This document shows positions 1 through 64,000 of a DNA stretch of 64,000 nt, in pieces; positions within the stretch are counted from its first letter, which is position 1; every line of letters begins with the position of its first letter. Where the stretch lies: positions 8,413 through 72,412 of the forward strand of contig JAFGPK010000020.1 in NCBI GenBank assembly GCA_016936235.1. The letters run 5' to 3'. The position numbers and the translations under genes are program-made. The DNA comes from Candidatus Fermentibacteraceae bacterium. Lineage in GTDB: Bacteria; Fermentibacterota; Fermentibacteria; Fermentibacterales; JCC-6. The notes below the pieces were generated by a model, which had not been told where the DNA came from, did not search any database, and was given only the letters and a program-made list of their open reading frames with translations.

Positions 1-1
1 C

Positions 2-627
<626 letters not shown>

Positions 628-717
628 TCGCAGCCGCGGTATCATTCAGGGCGGCGCAGAAAGGGCGGCATGGGCTTGCTTATCGGGGCTTTCTGCCATG
701 CTCATGGCTCTGCTGAG

Positions 718-1257
718 CTATGAGCCAAGATAGCGGTCCCGCTCGCTGAATACGCATCCGCAGTAGGGCTGCCGGTACATGCCGGCTTCCCTTGATAGTC
801 TGATGGATTCTCTGTAGAGGTCCGTAAAATCCCTGTAGACGAACTCCACGCCGTGAAGCTCCCCCGCGGCGCCACCGGCCAGCCGGATCAGGGCCTGGTC
901 CTGGTAGGGACTGACTGAGAGAGTGGTTGAGAACCTGGGGATACCCAGCTGCGACGCCCTGGCGGCGGTTGCCGACAGCCGGTCCCGGAAACAGGCGCTG
1001 CACCTGTTCTCCGCATCAAGGAGCATTCTCAGGTTCTCCTCCAGAGGGTAGCCGGCATCCACATCCAGGGGGATTCCCCTGTCGGAGGCGTATTCGGAGA
1101 GGGCCGTCAGCCTCCTCTCCCTCTCCTTCCAGGGATGAATGTTGGGATTGTAGAAGTAGCCGGTAACAGTGAATCCCTCGCCGGACAGGGCCTCGTGCAC
1201 CACCGTCATGCATGGTCCGCAGCATACATGAAGCAGGAGACCCGCCGCGGGGTTCAC
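718..1257 (-). CDS. queH: epoxyqueuosine reductase QueH (DUF208)
   Basis: 179 aa with LLHVCCGPC near the N-terminus and YRQPYCGCVFSE near the C-terminus, the Cys signatures of DUF208/QueH. Its start overlaps the ruvB stop by 4 nt. Confidence 0.85.
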   Translation of the reverse strand: MNPAAGLLLHVCCGPCMTVVHEALSGEGFTVTGYFYNPNIHPWKERERRLTALSEYASDRGIPLDVDAGYPLEENLRMLLDAENRCSACFRDRLSATAARASQLGIPRFSTTLSVSPYQDQALIRLAGGAAGELHGVEFVYRDFTDLYRESIRLSREAGMYRQPYCGCVFSERDRYLGS

Positions 1258-2285
1258 AGGGGCAGCTCCTCCTGGCCCGTGGGTCTGAGCCCCAGATGCC
1301 TGCAGGCCTTGGCAGTGCTCATCCTTCCCCGGCTGGTCCGGTTCAGGAAGCCTGATATGAGAAGGTAAGGTTCGACTACGTCTATCAGAGTATCCTGCTC
1401 CTCGTTCAGCGTCGCGGCCAGGGCCGCGACCCCCACCGGTCCACCCGCATACTGGTCGATTATCACCCTGAGGTACTTCCTGTCCAGCCCGTCCAGCCCA
1501 GCCTCGTCGACCCCGTGTATGTCCATGGCCTCCACCGCCACGTCCTCGGTGACCGTCTCCCTGCCCTCCACCTGGGCGAAATCGCGGACCCTCTTAAGAA
1601 GTCTGTTGCATATCCTGGGGGTGCCCCTGGAGCGAAGGGCTATGGTCTCGGCGCCCCCGCTGGTTATGCTCAGCTTCAGGATACCCGCGGATCTCCTGAT
1701 GATCTCGGCCAGCTCATTGGTCTTGTAGAACTGCATGTGAAGGGAGAGCCCGAATCTGTTCCTGAGGGGGCCCGTGATGAGCCCGGCCCTGGTTGTGGCG
1801 CCTATGACGGTGAATTCCGAAAGGTCCAGCCTCACGGTCCTTGCGTGGGGACCCGGATCGAGCACTATGTCGATCTGGAAATCCTCCATTGCAGGGTACA
1901 GGTACTCCTCCACGATCCTGGGCAGCCTGTGGATCTCGTCGATGAAAAGCACATCACCCTGCTGGAGGTTGGTAAGTATGCCCACCAGGTCCGCGGCCCT
2001 CTCGAGGGCCGGGCCGGAAGAGCAGACAAGACCTGCGTTCATCTCGTTCGACACAATATGGGCAAGCGTGGTCTTTCCAAGACCCGGAGGACCATGGAAC
2101 AGGATGTGGTCCAGAGGCTCTCCCCTTCCGAGGGCCGCCTTTATCGTAATGGCCAGTTTCTGGACGACGGTTTCCTGCCCTATGTACTCGGACAGCAGCC
2201 TGGGCCTCAGGGAGGCGAGGGTGCTCTCCTCGGCAGTCTCCTCAGGCCCCAGCACATCCCCTGAGATCATCGATTCCCTGCTCAA
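1254..2285 (-). CDS. ruvB: Holliday junction branch migration ATPase RuvB
   Basis: 343 aa. Walker A GPPGLGKTTLA and Walker B LFIDEIHRL. Overlaps the ruvA stop by 4 nt. Confidence 0.97.
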   Translation of the reverse strand: MSRESMISGDVLGPEETAEESTLASLRPRLLSEYIGQETVVQKLAITIKAALGRGEPLDHILFHGPPGLGKTTLAHIVSNEMNAGLVCSSGPALERAADLVGILTNLQQGDVLFIDEIHRLPRIVEEYLYPAMEDFQIDIVLDPGPHARTVRLDLSEFTVIGATTRAGLITGPLRNRFGLSLHMQFYKTNELAEIIRRSAGILKLSITSGGAETIALRSRGTPRICNRLLKRVRDFAQVEGRETVTEDVAVEAMDIHGVDEAGLDGLDRKYLRVIIDQYAGGPVGVAALAATLNEEQDTLIDVVEPYLLISGFLNRTSRGRMSTAKACRHLGLRPTGQEELPL

Positions 2286-2881
2286 TTACCGCTCCTGATC
2301 CTCATGGCCCGTTTGACCACTTCGGAGGTCCCGGCATTCTCCTCCAGCTGGCCGCACGCCTGGTCTATGAGACGGTCGGCTTCCCCCAGCGGCACCCCGA
2401 GCTGCCGCAGTACCGCCCTGGCCTCGCTCCTTGGTCCGTCGGCGGTGCCCGAGGTGCCCGCCTCACCGTACATGTTCCTCATCTGCTCCTGCAGACCGGC
2501 GACGATCTGCCTTGCCCTCTTGCTGCCTATGCCTGGAAGGGTTGTAAGGTACTCGCAATCCTCCGACGCGATTGCCGAGGCTATCCTGTCCGGAGGCTGC
2601 TCCAGCGCCTTGACAGCTGCCCGGACCCCCACTCCCGAGACTGAGATGAACTTCTCGAAGAACTCCCTGTCCTTCTCATCGGGAAAACCAACCAGCAGAG
2701 GGACAACCCTGTTTCCCTCCATCTGGAGATGCAGGTAGACGGGCATATCCAGGTGCATCCCGGGAGACACTCTCCTGAGGAAATAACCCGGCGCCAGCAC
2801 GCTGACGACAACGGGCCCACACCTTATCAGCACGGCCGATTCAGCCGTTCTCTCTACCGAGCCCCTTATACTTTCTATCAT
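2282..2881 (-). CDS. ruvA: Holliday junction DNA-binding protein RuvA
   Basis: 199 aa. Starts MIESIRGSV and has the helix-hairpin-helix motif LTTLPGIGSKRARQIV. Lies between ruvC and ruvB. Confidence 0.9.
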   Translation of the reverse strand: MIESIRGSVERTAESAVLIRCGPVVVSVLAPGYFLRRVSPGMHLDMPVYLHLQMEGNRVVPLLVGFPDEKDREFFEKFISVSGVGVRAAVKALEQPPDRIASAIASEDCEYLTTLPGIGSKRARQIVAGLQEQMRNMYGEAGTSGTADGPRSEARAVLRQLGVPLGEADRLIDQACGQLEENAGTSEVVKRAMRIRSGN

Positions 2882-3371
2882 TCCTGTCGCTTTCGTACGC
2901 CGCTATCGCAATGGCCAGCGCATCTGTCACATCATCCGGTTTTATCTCGACGGTTATTCCAAGAAGGTGCCTGACCATGCCTGATACCTGTTCCTTGCTG
3001 GCTCTCCCGTTCCCGGTGACCAGCTTCTTTATCCTGGTTGACGGAAGCGGTACCTGGCGCACGTTCCGCTGCACCGCCGCCAGGCAGAGCACTCCCCTGG
3101 CGTGGGCCATCTTGATGGCCGTCATGGGGTGACTGTAGTGGGCGTAGAGCTTCTCGATCCCCATGGCGCACGGCATGTACCTGTCGATTATCTCCACAAT
3201 GCCCTGGAACAGCTCATCGAGCCTCTCAGGAAGAGGATCGCCTGCCGACGACCGGATGACACCTGCGTCAATGAGATCGATGGTCCCTGGCCGGAAGCGA
3301 AGCACCCCGTAGCCCGTGGTTCCCAGCCCCGGGTCGATCCCCAGGTAAACGGACTCGGGAACCGCAGGCAA
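2841..3371 (-). CDS. ruvC: crossover junction endodeoxyribonuclease RuvC
   Basis: 176 aa. N-terminus YLGIDPGLGTTGYGVL with the catalytic Asp, and C-terminal DVTDALAIAI motif. The 3' end overlaps the ruvA start by 41 nt. Confidence 0.9.
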   Translation of the reverse strand: MPAVPESVYLGIDPGLGTTGYGVLRFRPGTIDLIDAGVIRSSAGDPLPERLDELFQGIVEIIDRYMPCAMGIEKLYAHYSHPMTAIKMAHARGVLCLAAVQRNVRQVPLPSTRIKKLVTGNGRASKEQVSGMVRHLLGITVEIKPDDVTDALAIAIAAYESDRNDRKYKGLGRENG

Positions 3372-4100
3372 TTATTCTTCCTGCATCTCGAAATTCGTGT
3401 GAATGGCCTGAACGTCGTCGCTTTCCTCCAGCGCCTCGAGGAGTTCAATGGTCTTTTCCGCCTCCCTGGAGCTCAGTGTTATGTAATTCTCAGGTTCCTT
3501 CGTCACCTCGGCGCTGTCGGGCACCACTCCGTTCTCCACAAGGGCTTTCATAACATCGAAAACGTCCGACGGCATAGTGGAGGCCACTATAAGGTCATCC
3601 ATCTTCTGGACATCCTCCAGGCCGGCGTCCAGTCCCGCCTCGAGGACCTGCTCCTCGCTGTACTTCGTGCCGTCGATGGTTATCTTGCCCACTCTGTTGA
3701 ACATGTAGGCCACGCTGTTCCTGGATCCCAGATGCCCTCCGTGCTTGGAGAGCAGGTGCCTTACATCAGCCGCGGTCCTGTTCTTGTTGTCGGTCAGCAC
3801 TTCGATGATTATGGCGACTCCCCCCGGACCGTAGGCCTCGTAGATTATCTCTTCGTAGCTTATGCCCTCCAGTTCACCGGTACCCCGTTTGATCGCCCTC
3901 TCTATGTTGTCCGAGGGCATGTTCTGGGACTTCGCCGTCTCCACTGCGACACGAAGCCGGGAATTGGATTCCAGGTCGCCACCACCTTCACGGGCGGCAA
4001 CGGAGATCTCCTTCACCAGCCTGCTGAATACCTTTCCCCTGGCTGCATCGGCTTTCTGCTTCTTGTGCTTGATGCTGCTCCACTTGTTATGTCCTGACAT
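3372..4100 (-). CDS. yebC: YebC/PmpR family DNA-binding transcriptional regulator
   Basis: 242 aa. MSGHNKWSSIKHKK... start and overall YebC (DUF28) pattern. Abuts the ruvC start with zero gap, a common arrangement. Confidence 0.92.
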   Translation of the reverse strand: MSGHNKWSSIKHKKQKADAARGKVFSRLVKEISVAAREGGGDLESNSRLRVAVETAKSQNMPSDNIERAIKRGTGELEGISYEEIIYEAYGPGGVAIIIEVLTDNKNRTAADVRHLLSKHGGHLGSRNSVAYMFNRVGKITIDGTKYSEEQVLEAGLDAGLEDVQKMDDLIVASTMPSDVFDVMKALVENGVVPDSAEVTKEPENYITLSSREAEKTIELLEALEESDDVQAIHTNFEMQEE

Positions 4101-4242
4101 TCATAGCTCCTGTTCAGTGAAACCCGTTCAAGGTGTATCTCTTGATCATGAACAATAGTATCGGTCATCCTTCAGTCAAGAACACTACCCCGCGATCCAG
4201 TTCCGCCGGGGGGCTTGCGGATGCCGGTCCGCGGATGATCCC

Positions 4243-4935
4243 TCAGCGCGGCCCGACGCTGCGCAGTATCTCATCGGAATCCCTCACGGCCGATAGAGGG
4301 AGTCCGATATCCGAGCCGTTTATCCTGAAGACATGCTCCTCCGGCATGCAGCCGATGGCGTAGACATCAGCGGACACCACCTGGATGTCCAGGTCGACAC
4401 AGGCCAGGAAATCGTTCCGGTTTACTTCCACTCCCACTGCCACTCCCCTGGCCAGGGCTTTCGCATCGGAAAGGTTCACGGAACCGCCTACCACCTTGAG
4501 CGGGATTCCGTGCTCCATCTTATCGGGAAGGAAGTTCTCCCTGTGCATCCTTACCCCTGTGGATAGAACAAGGCTGGTGGAAAAGGCAGGGAAGATGAAC
4601 CTGTCCCTCCTGGTCTCCGGTTCGTTTTCGGAGAGCCCCCTCTCCCTTCCCGAATACTCCCTGAAGCCTTCCACGATGGAGGAGCTGGATTCCCTGCGGG
4701 AAATCCTCTGATATACGGATACGGTGACATCAACCTTCCAGAAAGGCAGGAACAGGGTTCCAGGTCCTCCAGGTCGCAGGAACTCGATCCGCACCGGACT
4801 GAACCCTTCCCCGAACAACCAGCATCTCCCGCAGTTTCCGCAGTAGAATATCACGTCGCCGGAAAGACCATCAAGGTCGTCGCCGCAGTTCCTGCACCTG
4901 AGCGGTATCAGGACCGGGTCATCAGTATACGACAT
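4243..4935 (-). CDS. zinc-ribbon protein of unknown function, paralogue 3 (soluble)
   Basis: 230 aa. CRNCG-x14-CGNC ribbon at residues ~14-35, then LFLPFWKV motif. No TM segment. ATG overlaps the upstream gene by 14 nt. Confidence 0.6.
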   Translation of the reverse strand: MSYTDDPVLIPLRCRNCGDDLDGLSGDVIFYCGNCGRCWLFGEGFSPVRIEFLRPGGPGTLFLPFWKVDVTVSVYQRISRRESSSSIVEGFREYSGRERGLSENEPETRRDRFIFPAFSTSLVLSTGVRMHRENFLPDKMEHGIPLKVVGGSVNLSDAKALARGVAVGVEVNRNDFLACVDLDIQVVSADVYAIGCMPEEHVFRINGSDIGLPLSAVRDSDEILRSVGPR

Positions 4936-5998
4936 GGTCGCCCCCCTTGCCTTCCATGCCCCTGAGTATCCCTATGAGCCGCCAGGTTCCGAAGGCAAGA
5001 GCGGCCAGGATGAGCAGGAAAACGGGCAGACAGCTTGACCGGGACCCGAAAGAACCGGTTATGTTGAGCTTCCCTCCTATGATTGCATCGAAGGAGAATG
5101 GGAGTACGCCTGCCCAGAAGAGACCCGCAGCAATCGTGATTATCCTCCGGTCACTGCCGGAGGCCGGGAACCGGCCCCTGAGAACGTCGCCGGAACGACC
5201 GTCCACCACGACCTGATAGGAACTTCCGTCACATCTGAAGTCTGTGAGCCACAGAGGGTAGTACACAAGCGCGTCCCGGTATCCCGATATCACGGAGAAT
5301 TCCCATTTCTCCTCCAGGCCGAACCCGACCCCCGACCCCAGTCTCCGTAGATACCTGGCCGTGTGGTCACGGGCCTCCGCCATCGTAACCACGGGATCCA
5401 CGAAGGTGCCTTCCCTCTCCGTCTCATCCTTCAGTATCTCCAGCCCATCGGGAAGGGAATTCCTCTGTATGGCCAGACCCTGGATCGACATCTGGGAATC
5501 TGCTGAAAGTGTGGGAATGCCAAGAGGCTCCAGGTCCGCGCCGCTGATGTTCACGCTGCCGGACAGCTGTATCTCCCTCTCCACCGCCTCGCCGCCGGTC
5601 CTGGTCTTTATCCTTTTTATCACCGTCACAGCATATCCCCCGGATGACTGGCTCTCACAGTCTATTACGGGAATCTCCTTCTCCTCGTATACAGGTTCCA
5701 CGCCAAGGACGTAGCCGTTGACCTGGGCGTTGCAGTGCCAGAATGGAACGTAGTAGAGGGTGGGCCGGCTGACCCTCGCCCTTTCGACGCCGCGGGGATT
5801 CTTGCTTTCAAGTTCCCTCCTCACCGCCCTCAGCACATCCACAGTGGATACGGAGGCGGGAAGAACGTACTTCCTGACTGCATTCGAGAGAACCAGGCTC
5901 GAGGAGCAGCTTGGACAGACCGTATGGGTGTCGCCTTCCCGGATCTCGAGAGGTCCAGCGCACGAGGGGCATTTCAGGGCTACCGTCACCCTGCCCAT
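4922..5998 (-). CDS. zinc-ribbon membrane protein of unknown function, paralogue 2
   Basis: 358 aa. CPSC-x14-CPSC ribbon, LYYVPFWH motif, later YYPLW...VVVDGRSGDVL, and two C-terminal hydrophobic helices. ATG shares 1 nt with the stop of paralogue 1. Confidence 0.65.
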   Translation of the reverse strand: MGRVTVALKCPSCAGPLEIREGDTHTVCPSCSSSLVLSNAVRKYVLPASVSTVDVLRAVRRELESKNPRGVERARVSRPTLYYVPFWHCNAQVNGYVLGVEPVYEEKEIPVIDCESQSSGGYAVTVIKRIKTRTGGEAVEREIQLSGSVNISGADLEPLGIPTLSADSQMSIQGLAIQRNSLPDGLEILKDETEREGTFVDPVVTMAEARDHTARYLRRLGSGVGFGLEEKWEFSVISGYRDALVYYPLWLTDFRCDGSSYQVVVDGRSGDVLRGRFPASGSDRRIITIAAGLFWAGVLPFSFDAIIGGKLNITGSFGSRSSCLPVFLLILAALAFGTWRLIGILRGMEGKGGDHVVY

Positions 5999-6690
5999 CA
6001 GTTCTTCCCCCGTGTCTTGAAGAAGAAGAACGCAACAACCACCAGAATCGCGGAGCCGTAGGACCAGATCTTGTGGATCCAGGAGAAATCAAGACTGATG
6101 CTCAGCAGGTAGAGAGGAACAGAGACAGCCAGGCCAATGAGCAGGGTCTTGAGGAACAGCTTTCCAAGCTCATCCCCGGCTTCGGAATTCATACTCTCCA
6201 TCGGAGGCTCGGTGAGCATCTTGCCGGATACGCCGTCGACAAGGACACCCTCTCCGTAGCCCTGCAGTTTCAGCATGACCACGAAGAAGGGGTGCAGGAC
6301 CAGCCTTCCCCCGATCTGGTCGACCAGTTCCCTGTCTATGGGAATTATCTCTCCAGGCTCGGCCATGCTCTCGTCGAAGACCTTTCTGTCCCCCGCCGGT
6401 GGACGGTAGGAATCCAGCTCCTGCCATGGCTGGCTGAAACATGGGATCAGTTCCCTGGATGAGGAATCGCCGGTTTCCAGAAAGGGGAAATACTTTCTCT
6501 CCATGGACATGACCATCCCTGGAGGAAAGAGTCTCTGAACGTACTCCTCAGAGACGGCGGTGCCGACCATGGCCGGCGTGCCTGCGGGAGTGCAGACCAT
6601 TATCCTCGCGTCGCAGTAGGGGCACCTGAGAAAGAGGTCGCTCTCCATCACTAGCTGTTCCGAGCCGCACTGGGAGCAGTTCACCTTCAT
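5998..6690 (-). CDS. zinc-ribbon membrane protein of unknown function, paralogue 1
   Basis: 230 aa. CSQCG-x14-CPYC ribbon, KYFPFLE motif, HPFF...VLVDGVSGKML, and two C-terminal TM helices. ATGA overlap with the upstream kinase-like gene. Confidence 0.65.
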   Translation of the reverse strand: MKVNCSQCGSEQLVMESDLFLRCPYCDARIMVCTPAGTPAMVGTAVSEEYVQRLFPPGMVMSMERKYFPFLETGDSSSRELIPCFSQPWQELDSYRPPAGDRKVFDESMAEPGEIIPIDRELVDQIGGRLVLHPFFVVMLKLQGYGEGVLVDGVSGKMLTEPPMESMNSEAGDELGKLFLKTLLIGLAVSVPLYLLSISLDFSWIHKIWSYGSAILVVVAFFFFKTRGKN

Positions 6691-8153
6691 TCCGAAACCC
6701 CTCCGGAACAGGAGATGCTTCTCTTCCAGGCCAGCCGGACCACGGCCGATGCAACGGTATCGAGCTTAACGGGAAGACCGACAAAGACCACACGGGGACC
6801 GCTGTCGGAAGGGGACCTGAGGGATTCGTCGACCAGAACGACGGATCCGTTCACCGGCGATCCCGGGCCTTCCCAGCTCTCCCCCTCGAACATGTAGTGG
6901 TCGTAATCGGTAACGACCAGCAGGCAGCCGGTGGAACCGGGCTCCCCGTCAACCTCGCATCCGATGGAGTGCAGTATTCCAGCGATCTCTTCTCTCATGG
7001 TCCCTTCGATGCCCTTTATCATGACCGCGGGTACCGCATCACCCTCTGTCTCGCTCTCTATCCCTTCCGCGGCGGGAAGGTACACGGTGAATACCGAACC
7101 CCGTCCAAGCTCTGAATCCACAGTCACATAGCCCCCGCATCCGTTGACTATGGAATATACGGCTGACAGGCCCAGCCCGTACCTGTTCCTGCCGGTGGAG
7201 AAGAAGGGATCGAAGATCCTTGTCAGATCATCGTCCGGTATTCCTGACCCGTTGTCCGATACGGTTATCATTACATAGTCACCTCCGGAGACCTGAGGCG
7301 TGTCGTTCCTAAGCAGAACTCTGCAAGCGGTGAGGGTCACCCTTCCCCCGTCTCCCGCAGCCTGTCCGGCATTCATGAGCAGGTTCACCAGCACCTGTTC
7401 GAACAGTCCCACGGGAATTCCCGCAAAACCCGTCCGGTCAGGGTAGGCCAGCTCCAGTTCCACATCGGGGTACGCGGACGCGAACATCATTGAAGAGGAC
7501 CGGATAACCTTGCCCGACTGACACACATCTGCCTTCCCGGAACTCCCGGGGTCAGCGGTCAGGCTCGTTATCATTCCGCTTATCCTGCCGATCAGCTTCC
7601 TGGATTCCCTTACATGGCGCAGGACGGCGCCCCTGTCCCCGTGCTCACGGCTTATGCCCGACAGCCTGGCGAGGAGGACCGTGAGAAGATCATTGACATT
7701 CCCGGCTATCCCACGGGCCAGGACCTTCATGGCGTCCGATTTCTGGCTGTTGCGAAGTGAGCGGTCGAGCAGCCATCTGGCGCTTACATCCCTGAAGACG
7801 ACGCCTTCGATGGAATCAGCGTTCCTGTCTCCACCGCGGGACAGGAATACGGTGCCGCTCACCAGCACATCGTCACCGCCTGATGGAACGAGGACCGTCG
7901 CTCCCGGGAAATGGAAGAAACCGTCCTTCCTCAGCACTTCATCCATCCCCTCGTACATAGGTCTGCGGGTGTTCCTCTCCACCAGAGTACAGACTTCCCA
8001 AAGATCTTTGCCCAGGTCTTTTCCGGCACTCCTGCCCGTAAGACGCTCAGCCTCGGGATTCATGTAGGATACCATTCCATCGCCGTCCGCCAGGACAACG
8101 GCGTCCGACACCGCATCCAGGATGGTGGTGATATCCCGGAAGCCGTCCATCAT
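6687..8153 (-). CDS. PAS-domain sensor histidine-kinase homologue with degenerate H-box
   Basis: 488 aa. N-terminal PAS (ILDAVSDAVVLADGDGMVSYMNPEAERLTG). HATPase_c N box VNLLMNAGQA, G1 DNGSGI, F IFDPFF and G2 GLGLS are all present. The H-box reads LARGIAGNVNDLLT where this subfamily normally has LAGGIAHDFNNLLT. Confidence 0.85.
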   Translation of the reverse strand: MMDGFRDITTILDAVSDAVVLADGDGMVSYMNPEAERLTGRSAGKDLGKDLWEVCTLVERNTRRPMYEGMDEVLRKDGFFHFPGATVLVPSGGDDVLVSGTVFLSRGGDRNADSIEGVVFRDVSARWLLDRSLRNSQKSDAMKVLARGIAGNVNDLLTVLLARLSGISREHGDRGAVLRHVRESRKLIGRISGMITSLTADPGSSGKADVCQSGKVIRSSSMMFASAYPDVELELAYPDRTGFAGIPVGLFEQVLVNLLMNAGQAAGDGGRVTLTACRVLLRNDTPQVSGGDYVMITVSDNGSGIPDDDLTRIFDPFFSTGRNRYGLGLSAVYSIVNGCGGYVTVDSELGRGSVFTVYLPAAEGIESETEGDAVPAVMIKGIEGTMREEIAGILHSIGCEVDGEPGSTGCLLVVTDYDHYMFEGESWEGPGSPVNGSVVLVDESLRSPSDSGPRVVFVGLPVKLDTVASAVVRLAWKRSISCSGGVSE

Positions 8154-8168
8154 GCGATCGCGGATCCT

Positions 8169-10355
8169 CTACTCACTGCCGCCGATAATGACCAGTTCCC
8201 TCGTCCGCCTCAGGCCGGGGGCGTCAAGAACTGCGAAATAAACGCCTCCCGGTACCCTCGAGCCGCCGCCGTCCCTGCAGTCCCACAGAACGGTGTGGGT
8301 TCCGGTGGACACGATCTGCTCCGTGAGATCGGCCACTTTCCTGCCTGAGAGATCGTACACGGCCAGACTCGCCAGTCCCTGGGCATCAGAGGATACCGTA
8401 ACCGGGATCACCGCACGGACCGAGGCAGGGTTGGGGCTGAAGTGCCCCAGGGACGTTGTGCCGGTGTGGCTCTCGCCCTGAGGGATACCGGTGCTGGTTA
8501 TCTGGGCTGCGGCGGGTTCCGAAGGCCATCCGGGTCCGAATTCGGGATCCATGGCGACTGCCCTGAACCAGAAATCTCCCCCCTCGTGGGTGGAGACGGT
8601 ATAGGAGTTCGTGGGGACCTCCAGGTCCAGGAAGTCGTTCTCCTCCCAGACCTCCACCTTGATATCGTCTATGTAGAGATCCGAAGAACTGCCGCTGGTG
8701 GCCCACCGGAAGCTTAGGGTATCCCCCTGCCATTCGTCCAGTTCGTGTATGTTAAGCCGCCAGGTGGGATCGTTCCTGGTGAAGGTCTGCAGGTAGAACC
8801 AGTTCTGACCTCCGTCGGTGGATACCTCGATGCTTCCCTGGCATGAACCGCTGGGGATGTTGTAGTAGGCCCAGAAGCTGAGCCTTCCGCCGCCGTCCTC
8901 GGGAATGGCCACCGTCTCGGTCCAGGTCATGCTGCCGGTTCCCCCTGAGAGGTAGGCGCTCGAGGGAGAATGGTAATGTGATGTCGTGGTGGACCAGTTG
9001 CTGAAATTGAAGGGACCGCCGGCTCCGTTGTCATCCAGGACCACCTGATATCCTGAGAGTTCCTGAAGGGCGTAGGAATCGGCATCCGGTACACTGCTCC
9101 AGTTGATGGTGAATGGAGTGGAGACGGCGCCTATCGGATCAATAACGGGAGTCCCGGGCACATGGGGATCGTAGGGACACCCGGCCAGGAAGGCGGTCAC
9201 CAGGTAGCTCCTCAGATTCCTGCGAGATAGCTTGACAACCTCCGTAAGTGAGGGCCAGAATCCGGCGAAATCGCCGCCGGTCTCATGGTTCCAGCTCATT
9301 GCCCCGTAGAGTCCGTAGGAATGGTCCCTTGTATTGCCGGAGCTGTAATAGAGGATCTGGGCGGCTGGACCGTGGTGGTCACCGGTGCCCCACCGGGACA
9401 TGATCTCCCCGTGGGTCGAGTACTCGGCAGCATGGGTGGTGGGCGAATCGGTATAACCCCACGGGTAGATCAGTATGTTGCCGTAGCAATGTGTAGAGTG
9501 CATCTCTGCGGGCAGGTGGTCCTGCCAGAAGGCGTCGATGTTTGAGGTTTCCGGTTCGCTCAGGGGACCCGTGCCTCTGTAGGTCTCGCTGTTCGGATCG
9601 CCGCTGGAGCCCGTTCCCCCCCAGGCCACGGACCAGTTCCTGTTCAGGTCGATGCCGCTCCCGAGGGTCCAGTTCATGTTCTTCCTGTGCATGCCGCCCC
9701 CGCCGGGGGACTGCTGCTGGTTGTAGACGTAACCGTCTACGTTGTTGCATGGAAGGCACCATATCTCCCTGTTATCCAGCAGCCAGGTGGCCTGAAGGCC
9801 GCAGAATCCGTTCCTGCCGTAGTTGTCGCAGAGCCACAGCATGAAGAACCTGATATTGCGCATTGATGCCGGTTCGCGGGCGTGGATCAGACCATCGTAC
9901 CATACGTTGGGCAGTGCGGGGTCGTCGTACCAGAAATCGGTGTTGGACGAGATCTTAACCACCGTCTGCGGTCTTCCCTGATAGGTGTTCCCGATGGATG
10001 TGGGAGCGCTGGTGATCGAGGGGTAGGTGTCGTGCAGGTCTTCCAGCCAGGCGGACAGTTCGTCCCAGGTCAGATACCCCCCCATGCTCCTGCCTTCGCA
10101 CCTTCTCTGATAGAACCTCTCCATGTCGTCTATCCTGGTGGTGAAGGGGATACCGGCCCTCATCAGAGCGTTGTAAGCATCCTCGTCAACCACACAATCG
10201 ATGGAGCCGTCATCGTAGACATGTACGATGTCGCAACCCGCGGCAACGATCCTCTCCGCTTCCGAATCGTTGGAGGGTGTCACGCCGAGCAGCGAGTACC
10301 TCTCCGCAGCGAGAACGGATGCGGCCGCCAGAAGAACAAAAAGCATCTTTCTCAT
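8169..10355 (-). CDS. secreted M14-family zinc carboxypeptidase with Por/T9SS-type C-terminal sorting domain
   Basis: HxxE zinc motif in GLIHAREPAS. Signal peptide MRKMLFVLLAAASVLAA. The last ~80 aa (LAVYDLSGRKV...GGVYFAVL...LVII) look like a T9SS/FlgD-Ig-like CTD. Start placed at ATG 10355 (GGAGAAGG upstream); the ORF opens at 10379. Confidence 0.82.
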   Translation of the reverse strand: MRKMLFVLLAAASVLAAERYSLLGVTPSNDSEAERIVAAGCDIVHVYDDGSIDCVVDEDAYNALMRAGIPFTTRIDDMERFYQRRCEGRSMGGYLTWDELSAWLEDLHDTYPSITSAPTSIGNTYQGRPQTVVKISSNTDFWYDDPALPNVWYDGLIHAREPASMRNIRFFMLWLCDNYGRNGFCGLQATWLLDNREIWCLPCNNVDGYVYNQQQSPGGGGMHRKNMNWTLGSGIDLNRNWSVAWGGTGSSGDPNSETYRGTGPLSEPETSNIDAFWQDHLPAEMHSTHCYGNILIYPWGYTDSPTTHAAEYSTHGEIMSRWGTGDHHGPAAQILYYSSGNTRDHSYGLYGAMSWNHETGGDFAGFWPSLTEVVKLSRRNLRSYLVTAFLAGCPYDPHVPGTPVIDPIGAVSTPFTINWSSVPDADSYALQELSGYQVVLDDNGAGGPFNFSNWSTTTSHYHSPSSAYLSGGTGSMTWTETVAIPEDGGGRLSFWAYYNIPSGSCQGSIEVSTDGGQNWFYLQTFTRNDPTWRLNIHELDEWQGDTLSFRWATSGSSSDLYIDDIKVEVWEENDFLDLEVPTNSYTVSTHEGGDFWFRAVAMDPEFGPGWPSEPAAAQITSTGIPQGESHTGTTSLGHFSPNPASVRAVIPVTVSSDAQGLASLAVYDLSGRKVADLTEQIVSTGTHTVLWDCRDGGGSRVPGGVYFAVLDAPGLRRTRELVIIGGSE

Positions 10356-10444
10356 ATTCACCTTCTCCGACTGATACATGTTGATTATTATTCAAGTCTC
10401 AATACACGATTATTACATAATGAATATATGCAGGGGAGGTTTCC
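10356..10444. promoter_or_regulatory. AT-rich divergent intergenic region (candidate promoters for the peptidase operon and hutU)
   Basis: ttgattattattcaagtctcaatacacgattattacataatgaatatatg is markedly AT-rich against the GC-rich background. It contains TTGATT/TTCAAG and TACATAAT-like hexamers. No exact -35/-10 pair could be fixed. Confidence 0.35.
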
Positions 10445-12460
10445 ATGTCAGAGGGTTTCAGGGAACAGGTCAGGAGGGGCATTCCGGAATCCATCCCTCC
10501 GATGCCTCCGGATCTGGAGGGCGTCAGCCACGCTCCATCGAGACCGGATGTGCTCACCCCGGGCGAGAAGAGGCTGGCCCTGCGGAACGCCCTGCGTTAC
10601 TTCCCGCGGAAGTGGCATCCCGAACTTGCGCCCGAGTTCGCCCGAGAGCTGGAGACCGACGGCAGGATATACATGCGGAGGTTCAGGCCCGTCTACGAGA
10701 TGAAGGCCAGGCCAATCGGAGACTACCCGGCCCGCACACCCCAGGCGGCGGCGATCATGCTGATGATACAGAACAACCTGGACAGGGCCGTGGCCCAGCA
10801 TCCCCAGGAGCTGATAACCTACGGCGGCAACGGCACGGTCTTCCAGAACTGGGCCCAGTACCTGCTTGCCATGAAATACCTGTCGGAGATGACCGCGGAG
10901 CAGACCCTCGTACTCTATTCCGGTCATCCTCTGGGGCTGTTCCCATCCCACCCCGACGCCCCCAGGGTGGTGGTCACCAACGGTATGGTGGTGCCCAACT
11001 ACAGCTCCAGGAAGGACTACGACAGGATGGCGGCCCTGGGAGTCACCTCATACGGTCAGATGACCGCCGGGAGTTTCATGTACATCGGCCCCCAGGGTAT
11101 CGTCCACGGAACAACCATCACCATGCTCAACGCAGGCAGGAAGTACCTGGGTCTCTCACCTGAACAGGACCTGGCCGGAAGGCTCTTCGTGACATCGGGC
11201 CTTGGAGGCATGAGCGGGGCCCAGGCCAAGGCCTCGGTGATAGCGGGGGCGGTGGGTGTGATAGCCGAGATCAACCCGGGGGCTGTCAGGACGAGGCACG
11301 AGCAGGGCTGGCTCATGGAAGCCGAGGACGACCTGGACAGGGTCCTTCTTCGCGCGGAGAAGGCCGTGAAGTCCGGAGAGCCGCTGTCTCTGGGATACAC
11401 CGGCAATGTGGTGGACCTGTGGGAGAGGCTTGCCGCCGAAGGGGTGCGGGTGGACCTTGGAAGCGATCAGACGTCGCTCCACAACCCGTACTCCGGCGGC
11501 TACTACCCGGTCGGGCTGTCAATGGAGAGGTCCAACCGCATGATGGTGGACGACCCGGAGGGGTTCAGGGAGATGGTGCGCGAATCCCTGCGGAGGCAGG
11601 TGAAGGCTATCAACAGGCTGAACGGAAGGGGCATGTCCTTCTGGGACTACGGGAACGCCTTCCTCCTGGAGGCGTCCAGGGCAGGGGCCGAGGGAATCCT
11701 GAGGCCCGACGGCTCCTTCTCCTACCCTTCCTACGTCGAGGACATTATGGGCCCGTTGTGTTTCGATTACGGATTCGGTCCCTTCAGGTGGGTCTGCACC
11801 TCGGGCGACCCCGACGACCTTCGAAGGACCGACAGAATCGCCGGAAGCGTGCTTGAGGAGATGTCCCTTACCGCGGATCCTGAGATCAGGCAGCAGATGC
11901 TGGACAATGTCCGATGGATCGGGCAGGCCGGGGAGAACAGGCTGGTGGTGGGGTCCCAGGCGAGGATACTCTACGCCGACCGAAGGGGAAGGATGAATAT
12001 AGCCGAGGCTTTCAACAGGGCCATCGCCGGCGGCGATATAAGCGCCCCCATAGTGCTTGGAAGGGACCACCACGATGTGTCCGGAACTGATTCCCCTTAC
12101 AGGGAGACGGCCAATATCAGTGACGGCAGCATGTTCACTGCGGACATGGCGGTCCAGAACGTCATAGGCGATTCATTCAGGGGCGCCACCTGGGTCTCGC
12201 TCCACAACGGCGGGGGTGTAGGCTGGGGCGAGGTGATCAACGGTGGATTCGGCCTGCTCCTTGACGGATCGGAGGAAGCCGGGACCAGGGCCGCGGCCAT
12301 GCTCGACTGGGACGTCTCCAACGGGCTTGCCCGGAGGTCCTGGGCCAGGAACCCCGGGGCAGTCTACGCGGCGAGGAAAGCAATGGAGGACCGGCCCGGC
12401 ATGAGGATAACGTTGCCTGAAACAGCCGACGACGAACTGATAGACAAGTTTTTCATCTGA
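10445..12460 (+). CDS. hutU: urocanate hydratase (long ~670-aa form)
   Basis: 671 aa. ITYGGNGTVFQNW, GLGGMSGAQ and HNGGGVGWGE motifs. GGGGAGG Shine-Dalgarno just upstream of the ATG. Confidence 0.92.
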   Translation: MSEGFREQVRRGIPESIPPMPPDLEGVSHAPSRPDVLTPGEKRLALRNALRYFPRKWHPELAPEFARELETDGRIYMRRFRPVYEMKARPIGDYPARTPQAAAIMLMIQNNLDRAVAQHPQELITYGGNGTVFQNWAQYLLAMKYLSEMTAEQTLVLYSGHPLGLFPSHPDAPRVVVTNGMVVPNYSSRKDYDRMAALGVTSYGQMTAGSFMYIGPQGIVHGTTITMLNAGRKYLGLSPEQDLAGRLFVTSGLGGMSGAQAKASVIAGAVGVIAEINPGAVRTRHEQGWLMEAEDDLDRVLLRAEKAVKSGEPLSLGYTGNVVDLWERLAAEGVRVDLGSDQTSLHNPYSGGYYPVGLSMERSNRMMVDDPEGFREMVRESLRRQVKAINRLNGRGMSFWDYGNAFLLEASRAGAEGILRPDGSFSYPSYVEDIMGPLCFDYGFGPFRWVCTSGDPDDLRRTDRIAGSVLEEMSLTADPEIRQQMLDNVRWIGQAGENRLVVGSQARILYADRRGRMNIAEAFNRAIAGGDISAPIVLGRDHHDVSGTDSPYRETANISDGSMFTADMAVQNVIGDSFRGATWVSLHNGGGVGWGEVINGGFGLLLDGSEEAGTRAAAMLDWDVSNGLARRSWARNPGAVYAARKAMEDRPGMRITLPETADDELIDKFFI

Positions 12461-12511
12461 TCCGGAGTTCCTGGATTGATCCGGGACGATAACCAGGAAA
12501 AGGGGAATCCA

Positions 12512-13591
12512 ATGAGACCTGTTCTGATGATGACCGTCTTGACGCTGCCTGCAGTCGCTTCCGCATGGGGTTTCCACGATTCGATGGGTGACGGCTCACC
12601 CGTTCTCTGCGTTACCCCGAGGCAGAGCGCCATGGGGGGTGTCTGGGCGCTGCCCTCCAGCGGACCCGCCTCGGTGTTCCTCAACCCGGCGGAGCTGTCC
12701 ATGATGGAGGGAGCGACTCTGACGGGATCGGCCGCCATCATCGAATGGAGGTCATCCGTGGAGGGCGAGAACTACAACAACATTCTCGACACCGGCACCG
12801 GCGGGGCAGGCACCCTGGCCTTCGGGGCGCCCTTCTCCGGGGGGGTCGCCATCGGAGCGGGGATCTCCAGGGTCTCGGATTTCGGGTTCAACGGGGTCAG
12901 CATGGTGATGGAGGAGGTGAACCCCGGGATCTACGATGTGTACTCCATACAGTTCCTCGATGCTCAGGGGTCGCTGTGGGAGGCCAACGCCGGTATCTCC
13001 CTGGAACTGGCGGACTGGGTCACGGCGGGATTGTCGGGAGGCCTCAGGTTCGGCAACGGTTCTTACCTGTACAGGAACACCTATTCGGATCCCCAGGTGC
13101 CGGGGGATACGGTGGAAGTCGACTGGGAGGCGTCGGATCTTGCCATCCACGGCGGCCTTCTGATGCCCTTCGAGTTCGGTACCTTCGCCTTCTCCGGGAC
13201 CAACGGCTCCGACAGGTACCTCTCAAGGGTCGCCATGGGATTCCAGAAGGATTTCGATGTTCTCAGCGGTAGCACACTTGGGCTCGAACTGGACCTCCAG
13301 GGTGTCGAGGACAGACCGTCATGGGCGGGAAGGGCGTTCGCGTACTTCACCGAGATGATACCAGGGGTCCGTTCAACGTACAGCATAGGCTTCAACAGGG
13401 CTGCTGACCATCACAGGACTTCTCTCTGCATGGGGACGGGAGCCAGGGTCCGTCTCGGGGACGTGGACCTCGACCTTGGGATCTCCTGGATGAGCAGGAG
13501 CAGGGCGGGGTTCCAGTTCCCCGAACCCTACGTAGACAACATCGACGACGCCGGGACCTACTACTCGGCGGGAATGACCTGGAGGATCTAG
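12512..13591 (+). CDS. putative outer-membrane beta-barrel protein
   Basis: Signal peptide MRPVLMMTVLTLPAVASA. Gly/aromatic-rich sequence with alternating pattern. C-terminus YYSAGMTWRI. The ORF opens with TTG at 12476; ATG 12512 with an AGGAAAAGGGGA upstream is preferred. Confidence 0.6.
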   Translation: MRPVLMMTVLTLPAVASAWGFHDSMGDGSPVLCVTPRQSAMGGVWALPSSGPASVFLNPAELSMMEGATLTGSAAIIEWRSSVEGENYNNILDTGTGGAGTLAFGAPFSGGVAIGAGISRVSDFGFNGVSMVMEEVNPGIYDVYSIQFLDAQGSLWEANAGISLELADWVTAGLSGGLRFGNGSYLYRNTYSDPQVPGDTVEVDWEASDLAIHGGLLMPFEFGTFAFSGTNGSDRYLSRVAMGFQKDFDVLSGSTLGLELDLQGVEDRPSWAGRAFAYFTEMIPGVRSTYSIGFNRAADHHRTSLCMGTGARVRLGDVDLDLGISWMSRSRAGFQFPEPYVDNIDDAGTYYSAGMTWRI

Positions 13592-13923
13592 TCCCTTCCC
13601 CCGAGCCGGCGGGTGAGTTCCTCCGAGTATTCCCTCAGTCCGGGTTCATGTCCTCTCCACGGACCGCTGACGAGGAGCAGCAGCCGGCGGCCCACGGGAA
13701 GTCTCAGCACGTCGAAGCAGGGACCTGCATCGTTACCGGTTATATGGGAGATCCTCCTGCCCATCCTGCGGCAGAAACGGAAACCCAGACCGGGATGGAG
13801 CGAATCGAGGGTACGGAGCTCCCCATCGAGAATCATCAGCAGTTCTTCGTGTGGATCGCTCAATTCAGGCTCCCTGCGGGAAGTGTAAGGCGTTGACAAT
13901 GATTCATGAACTGGAATATACAT
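13588..13923 (-). CDS. hypothetical small protein (weak call)
   Basis: 111-aa ORF fills the gap between two plus-strand genes. Codon usage resembles its neighbours from the internal MILDGE onward, and the first 10 codons are AT-rich. No recognisable motif. Confidence 0.3.
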   Translation of the reverse strand: MYIPVHESLSTPYTSRREPELSDPHEELLMILDGELRTLDSLHPGLGFRFCRRMGRRISHITGNDAGPCFDVLRLPVGRRLLLLVSGPWRGHEPGLREYSEELTRRLGGRD

Positions 13924-13958
13924 TAATCCATTAAACCAGCAGACTAGGGGAGGATGGT

Positions 13959-14444
13959 ATGAAGAAACTGATCGCGGCGGCAGGGTTGTTAGCTCTTATG
14001 ACGGCGTGCGGAGGAGGAGGCGGCGGCGGGACTCCGGGAGATGCCGTCACCGGGATGTTCGACGCCCTGAAGGCGGGTGACGGCGAAAAGGCGGTGTCCT
14101 ACATGTCAGCCAGCGCACTCGAAGAGATGGACGCCCAGCTGGAGATGCTGAAGGCGAACCCTGAGGCTTCCGCGCAGCAGCTGGCACTGGTCGGGATCGA
14201 GATAGACGCCGAGGATATTCCGGGCATGACCGCCAGGGACTTCGCCGTTGCCATGATCTCGTCTCCAATGATGATGTCCGTGATGTCGACGGCGGAAGTG
14301 AGCATCGGGGAAGTGACAATAAACGGCAACGCCGCACTGGTCGAGGTCACGACAACGGTGATGGGGGAATCCGAGACTCACACCATCGACGTCGTCAAAG
14401 AGGACGGTCAGTGGAAGGTCACCGAATTCGGCATGAACATGTGA
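13959..14444 (+). CDS. lipoprotein of unknown function
   Basis: Lipobox LLALMTAC followed by a Gly7 linker. GGGGAGGA SD upstream. Small alpha+beta domain (DUF4878-like by eye). Confidence 0.7.
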   Translation: MKKLIAAAGLLALMTACGGGGGGGTPGDAVTGMFDALKAGDGEKAVSYMSASALEEMDAQLEMLKANPEASAQQLALVGIEIDAEDIPGMTARDFAVAMISSPMMMSVMSTAEVSIGEVTINGNAALVEVTTTVMGESETHTIDVVKEDGQWKVTEFGMNM

Positions 14445-14482
14445 TCTTCCCGGACAGGAAGCTCTCAAGGGGGCCTTTACCG

Positions 14483-15955
14483 TTAGAGGTACAGGTCCCT
14501 TTCTCCATTCCTGACCCTCTCAAGAAGTTCCGTTACCCTGTTCCTCAGTTCCTCTCCGGGAAGCATTGACAGTTCTTCCTCGATCAGCTTCCATCCCCTG
14601 TGCCTGGTGCCCTCCGAAGCGTAGTCGTCAAGGTATTCGGCAAAGGTCAGTATGGCGTTGGGCATGCAGAGAGTGTGCACTTTGCCGCTCTTGGCCACAT
14701 CCATGAAGTAGTGACCTGTTCTTCCGCACCTGTAACCGGCCGTACAGAAGCTTGTTATCATTCCCTGGTCCACAAGGTCGCCTATTACCTCCTCCAGCGA
14801 CCGGTTGTCCGACAGCTGGAACTGCTCCTTCTCCCCCTTCTTCTCGCCGGTGGCGTAGCATCCGACACCGATATTGGAACCGGCGTCGAGCTGGGTTATT
14901 CCCACAGGTATGACATCCCTCCTGACCCTCTCGGGTTCCCTTGCGGTGAGTATGAGACCCGTGTACGGAACCGACAGCCTGATGACGGCCACCAGCTTCT
15001 TGAAGTCCCCGTCGCTGACCAGGTGGTCGGGATTCTCGACGAAGGGGGTGTTGACGGCTGGTTCCAGCCTGGGGAAGCTGATGGTGTGAGGACCAACACC
15101 TCCGAACCTCTCCTCGAGGTCGATGGTGTGAAGGAGCAGGGACATCACCTCGAACCGGTAGTCGAAGAGGCCGAAGAGAGCTCCAATGCCCACATCGTCC
15201 ACACCCGCGTCCATCGCCCTGTGAAGGGCGTAGAGCCTCCAGCGCATGTTGGCCTTCAATGTGCCTGCGGGATGCACTCTGCGGTAGGTCCCGGGATGGT
15301 AGGTCTCCTGGAATACCTGGAACGTCCCTATTCCCACCCCGGAGAGTCTCCTGAGGTCGTCGATGCAGAGGGGAGCGGCATTGATGTTCGCCCTTCTTAT
15401 CTCATCGCCTCCATGCTTCGTACCGTACACAACCTCGAGAGTATGGGCGATGAAATCCGCGCCGCTTGAAGGATGCTCGCCGTAGACCATTATGAGGCGT
15501 TTGTGACCACGGGCGGTCAGGGCCCTGACCTCGGCCCTTATCTCCTCGTCGGAGAGCTTCTTTCGGGTGACCGCGGTGTTCTCGCGGCGGAAGCCGCAGT
15601 AGGCGCAGTTGTTGACGCAGTAGTTGGAAATGTAAAGCGGTGCGAAGAAGACGATCCGCCTTCCGTAGACCTTCTGCTTGATCCGCAGACCGGCGGAGAA
15701 AATCTCCTGCCAGATCTCCTCGCTGCGGCAGTTCAGAAGGGCCGCGGTCTCGGAGGGCTCCAGTCTGGACAGCTCGAGCGACTTGGCTATGATCTCCCTG
15801 AGCCTGGAATCGGAGGGTTCACGGTTCGCTTCCAGCTCATTCCAGATCAGCTCCTCGTCGACGAAATCCCTGCCGTTCCTGAGGTAGCGGTCTATCTCCT
15901 CCTCCCTGACAACGGAATCGATCCATCTTCTCTCTTTCCCGGGGAGACCGTTCAT
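14483..15955 (-). CDS. hydG: radical SAM enzyme, HydG-like (tyrosine lyase family, ThiH/HydG)
   Basis: 490 aa. Radical SAM motif YISNYCVNNCAYCGF, PHTISFPRLEP, and C-terminal extension SFCTAGYRCGRTGHYFMDVAKSGKVHTLCMPNAILTFAEYLDDYA, which is typical of HydG rather than ThiH. Confidence 0.78.
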   Translation of the reverse strand: MNGLPGKERRWIDSVVREEEIDRYLRNGRDFVDEELIWNELEANREPSDSRLREIIAKSLELSRLEPSETAALLNCRSEEIWQEIFSAGLRIKQKVYGRRIVFFAPLYISNYCVNNCAYCGFRRENTAVTRKKLSDEEIRAEVRALTARGHKRLIMVYGEHPSSGADFIAHTLEVVYGTKHGGDEIRRANINAAPLCIDDLRRLSGVGIGTFQVFQETYHPGTYRRVHPAGTLKANMRWRLYALHRAMDAGVDDVGIGALFGLFDYRFEVMSLLLHTIDLEERFGGVGPHTISFPRLEPAVNTPFVENPDHLVSDGDFKKLVAVIRLSVPYTGLILTAREPERVRRDVIPVGITQLDAGSNIGVGCYATGEKKGEKEQFQLSDNRSLEEVIGDLVDQGMITSFCTAGYRCGRTGHYFMDVAKSGKVHTLCMPNAILTFAEYLDDYASEGTRHRGWKLIEEELSMLPGEELRNRVTELLERVRNGERDLYL

Positions 15956-15959
15956 GCCT

Positions 15960-16784
15960 TCACTCCGCTTCCCCCGGGATCGAGTGCAGCAGGTCGGTCA
16001 CTATTCCCTCGAAGATCTTGGCGAACGATGTCTTGCCGTAATGGTACACGAAGGGCCTGCCGCTGTCCCCCGATGTAACGATGTCAGGTTCCACGGGTAT
16101 CCTGCCGAGGAAAGGAACATCCATCTGTCCGGCCATCTCCTCGCCTCCCCCCGATCCGAAGAGTTCCGTGCTTCCTCCGCAGTGGGGGCACACGAAGCCG
16201 GACATGTTCTCTATCACTCCGAGAACCGGGAGCTTGAGAGCATGGCAGAACTGGATGGACCTCCTCACATCCGACAGGGAAAGCTCTTGAGGTGTCGTGA
16301 CTATCACGGCGCCGGTGGGTTCGGGTATCAGCTGCACCACGGACAGCGGCTCGTCTCCTGTCCCGGGGGGGCAGTCCACCACCAGAAAATCCAGTTCGCC
16401 CCAGTTCACGTCCTCAAAGAGCTGCTTGATGACGTTCATCTTCATGGGTCCGCGCCAGATAACGGGATCCGTCCTGTTGCCGAGGAGGAAATCAACCGAG
16501 ATGACCTTCAATCCCCCGAGTTCCGCCGGTTCAAGCGTTCTGCCGTCATTCGAGACCAGCCGGATACCCTCCATACCCAGGAGCTTGGGAATGCTCGGAC
16601 CGTGGAAATCCGTGTCCAGGAGCCCGGTGGAATACCCCTGGAGGGAGAGGGAGATGGCCAGGTTGGCGGCCACCGTGCTCTTGCCCACTCCTCCCTTGCC
16701 GGACAGGACCAGGATGCTGTTACGTGCAGGGGATTTCTCCAGTCTGTAGGGCTGCGGTTTCTGATCGCTCTTGTTATCGCTCAT
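15960..16784 (-). CDS. mrp: Mrp/NBP35/ApbC-family iron-sulfur cluster carrier ATPase
   Basis: Deviant Walker A SGKGGVGKST and CPHCGG motif. The ORF is open to 17051, but the extension overlaps the divergent HAD gene. ATG 16784 (MSDNKSDQ...) is preferred. 4 nt upstream of hydG-like. Confidence 0.86.
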   Translation of the reverse strand: MSDNKSDQKPQPYRLEKSPARNSILVLSGKGGVGKSTVAANLAISLSLQGYSTGLLDTDFHGPSIPKLLGMEGIRLVSNDGRTLEPAELGGLKVISVDFLLGNRTDPVIWRGPMKMNVIKQLFEDVNWGELDFLVVDCPPGTGDEPLSVVQLIPEPTGAVIVTTPQELSLSDVRRSIQFCHALKLPVLGVIENMSGFVCPHCGGSTELFGSGGGEEMAGQMDVPFLGRIPVEPDIVTSGDSGRPFVYHYGKTSFAKIFEGIVTDLLHSIPGEAE

Positions 16785-16946
16785 GTGAAAGGCCTTCCTA
16801 TTCTGTTCCTCCGGATCCTGATGAATACATGATAATATAACCGCGACAGGCGGACGGCGCATGTCCGATACGACTACCGGAGGACTCTCCGCCGGGAAGG
16901 GCAGGGATAGGTATTGCCGTTGCGATAATTCCTGACCATTGTAATT

Positions 16947-17672
16947 ATGGCGATTACAAGGGAGGGTGAGACAGTGGACCTCAGGAAGTACCGGGCCATC
17001 CTCTTCGATCTGGACGGGACCCTTCTCGATTACGCGGCGGCGCAGGAACACGCGGCGAGAAGGATCATCTCCATCCTCGAGATGGAGGACTCCGCCGCTG
17101 TCCTGACGAAGGTCATGGGATTCCTGGAGGGCAGGGTCATGCAGGACCTTGAAGCCTGCAAGTCCTCGGCTATCGAGCCGGGATCAGGCGATATGAGGCA
17201 GGCATTCCAGAGGGCCGGCCTTTCGGTGGACCCCATGGAGTTCATAGAAGTCTACTTCGAGGGCCTGGAGGAGCACGGGCGTCCTCTGCCGGGAGTGACC
17301 GGTCTCCTGAGAAACCTCAGGGACGAATTCACAGTGGGGGTAGTCACCAACGGACCCGGTACTGTCCAGAGAAAGAGGCTCCAGCTTGCCGGTCTGATGG
17401 AATTCCTGGACCTTCTGGTGGTCAGCTGCGAGGTGGAACACGCAAAACCGGACCCTGAGATAATAAGGATCGCCATGAAGCTTGCCGGGTCAGAGACATT
17501 CAGCACTCTGTTCGTCGGCGACAGCCCCGGCAGCGATATGGGCGCGGCCAATGCCGCCGGAGTGGATTTCGCGTTCGTACAGCCACTGGGGGATTTCTCC
17601 GCCCCCGGTCCCAGGGTCCTGGAGCTGAGGAGGACGGGGGACCTTGCCGGCTTCCTCAATGGCGTCGGTTAG
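16947..17672 (+). CDS. HAD-superfamily hydrolase (subfamily IA)
   Basis: Motif I LFDLDGTLLD, motif IV VGDSPGSDMGAANAAG. Confidence 0.8.
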   Translation: MAITREGETVDLRKYRAILFDLDGTLLDYAAAQEHAARRIISILEMEDSAAVLTKVMGFLEGRVMQDLEACKSSAIEPGSGDMRQAFQRAGLSVDPMEFIEVYFEGLEEHGRPLPGVTGLLRNLRDEFTVGVVTNGPGTVQRKRLQLAGLMEFLDLLVVSCEVEHAKPDPEIIRIAMKLAGSETFSTLFVGDSPGSDMGAANAAGVDFAFVQPLGDFSAPGPRVLELRRTGDLAGFLNGVG

Positions 17673-17728
17673 ACATTAAGGCGGTCTTGCTTATATTGAG
17701 GCGGGAAACATCAACCGAAAGGGTGAAC

Positions 17729-18235
17729 ATGAAGAGACTCATCTGTGTGCTGCTCATTGCCGGAACCTCCTCGCTCACCGCCGGGATGCTGGAGTACGGA
17801 CTGCACGGCGGTCTGCTGCTTCCTTCCGGTGACGCCGGAGATTTCTACTCGACCAGCTTCCTCATAGGGGGCCAGATACTGGTCCACATGCCCAGTTTCG
17901 CGGTGGAGGGCAGCATAGGCTACGGTATCCTGAAGGCTGAGGAGGACATCAACGATTTCTCCGCCAGCCTGATCCCGATCCTGGCCGGTATCAGGAGCTA
18001 CTCCGGCCCCATCTTCTACGGCGGGGGCGCGGGGCTCTACATGGCTTCCGTCAGCTATTCGGATGCGGTATACGGCAATGTCGACAGCAGCGACGAGGAC
18101 TTCGGGGCATACGGCAACCTGGGCATGATATTCCCTGCGGGCACCATCGACCTGGAGGGAAGCATCAAGTACCACCTGGTGGATTTCGACACGGACAAGG
18201 CCTGGGTCTCGCTCACCGTCGGGACGTACTTCTAG
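17729..18235 (+). CDS. small outer-membrane beta-barrel protein
   Basis: Signal peptide MKRLICVLLIAGTSSLTA. Gly/Tyr-rich alternating strands. C-terminal SLTVGTYF (terminal Phe). Confidence 0.7.
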   Translation: MKRLICVLLIAGTSSLTAGMLEYGLHGGLLLPSGDAGDFYSTSFLIGGQILVHMPSFAVEGSIGYGILKAEEDINDFSASLIPILAGIRSYSGPIFYGGGAGLYMASVSYSDAVYGNVDSSDEDFGAYGNLGMIFPAGTIDLEGSIKYHLVDFDTDKAWVSLTVGTYF

Positions 18236-18260
18236 CCCGGAAGAACGTTTCCCGTAATCG

Positions 18261-18286
18261 GGGGCACGGTGGGCAGACCGTGCCCC
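18261..18286. terminator. GC-rich hairpin between convergent genes (candidate bidirectional terminator)
   Basis: ggggcacggt-gggcag-accgtgcccc is a perfect 10-bp stem with a 6-nt loop. It starts 26 nt after the plus-strand stop and ends 4 nt before the minus-strand stop. No clear U-tract on either side. Confidence 0.5.
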
Positions 18287-18289
18287 TGC

Positions 18290-19576
18290 CTATTCTATGG
18301 CTCCCTGGGCCTTTCTCCTGAAGTACCTCCTGAGGAACAGCACACCAGCCAGAGCGAAGAAAACGGACGATACGATGAAGGCCTGTGCGTAGCCTCCGAA
18401 ATACAGGAGAAGGCTTCCGAGGATCGGGGCGAAGCTGGCCCTGATGGCCGTCATCGTCACGTGAAGACCCTGGTAGGTGGCCTCCTGTCCGGGAGGGGCG
18501 AATTGCAGGCTGGAGATGTCCCAGGAGATCTTGATGCCGGCCATTCCCAGGGCGTATATGGCGAAGGCAATGTAGAACAGCAGGGTGCCGGCTGCAGGCA
18601 GCCAGCTGCCCAGTGCCATGGAAAGCGGATAGAATGCCAGGATGAGACAGACGATCCCCGTGAACCTGAAGGGATGGAGCTTCTCAAGCCTGACGCCCAG
18701 CATGGGTGACAGGAAAAGGATGCCAAGCTGACCTATGACACCCTTGGCCATGGCGTACTGCTCGTAGTCCAGCTCGAGTTTTTCCGTCGCGAAGAAGGGT
18801 ATCACAGGAAGTATCATGAGGAAGGCAATTCCGTAGAGGAAGAAGTATATCTCGAACCAGGCGAAGTCCCTGTCCTCCCTGAACACTGCCCAGAGGCTCC
18901 TCAGGAAATGGGACGTGCCCCGGCCCGCGGTCCTGGCAGCCACTTCCGGCCTCATGCCCCTCGCCATCATGGAGAGGAATACCGCCTGTCCCGCGCCGAA
19001 GAGACCCTCGGCAACGAACAGCATACGGTAGTACTGGAAGTCCATGTCCAGAAGGGCTCCCACCAGCATGGCCACAGGAAGGCTGAAAAGAGTGAACACG
19101 CTTATCCACCAGCCGTACAGCCTTGCCCTGTGGTCATCCGAGTAGCGGTTCTTGATTATGCTGTTCTGGGCGGGAAGGATAACGCTGTTGGATGCGAAGA
19201 AGAACATCAGAAGCAGAAGCATCAGGTTGACGCTCCCGGAGAAGAACATCAGGGCCACGGGAAGCCTTGTGAGGACGCCGAAGAAGAGCACCGCCCTGTC
19301 GTAGCGGCCCCTGCCGTCCAGCCAGTGGTTAATGAAGACCGACAGGAAGTTGCTCACGGGCCACATCATCGTGAGAGCGGTCACCTGAAGCGGCGAGGCC
19401 CCCAGTCCGTTCACGGCTATGTATTCATGGTTGATGACCACGCCCATGGATATTCCCCCGGCGATGGCCGACAGGAGATGCATCCTGAAGCACCTGGCCT
19501 CATCCCCGGATATGGGTCTGAAGAACCTCCTGGTCCTTTGCAGACTGCGGTCGGACATCCAGGGGAAGATCTGCAT
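18290..19576 (-). CDS. MFS-type transporter
   Basis: About 12 hydrophobic segments across the length. Start placed at ATG 19576 (MQIFPWMSD...), 2 nt after the cysC stop. The ORF is open to 19636 but would overlap cysC. Confidence 0.75.
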   Translation of the reverse strand: MQIFPWMSDRSLQRTRRFFRPISGDEARCFRMHLLSAIAGGISMGVVINHEYIAVNGLGASPLQVTALTMMWPVSNFLSVFINHWLDGRGRYDRAVLFFGVLTRLPVALMFFSGSVNLMLLLLMFFFASNSVILPAQNSIIKNRYSDDHRARLYGWWISVFTLFSLPVAMLVGALLDMDFQYYRMLFVAEGLFGAGQAVFLSMMARGMRPEVAARTAGRGTSHFLRSLWAVFREDRDFAWFEIYFFLYGIAFLMILPVIPFFATEKLELDYEQYAMAKGVIGQLGILFLSPMLGVRLEKLHPFRFTGIVCLILAFYPLSMALGSWLPAAGTLLFYIAFAIYALGMAGIKISWDISSLQFAPPGQEATYQGLHVTMTAIRASFAPILGSLLLYFGGYAQAFIVSSVFFALAGVLFLRRYFRRKAQGAIE

Positions 19577-19578
19577 GT

Positions 19579-20199
19579 TCAGACGCCCTTTATTATCCCT
19601 CTGCCCTCCAGCGCACCGATTATCTTCATGGCGCACTCCTCGGGGGAGAACTCGGCGGTCCTGAGGATGACCTCGGGTGAAACGGGTTCCTCGTATGGGG
19701 CGGAGATTCCCGTGAAGGAAGGTATCTCACCTCTCCTAGCTTTCCTGTAGAGACCCTTCGGGTCCCTCTCCTCAGCCACTTCCAGCGGCACCTCAACGAA
19801 AACCTCCAGGAAGTCCCCCTCCCCCTGGATGGATCTGGCGAAATCCCTGTCCTCCCTGTAGGGGCTTATGAAGGCCAGGATATTCAGCACTCCGAAGGAG
19901 CTGAAGAGTTTGGCCACCTCGGCGATGCGCCTGATGTTCTCCTTCCTGTCCTCAGGGGAGAAACCAAGGTCAATGTTGAGCCCGTGCCTGATGTTGTCGC
20001 CGTCAAGGATGGCGGTCAGGACACCTCTCTCATGGAGCATCTCGGAGAGAATGTCCGCGATGGTAGACTTCCCGGAGCCTGACAGGCCGGTGAGCCATAC
20101 GGTGGCTCCCCTGTGACCCAGGAGTTCCTCCCTGTCGGACCTCCCCACGCCGTGATGATGCCAGGTAAGGTTGCTGCTTGCAGTTCTGTCCTGCTTCAT
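19579..20199 (-). CDS. cysC: adenylyl-sulfate (APS) kinase
   Basis: P-loop [14 protein letters not shown] and [10 protein letters not shown] motif. ATG 20199 is preceded by AGGAGCACC. The ORF opens with TTG at 20217. Confidence 0.9.
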
Positions 20200-20311
20200 G
20201 GTGCTCCTGTTCCTCAATCGTCGTATGGTTTCATAAACGGGAAAGATTGACTATCATAAGCCCTTCAGGAGAAATCCGCTAACCCGTCACACATAATACC
20301 GGGGAGACGCC

Positions 20312-21331
20312 ATGTTCAGCAGGGAACTGATCAGAGACAGCCTTTCGCGATGCCTGACAGACACATCGGAGCTCGGGCTTCCGGGGGGGAAACGGGGCAA
20401 GGTGAGGGACAGCTACGACCTCGGGGACAGGATTCTGCTAATCACCACGGACCGGCAGAGTGCCTTCGACAGGGTGCTTGCATCGGTCCCCTTCAAGGGT
20501 CAGGTCCTGAACAGGGTCAGCGCCTACTGGTTCGAGAACACCCGCGACATCATACCCAACCATGTAATCTCGGTACCGGACCCCTGCGCCACCCTGGCGC
20601 AGAAATGCAGCGTCTACCCGGTGGAGTTCATAGTCAGGGGCTACCTGACAGGCAGCACCAGCACTTCCGCCTGGACCCTGTACAGCGGAGGAAGCAGGAA
20701 TATCTGCGGCAACGTGCTCCCTGAAGGCATGGTTAAGAACCAGAGGTTCCCCCGTCCCATCGTCACACCCACCACCAAGAGCGACGAGCACGACCAGTCC
20801 ATAACCCCCGAAGAGATCGTGGGAACCGGTCTGATGACCGCGGCGGAGTGGGAAAGGGCATCGTCGGCAGTCCTGAGCCTCTTCCGGAGGGGAGTGGAGA
20901 TGGCGGCCGCCAACGGCCTGATACTGGTGGACACCAAGTACGAGCTCGGGCGGGACGCGAACGGGGATATGATGCTCATAGACGAGATACACACCCCGGA
21001 CTCGTCCAGATACTGGCTGGCCGGAAGCTATGAAGAGAGGTTCAGTGAAGGCCGGGAACCGGAGAACATAGACAAGGAGTTCCTGAGGCTCTGGTTCAGG
21101 GACAACTGCGACCCCTACAGTGACGAAGAACTGCCAGGGGCGCCGGACGACCTGGTGGTGGAGCTTTCATCGAGGTACATCAGGCTATTCGAGATGATAA
21201 CGGGAATGGAGTTCGAACCGGTGCCGGAAATGGACCCGCTGGACAGACTGAGAATGAACCTTCAGAAATCGGGGATACTCCAGCGACCGGAGCCATGCCT
21301 GAGGGATGGAACCCCGTCAGTCCCTGAATAG
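20312..21331 (+). CDS. purC: phosphoribosylaminoimidazole-succinocarboxamide (SAICAR) synthase
   Basis: 339 aa. [25 protein letters not shown] and [11 protein letters not shown] motifs. Confidence 0.9.
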
Positions 21332-23521
21332 GTCGCCGGTCCATTCCTCTTCGTCCCCGGCCGGCTCCCTGAGCTTCCTCAGCGTCTCGGAGGACCTCTC
21401 CCTGAGTTCCCCCGCCTTCCTTATCAAGTCCTCCGGCGAAACGGCTCCGGATTCCGGACCGCGGCCATCGTCACCTTCTTCTTCATCGTCTTCTTCACCC
21501 TCTGACTCCGGAGTCTCCGCCCCGGGATCGATCGGCGGGGCTTCCTCCCCGTTCCCATCCACATCCCCATCGGCATCATCACCGTTGTCCGGCGTCAAGC
21601 TCTCCTCTTCTTCCCCGTCAAGGGGGATGCCCCTGATGCTGGAGACTATCCTCTTGCCACAGAGCTGGACGCCCTTGGCTGAGTCGCTGGTTACCTTGAA
21701 ATCGGAAAGCAGTACTTCTTCCTTGCGTTTCCGCATCCGTTTCTTCCTCTGGAGCCAGATGTCGAGCTTCAGCTCCTCCTCGGCGGAGAAGAAGATGACG
21801 CCGCCTCCGTCCGGAACGAAGCCGTACTCCTTGTCCAGGATGAAGCTGTCGACGCAGAATCTCTTGACATATGCTATCTCCGTCTTCTTCTGCCTGTAGA
21901 CAACGGTGAATACCCGCTCGCGGTCGAGAACGCCGCAGTAGAGGACCGTCCCGTCTATGAAGTATTTGTCCTGCACGGGTATGACCCTGTAGGTGCCGTC
22001 TTCGAGGAAGAACACGAACCTGTCGTACTCCGATACGCTGAACGTCCTGTCGCCCTTTATGGAGGTCCCGATGAGCCCCGTCTCCGTGTTGAAACCGGCC
22101 TTCAGGTTCCTGATGGCCACCTCCTTGACGTCTATGTCGCTGAAATCCTCGATGCTGGTCAGCCTGGGATAGTCCTTGCCGTACTTCTCAAGAAGGGTCT
22201 CCAGGTAGTCCACCGCGTACCCGACTATGTTCCTGAGGTGAGACAGGGCGACTTCCATCGAGTCCCTGATGTCGCCCATCTCCCGACGATGGCTTTCGAT
22301 GTCGAACCTCGATATGCGGCGTATCTTCAGCGACAGGAGCCTCTCGACGTCATCATCGGTCATCTGGATGTCCTGCTCTTCGAGGAAGGGCTTCATCCCC
22401 CTTTTCACGGTGCTTCGCACCTTCTCCAGAGAATCGCACTCCTCTATCTGCTTGTAGATCCTCCTCTCGATGAAGATCTGCTCCAGGGTAAGCCAGTGCA
22501 GCTTCTCCTCGCAGTCGGATACTTCCAGCTTCAGTTCAAGCTTGAGAATCTCGATGAGGCGGCCAGTGCAGTAGTGAAGCACCTCGGTGATGGTGGTGTC
22601 CGCAGGGTTGCCGTCCTCAATCACCACGAGCTTCAAGGAATGGGTGGTCTCACACTCGGTATGAGCGTAAAGCCTCTTGATTCCCTCGTCTGCCGTGACG
22701 CCCCTTGAAAGCCTGATATTGATCTCAACCGAATCGGTGGTATAGTCGTCGATGGACGCTATCTTCACCTTGCCCTTCTTGGAGGCGAGCTCGATGGAGT
22801 TTATGACCGATTCGGTGGTGGTTCCCCAGGGCAGCTCCTTGATGACCAGGTTCTTGTTCCCGTCAACGTCTATCCTGGCCCTGTTCCTTACCCTGCCCTG
22901 ACCGTCATCGTAATCCGAGACGTCGATCCTTCCCCCCTGGGGAAAATCGGGGAAGAGCTGGAATTCCTGACCTTTCAGGCAGGCGATCTGCGCCTGAAGG
23001 ACCTCCTGGAAATTGTGCGTCAGTATCTTCGTGGACATTCCAACTGCAATTCCCTCCGCGCCTAGGAGAAGGAGCACCGGTAGCTTCGCAGGCAGGAGTA
23101 CGGGCTCCTGGTTCCTTCCGTCGTAACTGGGAACGAAATCCGTTATCCGCCTGTTGAAGAGGTTTTCCCTGGCCAGGTCCGTAAGCCTGCACTCTATGTA
23201 CCTGGCGGCGGAGGCCTCGTCACCGGTGAAGATGTTGCCGAAGTTCCCCTGTCTCTCGATGAAGAATCCCCTGTTTGCCAGTGAGACCAGGGCATCGCCG
23301 ATGGACCTGTCGCCATGGGGGTGGTACTGCATGCAGTGGCCTATCACGTTGGCCACCTTGTTGAACCTGCCGTCGTCCATCTGGAAGAGGGACCAGAGTA
23401 TCCGCCTCTGGACGGGCTTGAGACCGTCGGCCACGTCAGGGATAGCCCTGTCCTTGATGACGTAGGAGGCGTACTCCAGGAAATTGCGCCTGTACAGCCT
23501 CCGAAGGCTGGTTTCGCTCAT
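21317..23521 (-). CDS. parC: type IIA DNA topoisomerase subunit A (ParC/GyrA-like) with short CTD and acidic tail
   Basis: 734 aa. DGLKPVQRRILW and the active-site Tyr context AARYIECRL. C-terminal ~100 aa is strongly Asp/Glu rich. 4-nt overlap with the B subunit gene. Confidence 0.88.
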   Translation of the reverse strand: MSETSLRRLYRRNFLEYASYVIKDRAIPDVADGLKPVQRRILWSLFQMDDGRFNKVANVIGHCMQYHPHGDRSIGDALVSLANRGFFIERQGNFGNIFTGDEASAARYIECRLTDLARENLFNRRITDFVPSYDGRNQEPVLLPAKLPVLLLLGAEGIAVGMSTKILTHNFQEVLQAQIACLKGQEFQLFPDFPQGGRIDVSDYDDGQGRVRNRARIDVDGNKNLVIKELPWGTTTESVINSIELASKKGKVKIASIDDYTTDSVEINIRLSRGVTADEGIKRLYAHTECETTHSLKLVVIEDGNPADTTITEVLHYCTGRLIEILKLELKLEVSDCEEKLHWLTLEQIFIERRIYKQIEECDSLEKVRSTVKRGMKPFLEEQDIQMTDDDVERLLSLKIRRISRFDIESHRREMGDIRDSMEVALSHLRNIVGYAVDYLETLLEKYGKDYPRLTSIEDFSDIDVKEVAIRNLKAGFNTETGLIGTSIKGDRTFSVSEYDRFVFFLEDGTYRVIPVQDKYFIDGTVLYCGVLDRERVFTVVYRQKKTEIAYVKRFCVDSFILDKEYGFVPDGGGVIFFSAEEELKLDIWLQRKKRMRKRKEEVLLSDFKVTSDSAKGVQLCGKRIVSSIRGIPLDGEEEESLTPDNGDDADGDVDGNGEEAPPIDPGAETPESEGEEDDEEEGDDGRGPESGAVSPEDLIRKAGELRERSSETLRKLREPAGDEEEWTGDLFRD

Positions 23522-25329
23522 TCCAGGTTCTCCATTATGTAATCCCTGCGTTCCGGCGTGTTCCTGCCCATGTAGAAATCAAGCATGTCCGGCACATCCT
23601 TCAGTTTGGTTATCCGGACGGGCTCAAGCCTCATTCCCTTGCCGATGAACTGACCGAACTCGCCTGGAGATATCTCTCCAAGACCCTTGAACCTGGTTAT
23701 CTCCGATTTGGGACCGAGCCTGGCCAGGGCGGCCCTGCGCTCCTTGTCACTGTAGCAGTAGACGGTCTCCTTCTTGTTCCTGACCCTGAAGATCGGCGTC
23801 TCCAGTATGAAGAGATGCTCGTCCAGCACCAGGCCCTCAAAAAAGTAGAGGAAAAGGGTCAGCAGGAGGTTCCTGATGTGCATCCCATCAACATCGGCGT
23901 CGGTGGCAAGCACTATCCGGCTGTACCTCAGGCTCTCGATATCGTTCTCGATATTGAGAGCCCTCATCATGTTGTAGATCTCCTCGTTCTTGTATACGGT
24001 GTCCTGCTTCTTCCCGTAGCAGTTGAGGGGTTTCCCCCTGAGCGCGAACACCGCCTGTGTCTGAACGTCCCTGCTGGCGATGATGCTTCCGGCGGCACTT
24101 GCTCCCTCGGTGAGGAAGATGGTGGTCTCCTCCGACCTGGGATGATCGTCACCGTAGTGGACCTTGCAGTCCCTTAGGCTGGGTATTCGGAGGGCGACCT
24201 GCTTCGCTCTCTGTTTGGCCTGCTTCCTGACGGTGCTGAGTTCGGTCCTTATCCTCTGATTGGTCTTGACCTTGTCCACGAGGACGGCCGCAACATCCGG
24301 ATTCTTGTGGAGGTGCTGCTCCAGTTCCATCTTCACACGGTTGGCCACCCAGCCGCGGGCGTCATTGTTGCCGAGCCTGGTCTTGGTCTGGGATTCGAAT
24401 ATGGGTTCCTTCAGCCTCACCGAGACTGCCGCGATTATGCCCTCCCTCACGTCCTGCCCGGAGTAGGACTCGCCGGTGAATGAATTTATACCCTTGGTTA
24501 TCCCCTCCTTGAAGGCCGAGAGGTGTGTTCCGCCGCTGGACGTGTACTGCCCGTTCGCGAATGAAAGATACCTCTCCCCGTAATCGCAGGTATGCGTGAT
24601 GGCGAACTCCAGGGTCTTCTCCCTGAAGAAAATGATGGGGTACATGGCCGAATCCCCCGCCTCGTCCTGCAGAAGGTCCATCAGGCCGTTGTCGGAGACG
24701 AAAGTCTCACCGTTGAGCAGGATCTTCAGTCCGGCGTTGAGGTGTGCGTAATGCTGACACCTGTCCTGAAGGAACTCTTCCCTGAAGATGAAATCGCCGA
24801 ATATCTCGCGGTCAGGCGTGAACTCCACCATGGTGCCGTTCTTCTTGGAGGTCTCGCCTCCGGTTTCCTCCTGAAGCTCTCCCCTGCAGTAGGTAACCTG
24901 CCGGTACTGCCCGTCGCGGTAAGTGACCACTCTGAATACCTCAGAAAGGGCGTTCACGGCCTTTGTCCCGATCCCGTTGAGACCCACGCTGAACATGAAG
25001 ACATCGGTATTGTACTTGGCGCCGGTGTTGATCTTCGATACGCACTCGACCAGTTTGCCCAGCGGTATTCCCCTGCCGTAATCCCTGACGGACATGGAAC
25101 TGCCGTCGCACGTGACCTTTATTCTCCTGCCGTGACCCATGATGAACTCGTCCACGGAGTTGTCCATGACTTCCTTGAACAGGACATAAATCCCGTCATC
25201 AGGGTGAGAGCCGCTGCCCAGACGGCCGATGTACATTCCCGTCCTGAGCCTGATGTGCTCTATTGAGGATAGGGTCTTGACCTTGCTTTCGTCGTAGATA
25301 TGAGATCCGGCATCAGCTTTTTCAGTCAT
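23518..25329 (-). CDS. parE: type IIA DNA topoisomerase subunit B (ParE/GyrB-like)
   Basis: 603 aa. EHIRLRTGMYIG, Toprim LTEGASAAGS and TDADVDGMHIRNLLLT. Confidence 0.9.
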   Translation of the reverse strand: MTEKADAGSHIYDESKVKTLSSIEHIRLRTGMYIGRLGSGSHPDDGIYVLFKEVMDNSVDEFIMGHGRRIKVTCDGSSMSVRDYGRGIPLGKLVECVSKINTGAKYNTDVFMFSVGLNGIGTKAVNALSEVFRVVTYRDGQYRQVTYCRGELQEETGGETSKKNGTMVEFTPDREIFGDFIFREEFLQDRCQHYAHLNAGLKILLNGETFVSDNGLMDLLQDEAGDSAMYPIIFFREKTLEFAITHTCDYGERYLSFANGQYTSSGGTHLSAFKEGITKGINSFTGESYSGQDVREGIIAAVSVRLKEPIFESQTKTRLGNNDARGWVANRVKMELEQHLHKNPDVAAVLVDKVKTNQRIRTELSTVRKQAKQRAKQVALRIPSLRDCKVHYGDDHPRSEETTIFLTEGASAAGSIIASRDVQTQAVFALRGKPLNCYGKKQDTVYKNEEIYNMMRALNIENDIESLRYSRIVLATDADVDGMHIRNLLLTLFLYFFEGLVLDEHLFILETPIFRVRNKKETVYCYSDKERRAALARLGPKSEITRFKGLGEISPGEFGQFIGKGMRLEPVRITKLKDVPDMLDFYMGRNTPERRDYIMENLE

Positions 25330-25500
25330 TTTATACCATATGTTATGTTGTGATTACAGAGCGTACACACTATGTAGTATATGAACTGAGATCATCAAGT
25401 GCCAGCGCTATATAATGTACCGTACTCTCTGATAAACTACAAGATATGGTTCATGAGAACTCGCGGGTACGGTCCGTGAACCCGGGAAACCGTCGCCGGA
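25330..25500 (-). promoter_or_regulatory. AT-rich upstream region of the topoisomerase operon
   Basis: 171-nt intergenic stretch, visibly much more AT-rich than its surroundings. Minus strand contains TTATAT/TATACT-like hexamers. No Shine-Dalgarno before the parE ATG (ggtataaaATG). Confidence 0.4.
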
Positions 25501-27243
25501 TCAGACGCGGTACGAGATATCCTCTTCCAGACCGGCTTCCCTGAGGACTTCCTTCCTTCGGACCTTCCTGGTCGTGGTTTTGGGGAACTCGTCCTCCCTT
25601 ATCATGAAACGGGCTATCCGCTTGTAGATGGGCTGAGATGAATTGAACTCCCTCACGACCTTCCTCATGTAGTCGGCCAGGTATTCCGTCGTAAGGCTGA
25701 AACCGTGCTCTTCCGCGCTGGCGATGAACTTCTCCATGTCAGGGACGAGTATGATCCAGATCTCCTCGCCCTTCATCTCCGTCTGCTTGCCGGCCACCAT
25801 GCACTCCAGAATGAAGTCGTCCTTGCCAACGACCAGCTCGATCTCCTCCGGATAAACGTTCTTGCCGTTCTTGGCCACGATCACATTCTTCTTTCGGCCG
25901 GTGATGAAGATGAAACCGTCATCGTCGATATGACCGTAGTCACCGGTCCTGAACCATCCGTCTTCCATGAGCACTTCCGCGGTGGCCTTCGGGTTGTTGT
26001 AGTAGCCCTTCATGATATTGGGACCTTTAGCGAGTATCTCGCCGTTGCCGTCGACATCAGGCGAATCGATCCTCACGGTCACTCCGGGGAGCGCTGGACC
26101 CACCGACCCGACCCTGTTCATCGACAGGGTGTTCACGGAAATGATGGGAGCGGTCTCGGTGAGGCCGTACCCCTGCAGGAACGTGAAGCCCAGTTTCTGA
26201 AAACCGTCCACCACGTCCGGCGAGATCCCCGCTCCTCCGGAGATGCACAGACGCATCCTGCCCCCCAGTTTGTCGTGGACCCTGGAGAAAACCTTCTTTC
26301 TGATCTTCCTGCTGCCCAGCAGCTCGCCCACGCTGGAGATGGTGAGACCCAGGCGGTACTTGAAGGAGCCTCCGGGCATGGACTGGATGGCTCCGTAAAT
26401 CTTCCTGTACATGGCCTCCCAGAGCAGGGGCACCGCAAGCAGGATGGTGGCCCCGGAGTTGACCATGTCCTCCGCCACCTGGCGGATGCCCCGGCAGATG
26501 TAGATGGGCACTCCGTGAGTGACCGGGAACAGGAATCCGCAGGTGCACTCGAAGGTATGATGGACGGGGAGGATGGAGAGGAACATGTCACCGTCGATTA
26601 TGTCCACGCTCTGTGCCATCTGCCTTATGTTGGCCAGGATGTTGTTCTGCGAGAGCATCACACCCTTGGCCTGGCCCGTTGTGCCGGAGGTGTAGCAGAT
26701 GGCCGCCGGCCTGTCCAGGTCCCATCTGTCCGGCAGGACCGCGGCGCTTCCCGAACCGTCCCTGATCAGGTCGTCATGGGTGGGTATGCCCTCGCAGTGG
26801 GCCGTGTTCATCGCAACCATCCTTATGTCCCTGCCGGACAGCTTTCCACGGAAATCCTCCGCGTAACGCTCGTCGAAGAACATCATGTTGGCCTCGGAAT
26901 AATGAAGGATGGTGAGCATCTCCTGTACGGGAAGCTCCCTGTCTATCGGGACAACCGTACCCCCCGCCCTGAGTGCCGCAAGATAGGTGATCGCCCAGGC
27001 CACGCTGTTGCTGCCTGTCACACCTACCACCGGCTCAGCGCACCTGTCCAGCATGGCCCTTGCCACGGCATCCACTCTTCGCCTCAGTTCCCTGTAGGTT
27101 ATCGAATGGTAACTTCCGCCGGGGTCAGGCTCACTGAAGGCCACCAGGTCGGGGTACTTCTCGGCAACGGCCATCAGGGCTTCGGGAATGCTCCTGAGAC
27201 CGGGATCGTCACGCAGCGTTCCGCCGGATGTCTCGGTTTTCAT
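25501..27243 (-). CDS. long-chain acyl-CoA synthetase (AMP-forming)
   Basis: 580 aa. YTSGTTGQAKGV, GYGLTE and GWFRTGDYG motifs. Confidence 0.85.
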   Translation of the reverse strand: MKTETSGGTLRDDPGLRSIPEALMAVAEKYPDLVAFSEPDPGGSYHSITYRELRRRVDAVARAMLDRCAEPVVGVTGSNSVAWAITYLAALRAGGTVVPIDRELPVQEMLTILHYSEANMMFFDERYAEDFRGKLSGRDIRMVAMNTAHCEGIPTHDDLIRDGSGSAAVLPDRWDLDRPAAICYTSGTTGQAKGVMLSQNNILANIRQMAQSVDIIDGDMFLSILPVHHTFECTCGFLFPVTHGVPIYICRGIRQVAEDMVNSGATILLAVPLLWEAMYRKIYGAIQSMPGGSFKYRLGLTISSVGELLGSRKIRKKVFSRVHDKLGGRMRLCISGGAGISPDVVDGFQKLGFTFLQGYGLTETAPIISVNTLSMNRVGSVGPALPGVTVRIDSPDVDGNGEILAKGPNIMKGYYNNPKATAEVLMEDGWFRTGDYGHIDDDGFIFITGRKKNVIVAKNGKNVYPEEIELVVGKDDFILECMVAGKQTEMKGEEIWIILVPDMEKFIASAEEHGFSLTTEYLADYMRKVVREFNSSQPIYKRIARFMIREDEFPKTTTRKVRRKEVLREAGLEEDISYRV

Positions 27244-27346
27244 ATCGGCACCTTACTGCAAACGGTGATAATCAAGTACGTTGCTTCAAACTATCAATAA
27301 CACAGGGAATGGCTCGTGAAAAGCCCGGGGAGGACCGGTTCCGGTC

Positions 27347-28684
27347 TCAGGGGCCGCCGGGACCGAGTGTTGCCGCCAGCCTGAAGCCAAGGTACGGGTA
27401 ACCCAGTCCCGTGTCGGGTACCATCGCCGCGTCGACTCTACAGTCATCCATGGATGACAGCCAGCTTCCTCCCATGGCCGGGGGAGCATCTCCGCTTTCC
27501 GCGGGAAGGCAGTACTCCCAGACATTTCCCGCCATGTCGTACAGACCCCATCCGTTGCTCGGGTAGCTCCCCACGGGAGCCGTCTGCGGGTATCCGTCGT
27601 CCAGCGACGGATGCCTCCTGAGGAGACCCTCATTGCAGTCGGAGAGGTTCAGCAGTCTTCCGTCGGGCCGTCCCTGTCCCCAGGGCCAGGGACCGCCTGA
27701 CCCGCCGAGAGCCGCGGCGGTCCATTCCTCCTGAGTGGGGAGCCTGAAAACGAGGTCCGATGTATCCTTCACAGAGAACCATCTGCAGTAATCCATCGCG
27801 GCCCTGAAGGTAACACCTGCCACAGGGTGGTCGCCCATGCCTTCCGAAATGGCCCACTGCCCCCGGGCGTCTATCTGGAAGGGAAGCGGATAATCTCCGG
27901 GGAACATGGATTCCATGATCTCCGTCCGTCCCCATCTGATGGTGCTGTCGCAGACGGGTACGGGTTCGAGCCAGCGCAGATAATCGCAGAACTCGCTGTT
28001 CGTCACCTCGAACCTGGATATGAGGAACGAATAGTCCAGACCGGAAAGACACCCCTCTCCGGCCGGTATCAGCACCATGTTCCCTCCTCGGTCGCGTGGA
28101 AGCAGATAGTGAAGCGTATCCGGGAAATTACCCAGAAGGGTCACGCTGTCGGTCATGGTGATCCGGTCACCCATCGCAAGCTGAAGAAGATGGGTGCCTG
28201 GCTCGAAAACGAGCAGCAGGTCGGGGGTCTGACCCGCCAGGGAACCGTCGAGAAGGATCGATGCTCCGGCGGGATCGCTGGACACGAAGAGCTGAAAAAT
28301 GTAGGGAAGCGTCAGTAGCACAGGCGAATCGGACATTGAAGGGGTCAGGACCGTATCGACCGGGATCCTGCCGGGATGGGAGACCGTGACCTCCAGCCCG
28401 TGGCTGGAGACCGGGACCCATGCAGGGGTGGTCCAGTAGAAACCTTCCCCGTCGAAGACCGTGGCACCGCCGGGGGAGGAAATGACGTATATGTATGCAA
28501 TGGGCCAGGAGGTCTCGCAGATGAGTGCCACAAGGAGGATGGTCGTGGCGGAGAGCAGTATCACGGCCCAGTGGTCCAGGATTCTCATCATGTCAGCGTG
28601 TGCTCCCCCACTGTCTCTCCCGTCGGCTGCCGGAAGGTCTTCAGGCTTCCGACCATTGCTTTCGCCCATCACAGATAATAGCAT
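27347..28684 (-). CDS. membrane-anchored PEGA-domain / formylglycine-generating-enzyme (SUMF1) family protein
   Basis: One TM (WAVILLSATTILLVALI). PEGA-like SSDPAGASILLDGSLAGQTP. C-terminal FGE-sulfatase domain with GWGLYDMAGNVWEYC. Start uncertain: GTG 28720, ATG 28684 or ATG 28591. Confidence 0.75.
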   Translation of the reverse strand: MLLSVMGESNGRKPEDLPAADGRDSGGAHADMMRILDHWAVILLSATTILLVALICETSWPIAYIYVISSPGGATVFDGEGFYWTTPAWVPVSSHGLEVTVSHPGRIPVDTVLTPSMSDSPVLLTLPYIFQLFVSSDPAGASILLDGSLAGQTPDLLLVFEPGTHLLQLAMGDRITMTDSVTLLGNFPDTLHYLLPRDRGGNMVLIPAGEGCLSGLDYSFLISRFEVTNSEFCDYLRWLEPVPVCDSTIRWGRTEIMESMFPGDYPLPFQIDARGQWAISEGMGDHPVAGVTFRAAMDYCRWFSVKDTSDLVFRLPTQEEWTAAALGGSGGPWPWGQGRPDGRLLNLSDCNEGLLRRHPSLDDGYPQTAPVGSYPSNGWGLYDMAGNVWEYCLPAESGDAPPAMGGSWLSSMDDCRVDAAMVPDTGLGYPYLGFRLAATLGPGGP

Positions 28685-28815
28685 GACGGTGATTCCCGGG
28701 CCAGTTTTTCCGCATTTCACCGGTGAGTAGTATAATATTCCTGAATTCGCCTGTCCCAGGGACCGGGAAAGCCCTGAGGATCAGGATTCCCGGTCCATTC
28801 TTCGGAAGGATTGCC

Positions 28816-30195
28816 ATGATACCTGTAGATCTTGCTGACTACACGGGGTCCTTCTCCGAGTACACGGAACTCCGTGTTCAGGAGAACAGGAGCCTGAACG
28901 TAAGCCTCGTGAACGGCGATGTGATGTCCAACAGCGTGTCCACCGTAAGCGGTGTGTCCGCAAGGACCTGCAGCAGCGGCTTCTGGGGGTTCGCATCCTC
29001 CCCCCTGATAGATGATGAGAGCATCAGGGGAGTGATTGCGGCATCGACCAGGAATTCCAGGTTCCTGTCCTCCAGGGAGAAAAGGGATGGAAGCCCTCTT
29101 CCGTCGAGGCCCGGCAGCTGTTCGATCGATTTTTCCACCGGTAAGCCCAGGCTCTCCCAGAAGGATATCATCCGTTTCATGAAGGACATAGACGCCATGA
29201 TACGCGACAGGTACGGGAGGATCGCCTCCAGGACCCTGTCACTGCAGCTCCTGGACATGGAGAAGTCCCTGGTCACATCGGACGGTTCCTCCGGATACAC
29301 AATGATCCCGAGGTCAATCCTGTACGTATCCATGAGCACCGAGCGGGACGGTGAACCGGTGCAGCTCATGGACGTCCATGGCGGAAGGGGCCAGTTCGAG
29401 GATGTATTCTCAGGCAGTGAGGAGCTGGGGAGCAAGCTGGAGGAACTCTACGGTCAGCTTATGAGGAAGGCCGAGGGCGTGCATCCCGAGACCGGGATCA
29501 AGGAGTGCATCCTTGACGCGGACCTCGCAGGAATACTATCCCACGAGGCGATCGGCCATACCACCGAAGCCGACATAGTACGCGGCGGTTCAGTCGCGGG
29601 GGACTACATTGACATGCAGGTGGCGAGCTCCCTGGTCACACTGGTGGATTTCGCCAGCGAGGCCCTTGGCGAGACCTGCCCGGTGCCGGTGTACATGGAC
29701 GACGAGGGAACTGTGGCGGAGGACGCCGTGATAATCGAGGACGGCATACTCAGGCGGTTCCTGCACAACAAGGAGTCAGCCGCGTTTTTCCGGGCAACGC
29801 CGACGGGAAACGCCAGAGCGTACAGGTTCAGCGACGAACCGATAATCAGGATGAGGAACACGGCGATTCTCCCGGGAAAGAGCAAGCTTGAGGACATGAT
29901 CGGTTCGGTGGACGACGGCTACTACCTCATGAAACCAAGCAACGGCCAGGCGGATTCCACCAGCGAGTTCATGTTCGGCGTGGTCCAGGGATACGAGATA
30001 AAGAAGGGACGCCTGGGCAGGGCCATCCGGGACACCACGATCTCCGGGGTCGCCTTCGACATGCTGAAGACGGTCACAGCGGTCTCCGACGATATGAAGT
30101 GGTCGTGCAGCGGCATGTGCGGGAAGAAACAGGCTATCCCCGTGGGAATGGGCGGCCCGGCTGTGAAGTGCATGATGAACATCGGGGGTAAGTGA
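28816..30195 (+). CDS. tldD: TldD-family metalloprotease
   Basis: HEAIGHTTEAD (HExxxH-type) motif and a Gly-rich C-terminus. ATG 28816 is preferred over the ORF opening at 28723. Confidence 0.86.
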   Translation: MIPVDLADYTGSFSEYTELRVQENRSLNVSLVNGDVMSNSVSTVSGVSARTCSSGFWGFASSPLIDDESIRGVIAASTRNSRFLSSREKRDGSPLPSRPGSCSIDFSTGKPRLSQKDIIRFMKDIDAMIRDRYGRIASRTLSLQLLDMEKSLVTSDGSSGYTMIPRSILYVSMSTERDGEPVQLMDVHGGRGQFEDVFSGSEELGSKLEELYGQLMRKAEGVHPETGIKECILDADLAGILSHEAIGHTTEADIVRGGSVAGDYIDMQVASSLVTLVDFASEALGETCPVPVYMDDEGTVAEDAVIIEDGILRRFLHNKESAAFFRATPTGNARAYRFSDEPIIRMRNTAILPGKSKLEDMIGSVDDGYYLMKPSNGQADSTSEFMFGVVQGYEIKKGRLGRAIRDTTISGVAFDMLKTVTAVSDDMKWSCSGMCGKKQAIPVGMGGPAVKCMMNIGGK

Positions 30196-31490
30196 TGAAG
30201 GATCGAGCGGATGTGGCGGCTTTCAGCCTCGAGGCCCTGAAAAAGGCCGGGCTGGAAAAATCCGAGTGCACCCTCAGGTACGCGAGAAGGGACGAGCTGA
30301 ACCTGGACAGCGGAGAGATCAGCCTGCTCAGGACCACGGACGATGTATCACTGGCGATGACCGGTATAGTGAACGACAGCGAGGGTTCGATATCCATCAA
30401 CAAGACCGACAGGGAATCCATCAGCGATGCGGCTGCAAGGACCCTGGAAATGGCCGTCTCGTCCGAGCCGGACGCGGCCAACGACATATCCCCGAATCAA
30501 CCCGTCAGGGAGTTCGAGAAGGGTCCGGAAGCGCCTGACCTTGACCTGATGTACGAGAGGATGAGAGGTTTCCTGGAGTTCACCCGCGAGAAATACCCCA
30601 GCCTCATACTGGAACAGGTCATTCTGGATTTCACCAGGGTGAGCAAGTACTACATGAACTCCAACGGTGTGGATCTGCGCTCCAGGCGCGGATGGTACTC
30701 GTTCACACCCATGTTCACATCCAAGGAAGGGCGGGAGACCTCATCCTTCAACTACGCAGGCGTCTCGATGTCCGATCTGGCGGAGGATCTCCGGAAGTGC
30801 GGCACCATAGATACCCTGATGAGTCAGTCCACGGAGCAGGTCAGGTCCATGGAGTTCAGCGGCAAGTTCATGGGCGACATCATCATAACGCCTGACTGCC
30901 TCGACGATTTCATCCAGCTCACCTGCATGTATCTGAGCGATTACCCCATGATCAAGGGCACCTCCATCTTCAGGGACTCGCTGGATTCCAGGATAGCCGA
31001 CCCGTGTCTGACCATCCGGTGCATGCCGCTCTCGGAAAAGATGGCCTCCACCTACTTCCTGACCGATGACGGCTTCGCGGCGGAGAACAGTACGATAATA
31101 GAGAAAGGGATTCTGAAGAGCTTCCTCCTCAGCCTCTACGGTTCGAACAAGACCGGGAAGGCCAGGGCTCTCAACAGCGGCGGGGCTTTCGTCGTGGAAC
31201 CTGGGGAGCAGAGCCTGGAAGACATCGTCTCGTCAGTGAAGAGGGGCGTCATGCTCTGCCGCTTCTCCGGGGGAATGCCCAGCGAGGGCGGGGATTTCTC
31301 CGGTGTGGCCAAGAACAGCTATTACATTGAAGATGGTCGTATCAGGTACCCCGTGAAGGAGATAATGATTTCGGGCAACATCAGGAGCCTCCTGATGAAC
31401 ATCCGCGGCGTATCCAGGGAGAGCGTGAACTTCGGCTACTCAATACTGCCCTGGGTAAGGGCCGGCGAGGTGGCCGTATTCGGGAAGTGA
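30192..31490 (+). CDS. pmbA: PmbA/TldE-family protein
   Basis: 432 aa, TldD/PmbA fold signature GVAKNSYYIEDGRIRYPVKEIMISGNI. 4-nt overlap with tldD. Confidence 0.82.
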   Translation: MMKDRADVAAFSLEALKKAGLEKSECTLRYARRDELNLDSGEISLLRTTDDVSLAMTGIVNDSEGSISINKTDRESISDAAARTLEMAVSSEPDAANDISPNQPVREFEKGPEAPDLDLMYERMRGFLEFTREKYPSLILEQVILDFTRVSKYYMNSNGVDLRSRRGWYSFTPMFTSKEGRETSSFNYAGVSMSDLAEDLRKCGTIDTLMSQSTEQVRSMEFSGKFMGDIIITPDCLDDFIQLTCMYLSDYPMIKGTSIFRDSLDSRIADPCLTIRCMPLSEKMASTYFLTDDGFAAENSTIIEKGILKSFLLSLYGSNKTGKARALNSGGAFVVEPGEQSLEDIVSSVKRGVMLCRFSGGMPSEGGDFSGVAKNSYYIEDGRIRYPVKEIMISGNIRSLLMNIRGVSRESVNFGYSILPWVRAGEVAVFGK

Positions 31491-31494
31491 AGTG

Positions 31495-33744
31495 ATGCTG
31501 ATGAGAACACTGTCGAAGGCTCTGCTGCTCCTGTCGCTTGCCGGCGCCGTGTCGGCCCAGCTCCCCGGCCAGCCCTTCTCCTCCTACTGGTTCCCCGACG
31601 AACTCCTGGCCTGGACACCGGAAGGCGATCCCGACTCGCCCTACAATCGGGGATCCGTTGAACTGTCCGACAGGACACTGGGAGATACCCGGGCCAACAT
31701 ACACGCGAGGCCCGGAGAAGCCGGGATAGCGGCCCTGTCGATCATGTACCCTTCAACAAGCGGCAACCCGTCCCAGGGAGCCAGGGTCATGGATGTCTAC
31801 GCCTTCAACTACTGGCAGTACACCGACATTCTGGTGATGTGGGGGGGCTCCGCCGGTGAAGGTCTCATCCTCTCACCCAGCCCTGACGTGATAGATGCCG
31901 GACACCGGAACGGAGTCCCTGTATACGGGACCGTGTTCTTTCCCCCGGTTGCATACGGAGGGCAGATACAGTGGGTGGAGGATTTCGTGCAGAACAGCGG
32001 CGGAGTGTTCCCCGTGGCGGACAAGCTCATCGAGGTCGCCGAGCATTACGGTTTCGACGGATGGTTCATCAACCAGGAGACCGCCGGGGGGAACTCGGAA
32101 CTGGCCCTGGACATGCGGGACATGATGGAGTACGTGCAGACGCACTCGGACGTGAGGATCATGTGGTACGACGCCATGGTGGAAAGCGGGGCTGTTTCGT
32201 GGCAGAACGCGCTCAATTCCAGCAATGACATGTTCTTCCATGACGGAGGGGTCATTTCCGATGAGATGTTCCTGAACTTCTGGTGGTCCTCCGCCGGTCT
32301 GGCGTCCTCCGCCGCATACGCCACTGGACTGGGCAGGAGCCCCTACGAGCTGTATGCGGGAGTGGACGTCCAGGCCGGCGGATACAACACCGGCGTCAAC
32401 TGGGAAGGCGTGTTCCCAGAGGGCGATCCCCATGTGACCTCTCTGGGGTTCTACTGCCCCAACTGGTGCTACTCCAGCTCCACAGGCTATCAGGACTTCT
32501 ATGAGAGGGCGAACAGGTTCTGGGTCGGGGCCAACCGCGACCCTTCCAACACCGAGACATCGCATCCCTGGAAGGGCGTTGCCAACTACGTGCCGGCCAT
32601 GACACCGGTGACATCGGTGCCCTTCGTCACCAGCTTCAATACGGGCCAGGGTCGCGTCTTCTCAGTGAAAGGCCTGCAGATGGGAGATTTCGACTGGAAC
32701 AACAGGAGCCTGCAGGATGTCCTTCCCACCTGGCGCTGGATCGCGGATTGCGATGGAGAACCCCTCTATCCCGAGCTGGATTGGGACGAGGCGTACTGGG
32801 GAGGCACCTGTCTGAAGGTTTCGGGAGACCTCTACCCGGGCACACCCACGATCCTGTACCTGTACAAGACCGACCTGACCGTAGCCACGGGGGACAATCT
32901 CATCCTGGCCTACTCCACCGGAAGCTCCGGGACTCCGTCGAACCTGCAGGTGGGTCTGGCCTTCGAGGATCCGGAGGTTTTCCAGTTCTTTGACATGGGC
33001 ACCAGCTCCACCGAAGGATGGAACGAGGTCTCGGTGGACCTGTCCGCTTGCTCCGGCAGACGGCTTTCGGTCATTGCCCTCCGATTCGGTGCTTCGACGG
33101 CGGTTCCCGGCTATCAGATCAGGATAGGCCAGCTGGGCATCATAAGCGGTGTCCGGGACGTTCCCTCCCCTCCCACGGGCCTGTACGTGGAGGAATTCAA
33201 CCAGATCGACGACGACCACGGGACCGTTAGACTCAGATGGGACCACTCCGCGAACGCTGCCTATACGTACAATGTGTACAGGGTGAATGCCGACGAGACC
33301 AGGACCTGGCTGTGGTCCACTCCCGGTGAAGCATGCTTCGTCCCGGAGGTGACCAGGGAAGCCCCCGAGACAAGCACCACCCTGGAAGTGGTTACAGTCG
33401 GAGAGGAGTTCGGAGTATCCTCCGCCGCCACCGCCACCATCGACTGGACCATCACGGGTATCCGGGCGGGTGGGACGGGCTCCGTCTTCGGGCTTTCAGG
33501 AGACTATCCCAATCCCGTCACCTCGAATGTCGAGATCAGGTTCTCCCTGTGCGCAGCGGGACCGGTGGAACTGTTGCTTTACGCAATGGACGGAAGGCTG
33601 GTCGGAAGGCTTGCGGAAGGAGTGATGCAGGCGGGTGAGCATACGGCGACTCTGCAGACACGGGATCTGTCCTCAGGGATCTACTTCATCCGTCTTGCCT
33701 CCGGGAACCGTTTCGATACCGGCAGATGCCTGGTCATCAGGTAG
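31495..33744 (+). CDS. secreted GH85 endo-beta-N-acetylglucosaminidase with Por/T9SS-type C-terminal domain
   Basis: YWQYTDILVMWGGSAGEGLILSPSPDVIDAGHRNGVPVYGTVFFP and FDGWFINQET (GH85 catalytic Asn/Glu context). Signal peptide ALLLLSLAGAVSAQ. C-terminal YPNPVTSNVEIRFSL...GIYFIRL sorting domain. Confidence 0.8.
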   Translation: MLMRTLSKALLLLSLAGAVSAQLPGQPFSSYWFPDELLAWTPEGDPDSPYNRGSVELSDRTLGDTRANIHARPGEAGIAALSIMYPSTSGNPSQGARVMDVYAFNYWQYTDILVMWGGSAGEGLILSPSPDVIDAGHRNGVPVYGTVFFPPVAYGGQIQWVEDFVQNSGGVFPVADKLIEVAEHYGFDGWFINQETAGGNSELALDMRDMMEYVQTHSDVRIMWYDAMVESGAVSWQNALNSSNDMFFHDGGVISDEMFLNFWWSSAGLASSAAYATGLGRSPYELYAGVDVQAGGYNTGVNWEGVFPEGDPHVTSLGFYCPNWCYSSSTGYQDFYERANRFWVGANRDPSNTETSHPWKGVANYVPAMTPVTSVPFVTSFNTGQGRVFSVKGLQMGDFDWNNRSLQDVLPTWRWIADCDGEPLYPELDWDEAYWGGTCLKVSGDLYPGTPTILYLYKTDLTVATGDNLILAYSTGSSGTPSNLQVGLAFEDPEVFQFFDMGTSSTEGWNEVSVDLSACSGRRLSVIALRFGASTAVPGYQIRIGQLGIISGVRDVPSPPTGLYVEEFNQIDDDHGTVRLRWDHSANAAYTYNVYRVNADETRTWLWSTPGEACFVPEVTREAPETSTTLEVVTVGEEFGVSSAATATIDWTITGIRAGGTGSVFGLSGDYPNPVTSNVEIRFSLCAAGPVELLLYAMDGRLVGRLAEGVMQAGEHTATLQTRDLSSGIYFIRLASGNRFDTGRCLVIR

Positions 33745-34530
33745 GTAGATCCTCTTCAGCAGGATGAGTATCGCGCCGACTGTTCCAACGGTCATAAGGA
33801 CCGATTCCTCGGGACCGAAGCAACCCCACGGAGGACGTGAGACCGGGCTGAAGACAGCGGGCATGAGGGTGTGACCGCTGACATTCCATCCGAACACCAT
33901 GCCGGTCATCAGATTCCAGAGCCAGTGAAGGGCGACGGGATACAGGAGTCCGTCGGTCACTATCCTCACGAATCCGAAGAATGCTCCCGCAAGGAAGATG
34001 TTTGCGATACCGGCGGTTGATGCGTTGTCATTCCCCAGATGAAGCATGGCGAACACGGAGGATGACAGAAGGAGACCCGTGAGCCTGCTGTTCCCGAAGC
34101 TGAGGGCGTCCATGAGGAATCCCCTGCACACCACCTCCTCCGAGGCTGCCAGCAGCAGCAGGGCAACAGCGTAAACCGCCCACTGGACCGAAACGCCCCT
34201 GTACTCCATGCCGGTTCTCAGTGCGATGACGATGAATGGCACGAACAGGGCCAGTGACGACGCCGCGGCTACCCGGACCTGCCTTCCGCCCAGAACGCCC
34301 GAGACCCCCGGGACCAGCTGCCACAGCAATACAAGCGGGACCAGCGCTCCTGCGCCTGCGACGGCGTACCTTGGTATGAGATCGCCGATGCACCCCAGCA
34401 GACCCGCCAGGAATCCCTGAAAGACCACCCAGACAAGGAAGCCGGCCAGGGCAATGAGCATCCTGCTCAAAGGTCTTCCACCCCTGTCCGATCTGAACTC
34501 GAGGATGTACTTCTGACTGGCGGCATTCAT
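33673..34530 (-). CDS. CPBP-family intramembrane glutamic endopeptidase
   Basis: EEVVCRGF (EExxxR), FAMLH (FxxxH) and HWLWN (HxxxN) motifs in a polytopic membrane protein. ATGA overlap with the upstream GT4 gene. Confidence 0.8.
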   Translation of the reverse strand: MNAASQKYILEFRSDRGGRPLSRMLIALAGFLVWVVFQGFLAGLLGCIGDLIPRYAVAGAGALVPLVLLWQLVPGVSGVLGGRQVRVAAASSLALFVPFIVIALRTGMEYRGVSVQWAVYAVALLLLAASEEVVCRGFLMDALSFGNSRLTGLLLSSSVFAMLHLGNDNASTAGIANIFLAGAFFGFVRIVTDGLLYPVALHWLWNLMTGMVFGWNVSGHTLMPAVFSPVSRPPWGCFGPEESVLMTVGTVGAILILLKRIYLPDDQASAGIETVPGGKTDEVDP

Positions 34531-35672
34531 GAAAGCGCCGCCCTGTATACTTCCATGGTTTCCGCCGCGGTCCTCTCCCAGGAGAATTCACCCGACCGCG
34601 AGAGACCCCTTGAGGAATAGAACAGCCTCCGATCCGGCTGACGCGCCATGATCGCCATCGCTTCAGAGATATCGCGCACGCTTTCCGGGTCAACGAGCAT
34701 CGCCCCGTCCCCCGCTGTCTCCGGAATACAGGAAAGGTTCGAAGTGATGACGGGACATCCGGTACTCATGGCCTCCAGCAGGGGCAGGCCGAACCCCTCG
34801 TCCAGCGACGGGAAGACGAAGGCGGTTGCGGAGGCGTAGAGCATCCGCAGCTCGTGGAGAGGGATGTCTCTGAGAAGGACAAGTTCTCCACCGGCGATCA
34901 TATCCCCTTGCCCGAGGGCGAGAGCGTCAAGGTCAGACGGTCTTCCTGAGATCACGAGGACCAGTCTGAGGCTGGACCTGATTCCCTCCGGAAGCTCCCT
35001 GTACGCCGCTATCAGCCGCGTTATGTTCTTCCTTGGATCGAACCTGCCGACATGCAGGAAGTAACCTTCCGCTTCAAGCCTGTGCCGCCGGAGCAGGACC
35101 GGATCAGGCGGACACGGGCTGAACAGGTCCGAGGCAGCTTCGGGAACAGCCACCACAGGGGATCCGGACTCCGGGTACATATCCAGGAGCTGATCCCTGA
35201 TGTAGGAGGAAGGAGTGATCACGGCAATGGATCTCTTCAGTATCACAGGGGTCCTGCGGCGGTAGTCCTCCTCCAGCGCGGTCCCGGCGTACTCTTCCCT
35301 GGTCAGCGGGAAGAGGTCGTGAACGGTGGAGACGAATCTGCGGGGAAGTGCCGCTGTCCCGTAGGGATCCGTGAGATGGACAAGGTCCAGGTCCCGGGAA
35401 GCCCTGCGCCACATGACGGTCCCCAGAAGCCGTGCAGCCGGATAGAGGCGCCTGCCGAACATTCGGACATGGGGCAATGCCCCGTACACTTCAACGTTCT
35501 TTATCCCGTGGAACACGGCTCGAAGGCTGTCTTTCTTGGAGGCGCTGAACGTGGTGAGAAGCAGGAATGAATCTTCGGGGAACCCCAGGGCCAGTCCCCT
35601 TACCAGCTCCCTGGCATAGGTCTTGATTCCACCGTGGCCGAGGATGTTAGTAGCGTCGAAGCCGATCCGCAT
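34527..35672 (-). CDS. GT4-family glycosyltransferase
   Basis: FPSLDEGFGLPLLEAMSTGCPVITS (E-x7-E region). ATG 35672 (MRIGFDATNI) is preferred; the ORF opens with GTG at 35693. Confidence 0.83.
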   Translation of the reverse strand: MRIGFDATNILGHGGIKTYARELVRGLALGFPEDSFLLLTTFSASKKDSLRAVFHGIKNVEVYGALPHVRMFGRRLYPAARLLGTVMWRRASRDLDLVHLTDPYGTAALPRRFVSTVHDLFPLTREEYAGTALEEDYRRRTPVILKRSIAVITPSSYIRDQLLDMYPESGSPVVAVPEAASDLFSPCPPDPVLLRRHRLEAEGYFLHVGRFDPRKNITRLIAAYRELPEGIRSSLRLVLVISGRPSDLDALALGQGDMIAGGELVLLRDIPLHELRMLYASATAFVFPSLDEGFGLPLLEAMSTGCPVITSNLSCIPETAGDGAMLVDPESVRDISEAMAIMARQPDRRLFYSSRGLSRSGEFSWERTAAETMEVYRAALS

Positions 35673-35689
35673 TTTCCGTTCCCTGCGGG

Positions 35690-36451
35690 TCACTCCCCAT
35701 CAGGCACGCTGCGGACGATGGCCCAGAAGCTGTCCGACCTGAGGCTTGCGCCCCCTACCAGGGCACCGTTCACCGATGGACGGGACAGGATGTCCCCGGC
35801 GTTATCGGGCTTCACGCTTCCGCCGTACTGGATCCTCAGCCCGGAAGCGAACGCGACTCCCCTGATCCCCTCCACCCATTCCCTTATGAGTGAGTGCATC
35901 CTCTGGGCTTCCCCGGGGGTTGCCGTGAGCCCCGTACCGATGGCCCAGACGGGTTCGTAGGCTATGACCAGGTTCTCCGCGGATGCGGTTTCGAGACCTT
36001 CGAGGGCGGATCTGATCTGACCCTTTACAACCTCCTCCGTCCGTCCGGCCTCCCTTTCCTCCAGCAGCTCTCCAACACAGAGTATTCCCTTGAGACCTCT
36101 CTGGAGACCTTTGGACAGTTTCTTCCTTACGGTTCCATCGGACTCGCCTATTACGTGCCTCCGCTCGCTGTGGCCGGCCAGGAACCAGGTCGCTCCGGCC
36201 TCCCTCAGCATTCCGGGACTCACTTCCCCCGTGAAGGCCCCCTCGTCCTCCCAGAACAGGTCCTGCCCCCCCAGTTCGATACCGGCGGCTGCGGCGGTCT
36301 CTCCGATAAGCGGAAGGAGAGTGAACGGAGCGAAGAGGACCAGATCGGAACGCACCGATCGAGAACCCAGTGCAAGCAGCTCTTCAAGGAAATCGCTGGC
36401 TTTCGGGACGGTACCGTACATCTTCCAGTTGGCTCCGATGATGAAATTCAC
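35690..36451 (-). CDS. tpiA: triosephosphate isomerase
   Basis: GANWKM, GHSERR, YEPVWAIGTG and IQYGGSV. GTG start forms a GTGA overlap with the pgk stop. The longer ORF to 36703 is an artefactual extension over pgk. Confidence 0.9.
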   Translation of the reverse strand: MNFIIGANWKMYGTVPKASDFLEELLALGSRSVRSDLVLFAPFTLLPLIGETAAAAGIELGGQDLFWEDEGAFTGEVSPGMLREAGATWFLAGHSERRHVIGESDGTVRKKLSKGLQRGLKGILCVGELLEEREAGRTEEVVKGQIRSALEGLETASAENLVIAYEPVWAIGTGLTATPGEAQRMHSLIREWVEGIRGVAFASGLRIQYGGSVKPDNAGDILSRPSVNGALVGGASLRSDSFWAIVRSVPDGE

Positions 36452-37647
36452 GTCCTGGCTCCCTTCAGGGCCGCCAGCGCGGGGAGCTCCTCGCCCTGAA
36501 GGAGTTTCAGGGAGGCCCCGCCTCCGGTGGAGACGAAGCTGATCCTTTTCTCCAGTCCGGCCTCGGTAACGGCCCTGACGGAATCTCCCCCTCCTACGAC
36601 TGTGAACGTGCCGTGTTCGGTGGCTTCCGCCATAACGGAAGCAAGGCCTCTTGTTCCCGAGTCGAAGGGGGGTATCTCGAATACTCCCATGGGTCCGTTC
36701 CATACCACCGTTGAGCTTCCGGAGATGACCTCGCCGAACGCTGCCACAGTACCGGGGCCGATGTCCAGACCCGTTTCCTGATGGGGCATGGAGTCAGCGG
36801 GAACGGTACTGGCCTGATCGCACCTGTCCGTCGATGGCGCAACGACGATGTCCGCAGGGAGCAGTACTTCGACGCCCATCTCCCCCGCGTCGTCCATTAT
36901 CTTCCGTGCGGCGCCCAGTCTGTCCAGCTCCAGGAGACTGGTGCCCACTTCCAGACCCATCTCCTTCATGAATGTGAAGGCCATCCCTCCGCCTATGAGA
37001 AGATGATCGAGGCGGGGCAGGAGGTTATCGATAACGGGGATCTTGTCCGATACCTTTGCGCCTCCGAGAACGAGGGTGAAGGGTCTCGCCGGATTGGAAA
37101 GCATCTCATCGAATATCTCCAGCTCCCTCTGCACAAGAAGACCGGCGTAACCTCCCCCGAGCATGCCGGGCACTCCGACCATGGAGGCGTGGGCTCTGTG
37201 GCTGGTCCCGAAGGCGTCGTTGACGTAGATGTCGGCGTTTCCAGCAAGCTGTCTTGCGAATCCCTCGTCACCCTCCTTCTCTTCGGGGTGGAACCTGAGG
37301 TTCTCCAGGATGAGTACGTCACCGGGTTTCATGGAGGCCCTGAGGGTGTTCACCCTGGCTCCGATGCAATCCGGCGCGAAGGTTACCTTCATCTCGAGGA
37401 GTTCCTCCAGCCTGTCCGCCACAGGCGCCAGGGAGAGTTCGGGATTCCTTGTTCCTCCCGGCCTGCCCAGGTGGCTTGCCACCACCACCGAGGCTCCGCG
37501 GTCCAGCAGCAGCCTTATGGTGGGAACGACCCCCCTGATCCTGGTATCGTCGGCCACCCTGCCGTTCTTGAGGGGCACGTTCAGGTCGGCCCTGAGGAAC
37601 ACCCTCCTGCCGGCGAGCTCGGCGTCCCTCAGTGACGGGTACCTCAC
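36448..37647 (-). CDS. pgk: phosphoglycerate kinase
   Basis: 399 aa. NGPMGVFE and VVGGGDSV motifs, full-length Pgk pattern. Confidence 0.95.
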   Translation of the reverse strand: MRYPSLRDAELAGRRVFLRADLNVPLKNGRVADDTRIRGVVPTIRLLLDRGASVVVASHLGRPGGTRNPELSLAPVADRLEELLEMKVTFAPDCIGARVNTLRASMKPGDVLILENLRFHPEEKEGDEGFARQLAGNADIYVNDAFGTSHRAHASMVGVPGMLGGGYAGLLVQRELEIFDEMLSNPARPFTLVLGGAKVSDKIPVIDNLLPRLDHLLIGGGMAFTFMKEMGLEVGTSLLELDRLGAARKIMDDAGEMGVEVLLPADIVVAPSTDRCDQASTVPADSMPHQETGLDIGPGTVAAFGEVISGSSTVVWNGPMGVFEIPPFDSGTRGLASVMAEATEHGTFTVVGGGDSVRAVTEAGLEKRISFVSTGGGASLKLLQGEELPALAALKGART

Positions 37648-38660
37648 AGCCCCACCTCGATCATGTACCTGGTGAAGTCCACCATCCTGGAGGAGTAGCC
37701 GTACTCGTTGTCGTACCAGGAAAGCACCTTTACCATCCTCGGACCCATCATCCTGGTGACCAGTGAGTCGAAGATCGAGCTGAACGGATTGCCGATGACG
37801 TCACTGGATACCAGGGGCTCCTCCGAGTACTGGAGAACACCGCTGAGCTCACCGAGGGAAGCCTCCCTCATGGCGCCGTTGACGGCTTCTGCGGTGGTGT
37901 CGCTTCCCAGGTTGCAGACAAGGTCCACAAGCGAACCGTCAGTGACGGGTACCCTGACGGCCATGCCGTCCAGCTTCCCGTTCAGGGCGGGTATGACCAG
38001 ACCCACGGCGGCGGCGGCTCCCGTAGTGGTGGGGATTATGTTCACAGCCGCTGCCCTGGCGCGCCTGGGGTCGCTGTGGGGAAGATCCAGTATTCTCTGG
38101 TCGTTGGTATAGGCGTGTATGGTGGTCATGATGCCGTTCTCGATGCCGAAGGTGTCATGAAGGACTTTGGCTACCGGGGCCAGGCAGTTGGTGGTGCAGC
38201 TGGCGGTGGATATCACGTGGTGGCTGTCGGGATCGTAGAGCCTGTGGTTCACACCGTACACCACAGTGAGATCGGCACCTGGTTTGCCCTTGCCCGGGGC
38301 GCTGAGGAGCACTTTTCTGGCACCCGCCGATAGGTGCATGGCAGCCTTCTCCCTGGACCGGAACAGACCGGTGGACTCGATGACCACCTGAACTCCGAGA
38401 TCCTTCCAGGGCAGTCTGGAGGGGTCGGGCTGGGAGAGGACAGTGAAGCTGTCACCCCCGGCTTCTATCCGGTCTCCGGAGACTCTGATCTCCCCGGGGA
38501 ACCTGCCGTGAACCGAATCGTACTTGAGAAGATGCGCCAGGGTCCCCGGGTCGGTGAGATCGTTCACTGCAACGATGTCTATGTCCGTGTCCCTCAGTGT
38601 CTGCCTGTAGACGAGCCTTCCGATCCTGCCGAATCCGTTGATTGCAACCTTTACTCCCAT
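37644..38660 (-). CDS. gap: glyceraldehyde-3-phosphate dehydrogenase
   Basis: 338 aa. INGFGRIGR and the active site SCTTNCLAP. Confidence 0.95.
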   Translation of the reverse strand: MGVKVAINGFGRIGRLVYRQTLRDTDIDIVAVNDLTDPGTLAHLLKYDSVHGRFPGEIRVSGDRIEAGGDSFTVLSQPDPSRLPWKDLGVQVVIESTGLFRSREKAAMHLSAGARKVLLSAPGKGKPGADLTVVYGVNHRLYDPDSHHVISTASCTTNCLAPVAKVLHDTFGIENGIMTTIHAYTNDQRILDLPHSDPRRARAAAVNIIPTTTGAAAAVGLVIPALNGKLDGMAVRVPVTDGSLVDLVCNLGSDTTAEAVNGAMREASLGELSGVLQYSEEPLVSSDVIGNPFSSIFDSLVTRMMGPRMVKVLSWYDNEYGYSSRMVDFTRYMIEVGL

Positions 38661-38730
38661 TTGTCCGCCTCCATAACAACTTTGCGCCTTCAGCTCAATA
38701 ATACACAGTCATTGGAACAGAACACCCTCA

Positions 38731-39768
38731 TCATCCGAAGAACAGCTTCGCCGCATCATAATGATCCTCTGGCACGGTCTTCAGTCTGCCTACGGCCTCA
38801 TTCAGGTCTACAGCTACTATATCAATGCCGCGAAGAGCCGCCATCTTCCCGAAAAGGCCCTCTTCGGCCATCTCCACGGCTTTGACGCCGAGCCTTGTCC
38901 CAAGTACCCGGTCGAAGGCTGTGGGGCTCCCTCCACGCTGTACATGGCCGAGTACGACGTGCCTGGTCTCGAGATCCGTCCTGTCGGCGATCTCGTTCTT
39001 GAGCACCTCCCCTATCCCGATGCCGGTCCCAAGCTGCACGTGGCCGAAAGCGTCCTGCTCCGCGGAATGCATGACATGCCGCTGCAGCTTCGAGTCCATA
39101 GCCCCTTCGGCAACGGCGACGATGGCGTACCTGTCGCCACGGGCATACCGCTCCTTCAGTATCTCGCAGACCTTGTCGGTATCGAACTCCTCTTCGGGGA
39201 TAAGTATTATATGGGCTCCCCCCGCCATCCCTCCGTGGAGGGCTATCCAGCCCGCATGCCTGCCCATGATCTCCACCACTATGACCCGCTCATGGCTTCG
39301 GGCCGTCGTATGAAGCATGTCCAGAGCCTTCATGACGAAGTTGATGGCGGTGTCGAAGCCGAAGGTGAAATCAGTGGCGGAAAGGTCGTTGTCGATGGTC
39401 TTGGGGACCCCGATGACGGAGAGGCCCTCTGAATTGAGCCTGCTGGCCACTCCCAGGGTATCCTCGCCGCCCATGGCTATCAGGCAGTCCAGCTTCATCT
39501 CGCTGTACGTCTTCTTGATGCTGTCGAGGCCGTTCTCTATCTTGAACGGATTGGTCCTGGAGGACAGAAGTATGGTCCCCCCCTCCATGTGTATGTCCCT
39601 TACCCTCTCCAGATCAAGATCGACGGACTGATTCTCGATGGCCCCCTTCCAGCCTCTGAGGAATCCCGTTATCCGGTGGTCGTTCTTCCTGCCCCTGACG
39701 GTTATGCCCCTGATGACGGCGTTGAGCCCTGGAGCGTCCCCCCCGCCTGTCAGTACTCCTATGTGCAT
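38731..39768 (-). CDS. pfk: 6-phosphofructokinase, predicted pyrophosphate-dependent
   Basis: 345 aa. GVLTGGGDAPGLNA, MGGEDTLG and PKTIDND. Asp and Lys sit at the positions equivalent to E. coli PfkA Gly104/Gly124. Confidence 0.9.
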   Translation of the reverse strand: MHIGVLTGGGDAPGLNAVIRGITVRGRKNDHRITGFLRGWKGAIENQSVDLDLERVRDIHMEGGTILLSSRTNPFKIENGLDSIKKTYSEMKLDCLIAMGGEDTLGVASRLNSEGLSVIGVPKTIDNDLSATDFTFGFDTAINFVMKALDMLHTTARSHERVIVVEIMGRHAGWIALHGGMAGGAHIILIPEEEFDTDKVCEILKERYARGDRYAIVAVAEGAMDSKLQRHVMHSAEQDAFGHVQLGTGIGIGEVLKNEIADRTDLETRHVVLGHVQRGGSPTAFDRVLGTRLGVKAVEMAEEGLFGKMAALRGIDIVAVDLNEAVGRLKTVPEDHYDAAKLFFG

Positions 39769-39782
39769 TTCATCTCCCCTGT

Positions 39783-40571
39783 CTAGCTCTCGTTGTCACC
39801 TTGCGCCATCCTTCTGAGCAACCTTCCGGCCAGCTGGGCCAGCTCCGGTATGGACAGCGACTGTCCTCCGTCGGAGAGGGCCTTGTCCGGATCCGGGTGT
39901 ACTTCAAGCATTATACCGTCTGCGCCTGCGGCCAGACCGGCAAGGGCCAGGGGCTCCAGAATGTCCCTTCTTCCGGAAGCGTGGCTCGGGTCGACTATGA
40001 CGGGATACCCCCCAAGCATCCTGGCCAGGGGGACCGCGGAAATGTCCAGAGTGTTCCTGGTCCAGGGTTCGAAAGTCCTTATGCCCCTCTCGCAGAGCAC
40101 CACTCTGTCATTGCCCTCCTTGACGATGTACTCGGCCGCCATGAGCCATTCCTCGATAGTGGCCATGAAACCACGTTTCAGGAGCACGGGCTTGTCGACC
40201 CTTCCCAGCGCCGAGAGAAGCGGGAAATTGTGCATGTTCCTGGCGCCCACCTGGATCATGTCGACGCAACCCAGTGAGGGGTCGATCTGGTCCACGGCCA
40301 TGACCTCGCTGACAACGGGTATGCTGAACTCCCGTCTGACCCTGTCGAGCAAATGAAGCCCTTCCACCCCCAGTCCCTGGAACGAATAGGGAGAGGTCCT
40401 GGGTTTGAAGGAGCCGCCCCTCAGTATCGAGACCCCGGACTTGACCGCCGCCGCAGCTATGGTCCTGAGCATCTCGAGGCTCTCCACCGAACAGGGCCCG
40501 GCGATGAGGACACCCTTGCCCCCTCCTATGGTTACGTTGCCGACCTGCACCGAGCGGACTTCCATGGTCAC
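39783..40571 (-). CDS. 3-deoxy-7-phosphoheptulonate (DAHP) synthase, type I-beta, catalytic core only
   Basis: 262 aa. LRGGSFKPRTSPYSFQGLG, IQVGARNM and NTLDISAVP. Start is GTG 40571 (GTGA overlap with the upstream stop) or ATG 40565 (2-nt spacer). Confidence 0.9.
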   Translation of the reverse strand: MTMEVRSVQVGNVTIGGGKGVLIAGPCSVESLEMLRTIAAAAVKSGVSILRGGSFKPRTSPYSFQGLGVEGLHLLDRVRREFSIPVVSEVMAVDQIDPSLGCVDMIQVGARNMHNFPLLSALGRVDKPVLLKRGFMATIEEWLMAAEYIVKEGNDRVVLCERGIRTFEPWTRNTLDISAVPLARMLGGYPVIVDPSHASGRRDILEPLALAGLAAGADGIMLEVHPDPDKALSDGGQSLSIPELAQLAGRLLRRMAQGDNES

Positions 40572-42229
40572 CTCTTCCCCAGTTCGCTTATTATGAACCG
40601 GATGATGTCCACGACAGAGCTGTCCGGGATCGGACCCGCGTTGTGCCCCATGGCGTTGTCCACCTGTTCATCCACCCATGTGGGATCGAAGCCACCGCCG
40701 CCGATCATTCCCATGAGCTCGGCCCTCTGGTTCAGGAGCCTGACCAGTTCCACGTCCGATCTCAGCAGTTCGCTCCGGAAATCGGGGGCTATCTCCCTGG
40801 TGCCTACAGCTTTTCTGTCAATCTTGCCGTTGGCCGTTCTTGGAAGACCATGAACAAAATTGACGAGTTTCGGTATCTTGTGTTCATCTATGTGCTGCCT
40901 GAGGAAATTCCTCATCTCGGCCACGTTGAGTTCCTTCCCCGGACGAAGGACGATGTAGGCTGAGGGTATCTCTCCCCTGGTCGGGTGGTCCCTCCCTACA
41001 ACGCAGGCATCCACCACGGAAGGGTGCTTGAGTATCGCCAGTTCCACTTCCAGAGGGTAGACCTTGAGCCCCGCGGCCTTGATGAGGCCTCCTCTGCGCC
41101 CCAGGAATATCAGGCGGCCGTCTTCCCGCCGGAATATGTCGCCTGTTCGGTACCAGCCGTTCAGGAAAGCCTCCTCCGTCTGGGGACGATCCCCCAGGTA
41201 CCTGTTGATCACGCCCTTCCCCGATATCCAGAGTTCTCCGCCCCCGTCCCCGCTGATCAGCTTTCCGGACAGGTCCCGCAACTCAACCGTGTAGCCTTCC
41301 ACCACCCGGCTGAAACCCGGGATCCCGCTCTCGCCGACGAGACCGACTCCGGCGGTCTCGGTGCTGCCCCATACGGGGACCATCTCCACGCCGGTGCTGT
41401 CGACGAAACTATCCATCAGATCCTCGGAAACATGCATTCCGCCGGCTTCCGCCAGACGGACCCCGGAGAGATCGGAATCGCTCCTGCTCCAGAGGTGCGA
41501 AAGGGTCATGAGCTGCGTAGGGAGCGCCATTATTGTTGTGACTCCCTTGTCCGCCACTACCCGGAGGACGTCCCTGGGATACCTGTGCCCGGTGAGCACG
41601 GTCCTTCCGCCGAGGTACAGGCCTCTCATGAAGAGTTCATGGGGATGGCCGTATACGCCGAAGAGCGAAGTATGGACGTCTCCCGACGTCAGGTTCAGGG
41701 TACGGATGACCCCGGCGGTGTTCGCAAGAAGCTGGCCATGGGTGGTGGGGGCTATCTTCGCCTGGCCAGTGGAGGCTGAGGTCACGTTGAGGTAGAACTC
41801 CTCGTCGCTTCCTATCTCCGGAAGGGAGGGGGGGGCTTTCTCTCCCGTCAGCACATCTTCGCCGATGAAAAGGGTATCTTCGTCCTGAGAGGCCTCGTAA
41901 TCCTCAAGTGATGACAGCACCAGACGGTCGGACCATCTGCCGAACACCCTCTGCCTCTCCTGGACGGGCCAGTCGGGATTCAGGGAGACGAACCTGGCTC
42001 CCACCATGGAGACGGCGGTGAACATGCAGGGCAGCAGCACCGATTTTCCCGAGACCACTCCTATCACATGACCGCGTCCGCCTCCGGCCTCATGGATCCT
42101 GGATGAGATGTGACGCGATATCCGGAACCAGTCTGCATACGTTATCTCGACGCGGTCATCGCACAGCGCTGTGGCGTCCGGTGTCTGTTCAGCCCATTTC
42201 TCCAGCAGCCCGTGTACCGTTACCGGCAT
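40568..42229 (-). CDS. AMP-forming adenylating ligase fused to a C-terminal AroQ (chorismate mutase type II)-like domain
   Basis: 553 aa. TSASTGQAK, WYRTGD and LPRTANGKIDRKA end the adenylation fold. The last ~70 aa, ELLRSDVELVRLLNQRAELMGMIG...FDP...GPIPDSSVVDIIRFIISE, align by eye with the CM domain of B. subtilis AroA(G). Confidence 0.78.
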   Translation of the reverse strand: MPVTVHGLLEKWAEQTPDATALCDDRVEITYADWFRISRHISSRIHEAGGGRGHVIGVVSGKSVLLPCMFTAVSMVGARFVSLNPDWPVQERQRVFGRWSDRLVLSSLEDYEASQDEDTLFIGEDVLTGEKAPPSLPEIGSDEEFYLNVTSASTGQAKIAPTTHGQLLANTAGVIRTLNLTSGDVHTSLFGVYGHPHELFMRGLYLGGRTVLTGHRYPRDVLRVVADKGVTTIMALPTQLMTLSHLWSRSDSDLSGVRLAEAGGMHVSEDLMDSFVDSTGVEMVPVWGSTETAGVGLVGESGIPGFSRVVEGYTVELRDLSGKLISGDGGGELWISGKGVINRYLGDRPQTEEAFLNGWYRTGDIFRREDGRLIFLGRRGGLIKAAGLKVYPLEVELAILKHPSVVDACVVGRDHPTRGEIPSAYIVLRPGKELNVAEMRNFLRQHIDEHKIPKLVNFVHGLPRTANGKIDRKAVGTREIAPDFRSELLRSDVELVRLLNQRAELMGMIGGGGFDPTWVDEQVDNAMGHNAGPIPDSSVVDIIRFIISELGKR

Positions 42230-43357
42230 CTATTCCTGTTTCTCTCCACATTCCGGGCAGAATTTCGAGTTCGACGGAACATCCGCACCGCATTTCCCGC
42301 ACTTCTTTCCGCCGTCGAGCTTTGCGCCGCACTCAGGGCAGAACTTCGCGCCGGGCTCCGCGGCGGCACCGCATGCCGGGCACTGGATCCCGAGCGCTTT
42401 GCCGCACTCAGGGCAGAACTTGCCCTGGGGGACGCTCTTGCCGCAGAACGGGCAGTTGACCAGAGGGGCTCCCCCGCCCTGGCCTCCGCCCTGGCCCCCT
42501 GCGGCCATGGTCTGGCCCATCATGTTGGCCATGGTCATACCCATCCCCAGCCCCGCACCCATGCCGACACCGGCACCGGCGGCTCCGCCTCCGCCTTCGT
42601 TGGCGGCTGCATCGCCCATGGCGGTCGCTGTCTTGAAGCGGAGGTACTGGTTCATATCGCCCAGCGCCCCCATGGCGCTTCTCTCGTCTATTCTGGCCTG
42701 GACCTCCTCCGGAGGAGTGATGGCCTGTACGTAGAAATCCACAAGCTGAATGCCGTACTTGCCGAAATCATCTCCCAGCCTTGATTTCGCCAGGGTCCCG
42801 ATCTCGTCGTAGTACTGGGCCAGATCGAAGATGGTCTCCAGGGTCTCTCCAAGAAGGTCGGCCAGTCTGGAGATTATCATGCCCTTGAGGAATCCCTCTA
42901 TCTCATCGGTGCTGAATCTTCCTTCAGTGCCTACGACCTTGTTGATGAACAGCTGGCTCTGCTCCACCTTCATCGAGAAGCTCCCGAAGGCCCGGAGACG
43001 CACCATGGCAAGTTCCTTGTCCCTGAATATTATGGGTTCCTTGGTGCCCCATTTCATGTCGGTGAACGTCTTCTTGTTGACGTAGAACACCGTTGCCCTG
43101 AACGGGGAATCCTTACCGGAGAAGAGGGTACTCACCAGTCCTGCCAGTATGGGTATGTTCTCCGTGGTGATGGTGTGCCTGCCTGGACCCAGAACGTCCA
43201 TGGCCTTGCCATCCCTGAAGAACACAGCATCCTGGCTCTCTCTTACGACAACCTGGGTTCCCAGGCGGAACTCGCCGGAACCCCCCTCCGGTATCCTGTG
43301 GACGATCTCTTTTCCGCTGTCGTCCATCCACTCTACTATCTCCATTTTTTTGAACAT
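42230..43357 (-). CDS. SPFH/Band-7 domain protein with Gly-rich linker and three C-terminal zinc ribbons (YdjI/COG4260-like)
   Basis: 375 aa. N-terminal SPFH fold pattern, Gly/Ala/Met-rich linker, then CPFCG-x9-CPECG, CPACG-x10-CPECG and CGKCG-x10-CPECG. AAGGAGAGG SD upstream. Confidence 0.83.
   Translation of the reverse strand: MFKKMEIVEWMDDSGKEIVHRIPEGGSGEFRLGTQVVVRESQDAVFFRDGKAMDVLGPGRHTITTENIPILAGLVSTLFSGKDSPFRATVFYVNKKTFTDMKWGTKEPIIFRDKELAMVRLRAFGSFSMKVEQSQLFINKVVGTEGRFSTDEIEGFLKGMIISRLADLLGETLETIFDLAQYYDEIGTLAKSRLGDDFGKYGIQLVDFYVQAITPPEEVQARIDERSAMGALGDMNQYLRFKTATAMGDAAANEGGGGAAGAGVGMGAGLGMGMTMANMMGQTMAAGGQGGGQGGGAPLVNCPFCGKSVPQGKFCPECGKALGIQCPACGAAAEPGAKFCPECGAKLDGGKKCGKCGADVPSNSKFCPECGEKQE
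42233..42460 (-). repeat. three tandem zinc-ribbon coding units (75-nt period)
   Basis: The 21-mer gccgcactcagggcagaactt (reverse complement encodes KFCPECG) occurs identically at 42326-42346 and 42401-42421. A third, synonymously diverged copy lies near 42245-42268. Confidence 0.8.
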
Positions 43358-43379
43358 GGTCCGTCAACCTCTCCTTGGA

Positions 43380-43904
43380 CTAGTCAACCGGCTGGTTCTT
43401 CTCCAGGTCGATCATCAGTTCGCTGCGCTCGGACATCTTCTTGCTGAACTCAACAAGGATGTCAACCATATTGTCTATCGGCTGCCGGAGATCCGAACCC
43501 GCCGCTGCGGCAGCCTGCAGGGCTCCCAGTGATTCCTCCAGCTCCTCGATGTCCTCAACGAGGCTAATATCGAAGGCGTAAAGCTTGTCCAGCTCGTCCT
43601 CACGAACCTTATGCATGTCGAACCAGCCCCTGTATCCCCTGGAGGCGAACCTGATCTCATCGGTCACCCTCTCCAGCCTCTTCAGTATCCTGTCAAAGTC
43701 GGTGACCGACTTCAGCGCATCAGGACCCCTGAGGCCGGCGGGTATCTCGCTGATATCGGTTCTCAGGCTGTCGAGCCTGCTCACAAGGGTCATCCTGAAA
43801 AGGTGGTCGTTGTCGCGCCTCTCCTCCTTGCTCTTGTAACCCTTGTAGCCCGGGATGAGGCGAATCGCCTTCTCCAGGAATCCCAGTTCTCTTCCCTCGC
43901 TCAT
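43380..43904 (-). CDS. helical (coiled-coil-like) protein of unknown function, partner of the SPFH gene
   Basis: 174 aa, rich in Glu/Arg/Leu heptad-like stretches. N-terminal LIPGYKGYKSKEERRDND. AAAGGAAA upstream of the ATG. Stop is 22 nt before the SPFH start. Confidence 0.6.
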   Translation of the reverse strand: MSEGRELGFLEKAIRLIPGYKGYKSKEERRDNDHLFRMTLVSRLDSLRTDISEIPAGLRGPDALKSVTDFDRILKRLERVTDEIRFASRGYRGWFDMHKVREDELDKLYAFDISLVEDIEELEESLGALQAAAAAGSDLRQPIDNMVDILVEFSKKMSERSELMIDLEKNQPVD

Positions 43905-43983
43905 AGCGTTTCCTTTCTTCAGACATGCTTCTCCGTGAACCTGCGAAACATAAGTATAACACTAATGAATGATGTCGATAAGG

Positions 43984-44982
43984 TCACCTTCCGGGTATGG
44001 ACCTTATATTGGCCAGGTGGTCCGAATGGGTCCTGGCGAAGAGGTGAAGTCCGGTCCCGTCCTCCCTGCTGACGAAATAGAGGTAGCCCTGGGAGGTGTC
44101 GGGATGCACGGCGGCATCAATGGAGGGGCCGCCGGGAGAGCAGATCGGTCCCGGGGGAAGTCCCGGGTGGAGGTAGGTATTGTAGGGATCATCTATCCGG
44201 AGGTCGCTGTACAGAAGGACTTCCTTGACCTCTCCCAGAGCGTACTGCACGGTGGCGCAGCTCTCGAGTCTCATTCCCAGGCGGAGTCTGTTCAGGAAAA
44301 CGCCGGCCACGAGAGCCCTCTCGGAATCGACCCTGGCCTCCCTCTCCACTATGGCAGCCAGGATGATCGTCTCGGAGACTGACAAACCGGTGTTCTCGGG
44401 GCTCGCCTCCATCTCGTCCGGCCATCTGGCCATGCCTGTCCTGACTATGCGGGTCAGGATCTCCCCCGCCTCGAGCGAGTCCGCGAACTCGTAGGTCTCC
44501 GGGAAGAGGTAGCCCTCCAGTGTCGGAACTCCCAGAGAAGAGAGGAAGACAGTATCGGCGGCGAGGCTGTCCAGCACCGGAAGGGGAACAGATGCGGAGA
44601 CGGAGATGACTTCCATTGCCTGTTCAAGGGTCAGCCCCGGGGCCAGTGTGACCCAGCTGGTGGCCACCGGTATCACATCGCCCCTGGTCAGGATTCCCAG
44701 TATGGAGTCAGGCGGCATGGAATCGTCCAGAAGATAAGTTCCAGCCTGAAGAGGAGGTTTGCCTTCGAGCCTGGAATACCGCCAGAGCAGGTAATACCTG
44801 CACCTCACCAGGCCCGAGTCGCAGAGTGCGCGGGAGATCATGTCGGCGCCCCATCCCCTCTCCACCCTGAAGACACACTGAACCCCCCTGCCCGGAGTCC
44901 CTCCGCACCAGCTCAGGGCCAGCGCGAAGGCGGCGGCAAGCAGAACCGCCACCGATGCTGCGAGTACCGGTTTTCTCTTCAC
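43984..44982 (-). CDS. mltG: endolytic murein transglycosylase MltG (YceG family)
   Basis: 332 aa. N-terminal TM anchor and YNTYLHPGLPPGPICSPG signature. Overlaps the ruvX stop. Confidence 0.9.
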   Translation of the reverse strand: MKRKPVLAASVAVLLAAAFALALSWCGGTPGRGVQCVFRVERGWGADMISRALCDSGLVRCRYYLLWRYSRLEGKPPLQAGTYLLDDSMPPDSILGILTRGDVIPVATSWVTLAPGLTLEQAMEVISVSASVPLPVLDSLAADTVFLSSLGVPTLEGYLFPETYEFADSLEAGEILTRIVRTGMARWPDEMEASPENTGLSVSETIILAAIVEREARVDSERALVAGVFLNRLRLGMRLESCATVQYALGEVKEVLLYSDLRIDDPYNTYLHPGLPPGPICSPGGPSIDAAVHPDTSQGYLYFVSREDGTGLHLFARTHSDHLANIRSIPGR

Positions 44983-45365
44983 GGCAATCCGAGATACCTT
45001 TTCAGGATTATCATTGCGGCCATGGAATCATCCCTTCCATCCCTTTCTCCGGTCCTTCCCAGCGTCCGCCCGGCCTCGAGGGACGATCCGGTCTCTCCGA
45101 CGAGTTCCACAGAGAATCCCTTCCCCTTCAGGTACAGGGCCAGTTCCTCGACCTCACGGGACAGGTCGGTGGGTCTGCCGGAGGCGGACAGCGGAAGCCC
45201 AAGCACCACCGTTCCCTCCCCGCTCAGCTCCTGGATATCCCTGAGCCTTTTTACGATGCCTTCCCAGGTGGTTCTGAGCAGGGGGTCGAGGGGAAGCACC
45301 ACGCCGGACCGGGAAGCGGCGAAACCGGTCCTTCCCCTCCCGTAATCCACCCCGATGTCGGTCAA
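44979..45365 (-). CDS. ruvX: putative pre-16S rRNA nuclease / Holliday junction resolvase-like YqgF
   Basis: 128 aa. GVDYGRGRTGFA N-terminus and C-terminal DDSMAAMIILKRYL. The ruvX-mltG pair is widely conserved. Confidence 0.85.
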   Translation of the reverse strand: MTDIGVDYGRGRTGFAASRSGVVLPLDPLLRTTWEGIVKRLRDIQELSGEGTVVLGLPLSASGRPTDLSREVEELALYLKGKGFSVELVGETGSSLEAGRTLGRTGERDGRDDSMAAMIILKRYLGLP

Positions 45366-45366
45366 T

Positions 45367-47040
45367 TCAGAAATCCCTCCTGACCAGGCTCCTGTAGCCC
45401 GATCTCATGAATATAAGAGCGGAGGAGGCGGTGAGGACCGTCAGGATCCCCAGTGAAAGCCTCATCGTATGAAGAAGCGCTTCCGAAGGGAAACGGGCGG
45501 CGAATGAGTTCCTGAGCGTGAGCCCGAGGATCGTGATGGATACAAGCACGTATCCCATGGAGGCGAATGCCGAGATTATCCCTCCCTGGCTGCTGGCGAT
45601 GTTGGCCGCGCTCCCCTTCTCGAACCGGGGGAAGACGGCACCGAGACCTACATTGATGCTTACAAGGGCGGTGCACATGAGGGTCAGGGATACGGCCGAT
45701 ATGGCCACAAGGGTCCATCCGGCCCCGATCTTCAGCGTGGACCAGATCCCCAGGCCTACGATGAAGGGTGTGATGAACATGAAGGATTCAGCCCATTTGC
45801 TCTCCAGAAGCAACGCCCTTCCCCGGGGAAGCTGCAGGATGTAACTGAGCCCCGGACCCTCCAGACTTACGGACGGGAAGGTGAACCTGACCAGCAGTGT
45901 CGCCGTGACGAAACAGGAGAAGGAGAAATTGAGATATACGAGGATTGCCCGCCAGAACTCCTGGCCGATGTTCGTGGGGAAGCGGTTGATGTTCATGGCA
46001 TACACAAGGAACAGTCCCGTGAGGAGCAGAAGCTGGCTCCACTGAACCGGGTCACGGAAGAAGAGCAGGATGTCCTTGCTGAGCATGGTCCTGAAGCGTC
46101 CTCCGGACCTGAGGAAGATGCTGCTCCCCCTCTTCCTTGATGAGGACGCTCCCACCGCCGAGTACATCCTCCTGAACCCGGGGCAGATCATGAGGCACGC
46201 TATCCCTGATGCCGCCAGAGCCTCCGCCGTCAGGATGCCGGTGTTAAGGAGCCCCGATGACCAGTCGCCGCCGTCGATGGAGATGATCGTGTTCGCGAAG
46301 AGGCTGTGGGGCCAGAATCTGCCCCCCGCTACGGGCAGGTCGGCGACGAAACTCTGAAGGGCGTCCAGGGCGGTGTCTTCCTCGGCCACCATCCCGGAGG
46401 GATCGGAATTCCGGAGGATGAAAAAAAGCCCTGCCCCAACAAGGAGGCCAAGGAGGCCCGACGTCCTCCATATCCTCCCGCTGCTCCTGCTGAGCCTTAT
46501 AGAAGCCCCGAGGATTATGGTGCCCGAGGAGAGCCAGGTGAGCATGAGCAGAGGAAAGATCATGACTGCTGCGACAGTCGCAGGGGCGCTGGTGTCCAGG
46601 GAGACGCAGAAGGCGAGTACTATGGGGATGCCGAGGAGGAGGATGGCCCAGCCGGCGTTGAACCAGCTCTCGATACCCCTGTAGAATGCCGTGAACCTGT
46701 CCCGTACGGGCATGGTCAGCAGGAAGGAGGTCTCCCAGGACCTGAAGACCACGGAGACACCGCTGATGAAGGACGAAATCCCGATGAAGACCCCAAGTGT
46801 CATGAAGGTCATGGACATGAGCCTTCTGGCAAGGGCTACGCCGAATCCCGCAAAGGTCTCCTCGAGGCCGTATATGTATCCGAAGAGGAAACGGAACAGC
46901 AGGAATATGCCGGGTACCAGCACCGCCATGGTCAGGAGACCGGCCACCAGCTTCAGCCTGTTTCCGCTCCACTCGGAGGCTACCGCCCCCCTGAGGCTGG
47001 CTGACTTCAACCGGTACAGCAGTCTGATCTTCGATAGCAT
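45367..47040 (-). CDS. polytopic membrane protein (ABC-2 / putative-exporter-permease-like)
   Basis: 557 aa with more than 10 hydrophobic helices. No ATPase partner adjacent. Stop is 1 nt before the ruvX start. Confidence 0.6.
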   Translation of the reverse strand: MLSKIRLLYRLKSASLRGAVASEWSGNRLKLVAGLLTMAVLVPGIFLLFRFLFGYIYGLEETFAGFGVALARRLMSMTFMTLGVFIGISSFISGVSVVFRSWETSFLLTMPVRDRFTAFYRGIESWFNAGWAILLLGIPIVLAFCVSLDTSAPATVAAVMIFPLLMLTWLSSGTIILGASIRLSRSSGRIWRTSGLLGLLVGAGLFFILRNSDPSGMVAEEDTALDALQSFVADLPVAGGRFWPHSLFANTIISIDGGDWSSGLLNTGILTAEALAASGIACLMICPGFRRMYSAVGASSSRKRGSSIFLRSGGRFRTMLSKDILLFFRDPVQWSQLLLLTGLFLVYAMNINRFPTNIGQEFWRAILVYLNFSFSCFVTATLLVRFTFPSVSLEGPGLSYILQLPRGRALLLESKWAESFMFITPFIVGLGIWSTLKIGAGWTLVAISAVSLTLMCTALVSINVGLGAVFPRFEKGSAANIASSQGGIISAFASMGYVLVSITILGLTLRNSFAARFPSEALLHTMRLSLGILTVLTASSALIFMRSGYRSLVRRDF

Positions 47041-47144
47041 GGGGGAAAAATACTACCTCCCGCCGTTCCGTCACAGTCCCTCATGGAAGGTTGGACAGCA
47101 AAGACCCGGCTGGATAGATTACGGGGATTCGAAAGGAGAGCTGC

Positions 47145-47486
47145 ATGAAATGCCCCAACTGCGGAGCCCAGATCGGAACCTTCCAGGGGGAGACCCTCAC
47201 CTGTGAATACTGCAGGTCGACCTACCATGCAAGTGAATTCGACAAGAGCTGGAAGGGTACGCCGGCGGAACCCTCGGTAACGGAGGTTCACCATTACCAT
47301 CATCAGGAAGCTCCGGACAGGCTCTCCATGGGAATGGGATGCCTCGTCTTCCTGTTCTTCCCCCTTGGGTGGATAATCTACTTCCTCTACCGCGACTCGT
47401 CTCCGTCGAAGGCCAGGACCGCCATGATAATCGCCGCTGTGATGACTGTGCTTTTCCTGATAGGTATTGCCGGCGGGGGAAGATAG
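47145..47486 (+). CDS. small zinc-ribbon membrane protein
   Basis: 113 aa. CPNCG-x13-CEYC ribbon, His-rich linker (HHYHHQ), two TM helices. Confidence 0.65.
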   Translation: MKCPNCGAQIGTFQGETLTCEYCRSTYHASEFDKSWKGTPAEPSVTEVHHYHHQEAPDRLSMGMGCLVFLFFPLGWIIYFLYRDSSPSKARTAMIIAAVMTVLFLIGIAGGGR

Positions 47487-47539
47487 GTGCCTTCCGCGCC
47501 TGCATCTCCTCGAACAGGCCCACCGGCCCGGGAGGTCAC

Positions 47540-48907
47540 ATGAAAGAGAAATTCGATTTCGACAGAAGGGTCCTGATGTGCGGGAACTGCGGCGCCCCTC
47601 TGGAGACGGGGTTCGCCGGGGGTACGGTCAGGTGCGAGTACTGCGGAACGTCGAACCTGTTCCTGCCCCGGAAGGAAGAGCCTGTTGAGCCCCTGGCGGC
47701 CGCCGTGGAGATGGACGAGGAGACCAGGATGGAAATGCTCCGGCGCCAGGACGGAAGGCAGCCGGAGATGCCCCGGGAGCTGAAGCCCCTCATCTCAGGC
47801 GGGGAGCTTGCCCCCTGGAAGGTGCAGGAGGCCCTCTCCCTCTGGAGTTCCACCTGCAGGGAACTCTCCACCGGCAGTGATTACTCCGACGCGGAACTCC
47901 TCTACTACCTGACCATCATCCTCTCCAACCACTACTCGGGGAAGGAGGACGACCTCAGGGAGCGGGCCCTGTACGAAAGCGCCCTGGAGGTCCTCACCCT
48001 TCCACGACACCGCCAGATAATGCGCGGGTTCCTGGCCAGGAACGCGGCCCTTGAGGGGGACACCGCGGCCGCCAGGAGATGGCTGGCTCCCTGCAATCCC
48101 CGTTCCGAGGACCTGGAGACCGACAGCAGCTACAGGGTCTCCATGGCGGACATACTCACGGTGGAGGGGGACTGGGAAGGGGTCCTGAAACTCCTGGGAC
48201 AGGATTTCGATGAGGTCCCGATAACGTCTGCGCTGGACGGCAAGGCCATAGTCCAGAGGGCCAACGCCCTTGAGAGATCGGGCAGGACCGGGGAGGCGGC
48301 AAGGCAGCTTTACCTCTTCATGGAGGTCAACGGCAGCCTGGGCAGGAAAGCCCTTAGGAGCATAGTATCGGTATACTCGGATTCCAATCTGCAGGTCTGC
48401 CCACTGAGCCTTCCGGAAGCCGAGGAGAAGTATCACGAGAGCAGGGGGCACGCAGCCTCCGGCATGCAGAATCCCGGATGCTTCGGTCAGAGTTTCGCCG
48501 TAACCGGCGTCTTCATGATCGCCCTCGGTCTGTTCCTGGGCCCGGTCCTGGGCCGGGCCGGGGCCGGGATCCCGCTGGGTGTCAAGATCATGCTCTTCGT
48601 CATGGGCGGCATCTTCCTGGCAATAGGGGTCCGTCAGATCAGGGCGGGAAGGAAGGCTTCGAGACTTGTCACCAGGGGCGTGGAGGGGACCGGCACGGTC
48701 CAGAGCATGCAGCCCACCGCTTGGACCATCAACGATGTCCCCAAGTACCTGCTGGAACTGAAGGTGGAGCTGCCCGGCGGCAGATCCTTCACTGCCCGCA
48801 CGAAGATGACCATTCCGGAGAGCGAGAAGGAGAGGTTCTCGCCCGGGGCGCAGGTCACGGTGATGGCTGATCCCGAAGACCCCTCCAGCATTACGGTGAT
48901 GGACTGA
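47540..48907 (+). CDS. zinc-ribbon / helical-repeat / two-TM / DUF3592-like protein
   Basis: Start at ATG 47540 with GGAGG 5 nt upstream (the ORF opens at 47339). CGNCG-x14-CEYC ribbon, TPR-like helical region, two TM helices, then a beta-rich C-terminal domain (GTGTVQSM...VTVMADPEDP). Confidence 0.65.
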   Translation: MKEKFDFDRRVLMCGNCGAPLETGFAGGTVRCEYCGTSNLFLPRKEEPVEPLAAAVEMDEETRMEMLRRQDGRQPEMPRELKPLISGGELAPWKVQEALSLWSSTCRELSTGSDYSDAELLYYLTIILSNHYSGKEDDLRERALYESALEVLTLPRHRQIMRGFLARNAALEGDTAAARRWLAPCNPRSEDLETDSSYRVSMADILTVEGDWEGVLKLLGQDFDEVPITSALDGKAIVQRANALERSGRTGEAARQLYLFMEVNGSLGRKALRSIVSVYSDSNLQVCPLSLPEAEEKYHESRGHAASGMQNPGCFGQSFAVTGVFMIALGLFLGPVLGRAGAGIPLGVKIMLFVMGGIFLAIGVRQIRAGRKASRLVTRGVEGTGTVQSMQPTAWTINDVPKYLLELKVELPGGRSFTARTKMTIPESEKERFSPGAQVTVMADPEDPSSITVMD

Positions 48908-48923
48908 TCCAGGCCATGAATCC

Positions 48924-50480
48924 ATGGGCCTGAGGAACCCGGTCCCGGAGGCAGCAGGCGGGTACGGCCTCATCGCCGTCTCCTTCGCGCTGCTCACAAG
49001 GCTGGTCCACTTTTCCGGTTACGTCCTCGGGAGCCGGACCGACCTCTACTACTGGCCGGTCCTGGCCTGCAGGAAGTTCGAGGGGGCCGCGCTGGCCATC
49101 CTTCATGGAGCGCAGGATTCCGGCCCCTTCGTCTACGCCAGCCCGCTCTACAGGTACCTGATTCTTCCCTTCTACGCCGCAGGTGCGGACAGGACGGGGC
49201 TCTTCCTGTTCCAGTCCCTCCTGGGCGCCCTGACAGCCTGGATGATATTCCGTCTCTCTCGAAGGGCCGGCGCCGGGATAAGAACCGCACTTGCCGCCTC
49301 CGTCTGCTGGAGCCTCTACTCCCCGGCGGCCTTCTTCGAACTGACCATACTGCCGGTGGCGGCCCTCACCGCGCTGGTCGCCGCCTTCACACTGCTGGAG
49401 ACAGAGGAGGCCACCGGGGATCTGAAACCTGCGCTTTTCGGTCTCATCGCGGGTCTGATGGCCGGCCTTCGTCCCCCCTTCATGGCGCTGATGTCCATAC
49501 CCCTCTGGAAATGGCTGAAGATGAGGGCATGGAAGAAGACAGTTATCTCCCTGCTCCTCCTCCTGGTCCCGCTGGTGTTCCTGTCGATACAGCACCAGAG
49601 GGTGGGTGGGGGCTTCTACCCCTTCCCGAGGACCTCGGGAACCAATCTCGTACTGGGGCACAGCTCCGAATCAACAGGCTACGGCCCCCCGGTCCCCTCA
49701 CTGGGACTGGTCGAGACGGGCCGGGGGGATATTCACGAGGTGGCGGCGGCGGCGGCGGCTGAGAGGGGCCACGATACGCCGGGATCCGCCGACAGGTACT
49801 GGGCCGGTATCGCCATCACATGGACGGTCAATCATCCGTTTGAAGAGATGAGGCTCATGGCGGTGAAGCTGGGCGGATTCTTCGGCGCCGGGTGCTTCGA
49901 CACCTACTACGATGTCGGGCGGATAGGCTCGTTCAATCCGGTACTGCCGTTCTTCCCCGTTCCCAGGATGCTGTTCGTCCTGGCCTTCCTGGCCGGACTT
50001 CTACCTTTCCTCACAGGGGGAAGGCACCGGACCGTGATAATGGCGCCGGTGGCGCTGGCTCTTCTGTCCACGCTGGCCTTCGTCCATTCCGAGCGGTATT
50101 TCCTGCCGGTCCTCCCGGTGATGGCAGCTGCATCGGCAGGAGGTCTTACGGTACTGGTCCGCGGCTTGAGAAGGTCTGCGATCAGATGGTCCGCGGCAGG
50201 GGCGGCCGGCCTCCTGCTGGCTCTGCCCGGTCTCTTCTACCCGGTACCAAAGGTCCCCGAGGAGCTCTACATCAGTTCGCTGGCGGTCAGGGCCCACTAC
50301 ATGGAGGACTACCCTCTTTCCCTGGAACTGTTCGAGAGGGCCGCCCTGTTATCGGAGAGGGGGAGTGTGGTCTGGGTGCAGGGACACAGGGAGGCGGCCA
50401 GGATAGCCTCCGCCCTGGGAGATGGCGCGAGGGCCGGGCAGCACGTCAGGATACTCGAGGAAGCCGGGTTCCCCCCTTAG
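48924..50480 (+). CDS. GT-C fold glycosyltransferase (ArnT/PMT-like) with C-terminal TPR-like region
   Basis: 518 aa, more than 10 TM helices with the loop pattern typical of the GT39/GT83 families. Soluble C-terminal helical repeat (YMEDYPLSLELFERAALL...). Confidence 0.65.
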   Translation: MGLRNPVPEAAGGYGLIAVSFALLTRLVHFSGYVLGSRTDLYYWPVLACRKFEGAALAILHGAQDSGPFVYASPLYRYLILPFYAAGADRTGLFLFQSLLGALTAWMIFRLSRRAGAGIRTALAASVCWSLYSPAAFFELTILPVAALTALVAAFTLLETEEATGDLKPALFGLIAGLMAGLRPPFMALMSIPLWKWLKMRAWKKTVISLLLLLVPLVFLSIQHQRVGGGFYPFPRTSGTNLVLGHSSESTGYGPPVPSLGLVETGRGDIHEVAAAAAAERGHDTPGSADRYWAGIAITWTVNHPFEEMRLMAVKLGGFFGAGCFDTYYDVGRIGSFNPVLPFFPVPRMLFVLAFLAGLLPFLTGGRHRTVIMAPVALALLSTLAFVHSERYFLPVLPVMAAASAGGLTVLVRGLRRSAIRWSAAGAAGLLLALPGLFYPVPKVPEELYISSLAVRAHYMEDYPLSLELFERAALLSERGSVVWVQGHREAARIASALGDGARAGQHVRILEEAGFPP

Positions 50481-51520
50481 ATTTTCAGGAATTCGCCCCT
50501 TCCGTCAATGCAGTTGAGGAACTCCGTCAGAAGCTCGATGGCGGTCTCCACGTCGTGCCGGTGGACCACTGCCACAGGGCTATGGCCGTATCGGGTGGGT
50601 ATGGAGAGGCATATGGAGTGGGCCCCGGGAGAGAACCTCTGCATGCTGGAGGTATCGGTGCCGCCCCTTACCAGTATCTCCATCTGGTGGTCGATGCCCT
50701 TCTCCTCCGCCAGCTTCCTCATGTACTCCACCATGGGGGTGGAGCTGATCACGCTTGAATCCATCTGCTTTATGGCCACGCCCCCGCCCAGGTCGGCTAT
50801 CTTCATCCTGGAGGGATATCCCGGGGTGTCGCCGGCCCCCGTTATGTCAACGGCTATGCCGATGTCAGGCCTGATGGTCTGGGCGGCCACCGTGGAACCG
50901 CGGAGCCCCACCTCCTCCTGGGAGGTGCCCACCGCGTAGACATCGATGGCGGGGTTGCTGAAGCGCTTGAAGGCCTCGATTACTATGTAGGTCCCGACCC
51001 TGTCGTCGAAGGCCTTCGCGAGCAGACAGTCCCCCAGTTCCATGAACCCGGTGTCCATGGAGACCCAGTCGCCGCGGCTCACTCTCTCCTTCACAACGTC
51101 CGCCGGAAGGCCAAAATCAAGGTAGAGCTTGTCTATCTTCGGCTTCGGGCTGTCGTCCTTGCCTGGAGGCTCCCACAGAACCGACATCATGGCGGGCACT
51201 TGTTCCCCGGACCGTGTATGGACACGGACGGTATGGCCCATGATGCTGGTGGGGTCCCACCCTCCCACGGGCACCACGGAGGCGAACCCGCTTTCGTCTA
51301 TGTTGTAGACGAGGAAGCCTATCTCGTCTATGTGCCCCGCCAGCATTACCCTGATGCGGTCGTCCCCCTCGCTCCCGCTCTTCAGGGCGATGATGTTCTT
51401 CATGGCGTCGATGGTGAAACTGTCCGCGTGGTCCTTCAGGGATTCCCTGAAAATCTCGACTATGGCATCCTCATGGCCGGAGATGCCGTCGGCCTCGCAC
51501 AATCTCTTCAGGAGTTCCAT
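50477..51520 (-). CDS. M42-family aminopeptidase (FrvX/CelM-like)
   Basis: 347 aa. LCEADGISGHEDAI and LAGHIDEIGFLV motifs. Confidence 0.87.
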   Translation of the reverse strand: MELLKRLCEADGISGHEDAIVEIFRESLKDHADSFTIDAMKNIIALKSGSEGDDRIRVMLAGHIDEIGFLVYNIDESGFASVVPVGGWDPTSIMGHTVRVHTRSGEQVPAMMSVLWEPPGKDDSPKPKIDKLYLDFGLPADVVKERVSRGDWVSMDTGFMELGDCLLAKAFDDRVGTYIVIEAFKRFSNPAIDVYAVGTSQEEVGLRGSTVAAQTIRPDIGIAVDITGAGDTPGYPSRMKIADLGGGVAIKQMDSSVISSTPMVEYMRKLAEEKGIDHQMEILVRGGTDTSSMQRFSPGAHSICLSIPTRYGHSPVAVVHRHDVETAIELLTEFLNCIDGRGEFLKI

Positions 51521-51557
51521 CCCGGGTTTCCTTTCCGTACTTGCCTGTGACCGAACC

Positions 51558-52496
51558 CTACATCAGGGGCGTCAGCCAGGTGAATCCCGCCGCTTCCATC
51601 GACCCGGTGGCCGACACGCCGGAGAAATCTATGTCCTCAAGCACGCTGGCGGCGGCTTCAGGAGGCTCCATCCCGTTCTCCAGTATCTGGTTGAGGTAGA
51701 ATATCTCGATGATACCGCTCGCTCCCCAGTCCACGCTGTTTGTATAACCCGAGACCAGGAAGCCCTGGGGCCAGCTGTCCCTGGAACCGACGATAGCCCG
51801 GGGGAGACGGCCGGCCATAATCTCGCAGCAGCTGAAGTGGATCATGGCCAGATTCCTGCATGGTTCTATCGCCTGCAGGAAGTCCCGGGAGGAGACCGTT
51901 CCCGACGCAAGTTCCACGCCTGAGCTCGAGCCGTGGGAGGCGATGACCAGGTAGAGGTCGCCGGGAAGCCCGGAGGATTCCAGGCAGAAGGTCCTCAGGT
52001 CGTCGGCGTCGTGCACGAACCGGTGCCTGACGGTGACCCCGGGAACCCTGGCGAACCAGGCGGCGAGCATCTCACCGAAGGAGTACTCGTCCTCGGAGAG
52101 GGATGTCTGCCATTCGGATTCCAGAACCACCAGCCAGTTGGACGGCGCCGTCCCCGACCCGGCCCTGTAGCCTTCCCAGTCATACCAGGTACCGCCGCCG
52201 TCGGGTCTCCACATTCCCCGGATCGCGTTACCGTCTTCGGAGAGCAGGAACCAGCCCTCTCCGGACGCCGAGGGCTCCTGGTACGTGAAGGCCAGTTTCC
52301 CTTCGCCGTCCACCGAACCCTGAACGGTGGAATAGCCTCCGAGGGTGTAGTAGCCGCTGACCTCGAGTCCCTCCTGGAACAGCACCAGGGTCCCGTAGGT
52401 GGTCTCCCATGTCCCGCCGAAATCCGCGGGTTCGTCCCCGAAGGCCTGACTGACAGTGATCAGGGAACAGAGAACCGCCATGGAGATGATCTTCAT
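51558..52496 (-). CDS. secreted protein with C-terminal caspase/legumain-like (clan CD) His-Cys signature
   Basis: Signal peptide MKIISMAVLCSLITVSQAFG (ATG 52496, ATGA overlap with the alaS stop). LYLVIASHGSSSG and MIHFSCCEIMAG resemble the His-Gly and Ala-Cys catalytic blocks of clan CD peptidases. Confidence 0.55.
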   Translation of the reverse strand: MKIISMAVLCSLITVSQAFGDEPADFGGTWETTYGTLVLFQEGLEVSGYYTLGGYSTVQGSVDGEGKLAFTYQEPSASGEGWFLLSEDGNAIRGMWRPDGGGTWYDWEGYRAGSGTAPSNWLVVLESEWQTSLSEDEYSFGEMLAAWFARVPGVTVRHRFVHDADDLRTFCLESSGLPGDLYLVIASHGSSSGVELASGTVSSRDFLQAIEPCRNLAMIHFSCCEIMAGRLPRAIVGSRDSWPQGFLVSGYTNSVDWGASGIIEIFYLNQILENGMEPPEAAASVLEDIDFSGVSATGSMEAAGFTWLTPLM

Positions 52497-54280
52497 TCCA
52501 GCACCGCCCTTATCCTTCGCACTCCCCGGGAGGAGCTCTTCTCGCTGATTATCCTGAAGCCGCCCAGCTCCCCCGTCCTGGAGACATGGGGACCTCCGCA
52601 TATCTCCATGGAGAAATCGCCTATCCTGTACACTTTCACCATGTCGCCGTACCTGTTCCGGAAGAGCCCGATGGCCCCCTCTTCCAGGGCATCCTCGAGG
52701 ACCTTCTCCTGGCAGACTATCGGGAGGTCGGCCTTTATGATACCGTTCACCTTCTCCTCCACCAGACGGATCTCGCTGTCGGTCATGGCGTCCGGGTGGC
52801 TGAAGTCGAACCTCAGCCTCTTCTCGGTGATGTTGCTTCCCTTCTGCTCCACGTGGTCTCCCAGCACCTCCCGCAGAGCCTGATGGAGAAGATGTGTGGC
52901 GGTATGGAGCTTCGTGACCATCTCGCTGTTGTCCGCCAGACCACCTTTGAATTTCCCCTCGCTGCCCTGCCGGGACAGTTCCCTGTGCCTGTCGAAGGCT
53001 TTAGTGTAACCATCCATGTCAACGGAGAGGCCGTGCTCCGAAGCCAGCTCCGCAGTGAACTCCACAGGGAAGCCGTAGGTGTCGTAGAGCTTGAACGCCA
53101 CCCGCCCCGGTATCGTCCTCGAAGGATTCCTGGAGAGGTTGGGAAGCAGCTTCTCGAACTCACGGAGCCCAGACTGGAGTGTTTCCTCGAAACGTTCCTC
53201 CTCCTGCTCCAGCTCCTTCATGACGAAGTTCCTGTTCCGCGCCAGCTCGGGGTAGTCGCCGGACTCGGTCTCGATGACCAGCTCCGCCAGCCTGTGGGTG
53301 AAGGGTTCGTCGATCCCCAGTTTCCTTCCGTGGCGCACGGCCAGGCGGATCAGACGCCTGAGGACGTACCCCCTGTCCAGGTTGGATGGCGGGATGCCCT
53401 GATCGTCACCCAGTACGTGCGTGGCGGTCCTGATATGGTCCGAGATTATCCTCAGGGACCTTCGGGCATCACCCGAGGGTTCGTCACCGGTTCCCGACAG
53501 CTTCTTCAGGAAACCGAAGAGAGGTCTGAACTGCGGTATGTCGAATATCGAGTCGCAGCCGTTGATCATGGCCACGGTGCGCGCCACGCCCATCCCCGTG
53601 TCCACGTTCCTGTTGCCCATGGGAACGTACTCTCCAAGGGCCGTCTTCCTGTATTCCATGAAAACATCGTTCCACACCTCGAAGTACTTGCCGCAACCGC
53701 ACCCCGGTCTGCATTCCGGTCCGCATGCGGGTCTTCCTGTATCGATGAACATCTCCGTATCCGGACCGCAGGGGCCCGTGGCCCCGGTAGGACCCCACCA
53801 GTTGTCCTCCCTGCCGAGGAAATAGATCCTGTCCCCGGGAACCCCCACCTCTTCCCAGAGGGCGGCCGCCTCCTCGTCGGGCGGGGCCTGCCCGTCTCCG
53901 GCGAATACGGTGACATGCAGCCTTTCAGGGCTGAAGCCCAGCCACTCCCGACCTGTGAGGAACTCGAAGCTCCACTGTATGGACTCACGCTTGAAGTAAT
54001 CCCCCAGCGACCAGTTCCCCAGCATCTCGAAGAAGGTGAGGTGCGAGGAGTCGCCAACCTCCTCGATATCGCCGGTGCGTATGCACTTCTGCACGTCGAC
54101 CAGTCTGTTGCCCGCAGGGTGTTTCTCACCCAGGAGATAGGGGACCAGGGGCTGCATCCCGGCGGGAGTGAAGAGTATGGTGGAGTCTTCCTGAGGTATC
54201 AGCGAGGCTCCCTGGATCAGGGTGTGCCCCCTCGCGGTGAAGAAATCGAAATAGAGTCTCTTGAGCTCTTCAGCTGTCAT
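52493..54280 (-). CDS. alaS: alanine--tRNA ligase, short form lacking the C-Ala domain
   Basis: 595 aa. FTPAGMQP, KCIRTGDIEEVGDSSHLTFFEMLGNWS, editing-domain HTATHLLHQAL and CGGPHV. The protein ends ~30 aa after CGGPHV. Confidence 0.9.
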   Translation of the reverse strand: MTAEELKRLYFDFFTARGHTLIQGASLIPQEDSTILFTPAGMQPLVPYLLGEKHPAGNRLVDVQKCIRTGDIEEVGDSSHLTFFEMLGNWSLGDYFKRESIQWSFEFLTGREWLGFSPERLHVTVFAGDGQAPPDEEAAALWEEVGVPGDRIYFLGREDNWWGPTGATGPCGPDTEMFIDTGRPACGPECRPGCGCGKYFEVWNDVFMEYRKTALGEYVPMGNRNVDTGMGVARTVAMINGCDSIFDIPQFRPLFGFLKKLSGTGDEPSGDARRSLRIISDHIRTATHVLGDDQGIPPSNLDRGYVLRRLIRLAVRHGRKLGIDEPFTHRLAELVIETESGDYPELARNRNFVMKELEQEEERFEETLQSGLREFEKLLPNLSRNPSRTIPGRVAFKLYDTYGFPVEFTAELASEHGLSVDMDGYTKAFDRHRELSRQGSEGKFKGGLADNSEMVTKLHTATHLLHQALREVLGDHVEQKGSNITEKRLRFDFSHPDAMTDSEIRLVEEKVNGIIKADLPIVCQEKVLEDALEEGAIGLFRNRYGDMVKVYRIGDFSMEICGGPHVSRTGELGGFRIISEKSSSRGVRRIRAVLE

Positions 54281-54355
54281 GACATTCCTTCTAGGTCTTG
54301 ATAGTGTCGTCGTTCCGGGACTAGCCGGGGTCCCGGTGGATCAGGGGTGGAGATT

Positions 54356-54523
54356 GAGATCCTTCTCGTATATCCTGTATGCTCGGGTACTGCTCAGCTT
54401 TGAGGTCCCTCTCAAGTATCTTCCTCATTGACCGTCAATGAGCCTCAGAGATCCTTCTCGTATATCCTGTATGTTCGGTACTGCTCAGCTTTGAGGTCCC
54501 TCTCAAGTATCTTCCTCATTGAC
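54356..54523. repeat. direct duplication (77/76 nt, 92-nt period) of the 3' end of the GNAT-like gene, with a 9-bp palindrome at the junction
   Basis: 54356-54432 and 54448-54523 differ by one substitution and one 1-nt indel. Copy 2 encodes the last 25 codons of gene 54445-55569. The junction has ctcattgac-c-gtcaatgag (54424-54442). Confidence 0.9.
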
Positions 54524-55569
54524 GCATTGTCCTCCAGTATCCATGAAAGCTCTCCCCAGACGACTCCCTGCTCCACATTCGAGCTGATTATCCGATCGAT
54601 GAGCAGTGCCTCGAACCCCCTGCCCCGGTATGCCTTCCTGACCCCCAGGAGCAGCACCCTGCTCCGGTCCATCCTGACCTTGAAGAACGGGACCTTCATT
54701 GCCAGCAGTAACTTGAACAGACTCCCGCCCGCCTTCTTCATCGCCTGATTCGCATCGGGGATGGAAACCGCGAAGGCAACGGGCTGCCCGTCCACTTCGA
54801 GTATGGGGGCCATGCTGGGCACCATTATCATCTTGAGCTCGTCGGCCATCCGGTCGAGTTCTTCCTTGGTCATGGGGACGAAGCCCCAGTTGTCCTGCCA
54901 GCACTCATTGTAGATGTCCATTATGAGAGGCACTTCCAGGTGGATGTTTCTGACGGAGATGTCCCTCAGGACAGCGTTGCTCCTCTTCTTCACCAGTTCC
55001 GCCACCCTGGCCATACGCGATTCCGCGGCAAGCGAGGAAAACAGCTTGTAAGCGAACAGGTCCCTCACCTTGACGTAGCCGCAGGCATCCATCAGGTCGG
55101 GGTACCAGGGCGGATTGTAGGTCATCATTATCAGCGGGTTTCCGTCGAAGCCCTTGACCAGCATCCCGCATTCCTCGTTGGTGGAGAAGTTCATGGGTCC
55201 CCTGATCCTTGACATCCCGGCACTCCTGAGGGTCTCCTCGCACCTCTCCATGAGTGCCGAAGCCAGTTCAGGGTCGTTCTCCAGCTCTAAAAAACCGAAG
55301 AAACCCGTTCTTTCGCCATGGTATTCATTATGGGCACGGTTCACGATGGAAGCGGCCCTGCCCACGACCCTGCCGCTGTCGCCGCGGGCCAGGAAGTACT
55401 CCACCTCGGCGTGCCTGTGGAAGGGGTGCTTCTCCCTGTCCAGCAGCTCCCTCTGGAAGTACCTGACCGGAGGGACCCAGTTCGGATCGCCGGAGTACAG
55501 CCTGAAGGGAAGGTCTATGAACTGCCGCAGCTGACCCCTGTTCTCTACTCTCTCGACTGAAAAAGGCAT
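54445..55569 (-). CDS. GNAT-fold-like N-acyltransferase candidate (possible bacterial ceramide synthase-type enzyme)
   Basis: 374 aa. Two-lobed acyltransferase-like pattern with C-terminal LLGVRKAYRGRGFEALLI (GNAT motif A-like R-x-x-G-x-G/A). 13 nt downstream of the Spt-like gene. Confidence 0.7.
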   Translation of the reverse strand: MPFSVERVENRGQLRQFIDLPFRLYSGDPNWVPPVRYFQRELLDREKHPFHRHAEVEYFLARGDSGRVVGRAASIVNRAHNEYHGERTGFFGFLELENDPELASALMERCEETLRSAGMSRIRGPMNFSTNEECGMLVKGFDGNPLIMMTYNPPWYPDLMDACGYVKVRDLFAYKLFSSLAAESRMARVAELVKKRSNAVLRDISVRNIHLEVPLIMDIYNECWQDNWGFVPMTKEELDRMADELKMIMVPSMAPILEVDGQPVAFAVSIPDANQAMKKAGGSLFKLLLAMKVPFFKVRMDRSRVLLLGVRKAYRGRGFEALLIDRIISSNVEQGVVWGELSWILEDNASMRKILERDLKAEQYRTYRIYEKDL

Positions 55570-55582
55570 CGGACCTCCAGGA

Positions 55583-56776
55583 TCATATTATGCCCAGTGC
55601 TTTGCCGCACTTCTCGAAGGTCTCCAGGGCCCTGTCGATCATGGCGTCGGTATGGGTCGCCATGTAACTCGTCCTGAGCATCTCTCCTCCGCTGGCCACG
55701 GCGGGACTCACGACCGGATTCGTGAACACCCCCTCCTGATAGAGGCTCTTCCAGAAGAGAAGTGTCTGGACCTCGTCACCTACTATGATGGGGACGATGG
55801 GAGCCTCTGAATTCCCGACATTGTAACCCATGGAGGCCAATCCCTGCCTTGCCCTCTCAGCTGCACTGTGAGATCTTGATACCAGCTCCGGCTCCTGCTC
55901 GAGAACGTCCAGCGCCGCGATGACAGTCGCAACGGCTGCGGGTGGCAGGCTGGCCGAGAATATCATGGTCCTGGCGGTGTGCTTGATGTACTCCATAACC
56001 CTGGCCGGCCCTGCCGCGAATCCCCCCACACAGGCGAAGGACTTGCTGAAGGTTCCCACCAGTATATCCACATCCTCGTGGCACCCGAAATGCTCCGCGG
56101 TGCCCCTTCCCCTGGGACCCATGGCCCCCACCCCGTGTGCGTCGTCAACTATGAGGCGGACACCGAACTCCTTGCTTATCTCCACAAGACCGGGGATGTC
56201 TGCCAGGTCGCCCTCCATGCTGAATACGCCGTCGGTGACGATCACCCCCGGGTGCTTGCGGTTGTTCTCCAGCATGTACCGCAGGTGCTCGTGGTCGTTG
56301 TGCCTGTACTTCAGGACCCTGCCATAGCTCATCCTGGACCCGTCAATGATGGATGCATGGTCAAGCCTGTCGAGGTAGATAATGTCGTTCCGCCCCGCGA
56401 TGGTTGAAATAACCCCCATATTGGACTGAAAACCGGTGCTGAACGTTATGGCCATCTCCTTGTCCAGGAATTCGGCCAGTCTCCTCTCAAGCTCGATGTG
56501 AAGGTCCAGTGTTCCATTGAGAAAACGGCTCCCGGTGCAACCTGTACCGTACTTGTCTATGGCGTCCTTGGCGCTTTCCATTACCCTGGGGTGATCGGTG
56601 AGACCAAGGTAGTTGTTCGAGCCCAGCATTATGATGCTGTGGCCCTCTATCTTCATCTCGGCCCCCACATGACCGCTCAGCGGAATGAAATAGGGGTAAA
56701 GGCCGGACTTCTTGACCTGTTCCAGCCTCTCGTAATCGAAGCATTTCTGAAAGACATCGTTCTCTGTAAGGTTCAT
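55583..56776 (-). CDS. spt: alpha-oxoamine synthase, serine palmitoyltransferase-like
   Basis: PLP lysine in GTFSKSFA, DDAHGVG, and N-terminal FQKCFDY...GLYPYF typical of bacterial Spt. ATG 56776 (AAGGTG upstream) is preferred; the ORF opens at 56806. Confidence 0.82.
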   Translation of the reverse strand: MNLTENDVFQKCFDYERLEQVKKSGLYPYFIPLSGHVGAEMKIEGHSIIMLGSNNYLGLTDHPRVMESAKDAIDKYGTGCTGSRFLNGTLDLHIELERRLAEFLDKEMAITFSTGFQSNMGVISTIAGRNDIIYLDRLDHASIIDGSRMSYGRVLKYRHNDHEHLRYMLENNRKHPGVIVTDGVFSMEGDLADIPGLVEISKEFGVRLIVDDAHGVGAMGPRGRGTAEHFGCHEDVDILVGTFSKSFACVGGFAAGPARVMEYIKHTARTMIFSASLPPAAVATVIAALDVLEQEPELVSRSHSAAERARQGLASMGYNVGNSEAPIVPIIVGDEVQTLLFWKSLYQEGVFTNPVVSPAVASGGEMLRTSYMATHTDAMIDRALETFEKCGKALGII

Positions 56777-56866
56777 ACTGCACCTTGTCATTAAGGGAAT
56801 CAACATGTAGCATTGCGCAGGAAGTTAATCAGGATACCCTCTGAAGTCAACGGATTCCGGTGAAAT

Positions 56867-57799
56867 ATGAACAGGTCGGTGCTGACCGGAGCCTCCGGTT
56901 TCCTGGGCAGTCACGTAGCTGAGATACTCCTGGCGGAAGGCCGGCCGGTAATGGCGCTGCTCCGCCCCTCCTCCTCCACGGAGAACGTCCCGCCTGGCTG
57001 CCTGACGGCCAGGGTGGATTTCATGGACCCCTCTTCAATGGAGGAGCCCCTGGCCGGAGCGGATGTGATAATCCACTGCGCCGGAGCCACAAGCGCGGGG
57101 AGCCAGGAGGAGTTCGACAGGGCCAATGCGCTGGTGACGGCGAACCTCCTGTCGGCCGGAAAGGCCGCCGCCCCGGGCGCCCTCTTCATCTTCATCTCCA
57201 GTCAGGCGGCTTCGGGGCCTTCGGGTTGCGGTCCCGTTACTGCATACGGCAGGAGCAAGCTGCTGGGTGAGTTCGCCGTCAGGGATTCCCGGAACTGGAT
57301 AATCCTGCGGCCTCCGGCTATTTTCGGCCCCCGCGACCCGGCCTCTGCCCCGGTCATGAGAATGGCCCTGAGGGGTCTCTTCGTCTCACCCTGGCTGAAC
57401 GGGGGAGGGTTCGGCCTTGTGTACGCCGAGGACCTGGCCAGGCTGATAGCTTCCCTTCCCGGATTCCCCGGGGCCGTTGGGCAGACCCTTTCGCCCTCCT
57501 ACGGAAGGCTGTTCTCATGGAAGGATTTCCACCATGTGCTGGAGGATGCTTCGGGAAGGCGGATACTCCATGTGAGAGTGCCTCCGTTCCTGGTCCGCAC
57601 TGCGGGTTTCATGTCGGAGGCCCTGGCGTCCTTCTCCGGCAGGACGCCCTTCTTCTGCATGGACAAGTGCAGGGAGCTGCTTGCGCGGGAGTGGGACCTG
57701 GAGGACGGCCTCACCCGCAGGCTGACGGGATGGGAACCCTCCATGACGGTGGAGGAGGCTATGAGAAGCACCTTCCGGTACTACGCGGAAAAGGGCTGA
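56867..57799 (+). CDS. NAD(P)-dependent epimerase/dehydratase-family (extended SDR) reductase
   Basis: 310 aa. LTGASGFLGSH Rossmann motif and YGRSK (YxxxK). Divergent from the Spt-like gene. Confidence 0.82.
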   Translation: MNRSVLTGASGFLGSHVAEILLAEGRPVMALLRPSSSTENVPPGCLTARVDFMDPSSMEEPLAGADVIIHCAGATSAGSQEEFDRANALVTANLLSAGKAAAPGALFIFISSQAASGPSGCGPVTAYGRSKLLGEFAVRDSRNWIILRPPAIFGPRDPASAPVMRMALRGLFVSPWLNGGGFGLVYAEDLARLIASLPGFPGAVGQTLSPSYGRLFSWKDFHHVLEDASGRRILHVRVPPFLVRTAGFMSEALASFSGRTPFFCMDKCRELLAREWDLEDGLTRRLTGWEPSMTVEEAMRSTFRYYAEKG

Positions 57800-57821
57800 T
57801 ACCTGCCGGATGACCGAAATC

Positions 57822-58523
57822 CTAAAGGTGTAACAGCTTTCGAATCTCCTCGCGTCTCACCCTGAACCACCTGCGTAGATAGAACATCAGCAGGACGAGC
57901 AGCATCATGCATCCGAATGTCACCGCAGACCAGCTTAGGAACCAGCGGTGGGCGAAGTAGCTGTTGATAAGCAGCTCGAGTCCCACTGCCAGAACACCGG
58001 AAGCCACAATTGCGGCGATTACGCTGCTGAAGGTAGATAGAACGAGTTTCCTTGCGGTGACAAGAGTCAGCACAGGAATAGTCACTGTCAGCAGTATCAC
58101 AGGAAGAGCAAGAGGAACGAACCAGGCCGGTCCCGGTGTGAACAGGTCCAGCAGGAAGAGGAACAGGCAGACGGCTGCTATCTGTGCCGGGAGGTACACC
58201 CATGCGCGGTGTGAGAAGAGTACCGCCATATGAACGGAAAGCCACAGTAACGCGATGAATATCAACGGATAGCGAGCCCAGGTGATGGACATGTCTGAGG
58301 CGAGGTCAATTGCCAGGACCACGACGGCGCCCGTGGCTGCGATGAGAGACAGGATTTCCAGTGCCCATCGCCGGATGCTCCGCCCGGCCTCCTTCGGTTT
58401 GCGCGGGGAAGGCGCCGGTTCCTCCTTATCACCTTCGGTCCATGGCGGGATTGCATTGCGGCACAGGGGACAGAAGCGTGAATCCTCCTCCACCTCGACC
58501 TTGCAGAACTCGCAGATTTTCAT
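57822..58523 (-). CDS. zinc-ribbon polytopic membrane protein
   Basis: 233 aa. CEFC-x10-CPLC ribbon at the N-terminus, then ~6 TM helices. ATGA overlap with the upstream acyltransferase stop. Confidence 0.7.
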   Translation of the reverse strand: MKICEFCKVEVEEDSRFCPLCRNAIPPWTEGDKEEPAPSPRKPKEAGRSIRRWALEILSLIAATGAVVVLAIDLASDMSITWARYPLIFIALLWLSVHMAVLFSHRAWVYLPAQIAAVCLFLFLLDLFTPGPAWFVPLALPVILLTVTIPVLTLVTARKLVLSTFSSVIAAIVASGVLAVGLELLINSYFAHRWFLSWSAVTFGCMMLLVLLMFYLRRWFRVRREEIRKLLHL

Positions 58524-59830
58524 AGATCACTGTTCCTTTCGGAAACTCGCACTTGTACTCCCTCACCCGCAATATGCGAGAAGAACAGCCTCTCCGTCTC
58601 CCGGCTCTCGATCACACTTCCGAAGTTGATACTGAGATCGTTCTGAAAGCTGAGTATGGCGCAGCTGCACTTCATCCACGGGTTCGGGCCCAGCATGAGT
58701 CCGAACTCACTGACATGAGGGAGAATCTCCTCCGGCACATCGATTCGCCCGATATTGGTGAGCACACCGGAATAGAGCCTTTCTCCCAGCCATTTTCGAA
58801 TGAACAGGAGCAATCGGTCCTTGAGGTATAGAGGCATGATCCGAATGAATGGATTTCGCTGGGCGCGAACATTGCGCGAGACCTGGCGGCTAAGTTCCCT
58901 TCCATCTACTTGAAGGGTCATGCTGTGATGCACCCTCTTGACTATGGCGTCGAAGCTGTAGGCGCCCAGTCTCAGGTCTATCTCCGGAGACGCGTAAAGG
59001 GAGAAGTTGCGCATGGTCAGCGAGGGATAGAACCGGCGCATATCGACAGGCACCTCTATGCGCAGAATCCCTCTTCCTGATCCGTCGTCCGCAGCGGACG
59101 CCCTGACCTGCGCCAGCGAGTACATGTACACAGCAACCAGATACTCGGTAAGACTGACCCCGTGATCTCTTGAGAGGACCAGCATTTCGTCGACGGGCAT
59201 TCTTCCGGTTATGACGCGGTAAAAGGACCGGGGCGGGTCGGGAAGGTGATAGGCGGGAGACAGTCTCTGCGGTCCTGGTAGATCCCTGTCGAAGTATTTG
59301 CTGTAGGCATCTTCGAATTCGGCCTGAGAGAATGGCTCTTCCGGATCGAAAAAAGGTTTCCAGCCTGTTATGTGGACGCCCCTCTGACGAAGATACTGAG
59401 TCACCAGGGTTCCGATGAAGCGTACCGCTCCCGTGCCGTCAGTAAGCACATGCGAGAAATCAACGGCTATTGTATTACCGCCTGCCTGCACACGCAGCAG
59501 ATGCGCGCTTCCCGTCGGTCCTGGCATCACCGAGACCGGAACCGTACTCAGGGGACGCAGCTCGGGGATGTCATCGTCGCGTTGAAGGTAATACCAGAAC
59601 AGACCTCGCTGGAGATGTACCTGAAAGTAGGGGAATCTGGGAAAAACCTTCCGAAGAGCCTGCTGCAGAGCGGAAACTCGAACGGGCTCCTTAAGCGTCA
59701 CCGAGAGCCGGTACACATCGGGAGACCACTCCGAGAATGCCGCCGGGTAGATCTGGGCCGCATTGTCCAGCGTTAGCCAATCCCGCTGATGATCAACGCC
59801 CTGTTCTTCCCTGATATCATCCATGACCAT
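58520..59830 (-). CDS. HxxxDG-motif acyltransferase (condensation / alcohol-acyltransferase / WS-DGAT superfamily)
   Basis: 436 aa. IAVDFSHVLTDGTGAVRF contains the HxxxDG catalytic motif at about one third of the length, as in this superfamily. Confidence 0.72.
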   Translation of the reverse strand: MVMDDIREEQGVDHQRDWLTLDNAAQIYPAAFSEWSPDVYRLSVTLKEPVRVSALQQALRKVFPRFPYFQVHLQRGLFWYYLQRDDDIPELRPLSTVPVSVMPGPTGSAHLLRVQAGGNTIAVDFSHVLTDGTGAVRFIGTLVTQYLRQRGVHITGWKPFFDPEEPFSQAEFEDAYSKYFDRDLPGPQRLSPAYHLPDPPRSFYRVITGRMPVDEMLVLSRDHGVSLTEYLVAVYMYSLAQVRASAADDGSGRGILRIEVPVDMRRFYPSLTMRNFSLYASPEIDLRLGAYSFDAIVKRVHHSMTLQVDGRELSRQVSRNVRAQRNPFIRIMPLYLKDRLLLFIRKWLGERLYSGVLTNIGRIDVPEEILPHVSEFGLMLGPNPWMKCSCAILSFQNDLSINFGSVIESRETERLFFSHIAGEGVQVRVSERNSDL

Positions 59831-60464
59831 GGATTATCTCCAGCAAGGGGTCCCGTCCGAGAACGAAAAAGTACAGACAGGTGCCGAACAGGCCGTGGAA
59901 TATACCCAGCGCCCAGAGATTACGGGTGCGAAAGTAAACCGAAGTGGTTACCAGGGCAAGACAGAACGAGGCTCCGACCAGCAGTGGAGATGAAGCATGA
60001 GCCAGGGCGAATACGAAAGCCGTGAGGAGAACGATCACGGGCTCCGGGAACCGGCCGTACTCCCTGATATTGCCCGCTATCAGAGCGACAACGAGGTACT
60101 GCTGGACCAGACCCCAGATGGGATAGAGCAGAAGGACCAGCAACATATGCCAATGAAGCACCATGCTGCCGGTGAACTTCCCGTAGGCTGCAGATCCCAG
60201 GACCGACAGAAGCATGAAGGGTGACAGAAGCACTATACTCCGGCCGAACCTTCGTTTCGTGAATCCCCATTCAGCGAGAACCGATCTATCCGCGGCCGCT
60301 CGAACCGCAACGAAACCTGTCCAGAAGAGACAGGCTGCCACTACATATACCAGCTGCAGATTCAGCCATTCGGCCAGCAGAATGTTGCCCAGTCCGGTCA
60401 GGAGGACGAAGGCGATCTCCCACCTTGAATCAGTCCTACCGGTCTTTATCAACCCCGCCAGCAT
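59817..60464 (-). CDS. CPBP/Abi-like intramembrane protein, possibly degenerate
   Basis: 215 aa, ~6 TM. FALAHA (FxxxH) and IFHGLFG (Hxxx motif) are present. The expected EExxxR appears as WGLVQQYLV. 14-nt overlap with the downstream acyltransferase. Confidence 0.65.
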   Translation of the reverse strand: MLAGLIKTGRTDSRWEIAFVLLTGLGNILLAEWLNLQLVYVVAACLFWTGFVAVRAAADRSVLAEWGFTKRRFGRSIVLLSPFMLLSVLGSAAYGKFTGSMVLHWHMLLVLLLYPIWGLVQQYLVVALIAGNIREYGRFPEPVIVLLTAFVFALAHASSPLLVGASFCLALVTTSVYFRTRNLWALGIFHGLFGTCLYFFVLGRDPLLEIIHGHG

Positions 60465-60718
60465 GTACTCCCAACGATGATCACCGTTCCACCTATTTAA
60501 TGTTTCATACCTTAAAGTGATAACTCCTGATGTCCTGACCGGTCAATGCTTGACGGCGGCAGCAGGTGGATTTCCGGTTTCGCAGGGGAGGTCTCTCCGG
60601 ATGCGGAGTCAATCGCAGTATTGCGGAAATCCTTCCGGTACTGCGCTTGAAAAAGTGCTGAAACCTGCCTCAAGACCGCATGAAGAAGAACAGGACCGAT
60701 CTCATCGATGGGACCCCG

Positions 60719-61210
60719 CTACCGCTTGTAGCCTATTCTCTTGAGGAGCTCAACCCTGTTCTCGATGTCCTCCTCTATCTCCACAGCCAGTGGAGGCTCG
60801 CCGTCTATGACGCCCATCACGCCCCCTCCCTGATCCGTCCTGCCCACGATGACCTGTACGGGATTGGCCGAGGCGCAGTATATCCTGCAGACCTCCGGGA
60901 CGGCCTTCACCTGGTTCAGCACCTGTATGGGGAATACGCCGCTGAGCACTATCATGAAGGTATGGCCGCAGCCCAGCCGCAGCAGGTTCCTCTCGGCCAC
61001 CGCCCTCAGCTCGGCAACGGTGCCGTCGCTCCTCACCAGCCTGGGACCGGACGCCTCGGAGAAGGCCAGACCGAACTCCGCTCCGGGGACGGTGCCGGCT
61101 ACGGCCTCGTAAAGGTCTTCCACCGTCTTGATGAAATGGGACTGCCCGAAGATGATGTTGCAACCCTCGGGGAAATCAAGGTCGACGATATCGATGACCG
61201 GTTCATCCAT
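60719..61210 (-). CDS. adenosine-specific kinase-like protein (DUF355 family)
   Basis: 163 aa. GQSHFIKTVEDL and IYCASANPVQV pattern remembered from the PF04008 family. Confidence 0.7.
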   Translation of the reverse strand: MDEPVIDIVDLDFPEGCNIIFGQSHFIKTVEDLYEAVAGTVPGAEFGLAFSEASGPRLVRSDGTVAELRAVAERNLLRLGCGHTFMIVLSGVFPIQVLNQVKAVPEVCRIYCASANPVQVIVGRTDQGGGVMGVIDGEPPLAVEIEEDIENRVELLKRIGYKR

Positions 61211-61250
61211 ACCAGCGAAACCTCCCTTCGATCTGTTACTGGAGCAGGCT

Positions 61251-62699
61251 TCAGTACCTCTTTCTCTTCCCTGCTGTCGGGATGTTCATCTCGGTCCTGT
61301 AGTTGGCCACCGTCCTCCTCTTCACTTCTATCCCGGCCGAATCCAGCGCCTCCACCAGCCGGGCGTCCGAGAGGGGCTTCCTCTTGTCCTCGTTATCGAT
61401 GATCTTCCTGAGTTCGTCCTTCACCGCCCTGCTGGATATCTCGCCGGACTCCCCGGGCATGGCGCGGCTGAAAAAGAAGCGCATCTCATGAATACCCTGA
61501 GGGGACTGCACGTACTTACCGTTGATGGCCCTGCTTATGGTGGACTGGTTGTATCCCAGGGCGTCCGCCACCATCTGGAGCGTCAGCGGCCTCAGCCCCT
61601 CCAGCCCCATCTCGAAGAAGTCCCGCTGGTATTCCGCCAGGAAGCCGCCTATCCTGGTCACGGTCTCCTGACGCTGCCTGATTGCCTTTATGAACCAGGA
61701 TGCCTTCTGGAACTTCTTCTTCACGTACTCCTTCTCGGTATCGCTGCTGCCGGGGGATTCCAATATCATCCTGTTCCTGTCGGATATCATGAGATAGGGA
61801 AACCTGCTGTCGTTCAGCACCGCTTCGAAGTGGCCTTCGATCTCCACTATTATGATGTCGGGTATCACGGCGGAGTTGGCGGAGGCTGAGAACTCGTTGC
61901 CGGGCCACGGGTTCAGGGCCGATATCCTGTCCACCGCCTCCTGGACCTTGTGGGGGGAGACACCCTCAGCCGCAGCTATGGCCTTGATCTTTCTCTCCGC
62001 AAGTTCGCTGAAATGGTTTGACACGATCCTGTACTCGAGGCTGTCGGGAGTGTAGCCCAGCTTCTCCAGCTGCATCTCCAGAGCGCCGGAGGCGCTGAAG
62101 GCTCCCACACCGGTGGGCTCAAGGGAGCGGACAATGTCGAGGGCCCTGCCGAGAAGATCGGCATCTCCCTCCCAGCCGGCTTCCAGCTCGAAGATGGGAA
62201 GGGACAGGAGACCGTGGCCGTCAAGGGAATAGACCAGATATACCACGGCCTCTTCCAGATCCCTCGGCAGGAAGAGCGACCAGACCTGGTCGAGAAGGTG
62301 CTCGTACAGGGTAGGCTCGTTGGGAGGTTCCGGCATCCACGGCTCATCATCGTCTCTGTAGGGGCCGGTGTACCCGTCTCCCGAATGCTCGTCCAGCTTC
62401 CTCAGGATGTCCAGGGTGTCTTCCTCCCTGCTGTCGCTCCTGGAGGGTTCCTCCCCCCACTCCTCGCCTCCCCTTTCCCCGTATTCCTCATCAGAGGAGC
62501 CTTCCCTGGCCTCCACAGGGTTCTCATCCGGGCTTCGCTGCTCCAGGAGCGGATTCTCCTGGAGCTCCTGCCTTATGAGGTTCTCAAGGTCCATGGATGG
62601 CAGCTGCAGTATCTCAAGGGCCTGTTTGATCTTCTGGGTCAGGGCCAGCTTCTGGGTCTGGACCATCCTGAGGTTCTGGTTTAGCTTGAACTCCGGCAT
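61251..62699 (-). CDS. rpoN: RNA polymerase sigma-54 factor
   Basis: Region I LNQNLRMVQTQKLALTQ, acidic region II, and C-terminal RpoN box KRRTVANYRTEM. ATG 62699 lies 1 nt after the lptB stop. The ORF is open to 62756. Confidence 0.93.
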   Translation of the reverse strand: MPEFKLNQNLRMVQTQKLALTQKIKQALEILQLPSMDLENLIRQELQENPLLEQRSPDENPVEAREGSSDEEYGERGGEEWGEEPSRSDSREEDTLDILRKLDEHSGDGYTGPYRDDDEPWMPEPPNEPTLYEHLLDQVWSLFLPRDLEEAVVYLVYSLDGHGLLSLPIFELEAGWEGDADLLGRALDIVRSLEPTGVGAFSASGALEMQLEKLGYTPDSLEYRIVSNHFSELAERKIKAIAAAEGVSPHKVQEAVDRISALNPWPGNEFSASANSAVIPDIIIVEIEGHFEAVLNDSRFPYLMISDRNRMILESPGSSDTEKEYVKKKFQKASWFIKAIRQRQETVTRIGGFLAEYQRDFFEMGLEGLRPLTLQMVADALGYNQSTISRAINGKYVQSPQGIHEMRFFFSRAMPGESGEISSRAVKDELRKIIDNEDKRKPLSDARLVEALDSAGIEVKRRTVANYRTEMNIPTAGKRKRY

Positions 62700-62700
62700 T

Positions 62701-63453
62701 CTACAGCCTGAACCTCTCTCCGAGATAGATCTTGCGCGCCTCCGGGTCCTCGGCAAGCTCCTGCGCCGACCCGGATATCAGTATTCTTCCATCGTACATT
62801 ATGTAGGCCCTGTCGGTTATCGCAAGTGTCTCCCTGACATTGTGGTCGGTTATGAGTATTCCCAGACCCCTTGCCCGCAGGTCCCTGATGATACCCTGGA
62901 TGTCGTCCACAGCTATGGGATCTATTCCCGCGAAGGGCTCGTCCAGCAGAAGGAATGCCGGGTCGGTCACCAGCGCCCTGGCTATCTCCACCCTCCTTCT
63001 CTCCCCGCCGGACAGGGTGAAAGCCTTCTGATCAGCCACTTTCTCTATGCCCAGATCAGACAGAAGCCTTGCCTGCCTCTCCTTTCTCTCCCTCCTGCGA
63101 AGTCCGGTGGTCTCCAGGATGCTCATGAGGTTGTCCGCCACGGTCATCTTCCTGAACACGCTGGACTCCTGCGGCAGGTACCCTATGCCAAGCCTGCAAC
63201 GCCGGTACATGGGAAGGTGGGTCAGCCTGATATCATCCATGAAGACATCGCCGGAGTCGGGTGTGATGAACCCGACTATCTGGTTGAAGGTCGTGGTCTT
63301 GCCTGCCCCGTTGGGGCCGAGCAGACCCACGGTCTCCCCCCTGCTGACCGTTACGGACACTCCGTTGACCACCGCCCTTTTCCGGTATTTCTTGACCAGG
63401 TCCTCTGTCCTCAGGACCCGCGGGCCCGGTGAGGCGGCCGTTCTCTCGCTCAA
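62701..63453 (-). CDS. lptB: LPS export ABC transporter ATP-binding protein
   Basis: 250 aa. Walker A GPNGAGKTT and signature LSGGERRRVEIARAL. Classical lptB-rpoN adjacency. Confidence 0.92.
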   Translation of the reverse strand: MSERTAASPGPRVLRTEDLVKKYRKRAVVNGVSVTVSRGETVGLLGPNGAGKTTTFNQIVGFITPDSGDVFMDDIRLTHLPMYRRCRLGIGYLPQESSVFRKMTVADNLMSILETTGLRRRERKERQARLLSDLGIEKVADQKAFTLSGGERRRVEIARALVTDPAFLLLDEPFAGIDPIAVDDIQGIIRDLRARGLGILITDHNVRETLAITDRAYIMYDGRILISGSAQELAEDPEARKIYLGERFRL

Positions 63454-64000
63454 GGGTTGCCTCCAAGATAGCTGTAGGTTCCTGTAACGCTTCCTGATAC
63501 GATGACTTCCACGGCCTCGCCGTTCTCGAAACTGATGCTCATCATGTTCCCCCTGACGGTGTTCATCTCATCCCTCTGCGCGGCATCACCTCCCGACTTC
63601 ATCCTCAGAAGCGCCGCGCCGGCGAGCATCACCGAATCCGGATCGCCGTCCTGGAACTCGAAGAAGGCGCTTTCGGAGGAAAACCAGGTCTCCGCCGGAG
63701 GATCCTGATCCCTGTCGAGAAAATATCCGGCGGCGTCCCCCTCGATCCTCACCCGGCTTGGATCGCCAGAGTCATCCAGCAGGATCTCCATCCAGTCTCC
63801 CGAGAGCTCACTGCCCTCTGATTCAAGTACAGGTGAGCCGAACAGTTCGAACCTCTCCTCATCGCCGAAATACCTCAGGTATTCCGACGTTGACCTGAAA
63901 TCCCTGGCCGGCATCAGTACGGTGGCGTTTCCCTGTGCTTCGGCGGAGTTGTCCTCGGGGAAGAACTCAAGCCTGTCAGCCGTCACCGTGAGGCTGTCAC
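63450..64000 (-). CDS. lptA: LptA/OstA-like periplasmic LPS transport protein (5' end outside window)
   Basis: The frame stays open to the window edge (the listed start at 63986 is an internal GTG). OstA-like pattern ADRLEFF...AQGNATV. 4-nt overlap with lptB. Confidence 0.6.
   Translation of the reverse strand, partial: DSLTVTADRLEFFPEDNSAEAQGNATVLMPARDFRSTSEYLRYFGDEERFELFGSPVLESEGSELSGDWMEILLDDSGDPSRVRIEGDAAGYFLDRDQDPPAETWFSSESAFFEFQDGDPDSVMLAGAALLRMKSGGDAAQRDEMNTVRGNMMSISFENGEAVEVIVSGSVTGTYSYLGGNP

Follow-up and report, generated by a model that had tools for sequence, protein, structure and literature searches.

Introduction

Zinc-ribbon membrane proteins of the YdjG (SamG) type have, to our knowledge, been studied in Bacillus subtilis only. 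The B. subtilis protein consists of two zinc ribbons, a YpeB-related domain with an NTF2-like fold and a transmembrane (TM) segment (Ravi et al., PMC11237479), and the ydjGHI operon that encodes it is sigma-W dependent (PMC8581546). YdjI (SamI) is a band-7 protein with a C-terminal zinc ribbon (PMC11237479). The formation of membrane foci by YdjI and PspA needs both YdjG and YdjH, and interactions between components were found by bacterial two-hybrid analysis, where the direct contact with YdjI and PspA is made by YdjH and not by YdjG (PMC8581546). SamGH has been proposed to be a stress-sensor complex that is restrained by SamI (bioRxiv 10.64898/2026.02.06.704340).

Here, three adjacent genes termed A, B and C are compared with these systems. 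They are situated in a 64-kb stretch of DNA (the window) from a Fermentibacteria genome. The A-B-C trio most likely represents a variant of the YdjG-SPFH membrane-stress platform.

Genes and protein motifs

The three minus-strand open reading frames, which an initial annotation had described from the sequence as coupled paralogous zinc-ribbon genes, are real (Table 1). An open reading frame artefact, considered at the time, is excluded by the dozens of homologs found for each protein with invariant ribbon cysteines. The junctions are also as first read, i.e. a 4-nt overlap (ATGA) between the upstream kinase-like gene and A, a 1-nt overlap (TGATG) between A and B and a 14-nt overlap between B and C. 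These overlaps point to a probable translational coupling of A, B and C and to production of the proteins in stoichiometric amounts.

Table 1. Positions of the features discussed, numbered from the first nucleotide of the window
Feature	Position (nt)	Strand	Remarks
Protein C	4243..4935	-	230 aa; soluble paralog
C zinc ribbon (C4)	4831-4896	-	residues 14-35; C14/C17/C32/C35
Protein B	4922..5998	-	358 aa; full-length YdjG/SamG homolog
B C-terminal TM helices, two	4967-5134	-	residues 289-344; hydropathy: 289-307, 326-344
B zinc ribbon (C4)	5906-5971	-	residues 10-31; C10/C13/C28/C31
Protein A	5998..6690	-	230 aa; short YdjG-like paralog
A C-terminal TM helices, two	6013-6147	-	residues 182-226; hydropathy: 182-200, 208-226
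A zinc ribbon (C4)	6613-6678	-	residues 5-26; C5/C8/C23/C26
Kinase-like protein	6687..8153	-	488 aa, soluble; PAS, degenerate DHp region, HATPase_c
SPFH protein	42230..43357	-	375 aa; Band_7_1 E 1.4e-60, DZR E 3e-20
Helical protein	43380..43904	-	174 aa; invariant IPGYxGY N-terminal motif

The ribbons have the spacing CxxC-x14-CxxC in all three proteins (3/3); in the form CSQCG-x14 given previously, the Gly is followed by 13 residues and not 14, a minor slip. All four cysteines are invariant in the alignments of the A family and of the C family. In the B family the second Cys pair is invariant, and only three sequences, truncated at the N-terminus, lack the first pair. The aromatic-Pro blocks are present as reported and lie at residue 67 in A (YFPFL), 83 in B (YVPFW) and 62 in C (FLPFW), but the distance of 40-55 residues given for all three does not hold for C, whose block lies about 27 residues past the ribbon. 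A second block occurs in A (residue 132, LHPFF...VLVDGVSGKML) and B (residue 246, YYPLW...VVVDGRSGDVL), as had been claimed; overlooked, however, was that C has one too, FIFPAF at residues 113-118, and that it is invariant within the C family.

Hydropathy shows two TM helices at the C-terminus of A and of B and no TM segment in C, in agreement with the first description. The AF2 model of B (pLDDT 78) places the helices at residues 281-307 and 324-352, which agrees with the hydropathy. A homolog of C in metagenome locus L089 carries a hydrophobic stretch at its C-terminus, as judged by eye. Invariant residues in the A, B and C families are limited to the ribbon cysteines, Pro, Gly and aromatics, and this suggests that the proteins serve as a scaffold rather than as an enzyme.

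Relationship to YdjG/SamG

Paralogy of the three proteins is borne out by hhalign comparisons, which give 98.8% (E 1e-16) for A with the B family, 95.4% (E 2e-8) for C with the B family and 74% for A with C. But do they belong to a described family? The original answer, no recognisable family, is correct for Pfam and NCBIfam, where A, B and C have sub-threshold ribbon matches only and no curated family extends past the ribbon. YdjG itself shows ribbon matches only, and neither collection has a model of its non-ribbon domain. The answer does not hold in general, as B, and less strongly A, is homologous to YdjG/SamG.

The YdjG query was the exact B. subtilis sequence, verified in the protein collection, where its entry name is 'PspA localization factor YdjG'. 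B and YdjG align by hhalign at 96.7% (E 4e-10) over 236 columns, with B residues 5-283 corresponding to YdjG residues 51-314, a span from the second YdjG ribbon to the pre-TM PP motif. The B-family HMM matches YdjG in three collinear segments at a hmmsearch E of 5.5e-16, which is ~1e-6 when scaled to a library of 1.84 billion proteins. A aligns with the N-terminal part of YdjG (hhalign 87%), and the A-family HMM also matches the C-terminal block of YdjG. The match between C and YdjG is restricted to the ribbon, and this counts against the platform reading. At the sequence level, the homology that would make A, B and C three diverged paralogs of the YdjG/SamG type is well supported.

The B-family profile gathers 1084 clusters (50% identity) at E<=1e-10. 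Ser/Thr kinase and AAA_16 sequences are found N-terminal to the B-like region in P0155 and P0283, but these may be fusions or gene-calling chimeras and offer no functional clue.

In the AF2 model, B has an alpha+beta domain in which a helix and long beta-hairpins occur twice, and the hairpins bear YYVPFW and the second block. A Foldseek search of the model against the PDB gave no match at E<=0.001; thus, a PepSY or NTF2-like fold is not confirmed in B. The top PDB matches are pore-forming toxins and porins with a probability of <=0.07. These reflect the long beta-hairpins, and B was rejected as a pore-former. Against BFVD, the model matches two giant-virus proteins named 'DnaJ-like subfamily C member 3' (E 6e-8 and 3e-6). 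A sequence-profile search of the PDB with the B family returned zinc-ribbon noise only, and PepSY has no Pfam match in A, B or C even at E<=1. The '...VVDGxxGxVL' hairpin has what we take to be a resemblance to the PepSY consensus, and it serves as a lead only. The AF2 model of C (pLDDT 38) is unusable.

Conservation of the trio

The gene-neighbourhood survey showed the trio to be conserved. All complete loci have the genes in the order A-B-C (76/84 sources, the others being on truncated contigs), and C is always 3' of B in related loci. The lineages are Fermentibacteria, Ignavibacteria/Bacteroidota, Anaerolineales/Chloroflexi and Acidobacteriota, i.e. at least four phyla, and the trio is also found in metagenome loci L001, L085, L087 and L089. 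The initial annotation viewed two membrane-anchored proteins, a soluble protein and the kinase-like protein together as a membrane complex or signalling module. The first three do form a conserved unit, which fits a hetero-oligomeric membrane complex, but the kinase-like gene does not share this conservation.

In one Acidobacteriota locus, genes for an ECF sigma factor and a zf-HC2 anti-sigma factor come directly after C; together with the sigma-W dependence of the B. subtilis operon, this pair is counted as support for the platform. Rfam detected no RNA family in the whole window, and the PADLOC defence-system models have no match for A, B, C, the SPFH protein or the kinase-like protein.

SPFH protein and helical protein

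Two cross-lineage partners of the trio, a Band_7_1 SPFH (flotillin-like) protein and a 170-aa helical protein, had been overlooked in the initial annotation.

In the Ignavibacteria-type loci that have upstream sequence, a Band_7_1+SHOCT gene is directly upstream of A in every case (36/36), and in 18 of those 36 a gene for a 176-aa helical protein is found upstream of the SPFH gene. Locus L087 displays the contiguous order 169aa - Band_7_1+DZR - A - B - C. The window carries both genes as well (Table 1). Its SPFH protein has Band_7_1, a low-complexity linker rich in Gly and, at the C-terminus, double zinc ribbons, and shows 50% identity to the product of the Ignavibacteria gene directly upstream of A and 49% identity, over the full length, to that of the L087 gene adjoining A-B-C. 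The corresponding values for the 174-aa protein are 36% and 40%. The family match of the 174-aa protein is to NCBIfam LIMLP_15305 only and is sub-threshold; a PDB profile search returned coiled-coil noise only and PADLOC a marginal coiled-coil match only. As the SPFH gene pair is 36 kb from the trio in the window, the SPFH link rests on other lineages. The SPFH protein is predicted to be a cargo or partner of the A-B-C platform.

Components of the Bacillus system were also looked for. TPM_phosphatase has no match in A, B, C, the 174-aa protein or the called neighbours in loci L087, L085 and L003, and PspA is found neither right beside the trio or the SPFH pair in the window nor among the listed genes of related loci.

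Could the trio be unrelated to SPFH proteins? It might constitute a self-contained membrane complex, e.g. a cell-wall regulator or a membrane-protein chaperone, where adjacency to Band_7_1 genes stems from loose co-regulation. The trio is on its own in loci from Chloroflexi, Acidobacteriota and Fermentibacteria, with no SPFH gene within about 7 kb of A-B-C in the Chloroflexi and Acidobacteriota loci, and it has other recurrent neighbours, DUF362 in L087-L089 and PLDc_2 in L085. In addition, B. subtilis ydjG and ydjH mutants have cell-shape and peptidoglycan-synthesis defects, whereas ydjI and pspA mutants do not (PMC8581546). This explanation is nevertheless deemed unlikely, given the tight same-strand adjacency of SPFH and A-B-C genes in the 36 Ignavibacteria-type loci and L087, the retention of both gene sets in this genome and the location of the Bacillus YdjG homolog in an SPFH-containing operon in a very distant lineage (PMC8581546).

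The kinase-like gene

A linkage of the trio to the kinase-like gene had been put forward, but this does not extend beyond one clade. Only Aegiribacteria-type loci (18/32 Fermentibacteria sources) have the gene upstream of A, and 15 loci of this clade besides the window carry full-length copies directly upstream of A. No such gene adjoins A-B-C in deeper Fermentibacteria (L003, L020-L032) or in the loci from Ignavibacteria, Chloroflexi and Acidobacteriota. The gene is an accessory specific to its clade.

HATPase_c is evident in the protein (PF02518, E 1e-21), with the N box, G1, F and G2 motifs visible in an alignment with CckA; Pfam also detects PAS but not HisKA. In the H-box alignment with CckA (5idj), which pairs LAGGVAHDFNNLL with LARGIAGNVNDLL, the His is changed to Gly in the kinase-like protein. 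Of the 15 orthologs, 12 have G, A, D, Y, Q or S at the phospho-acceptor position and only three have His.

Do the trio and the kinase-like protein then represent one signalling module, in which the kinase is under the control of a stimulus-sensing membrane complex? The ATGA overlap and the constant upstream position in the 15 further loci are in keeping with this, and a soluble PAS protein would require a membrane partner to receive envelope signals. A signalling role has likewise been suggested for SamGH of B. subtilis (bioRxiv 10.64898/2026.02.06.704340). The loss of the acceptor His here and in most orthologs, the missing HisKA match, the lack of an adjacent response regulator and the absence of the gene in deeper Fermentibacteria and other phyla all speak against such a module and make it quite improbable; the gene would be at most a lineage-specific add-on to an older module.

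The YebC-RuvC-RuvA-RuvB cluster

Downstream of C, both the window and about 29-30 of the 32 Fermentibacteria sources carry YebC-RuvC-RuvA-RuvB genes. A scan for promoters and terminators gave counts within shuffle expectation and no terminator after C. Zinc ribbons can bind nucleic acids, but the notion that A, B and C act on DNA with these proteins as accessories in recombination or repair is hardly credible and was rejected, as the synteny does not reach beyond one phylum (0/52 loci outside Fermentibacteria). A and B are, moreover, integral membrane proteins by hydropathy and, for B, by AF2, and C and yebC lie 142 nt apart with a promoter-like site in between. The membrane-stress role of the YdjG homolog (PMC8581546) also argues against it.

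Proposed platform

The variant YdjG-SPFH platform can be pictured as follows. Each of the three proteins would expose an N-terminal C4 ribbon to the cytoplasm, followed by an alpha+beta domain with two 'aromatic-x-Pro-aromatic-Trp/Phe' beta-strands and a VDGxxG turn, and A and B would end in a C-terminal TM hairpin. A and B may form a membrane-anchored hetero-oligomer with its bulk on the cytoplasmic face, to which soluble C would bind. By analogy with B. subtilis, where YdjG/YdjH recruit YdjI/SamI and, via YdjI/SamI, PspA to the membrane, this platform would bring the soluble Band_7_1 SPFH protein and the 174-aa helical protein to the inner face of the membrane. Its putative role, on the same analogy, is in membrane or envelope integrity, either in sensing or in maintenance. 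The full model, with docking of both proteins and an envelope function, is given a probability of roughly 0.58. As a YdjH-like TPM protein and PspA are not adjacent, and it is YdjH that contacts YdjI, docking by YdjG-like proteins alone remains a proposal. In the Aegiribacteria clade, a soluble PAS/HATPase protein would have been captured at the head of the operon, with the acceptor His mostly lost, and might there act as a modulator or a readout of the platform.

A bolder and rather doubtful extension is that A-B-C, the Band_7_1 protein and the 170-aa protein constitute an ancient five-gene membrane-surveillance module that is widespread among bacterial phyla and operates without PspA and YdjH, from which the Bacillus operon is a derived offshoot and to which the Aegiribacteria added a soluble PAS pseudo-histidine-kinase. 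If true, the five-gene module and its pseudo-kinase would reveal the cytoplasmic output route of SamG-type sensors.

The family that shares the YdjG-type domain is large, with >1000 clusters at 50% identity, and in several phyla it takes the form of a fixed A-B-C triplet that is genomically tied to YdjI-type SPFH proteins and not to PspA or YdjH. This offers a broader and testable frame for how anchorless SPFH proteins reach the membrane, and the trio loci are simpler candidate systems in which to dissect SamG-type stress sensing. It also gives a clue to the function of thousands of proteins that currently carry the label 'zinc ribbon domain-containing', 'RpoP' or 'S27E', and argues for a family model.

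Comparison with known systems

The A/B/C domain is predicted to be cytoplasmic, whereas PepSY domains are usually extracytoplasmic. The SPFH-NfeD pairs (QmcA-YbbJ, FloT/YuaG-YuaF) are alike in that an SPFH gene is found beside a dedicated membrane partner thought to organise or anchor the SPFH protein. NfeD proteins, however, possess several TM segments at the N-terminus and an OB-fold at the C-terminus and carry no zinc ribbon, A, B and C show no NfeD match in Pfam or NCBIfam, and the Band_7_1 proteins have no membrane anchor of their own.

The likeness to PspB/PspC-PspA of Escherichia coli is conceptual: small integral-membrane proteins recruit a soluble effector to the inner membrane face. 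There is no sequence or domain kinship, with no PspB, PspC or PspA detected by Pfam in or beside the trio, and the recruited protein here would be an SPFH protein. The same comparison is made in the SamGHI study (bioRxiv 10.64898/2026.02.06.704340).

Closest is the PspA-YdjGHI (SamGHI) system. YdjG/SamG shares with B the N-terminal CxxC...CxxC ribbon, the alpha+beta domain and the C-terminal membrane anchor, and its YIPFW and LLPVW...NGQTGKVVGKPP motifs are the counterparts of the B motifs. The SPFH partner resembles YdjI, as published (PMC8581546, PMC11237479), in Band_7_1, the low-complexity linker and the C-terminal zinc ribbons. The differences are several. Bacillus has one YdjG, with two ribbons and a single TM segment, whereas here there are three paralogs (long, short and soluble) with one ribbon each and a two-helix TM hairpin in A and B. 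The trio operon is without the TPM-domain protein YdjH and without PspA, the SPFH pair is unlinked in this genome and an extra 170-aa helical partner is present. Finally, YdjG coupling has been described as a Firmicutes feature (PMC11237479), whereas the trio is found in Fermentibacteria, Ignavibacteria, Chloroflexi and Acidobacteriota.

Organization and paralogy of the three genes

The three minus-strand zinc-ribbon genes, here A, B and C in operon order, are consecutive and overlap as the initial annotation described. The ORF listing and the sequence confirm an ATGA at the junction of the upstream kinase-like gene with A (4 nt), a TGATG at A/B (1 nt) and an overlap of 14 nt at B/C. Each product does open with a ribbon, CxxC-x14-CxxC, with cysteines at 5/8/23/26 in A, 10/13/28/31 in B and 14/17/32/35 in C; the 14-residue spacing stands when counted between cysteines, but not when placed after the glycine as before. 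An aromatic-x-Pro-aromatic strand follows, YFPFL (A 67), YVPFW (B 83) and FLPFW (C 62). The distance of 40-55 residues originally given for this first block does not hold for C, where the gap is ~27 residues. A second block is common to A (LHPFF...VLVDGVSGKML) and B (YYPLW...VVVDGRSGDVL), directly before two hydrophobic helices (A 182-200 and 208-226; B 289-307 and 326-344). No hydrophobic segment was found in C of the window, and the earlier picture of two C-terminal TM helices in A and B and none in C is thereby borne out. C has a second block of its own, FIFPAF, which is invariant in the C-family alignment and had been overlooked.

Are the three proteins paralogous, as was proposed? Homologs of A (69), B (86) and C (48) come almost all from Candidatus Aegiribacteria/Fermentibacteria MAGs, which puts the window in Fermentibacterota; the alignments show no variation in the ribbon cysteines or in the Pro, Trp and Gly residues of the motifs. 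Pairwise BLASTP gave marginal matches only; profile-profile comparison bears out the paralogy (A~B 98.8%, E 1e-16; C~B 95.4%, E 2e-8; A~C 74%) and supports a common ancestry of the ribbon-to-first-strand module.

Two other ribbon-headed ORFs of the window, on the plus strand, match neither the A, B and C HMMs nor Pfam. Zinc-ribbon-headed membrane proteins seem to be common in this genome.

Features of the window discussed in the text
Feature	Position	Strand	Remarks
YebC-RuvC-RuvA-RuvB	1254-4100	-	Downstream of C; QueH next in related loci
C	4243-4935	-	230 aa
B	4922-5998	-	358 aa
A	5998-6690	-	230 aa
Kinase-like gene	6687-8153	-	Soluble product; PAS and HATPase_c
M14 carboxypeptidase and divergent urocanase	8169-12460		Upstream of kinase-like gene
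SPFH protein	42230-43357	-	50% identical to Ignavibacteria gene, E 1e-89
Helical protein	43380-43904	-	174 aa; 36% identical to Ignavibacteria gene, E 1e-21
Ribbon and TM ORF	47145-47486	+	113 aa; CxxCG-x(12-14)-CxYC
Ribbon and TM ORF, larger	47339-48907	+	Helical middle region; CxxCG-x(12-14)-CxYC

Conservation across phyla

A scan with the B profile, one genome per GTDB species, gave 80 loci, and the ORFs of all fetched loci were searched with the A-, B- and C-family HMMs. The trio is present in related genomes and well beyond them: 76 of the 84 sources have A-B-C in this order on one strand, and in the other eight the contig ends inside the cluster. Sources are Fermentibacteria, Ignavibacteria/Ignavibacteriota, MAGs labelled 'Bacteroidetes' or Chlorobi, Anaerolineales/Chloroflexi and Acidobacteriota, and the pattern recurs in metagenome loci L001, L085, L087 and L089. 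A lineage-specific ORF artefact is ruled out because the B profile, run exhaustively with HMMER against 1.84 billion representative proteins, matches 4226 clusters at E<=1e-3, of which 1084 also pass E<=1e-10.

Variations on the pattern are also seen. In L001 (128-4273), A is followed by a tRNA_edit (YbaK-like) gene, two tandem B paralogs and then C; thus B can be duplicated and the cluster interrupted. The C-family homolog of L089 (2590-3390, 266 aa) has a hydrophobic C-terminal stretch, and C may therefore not be soluble in all lineages. C is followed by a DUF362 gene in three metagenome loci (L087 4352-5449, L088 2643-3740 and L089 3449-4597), and in L085 a PLDc_2 gene (phospholipase D/cardiolipin synthase-like; 7627-8775). 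Two B-related proteins from ENA contigs, P0155 and P0283, have a B-like region preceded by AAA_16 and a domain of the Ser/Thr protein kinase type, which could be a true fusion or a gene-calling chimera.

Does the kinase-like gene belong to the trio's module, as had been suggested? Its distribution speaks against this. Only the Aegiribacteria-type clade (18 of 32 Fermentibacteria sources) has the gene immediately upstream of A. Deeper Fermentibacteria lack it beside A-B-C, e.g. L003, which has glycosyltransferase genes there, and so do the loci of other phyla. Pfam detects no HisKA in the product and no match in its C-terminal ~120 residues. In an alignment with CckA (5idj), the H-box LAGGVAHDFNNLL is matched by LARGIAGNVNDLL, with Gly in place of the phospho-acceptor His; among 15 orthologs in related MAGs, three have His at this position and 12 have G, A, D, Y, Q or S. 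The protein looks like a histidine kinase turning into a pseudokinase. The gene is a lineage-specific addition, apparently degenerating, and does not belong to the core. The M14/urocanase neighbours and the downstream YebC-RuvC-RuvA-RuvB-QueH block are likewise syntenic across Fermentibacteria only. The M14 peptidase stop lies only 15 nt from the kinase-like gene start, and the operon may therefore begin at ~10.4 kb.

SPFH and helical partners

All 36 Ignavibacteria-type loci with upstream sequence have a same-strand Band_7_1 (PF13421) and SHOCT gene immediately before A, and in 18 of these it is preceded by a gene for a 176-aa helical protein. Both have counterparts in the window. In the SPFH protein, Band_7_1 (E 1.4e-60) is followed by a low-complexity linker rich in Gly and, at the C-terminus, by double zinc ribbons; this architecture is also reported for YdjI/SamI of Bacillus subtilis (PMC8581546; PMC11237479; bioRxiv 10.64898/2026.02.06.704340). 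The C-terminal ribbons of the window's SPFH protein number three or four. The helical protein has an invariant IPGYxGY motif, and its sole family match is sub-threshold, to NCBIfam LIMLP_15305 (Leptospira). This pair lies between YceG/MltG and an AMP-binding enzyme, unlinked to A-B-C.

In L087, five contiguous genes encode a 169-aa helical protein, Band_7_1+DZR, A, B and C. Identity to the window's proteins is 49% over the full length for the SPFH protein, 40% for the helical protein and only ~28-33% for A, B and C. At least two distant lineages thus have all five genes in a single operon; the window genome has them in two separate loci. No SPFH gene was found in the flanks of the Chloroflexi and Acidobacteriota loci. 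In one Acidobacteriota MAG locus (L038 6696-7868), an ECF sigma factor gene (Sigma70_r2/r4_2/ECF) and a zf-HC2 anti-sigma factor gene come immediately after C, reminiscent of the sigma-W control of pspA-ydjGHI; this single case would fit an envelope-stress context.

Relationship to YdjG/SamG

The trio had been described as having no recognisable family. This stands as far as Pfam, NCBIfam and, for the B family, a PDB sequence-profile search are concerned, all of which yield only sub-threshold zinc-ribbon matches, but it does not stand for B and A, which match YdjG. The B. subtilis pspA-ydjGHI operon was considered because the Ignavibacteria gene upstream of A encodes Band_7_1 and SHOCT. The YdjG query was confirmed by exact look-up ('PspA localization factor YdjG, YDJG_BACSU'). 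It matches the B-family HMM with a full-sequence E of 5.5e-16 (~1e-6 if scaled to the 1.84-billion-protein library) in three collinear segments: the ribbon, the second ribbon through YIPFW, and LLPVWMVSYDY...MNGQTGKVVGKPP. By hhalign, B matches YdjG with 96.7% probability over 236 columns (B 5-283, YdjG 51-314) and A with 87%; the match of C is confined to the ribbon. YdjG has been described as a protein of two zinc ribbons with a TM segment and an uncharacterised NTF2-like domain related to YpeB (PMC11237479). B and A are therefore YdjG/SamG-family proteins, a homology that is well supported, and C is a relative of common origin that has lost or never had the TM segments.

AlphaFold2 gave a usable model from the B alignment (pLDDT 78), with, in order, the ribbon, a helix, a ~30-residue beta-hairpin bearing YYVPFW, a second helix, three strands bearing YYPLW...VVVDG and the two TM helices. 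Foldseek found no significant match to it in the PDB. Its two confident matches in BFVD are proteins of giant viruses, both annotated as 'DnaJ-like subfamily C member 3' (Yasminevirus, E 6e-8; Edafosvirus, E 3e-6); Klosneuvirinae may therefore have a YdjG-like fold as well.

A putative membrane platform

How might these proteins act? In B. subtilis, deletion of ydjG or ydjH abolishes the membrane foci of YdjI and PspA, and the contacts are YdjG-YdjH, YdjH-YdjI and YdjH-PspA (PMC8581546). For SamGH, a role as a stress-sensing complex under restraint by SamI has been proposed (bioRxiv 10.64898/2026.02.06.704340). Because of the homology and the gene context, a similar role is proposed here, with moderate support. 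A and B would assemble via their TM hairpins and via the ribbon and alpha+beta domains on the cytoplasmic side, and C would join as a peripheral subunit. The platform would dock the Band_7_1 protein, which has no anchor of its own, together with the helical protein at the membrane, and would so help to monitor or maintain the integrity of membrane and envelope. We put this explanation as a whole at slightly under six chances in ten. A cytoplasmic location is suggested by the zinc ribbons themselves and further supported by the Arg-rich segments that flank the TM hairpin on its N-terminal and C-terminal sides. In the three families only Cys, Pro, Gly and aromatic residues are invariant, a pattern that speaks for a scaffold and against an enzyme. 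Against the platform stand the separate position of the SPFH genes in the window genome and the fact that direct SPFH contact in Bacillus was observed for YdjH, not YdjG (PMC8581546); moreover, TPM-domain YdjH and PspA were both sought in the trio's operon and neither was found.

Comparison with PspA-YdjGHI/SamGHI

The trio does not overturn current views, but it is relevant to the SPFH, PspA and envelope-stress fields and to the annotation of a large unmodelled family. The closest known system is PspA-YdjGHI/SamGHI. Shared with it are the ribbon, the collinear homology, the TM anchor and a YdjI-type partner, which is present in the window and adjoins A-B-C in other lineages. The trio differs in that there are three paralogs, one of them soluble, with one ribbon per protein and a two-helix membrane anchor, in its additional helical partner, and in its distribution outside Firmicutes.

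Follow-up and report, generated by a model that had tools for sequence, protein, structure and literature searches.

Within the window, by which we mean the whole 64,000-nucleotide stretch of DNA that was analysed, three neighbouring open reading frames encode a GNAT-like protein of 374 residues (54445-55569, minus strand), a PLP-dependent alpha-oxoamine synthase (AOS) of 407 residues (55583-56806, minus strand) and, divergently transcribed from the synthase, an extended SDR of 310 residues (56867-57799, plus strand). By their ORF coordinates the synthase lies 13 nt upstream of the GNAT start, a gap across which the GNAT gene is probably translationally coupled to that of the synthase. The true start of the synthase is probably Met11 (position 56776), giving a protein of 397 residues, since its orthologues are 394-395 residues long; the spacer that separates it from the SDR gene, 60 nt between the listed frames (56807-56866, assigned to neither strand), would then measure 90 nt. 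As read from the sequence, this divergent spacer is presumed to act as a shared promoter, and consensus-based promoter and terminator scans gave nothing over background. An earlier note on this DNA had described the three frames, the 374-residue length of the GNAT-like protein, the 13-nt gap and the divergent SDR, and these, together with all of the motifs that it quoted, were confirmed to the base.

The synthase is of the Spt type and is predicted to be a serine palmitoyltransferase. It matches the Pfam family Aminotran_1_2 (198 bits) and carries both FQKCFDY...GLYPYF and GTFSKSFA. When it is ranked against proteins in the PDB, the SPT of Sphingobacterium multivorum (S. multivorum) comes first at 421 bits, followed by Thermus BioF/Kbl (302 bits), Sphingomonas SPT (273-280), Kbl (253), CFAT (252) and SulA (228); global identity is 48.7% to S. 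multivorum SPT, 35.5% to Kbl and 30.2% to BioF. The motifs GSNNYLGL (62), DHASIIDG (149), DDAHG (221), GTFSK and LRTS (377) align with those of the S. multivorum enzyme. Lys255 is the PLP lysine, the Asn, His, Asp/His and Arg active-site motifs are conserved, and so are all of the residues with which S. multivorum SPT binds the serine external aldimine. The best NCBIfam match is to the CFB-group Spt model NF047600 (508 bits), with Kbl at 380 and BioF at 372, and the synthase is thus nearer to Bacteroidota-type Spt than to the proteobacterial type (508 bits versus 390 and 309). All three of these Spt scores are under the equivalog cut-offs (508 versus 640 for NF047600, 390 versus 500 for the BetaP model and 309 versus 670 for the AlphaP model), the models being clade-specific with none built for Fermentibacterota. 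In a neighbour-joining tree that contained no CFAT sequence, the synthase groups with S. multivorum SPT, and the split between Kbl plus BioF and all of the cluster synthases received 80 of 100 bootstraps, in agreement with the earlier assignment to Spt. Cysteate acyltransferases have the Spt fold and a nearly identical active site, and the one reported active-site difference is an alanine in Spt at the place of Lys281 in SulA, where this lysine is supplied by the partner protomer (PMC9304779). The equivalent residue in the window synthase is Ala285, located 30 residues past the PLP lysine within the motif IFSASLP; the same region of Sphingomonas Spt reads IFTASLP.

The other two proteins were assigned to their families by way of positional orthologues, with the help of the orthology table in PMC11324152, rather than by direct comparison with the Caulobacter proteins. 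Swit_3905, Swit_3906 and Swit_3908 of S. wittichii are the orthologues of Caulobacter LptF2, LptG2 and the bCerS CC_1154 (PMC11324152), an arrangement mirrored in Sphingomonas parapaucimobilis, where the order is CerR-like, ACP, Spt, ..., lptF, lptG, desaturase and N-acetyltransferase, and where the Spt scores over the NCBIfam alphaproteobacterial Spt cut-off (833 versus 670). With the N-acetyltransferase at the bCerS position of this Sphingomonas locus the window GNAT shares 35% identity over ~100% of its length at an E-value of 7e-74; this positional orthologue, and not the Caulobacter protein, is thus the one against which it falls within the limits used in the field for bCerS homology (BLASTP E <= 1e-30, coverage >= 50%). 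It is also a full-length homologue of E. coli YghO (35.5% identity), with identities of 35-37% to YghO and to the GNAT of a Streptomyces cluster, and all seven of the seven family-invariant residues are present. The Pfam match to Acetyltransf_1 is weak (25 bits, residues 216-336), and an AF2 model built from a 56-sequence alignment has a tandem GNAT fold with a pLDDT of 95.3. The C-terminal domain contains a CoA-binding R-x-x-G (residues 315-318) that is invariant in alignment A2. These comparisons support the assignment of the protein as a tandem-GNAT N-acyltransferase of the bCerS/YghO family and a predicted ceramide synthase, which would N-acylate 3-ketosphinganine or sphinganine using a long-chain acyl donor.

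The SDR matches the Pfam Epimerase family (NAD-dependent epimerase/dehydratase) at 73 bits and has the expected motifs, GASGFLGSH for GxxGxxG and YGRSK for YxxxK. It aligns over its full length with the SDR of the E. coli cluster (29% identity, E 8e-34), whose gene has the fatty acyl-AMP ligase on one side and ACP-spt on the other, as in the Caulobacter order aasR-cerR-acpR-spt, and it is 31% identical to the SDR of the Streptomyces cluster (E 5e-35); the best unrelated SDR in the PDB scored only 46 bits. Through the E. coli and Streptomyces reductases, each at the CerR position of its cluster, identification of the window protein as a CerR homologue is supported. Its N-terminus enters the Rossmann motif at once, with no obvious signal peptide, as does that of the E. 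coli homologue; Caulobacter CerR has been reported to be periplasmic (PMC11087976).

The three genes are strongly coupled across phyla. Among 52 evaluable GNAT homologue loci, drawn from more than 15 phyla and each with at least 3 kb of flanking sequence on both sides, an AOS lies within 3 kb in 42, and in 34 an SDR is present as well; when all GNAT homologues from GTDB species are counted, the corresponding figures are 58 and 45 of 80. (The genome scan for GNAT homologues was run with alignment A2, alignment A1 being too diverse.) The trio is found next to GNAT homologues in known sphingolipid producers, among them Sphingomonas, the myxobacterium Archangium and Bacteriovorax, and in two proteins, P0132 and P0183, the AOS and GNAT are naturally fused, the former being flanked by an SDR and a PAP2_3 protein. 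Since the trio recurs in so many phyla and synthase-GNAT fusions exist, the grouping is not due to chance. The family is large (7648 representatives) and may not have a single function, as about one-fifth of the evaluable homologues lack a neighbouring AOS.

Fermentibacterota keep the trio across GNAT identities of 50% to 73%, and among named organisms the best relatives are Candidatus Aegiribacteria and Fermentibacteria. Locus L007 (Aegiribacteria MLS_C) has a gene order identical to that of the window, with 90% identity for Spt and 73% for the GNAT. A functional tie to the adjacent AlaRS gene, in which the GNAT would be an aminoacyl-tRNA-dependent, Fem-like enzyme, was considered and rejected because adjacency to AlaRS is confined to Fermentibacterota whereas adjacency to AOS and SDR spans phyla. 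Homologues of a neighbouring 436-residue HxxxD protein, of the DUF6320 protein and of the CPBP protein were present in none of the other loci compared. On a Streptomyces plasmid, AOS, GNAT and SDR genes are followed by one for a condensation-domain protein in what resembles a natural-product operon; a link between that protein and the HxxxD protein was discarded, their similarity not being significant (E 0.014).

None of the genes adjoining the trio encodes a dedicated ACP, an acyl-ACP synthetase, LptF2/LptG2 or a head-group enzyme. A tblastn search of the window for a dedicated ACP, an acyl-AMP ligase, LptF2/LptG2 and a desaturase likewise found none of these, including the nearby ACP that the earlier note had thought worth seeking, and yielded only a weak and unrelated AMP-binding match ~29 kb from the trio. 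No gene resembling a cysteate synthase, which the note had also proposed to look for, was seen in the portion of the window that was annotated (~38.7-64 kb).

Taken together, the evidence makes it likely that the trio is a pathway for the backbone of bacterial ceramide (dihydroceramide) in a host from Fermentibacterota that resembles Candidatus Aegiribacteria. In the proposed scheme, the Spt-type synthase would form 3-ketodihydrosphingosine by condensing a long-chain acyl thioester with serine, the tandem-GNAT bCerS homologue would N-acylate this product from an acyl-CoA or acyl-ACP donor, and the CerR-homologous extended SDR would reduce the 3-keto group. The analysis itself shows the family to which each protein belongs, the Spt-type residues of the active site and the tight linkage of the three genes across phyla. 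From these we infer which amino acid and acyl donors are used, whether acylation or reduction comes first, and what the final head group is, as well as a cellular location that is presumably the outer membrane of the diderm host. The combination of Spt, a bCerS-type GNAT and a CerR-type reductase had been put forward in the earlier note as a ceramide locus, and it draws support from the similarity to Spt, the Sphingomonas positional orthologue and the SDRs at CerR positions. The fusions of Spt to bCerS offer, separately, modest independent support for the order proposed for bacteria, with acylation before reduction.

A more adventurous form of the proposal, and one that we think unlikely, is that this compact, ACP-less trio makes a non-canonical N-acylated sphingoid lipid that differs from dihydroceramide in its amino-acid head or acyl donor and is a major component of the fermentibacterotal outer membrane. 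If so, a phylum of anaerobic fermenters not previously reported in this role would be a source of unusual environmental sphingolipids, and the Spt-bCerS fusions in related loci would imply that acylation straight after condensation occurs outside Proteobacteria too. A related alternative, which we likewise regard as unlikely, is that the enzymes act as in ceramide synthesis but the synthase uses alanine, glycine or lysine, so that a non-canonical N-acylated sphingoid-like aminolipid with a 1-deoxy or other unusual backbone would be the main product. The amino-acid specificity of an AOS cannot be read from its sequence, bacterial Spts do accept alanine, environmental lipidomics has led to the hypothesis of ceramides derived from lysine, and the window synthase scores under the curated Spt equivalog cut-off; against this, every residue of the serine external aldimine site is conserved, and the enzyme is ~49% identical to a characterised SPT.

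It is very unlikely that the three proteins serve something other than a membrane lipid, either by making a small secondary metabolite derived from an alpha-aminoketone or by being neighbours through synteny only. The natural-product-like arrangement on the Streptomyces plasmid, and the GNAT homologues of this large family that have no AOS neighbour, would fit such a role, but they are set against conservation of the trio, beside GNAT homologues, across more than 15 phyla that include known sphingolipid producers, the AOS-GNAT fusions, and retention of the trio over the range of GNAT divergence seen in Fermentibacterota. Least credible of all is a sulfonolipid (capnine/sulfobacin) locus, the hedge offered in the earlier note, in which cysteate would replace serine as the substrate of the synthase and 3-ketocapnine would be N-acylated and reduced by the GNAT and SDR: such a pathway would call for these same three classes of enzyme, the cysteate acyltransferases are close to Spt in fold and active site, and Fermentibacterota belong to the FCB group as do the sulfonolipid-making Bacteroidota, but the idea is unsupported because the diagnostic residue is alanine rather than lysine and the cysteate acyltransferases score far lower than S. 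multivorum SPT (252 and 228 versus 421 bits), and the annotated region has no cysteate synthase-like gene.

The ceramide reading makes the window trio a sound but unsurprising further example of a pathway predicted in dozens of bacterial phyla. The earlier suggestion that the pathway is probably undescribed in this lineage holds within the literature that could be searched, where no paper was found to tie Fermentibacterota or Aegiribacteria to sphingolipids or Spt, but Spt-like genes have already been reported from 40 phyla and the pathway predicted in about as many. Earlier publications also cover the ceramide enzymes, the clustering of their genes and their very wide distribution among phyla, and understanding of the pathway is unchanged. 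Fermentibacterota, including Candidatus Aegiribacteria, are anaerobes not yet cultured that live in digesters, sulfidic lakes and sediments. If the genes are active, ceramide-type lipids would be made by Candidatus Aegiribacteria and by further Fermentibacterota. That would add to the bacteria counted as producers of sphingolipids, help to trace the sphingolipids of anoxic settings to the organisms that make them and have a bearing on the construction of the outer membrane in these diderm bacteria.

The ceramide pathway of Caulobacter crescentus was reportedly described by Stankeviciute et al. in 2022 and Olea-Ozuna et al. in 2021. It consists of Spt (CC_1162), bCerS (CC_1154) and CerR (CC_1164) (PMC11087976, PMC11324152), and the window has the same three enzyme types, also clustered, its GNAT and SDR being homologous to the positional orthologues of bCerS and CerR. 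The two differ in that the Caulobacter genes are part of a 17-gene region, whereas the window has a compact, divergent three-gene unit that lacks the dedicated ACP (AcpR), the acyl-ACP synthetase (AasR) and LptF2/LptG2. The E. coli cluster spt-acp-SDR-fatty acyl-AMP ligase-yghO, which adjoins glcC, is a five-gene proteobacterial version with an ACP and an acyl-AMP ligase, and lptF and lptG are present there in second copies. The AOS of this cluster is named 'spt' by PGAP and scores over the NCBIfam BetaP Spt cut-off. YghO and the cluster SDR are homologous to their window counterparts, and the two Spts are only ~36-38% identical. Bacteroidota reportedly have their spt, bCerS-like and reductase genes dispersed, unlike the adjacent genes of the window.

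When the enzymes are compared individually, S. multivorum SPT (PDB 3A2B, 8GUH) is the closest solved and characterised relative of the synthase, aligning over the full length with all catalytic residues. SulA/CapB (PDB 7U7H, 28EH) shares with the synthase its AOS fold and its PLP chemistry and has a comparable downstream logic of reduction and N-acylation, but differs at Lys281 and is far less similar. For the GNAT, the likeness to MshD, MAB_4324, the clavulanate tandem GNAT and GlcN N-acetyltransferase resides in the predicted two-domain fold (TM ~0.6), with merely 9-15% identity; these comparators acetylate soluble amines, whereas members of the bCerS/YghO family are expected to move long acyl chains onto a lipid amine.

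The locus comprises a GNAT-like ORF (54445-55569, minus strand; 374 aa) with a weak Pfam match to Acetyltransf_1 at residues 216-336, an alpha-oxoamine synthase (AOS) ORF (55583-56806, minus strand; 407 aa; Aminotran_1_2, 198 bits), and a divergent SDR ORF (56867-57799, plus strand; 310 aa) matching Epimerase and related extended-SDR models. The ORF sizes, the 13-nt gap between the synthase end and the GNAT, and the divergent SDR are exactly as read in the earlier note, and every motif quoted there is present in the ORFs. Because the synthase orthologues are 394-395 aa long, the true synthase start is probably Met11, at position 56776. Judged from sequence, the best-supported reading is a three-step bacterial ceramide pathway, in which the serine palmitoyltransferase (Spt) would make 3-ketodihydrosphingosine, the homologue of ceramide synthase bCerS would N-acylate it, and the CerR homologue would reduce the 3-keto group; acylation before reduction is an order borrowed from the Caulobacter model (PMC11087976). 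The synthase may instead use another amino acid, which would yield a non-canonical backbone. Annotation of the window, which covers about 38.7-64 kb, shows no head-group enzyme.

Scanning one genome per GTDB species with the GNAT alignment as query gave 80 loci, from Fermentibacterota, Acidobacteriota, Gemmatimonadota, Zixibacteria, Ignavibacteria/Chlorobiota, Eisenbacteria, Latescibacterota, Myxococcota (including cultured Archangium gephyra), Bdellovibrionota (Bacteriovorax), Spirochaetes, Planctomycetota, Chloroflexota, Elusimicrobia, Caldisericota and Binatia. In tblastn searches, 58 of the 80 have a synthase homologous to that of the window no more than 3 kb from the GNAT, and 45 additionally have an SDR homologous to the window's within 5 kb; where at least 3 kb of flank was present on both sides (n=52), the corresponding counts were 42 and 34. 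The layout of the window, with a divergent SDR, AOS and GNAT, is found at 10 loci. Two representative proteins, P0132 (780 aa) and P0183, are natural AOS-GNAT fusions, with an Spt-like synthase at the N-terminus and a bCerS-family GNAT at the C-terminus. The P0132 gene (locus L089, 8001-10343) is flanked by genes for an SDR of the epimerase family and for a PAP2_3 protein that might act as a head-group transferase. AOS-GNAT linkage at this level across phyla cannot be chance, and it connects the GNAT in function with the synthase; the fusions are consistent with N-acylation straight after condensation, without proving it for the window locus. That the product is not a lipid, or that the genes are neighbours by synteny alone, is unlikely given the conservation of the trio across phyla and the existence of fusions.

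The first enzyme of the putative ceramide pathway is, on sequence comparison, a predicted Spt-type synthase. Its top NCBIfam model is the Bacteroidota-group Spt equivalog (508 bits, under that model's cut-off of 640), followed by a generic BioF/Kbl subfamily (400), betaproteobacterial Spt (390), Kbl (380) and BioF (372). Among solved structures, Sphingobacterium multivorum SPT (SmSPT) ranks first (421 bits, full length), ahead of Thermus BioF/Kbl (302), Sphingomonas SPTs (273-280), E. coli Kbl (253), a cysteate-C-fatty acyltransferase (252) and Alistipes SulA (228); in global alignments it shares 48.7% identity with SmSPT, 36.6% with Sphingomonas Spt, 35.5% with Kbl and 30.2% with BioF. In a neighbour-joining tree of 67 synthases, a simple distance tree without CFAT sequences that covers GNAT-adjacent synthases, two Spts that are characterised or curated, and the Kbl and BioF of E. 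coli, the Fermentibacterota synthases form their own clade (100/100) among cluster synthases that include SmSPT, and Kbl and BioF are split from all others with a support of 80/100. The earlier note had named a BioF/Kbl placement as one outcome that would contradict its reading of the synthase as Spt-like; that call is upheld by this tree, by the SmSPT match and by one active-site residue. According to the SulA study (PMC9304779), the active sites of cysteate acyltransferases and Spt differ clearly at one residue only, Lys281 in SulA and alanine in Spt. This site is 30 positions past the PLP lysine; in the window synthase, with Lys255 as the PLP lysine, it is Ala285, within the motif IFSASLP (IFTASLP in Sphingomonas Spt). 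The sulfonolipid locus offered as an alternative in the earlier note, with cysteate condensed instead of serine, fails on both Ala285, where SulA-type enzymes have Lys, and the lower rank of the cysteate acyltransferases (252 and 228 bits versus 421).

The second enzyme of the proposed ceramide pathway belongs to a large family, with 7648 50%-identity representatives at E <= 1e-3, 1363 of them at E <= 1e-30. No NCBIfam model matches the window GNAT or the reference orthologues, and solved structures include no close relative. The AlphaFold model built from a 56-sequence alignment (pLDDT 95.3) best matches tandem-GNAT small-molecule N-acyltransferases (MAB_4324, the clavulanate tandem GNAT, glucosamine N-acetyltransferase and MshD; TM about 0.6, identity 9-15%), and an R-x-x-G CoA-binding motif, invariant in closer homologues, lies in the C-terminal GNAT domain (residues 315-318). 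Against annotated plasmid records, tblastn returned homologues in informative gene neighbourhoods, aligned over their full length at 35-41% identity. The Sphingomonas parapaucimobilis locus encodes an NAD(P)H-binding protein, ACP, Spt, an ATP-binding protein, lptF, lptG, a desaturase and an N-acetyltransferase, the GNAT homologue; its Spt passes the curated alphaproteobacterial Spt cut-off (833 versus 670). The layout is like that of S. wittichii, which has one gene between LptG2 and the bCerS-type gene: Swit_3905 and Swit_3906 are LptF2 and LptG2, and Swit_3908 is the orthologue of Caulobacter bCerS CC_1154 (45% identity, E 5e-109; PMC11324152, supplementary orthology table). The window GNAT aligns end to end with the S. 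parapaucimobilis N-acetyltransferase (35% identity, E 7e-74), and all seven residues invariant in the 56-sequence alignment are shared by the cluster proteins of Sphingomonas, E. coli and Streptomyces. On these comparisons the window GNAT is assigned to the bCerS/YghO family, its link to bCerS running through the positional orthologue in Sphingomonas, in agreement with the bCerS-type GNAT of the earlier note.

The window SDR is related to the SDR of the E. coli PN43 cluster (29% identity, E 8e-34, full length) and to that of a Streptomyces AOS-GNAT-SDR operon (31% identity, E 5e-35); the best unrelated solved SDR scores only 46 bits. It is thus predicted to be CerR-like, as had been proposed, its E. 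coli homologue lying in a Caulobacter-like gene order. E. coli YghO is itself a full-length homologue of the window GNAT, and its cluster (PN43 record, 1337-9116) lies next to glcC. PGAP names the cluster synthase 'spt', and 4068 of 5426 complete E. coli genomes contain the spt-ACP-SDR-ligase block at >=80% coverage. The operon on a linear plasmid of Streptomyces sp. NBC_01001 (L004, 6769-11295), comprising AOS, bCerS-family GNAT, epimerase-family SDR and a 415-aa condensation-domain protein, represents an actinobacterial trio with an additional acyltransferase-like gene that might further acylate the product.

The nearest named GNAT homologues are from Candidatus Aegiribacteria, Candidatus Fermentibacteria and Candidatus Sabulitectum. 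The top locus among GTDB species genomes (L007, Candidatus Aegiribacteria sp. MLS_C) has the order of the window (adenosine kinase-like gene, SDR, synthase, GNAT, 595-aa AlaRS, conserved secreted protein, M42 peptidase), and its synthase is 90% identical to that of the window, its GNAT 73% and its SDR 71%. The window is accordingly assigned to Fermentibacterota, and the trio is kept in two remoter members of the phylum (GNAT identity 50-52%). The alanyl-tRNA synthetase directly downstream of the GNAT (52493-54280, minus strand) is short, with catalytic and SAD domains in 595 aa; typical bacterial AlaRS is much longer. Its adjacency to the GNAT is kept in all Fermentibacterota loci examined (window, L001, L002, L007, L008) and in no other phylum, and therefore probably reflects phylum-level synteny, not a functional link. 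The next ORF (51558-52601, minus strand), for the conserved secreted protein, which has no Pfam domain, overlaps, as called, some 109 nt of the AlaRS 3' end; a start at the internal Met36, which precedes the signal-peptide-like stretch MKIISMAVLCSLITVSQAFG, is likelier and fits its 296-315 aa orthologues. Between the adenosine-kinase-like gene and the SDR, three minus-strand genes (57822-60464) encode a zinc-ribbon membrane protein (DUF6320, 233 aa), a protein of 436 aa that combines an acyltransferase-like motif, HVLTDG (HxxxD), with a faint AATase match, and a 215-aa protease of the CPBP/Rce1-like kind. All three are missing from this position in L001, L002 and L007, have no homologue in any of 88 other fetched loci, and look like a lineage-specific insertion unrelated to the conserved trio. 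A few kb from the trio are rpoN, lptB and an lptA-like gene (60719-63986, minus strand), and in L001 (1-5820) the trio is also near KdsD-like, LpxL-like and LptC/LptD_N-like genes; the predicted ceramide genes therefore neighbour an LPS transport cluster in Fermentibacterota. Elsewhere in the window, a 553-aa AMP-binding enzyme (40568-42229, minus strand) whose C-terminus weakly matches chorismate mutase type II, an unusual domain combination, is encoded immediately upstream of a KDO8P/DAHP-synthase family gene, with which it is probably co-transcribed.

The three enzymes and their clustering were already described in 2021-2022, and a 2024 study reported Spt-like genes, frequently close to bCerS and CerR, in MAGs from 38 phyla, which raised the number of phyla to 40 (PMC11334938). 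Fermentibacterota is not mentioned in the available text and supplements of that study, and the searchable literature holds no paper pairing Fermentibacter* or Aegiribacteria with sphingolipid or serine palmitoyltransferase, in keeping with the earlier note's 'probably undescribed'. What has been correctly identified is therefore a known pathway in a phylum apparently without prior description of it, and the significance of this is modest.

Proteobacterial clusters carry a dedicated ACP, an acyl-ACP synthetase and second LptF/G copies, whereas the window trio is without these nearby, including the ACP that the earlier note had thought worth seeking. On Roseomonas megaplasmids (plasmid matches H3-H16), the GNAT homologue adjoins an NTP-transferase-domain gene, which parallels Caulobacter CC_1153 (MobA/CobY-like) beside bCerS CC_1154. 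The E. coli PN43 cluster runs lptF, lptG, AOS, ACP, epimerase/dehydratase, fatty acyl-AMP ligase and yghO; with its lptF/lptG paralogues it is a complete Caulobacter-type ceramide gene set, and it shares both gene set and order with aasR-cerR-acpR-spt of Caulobacter (PMC11324152).
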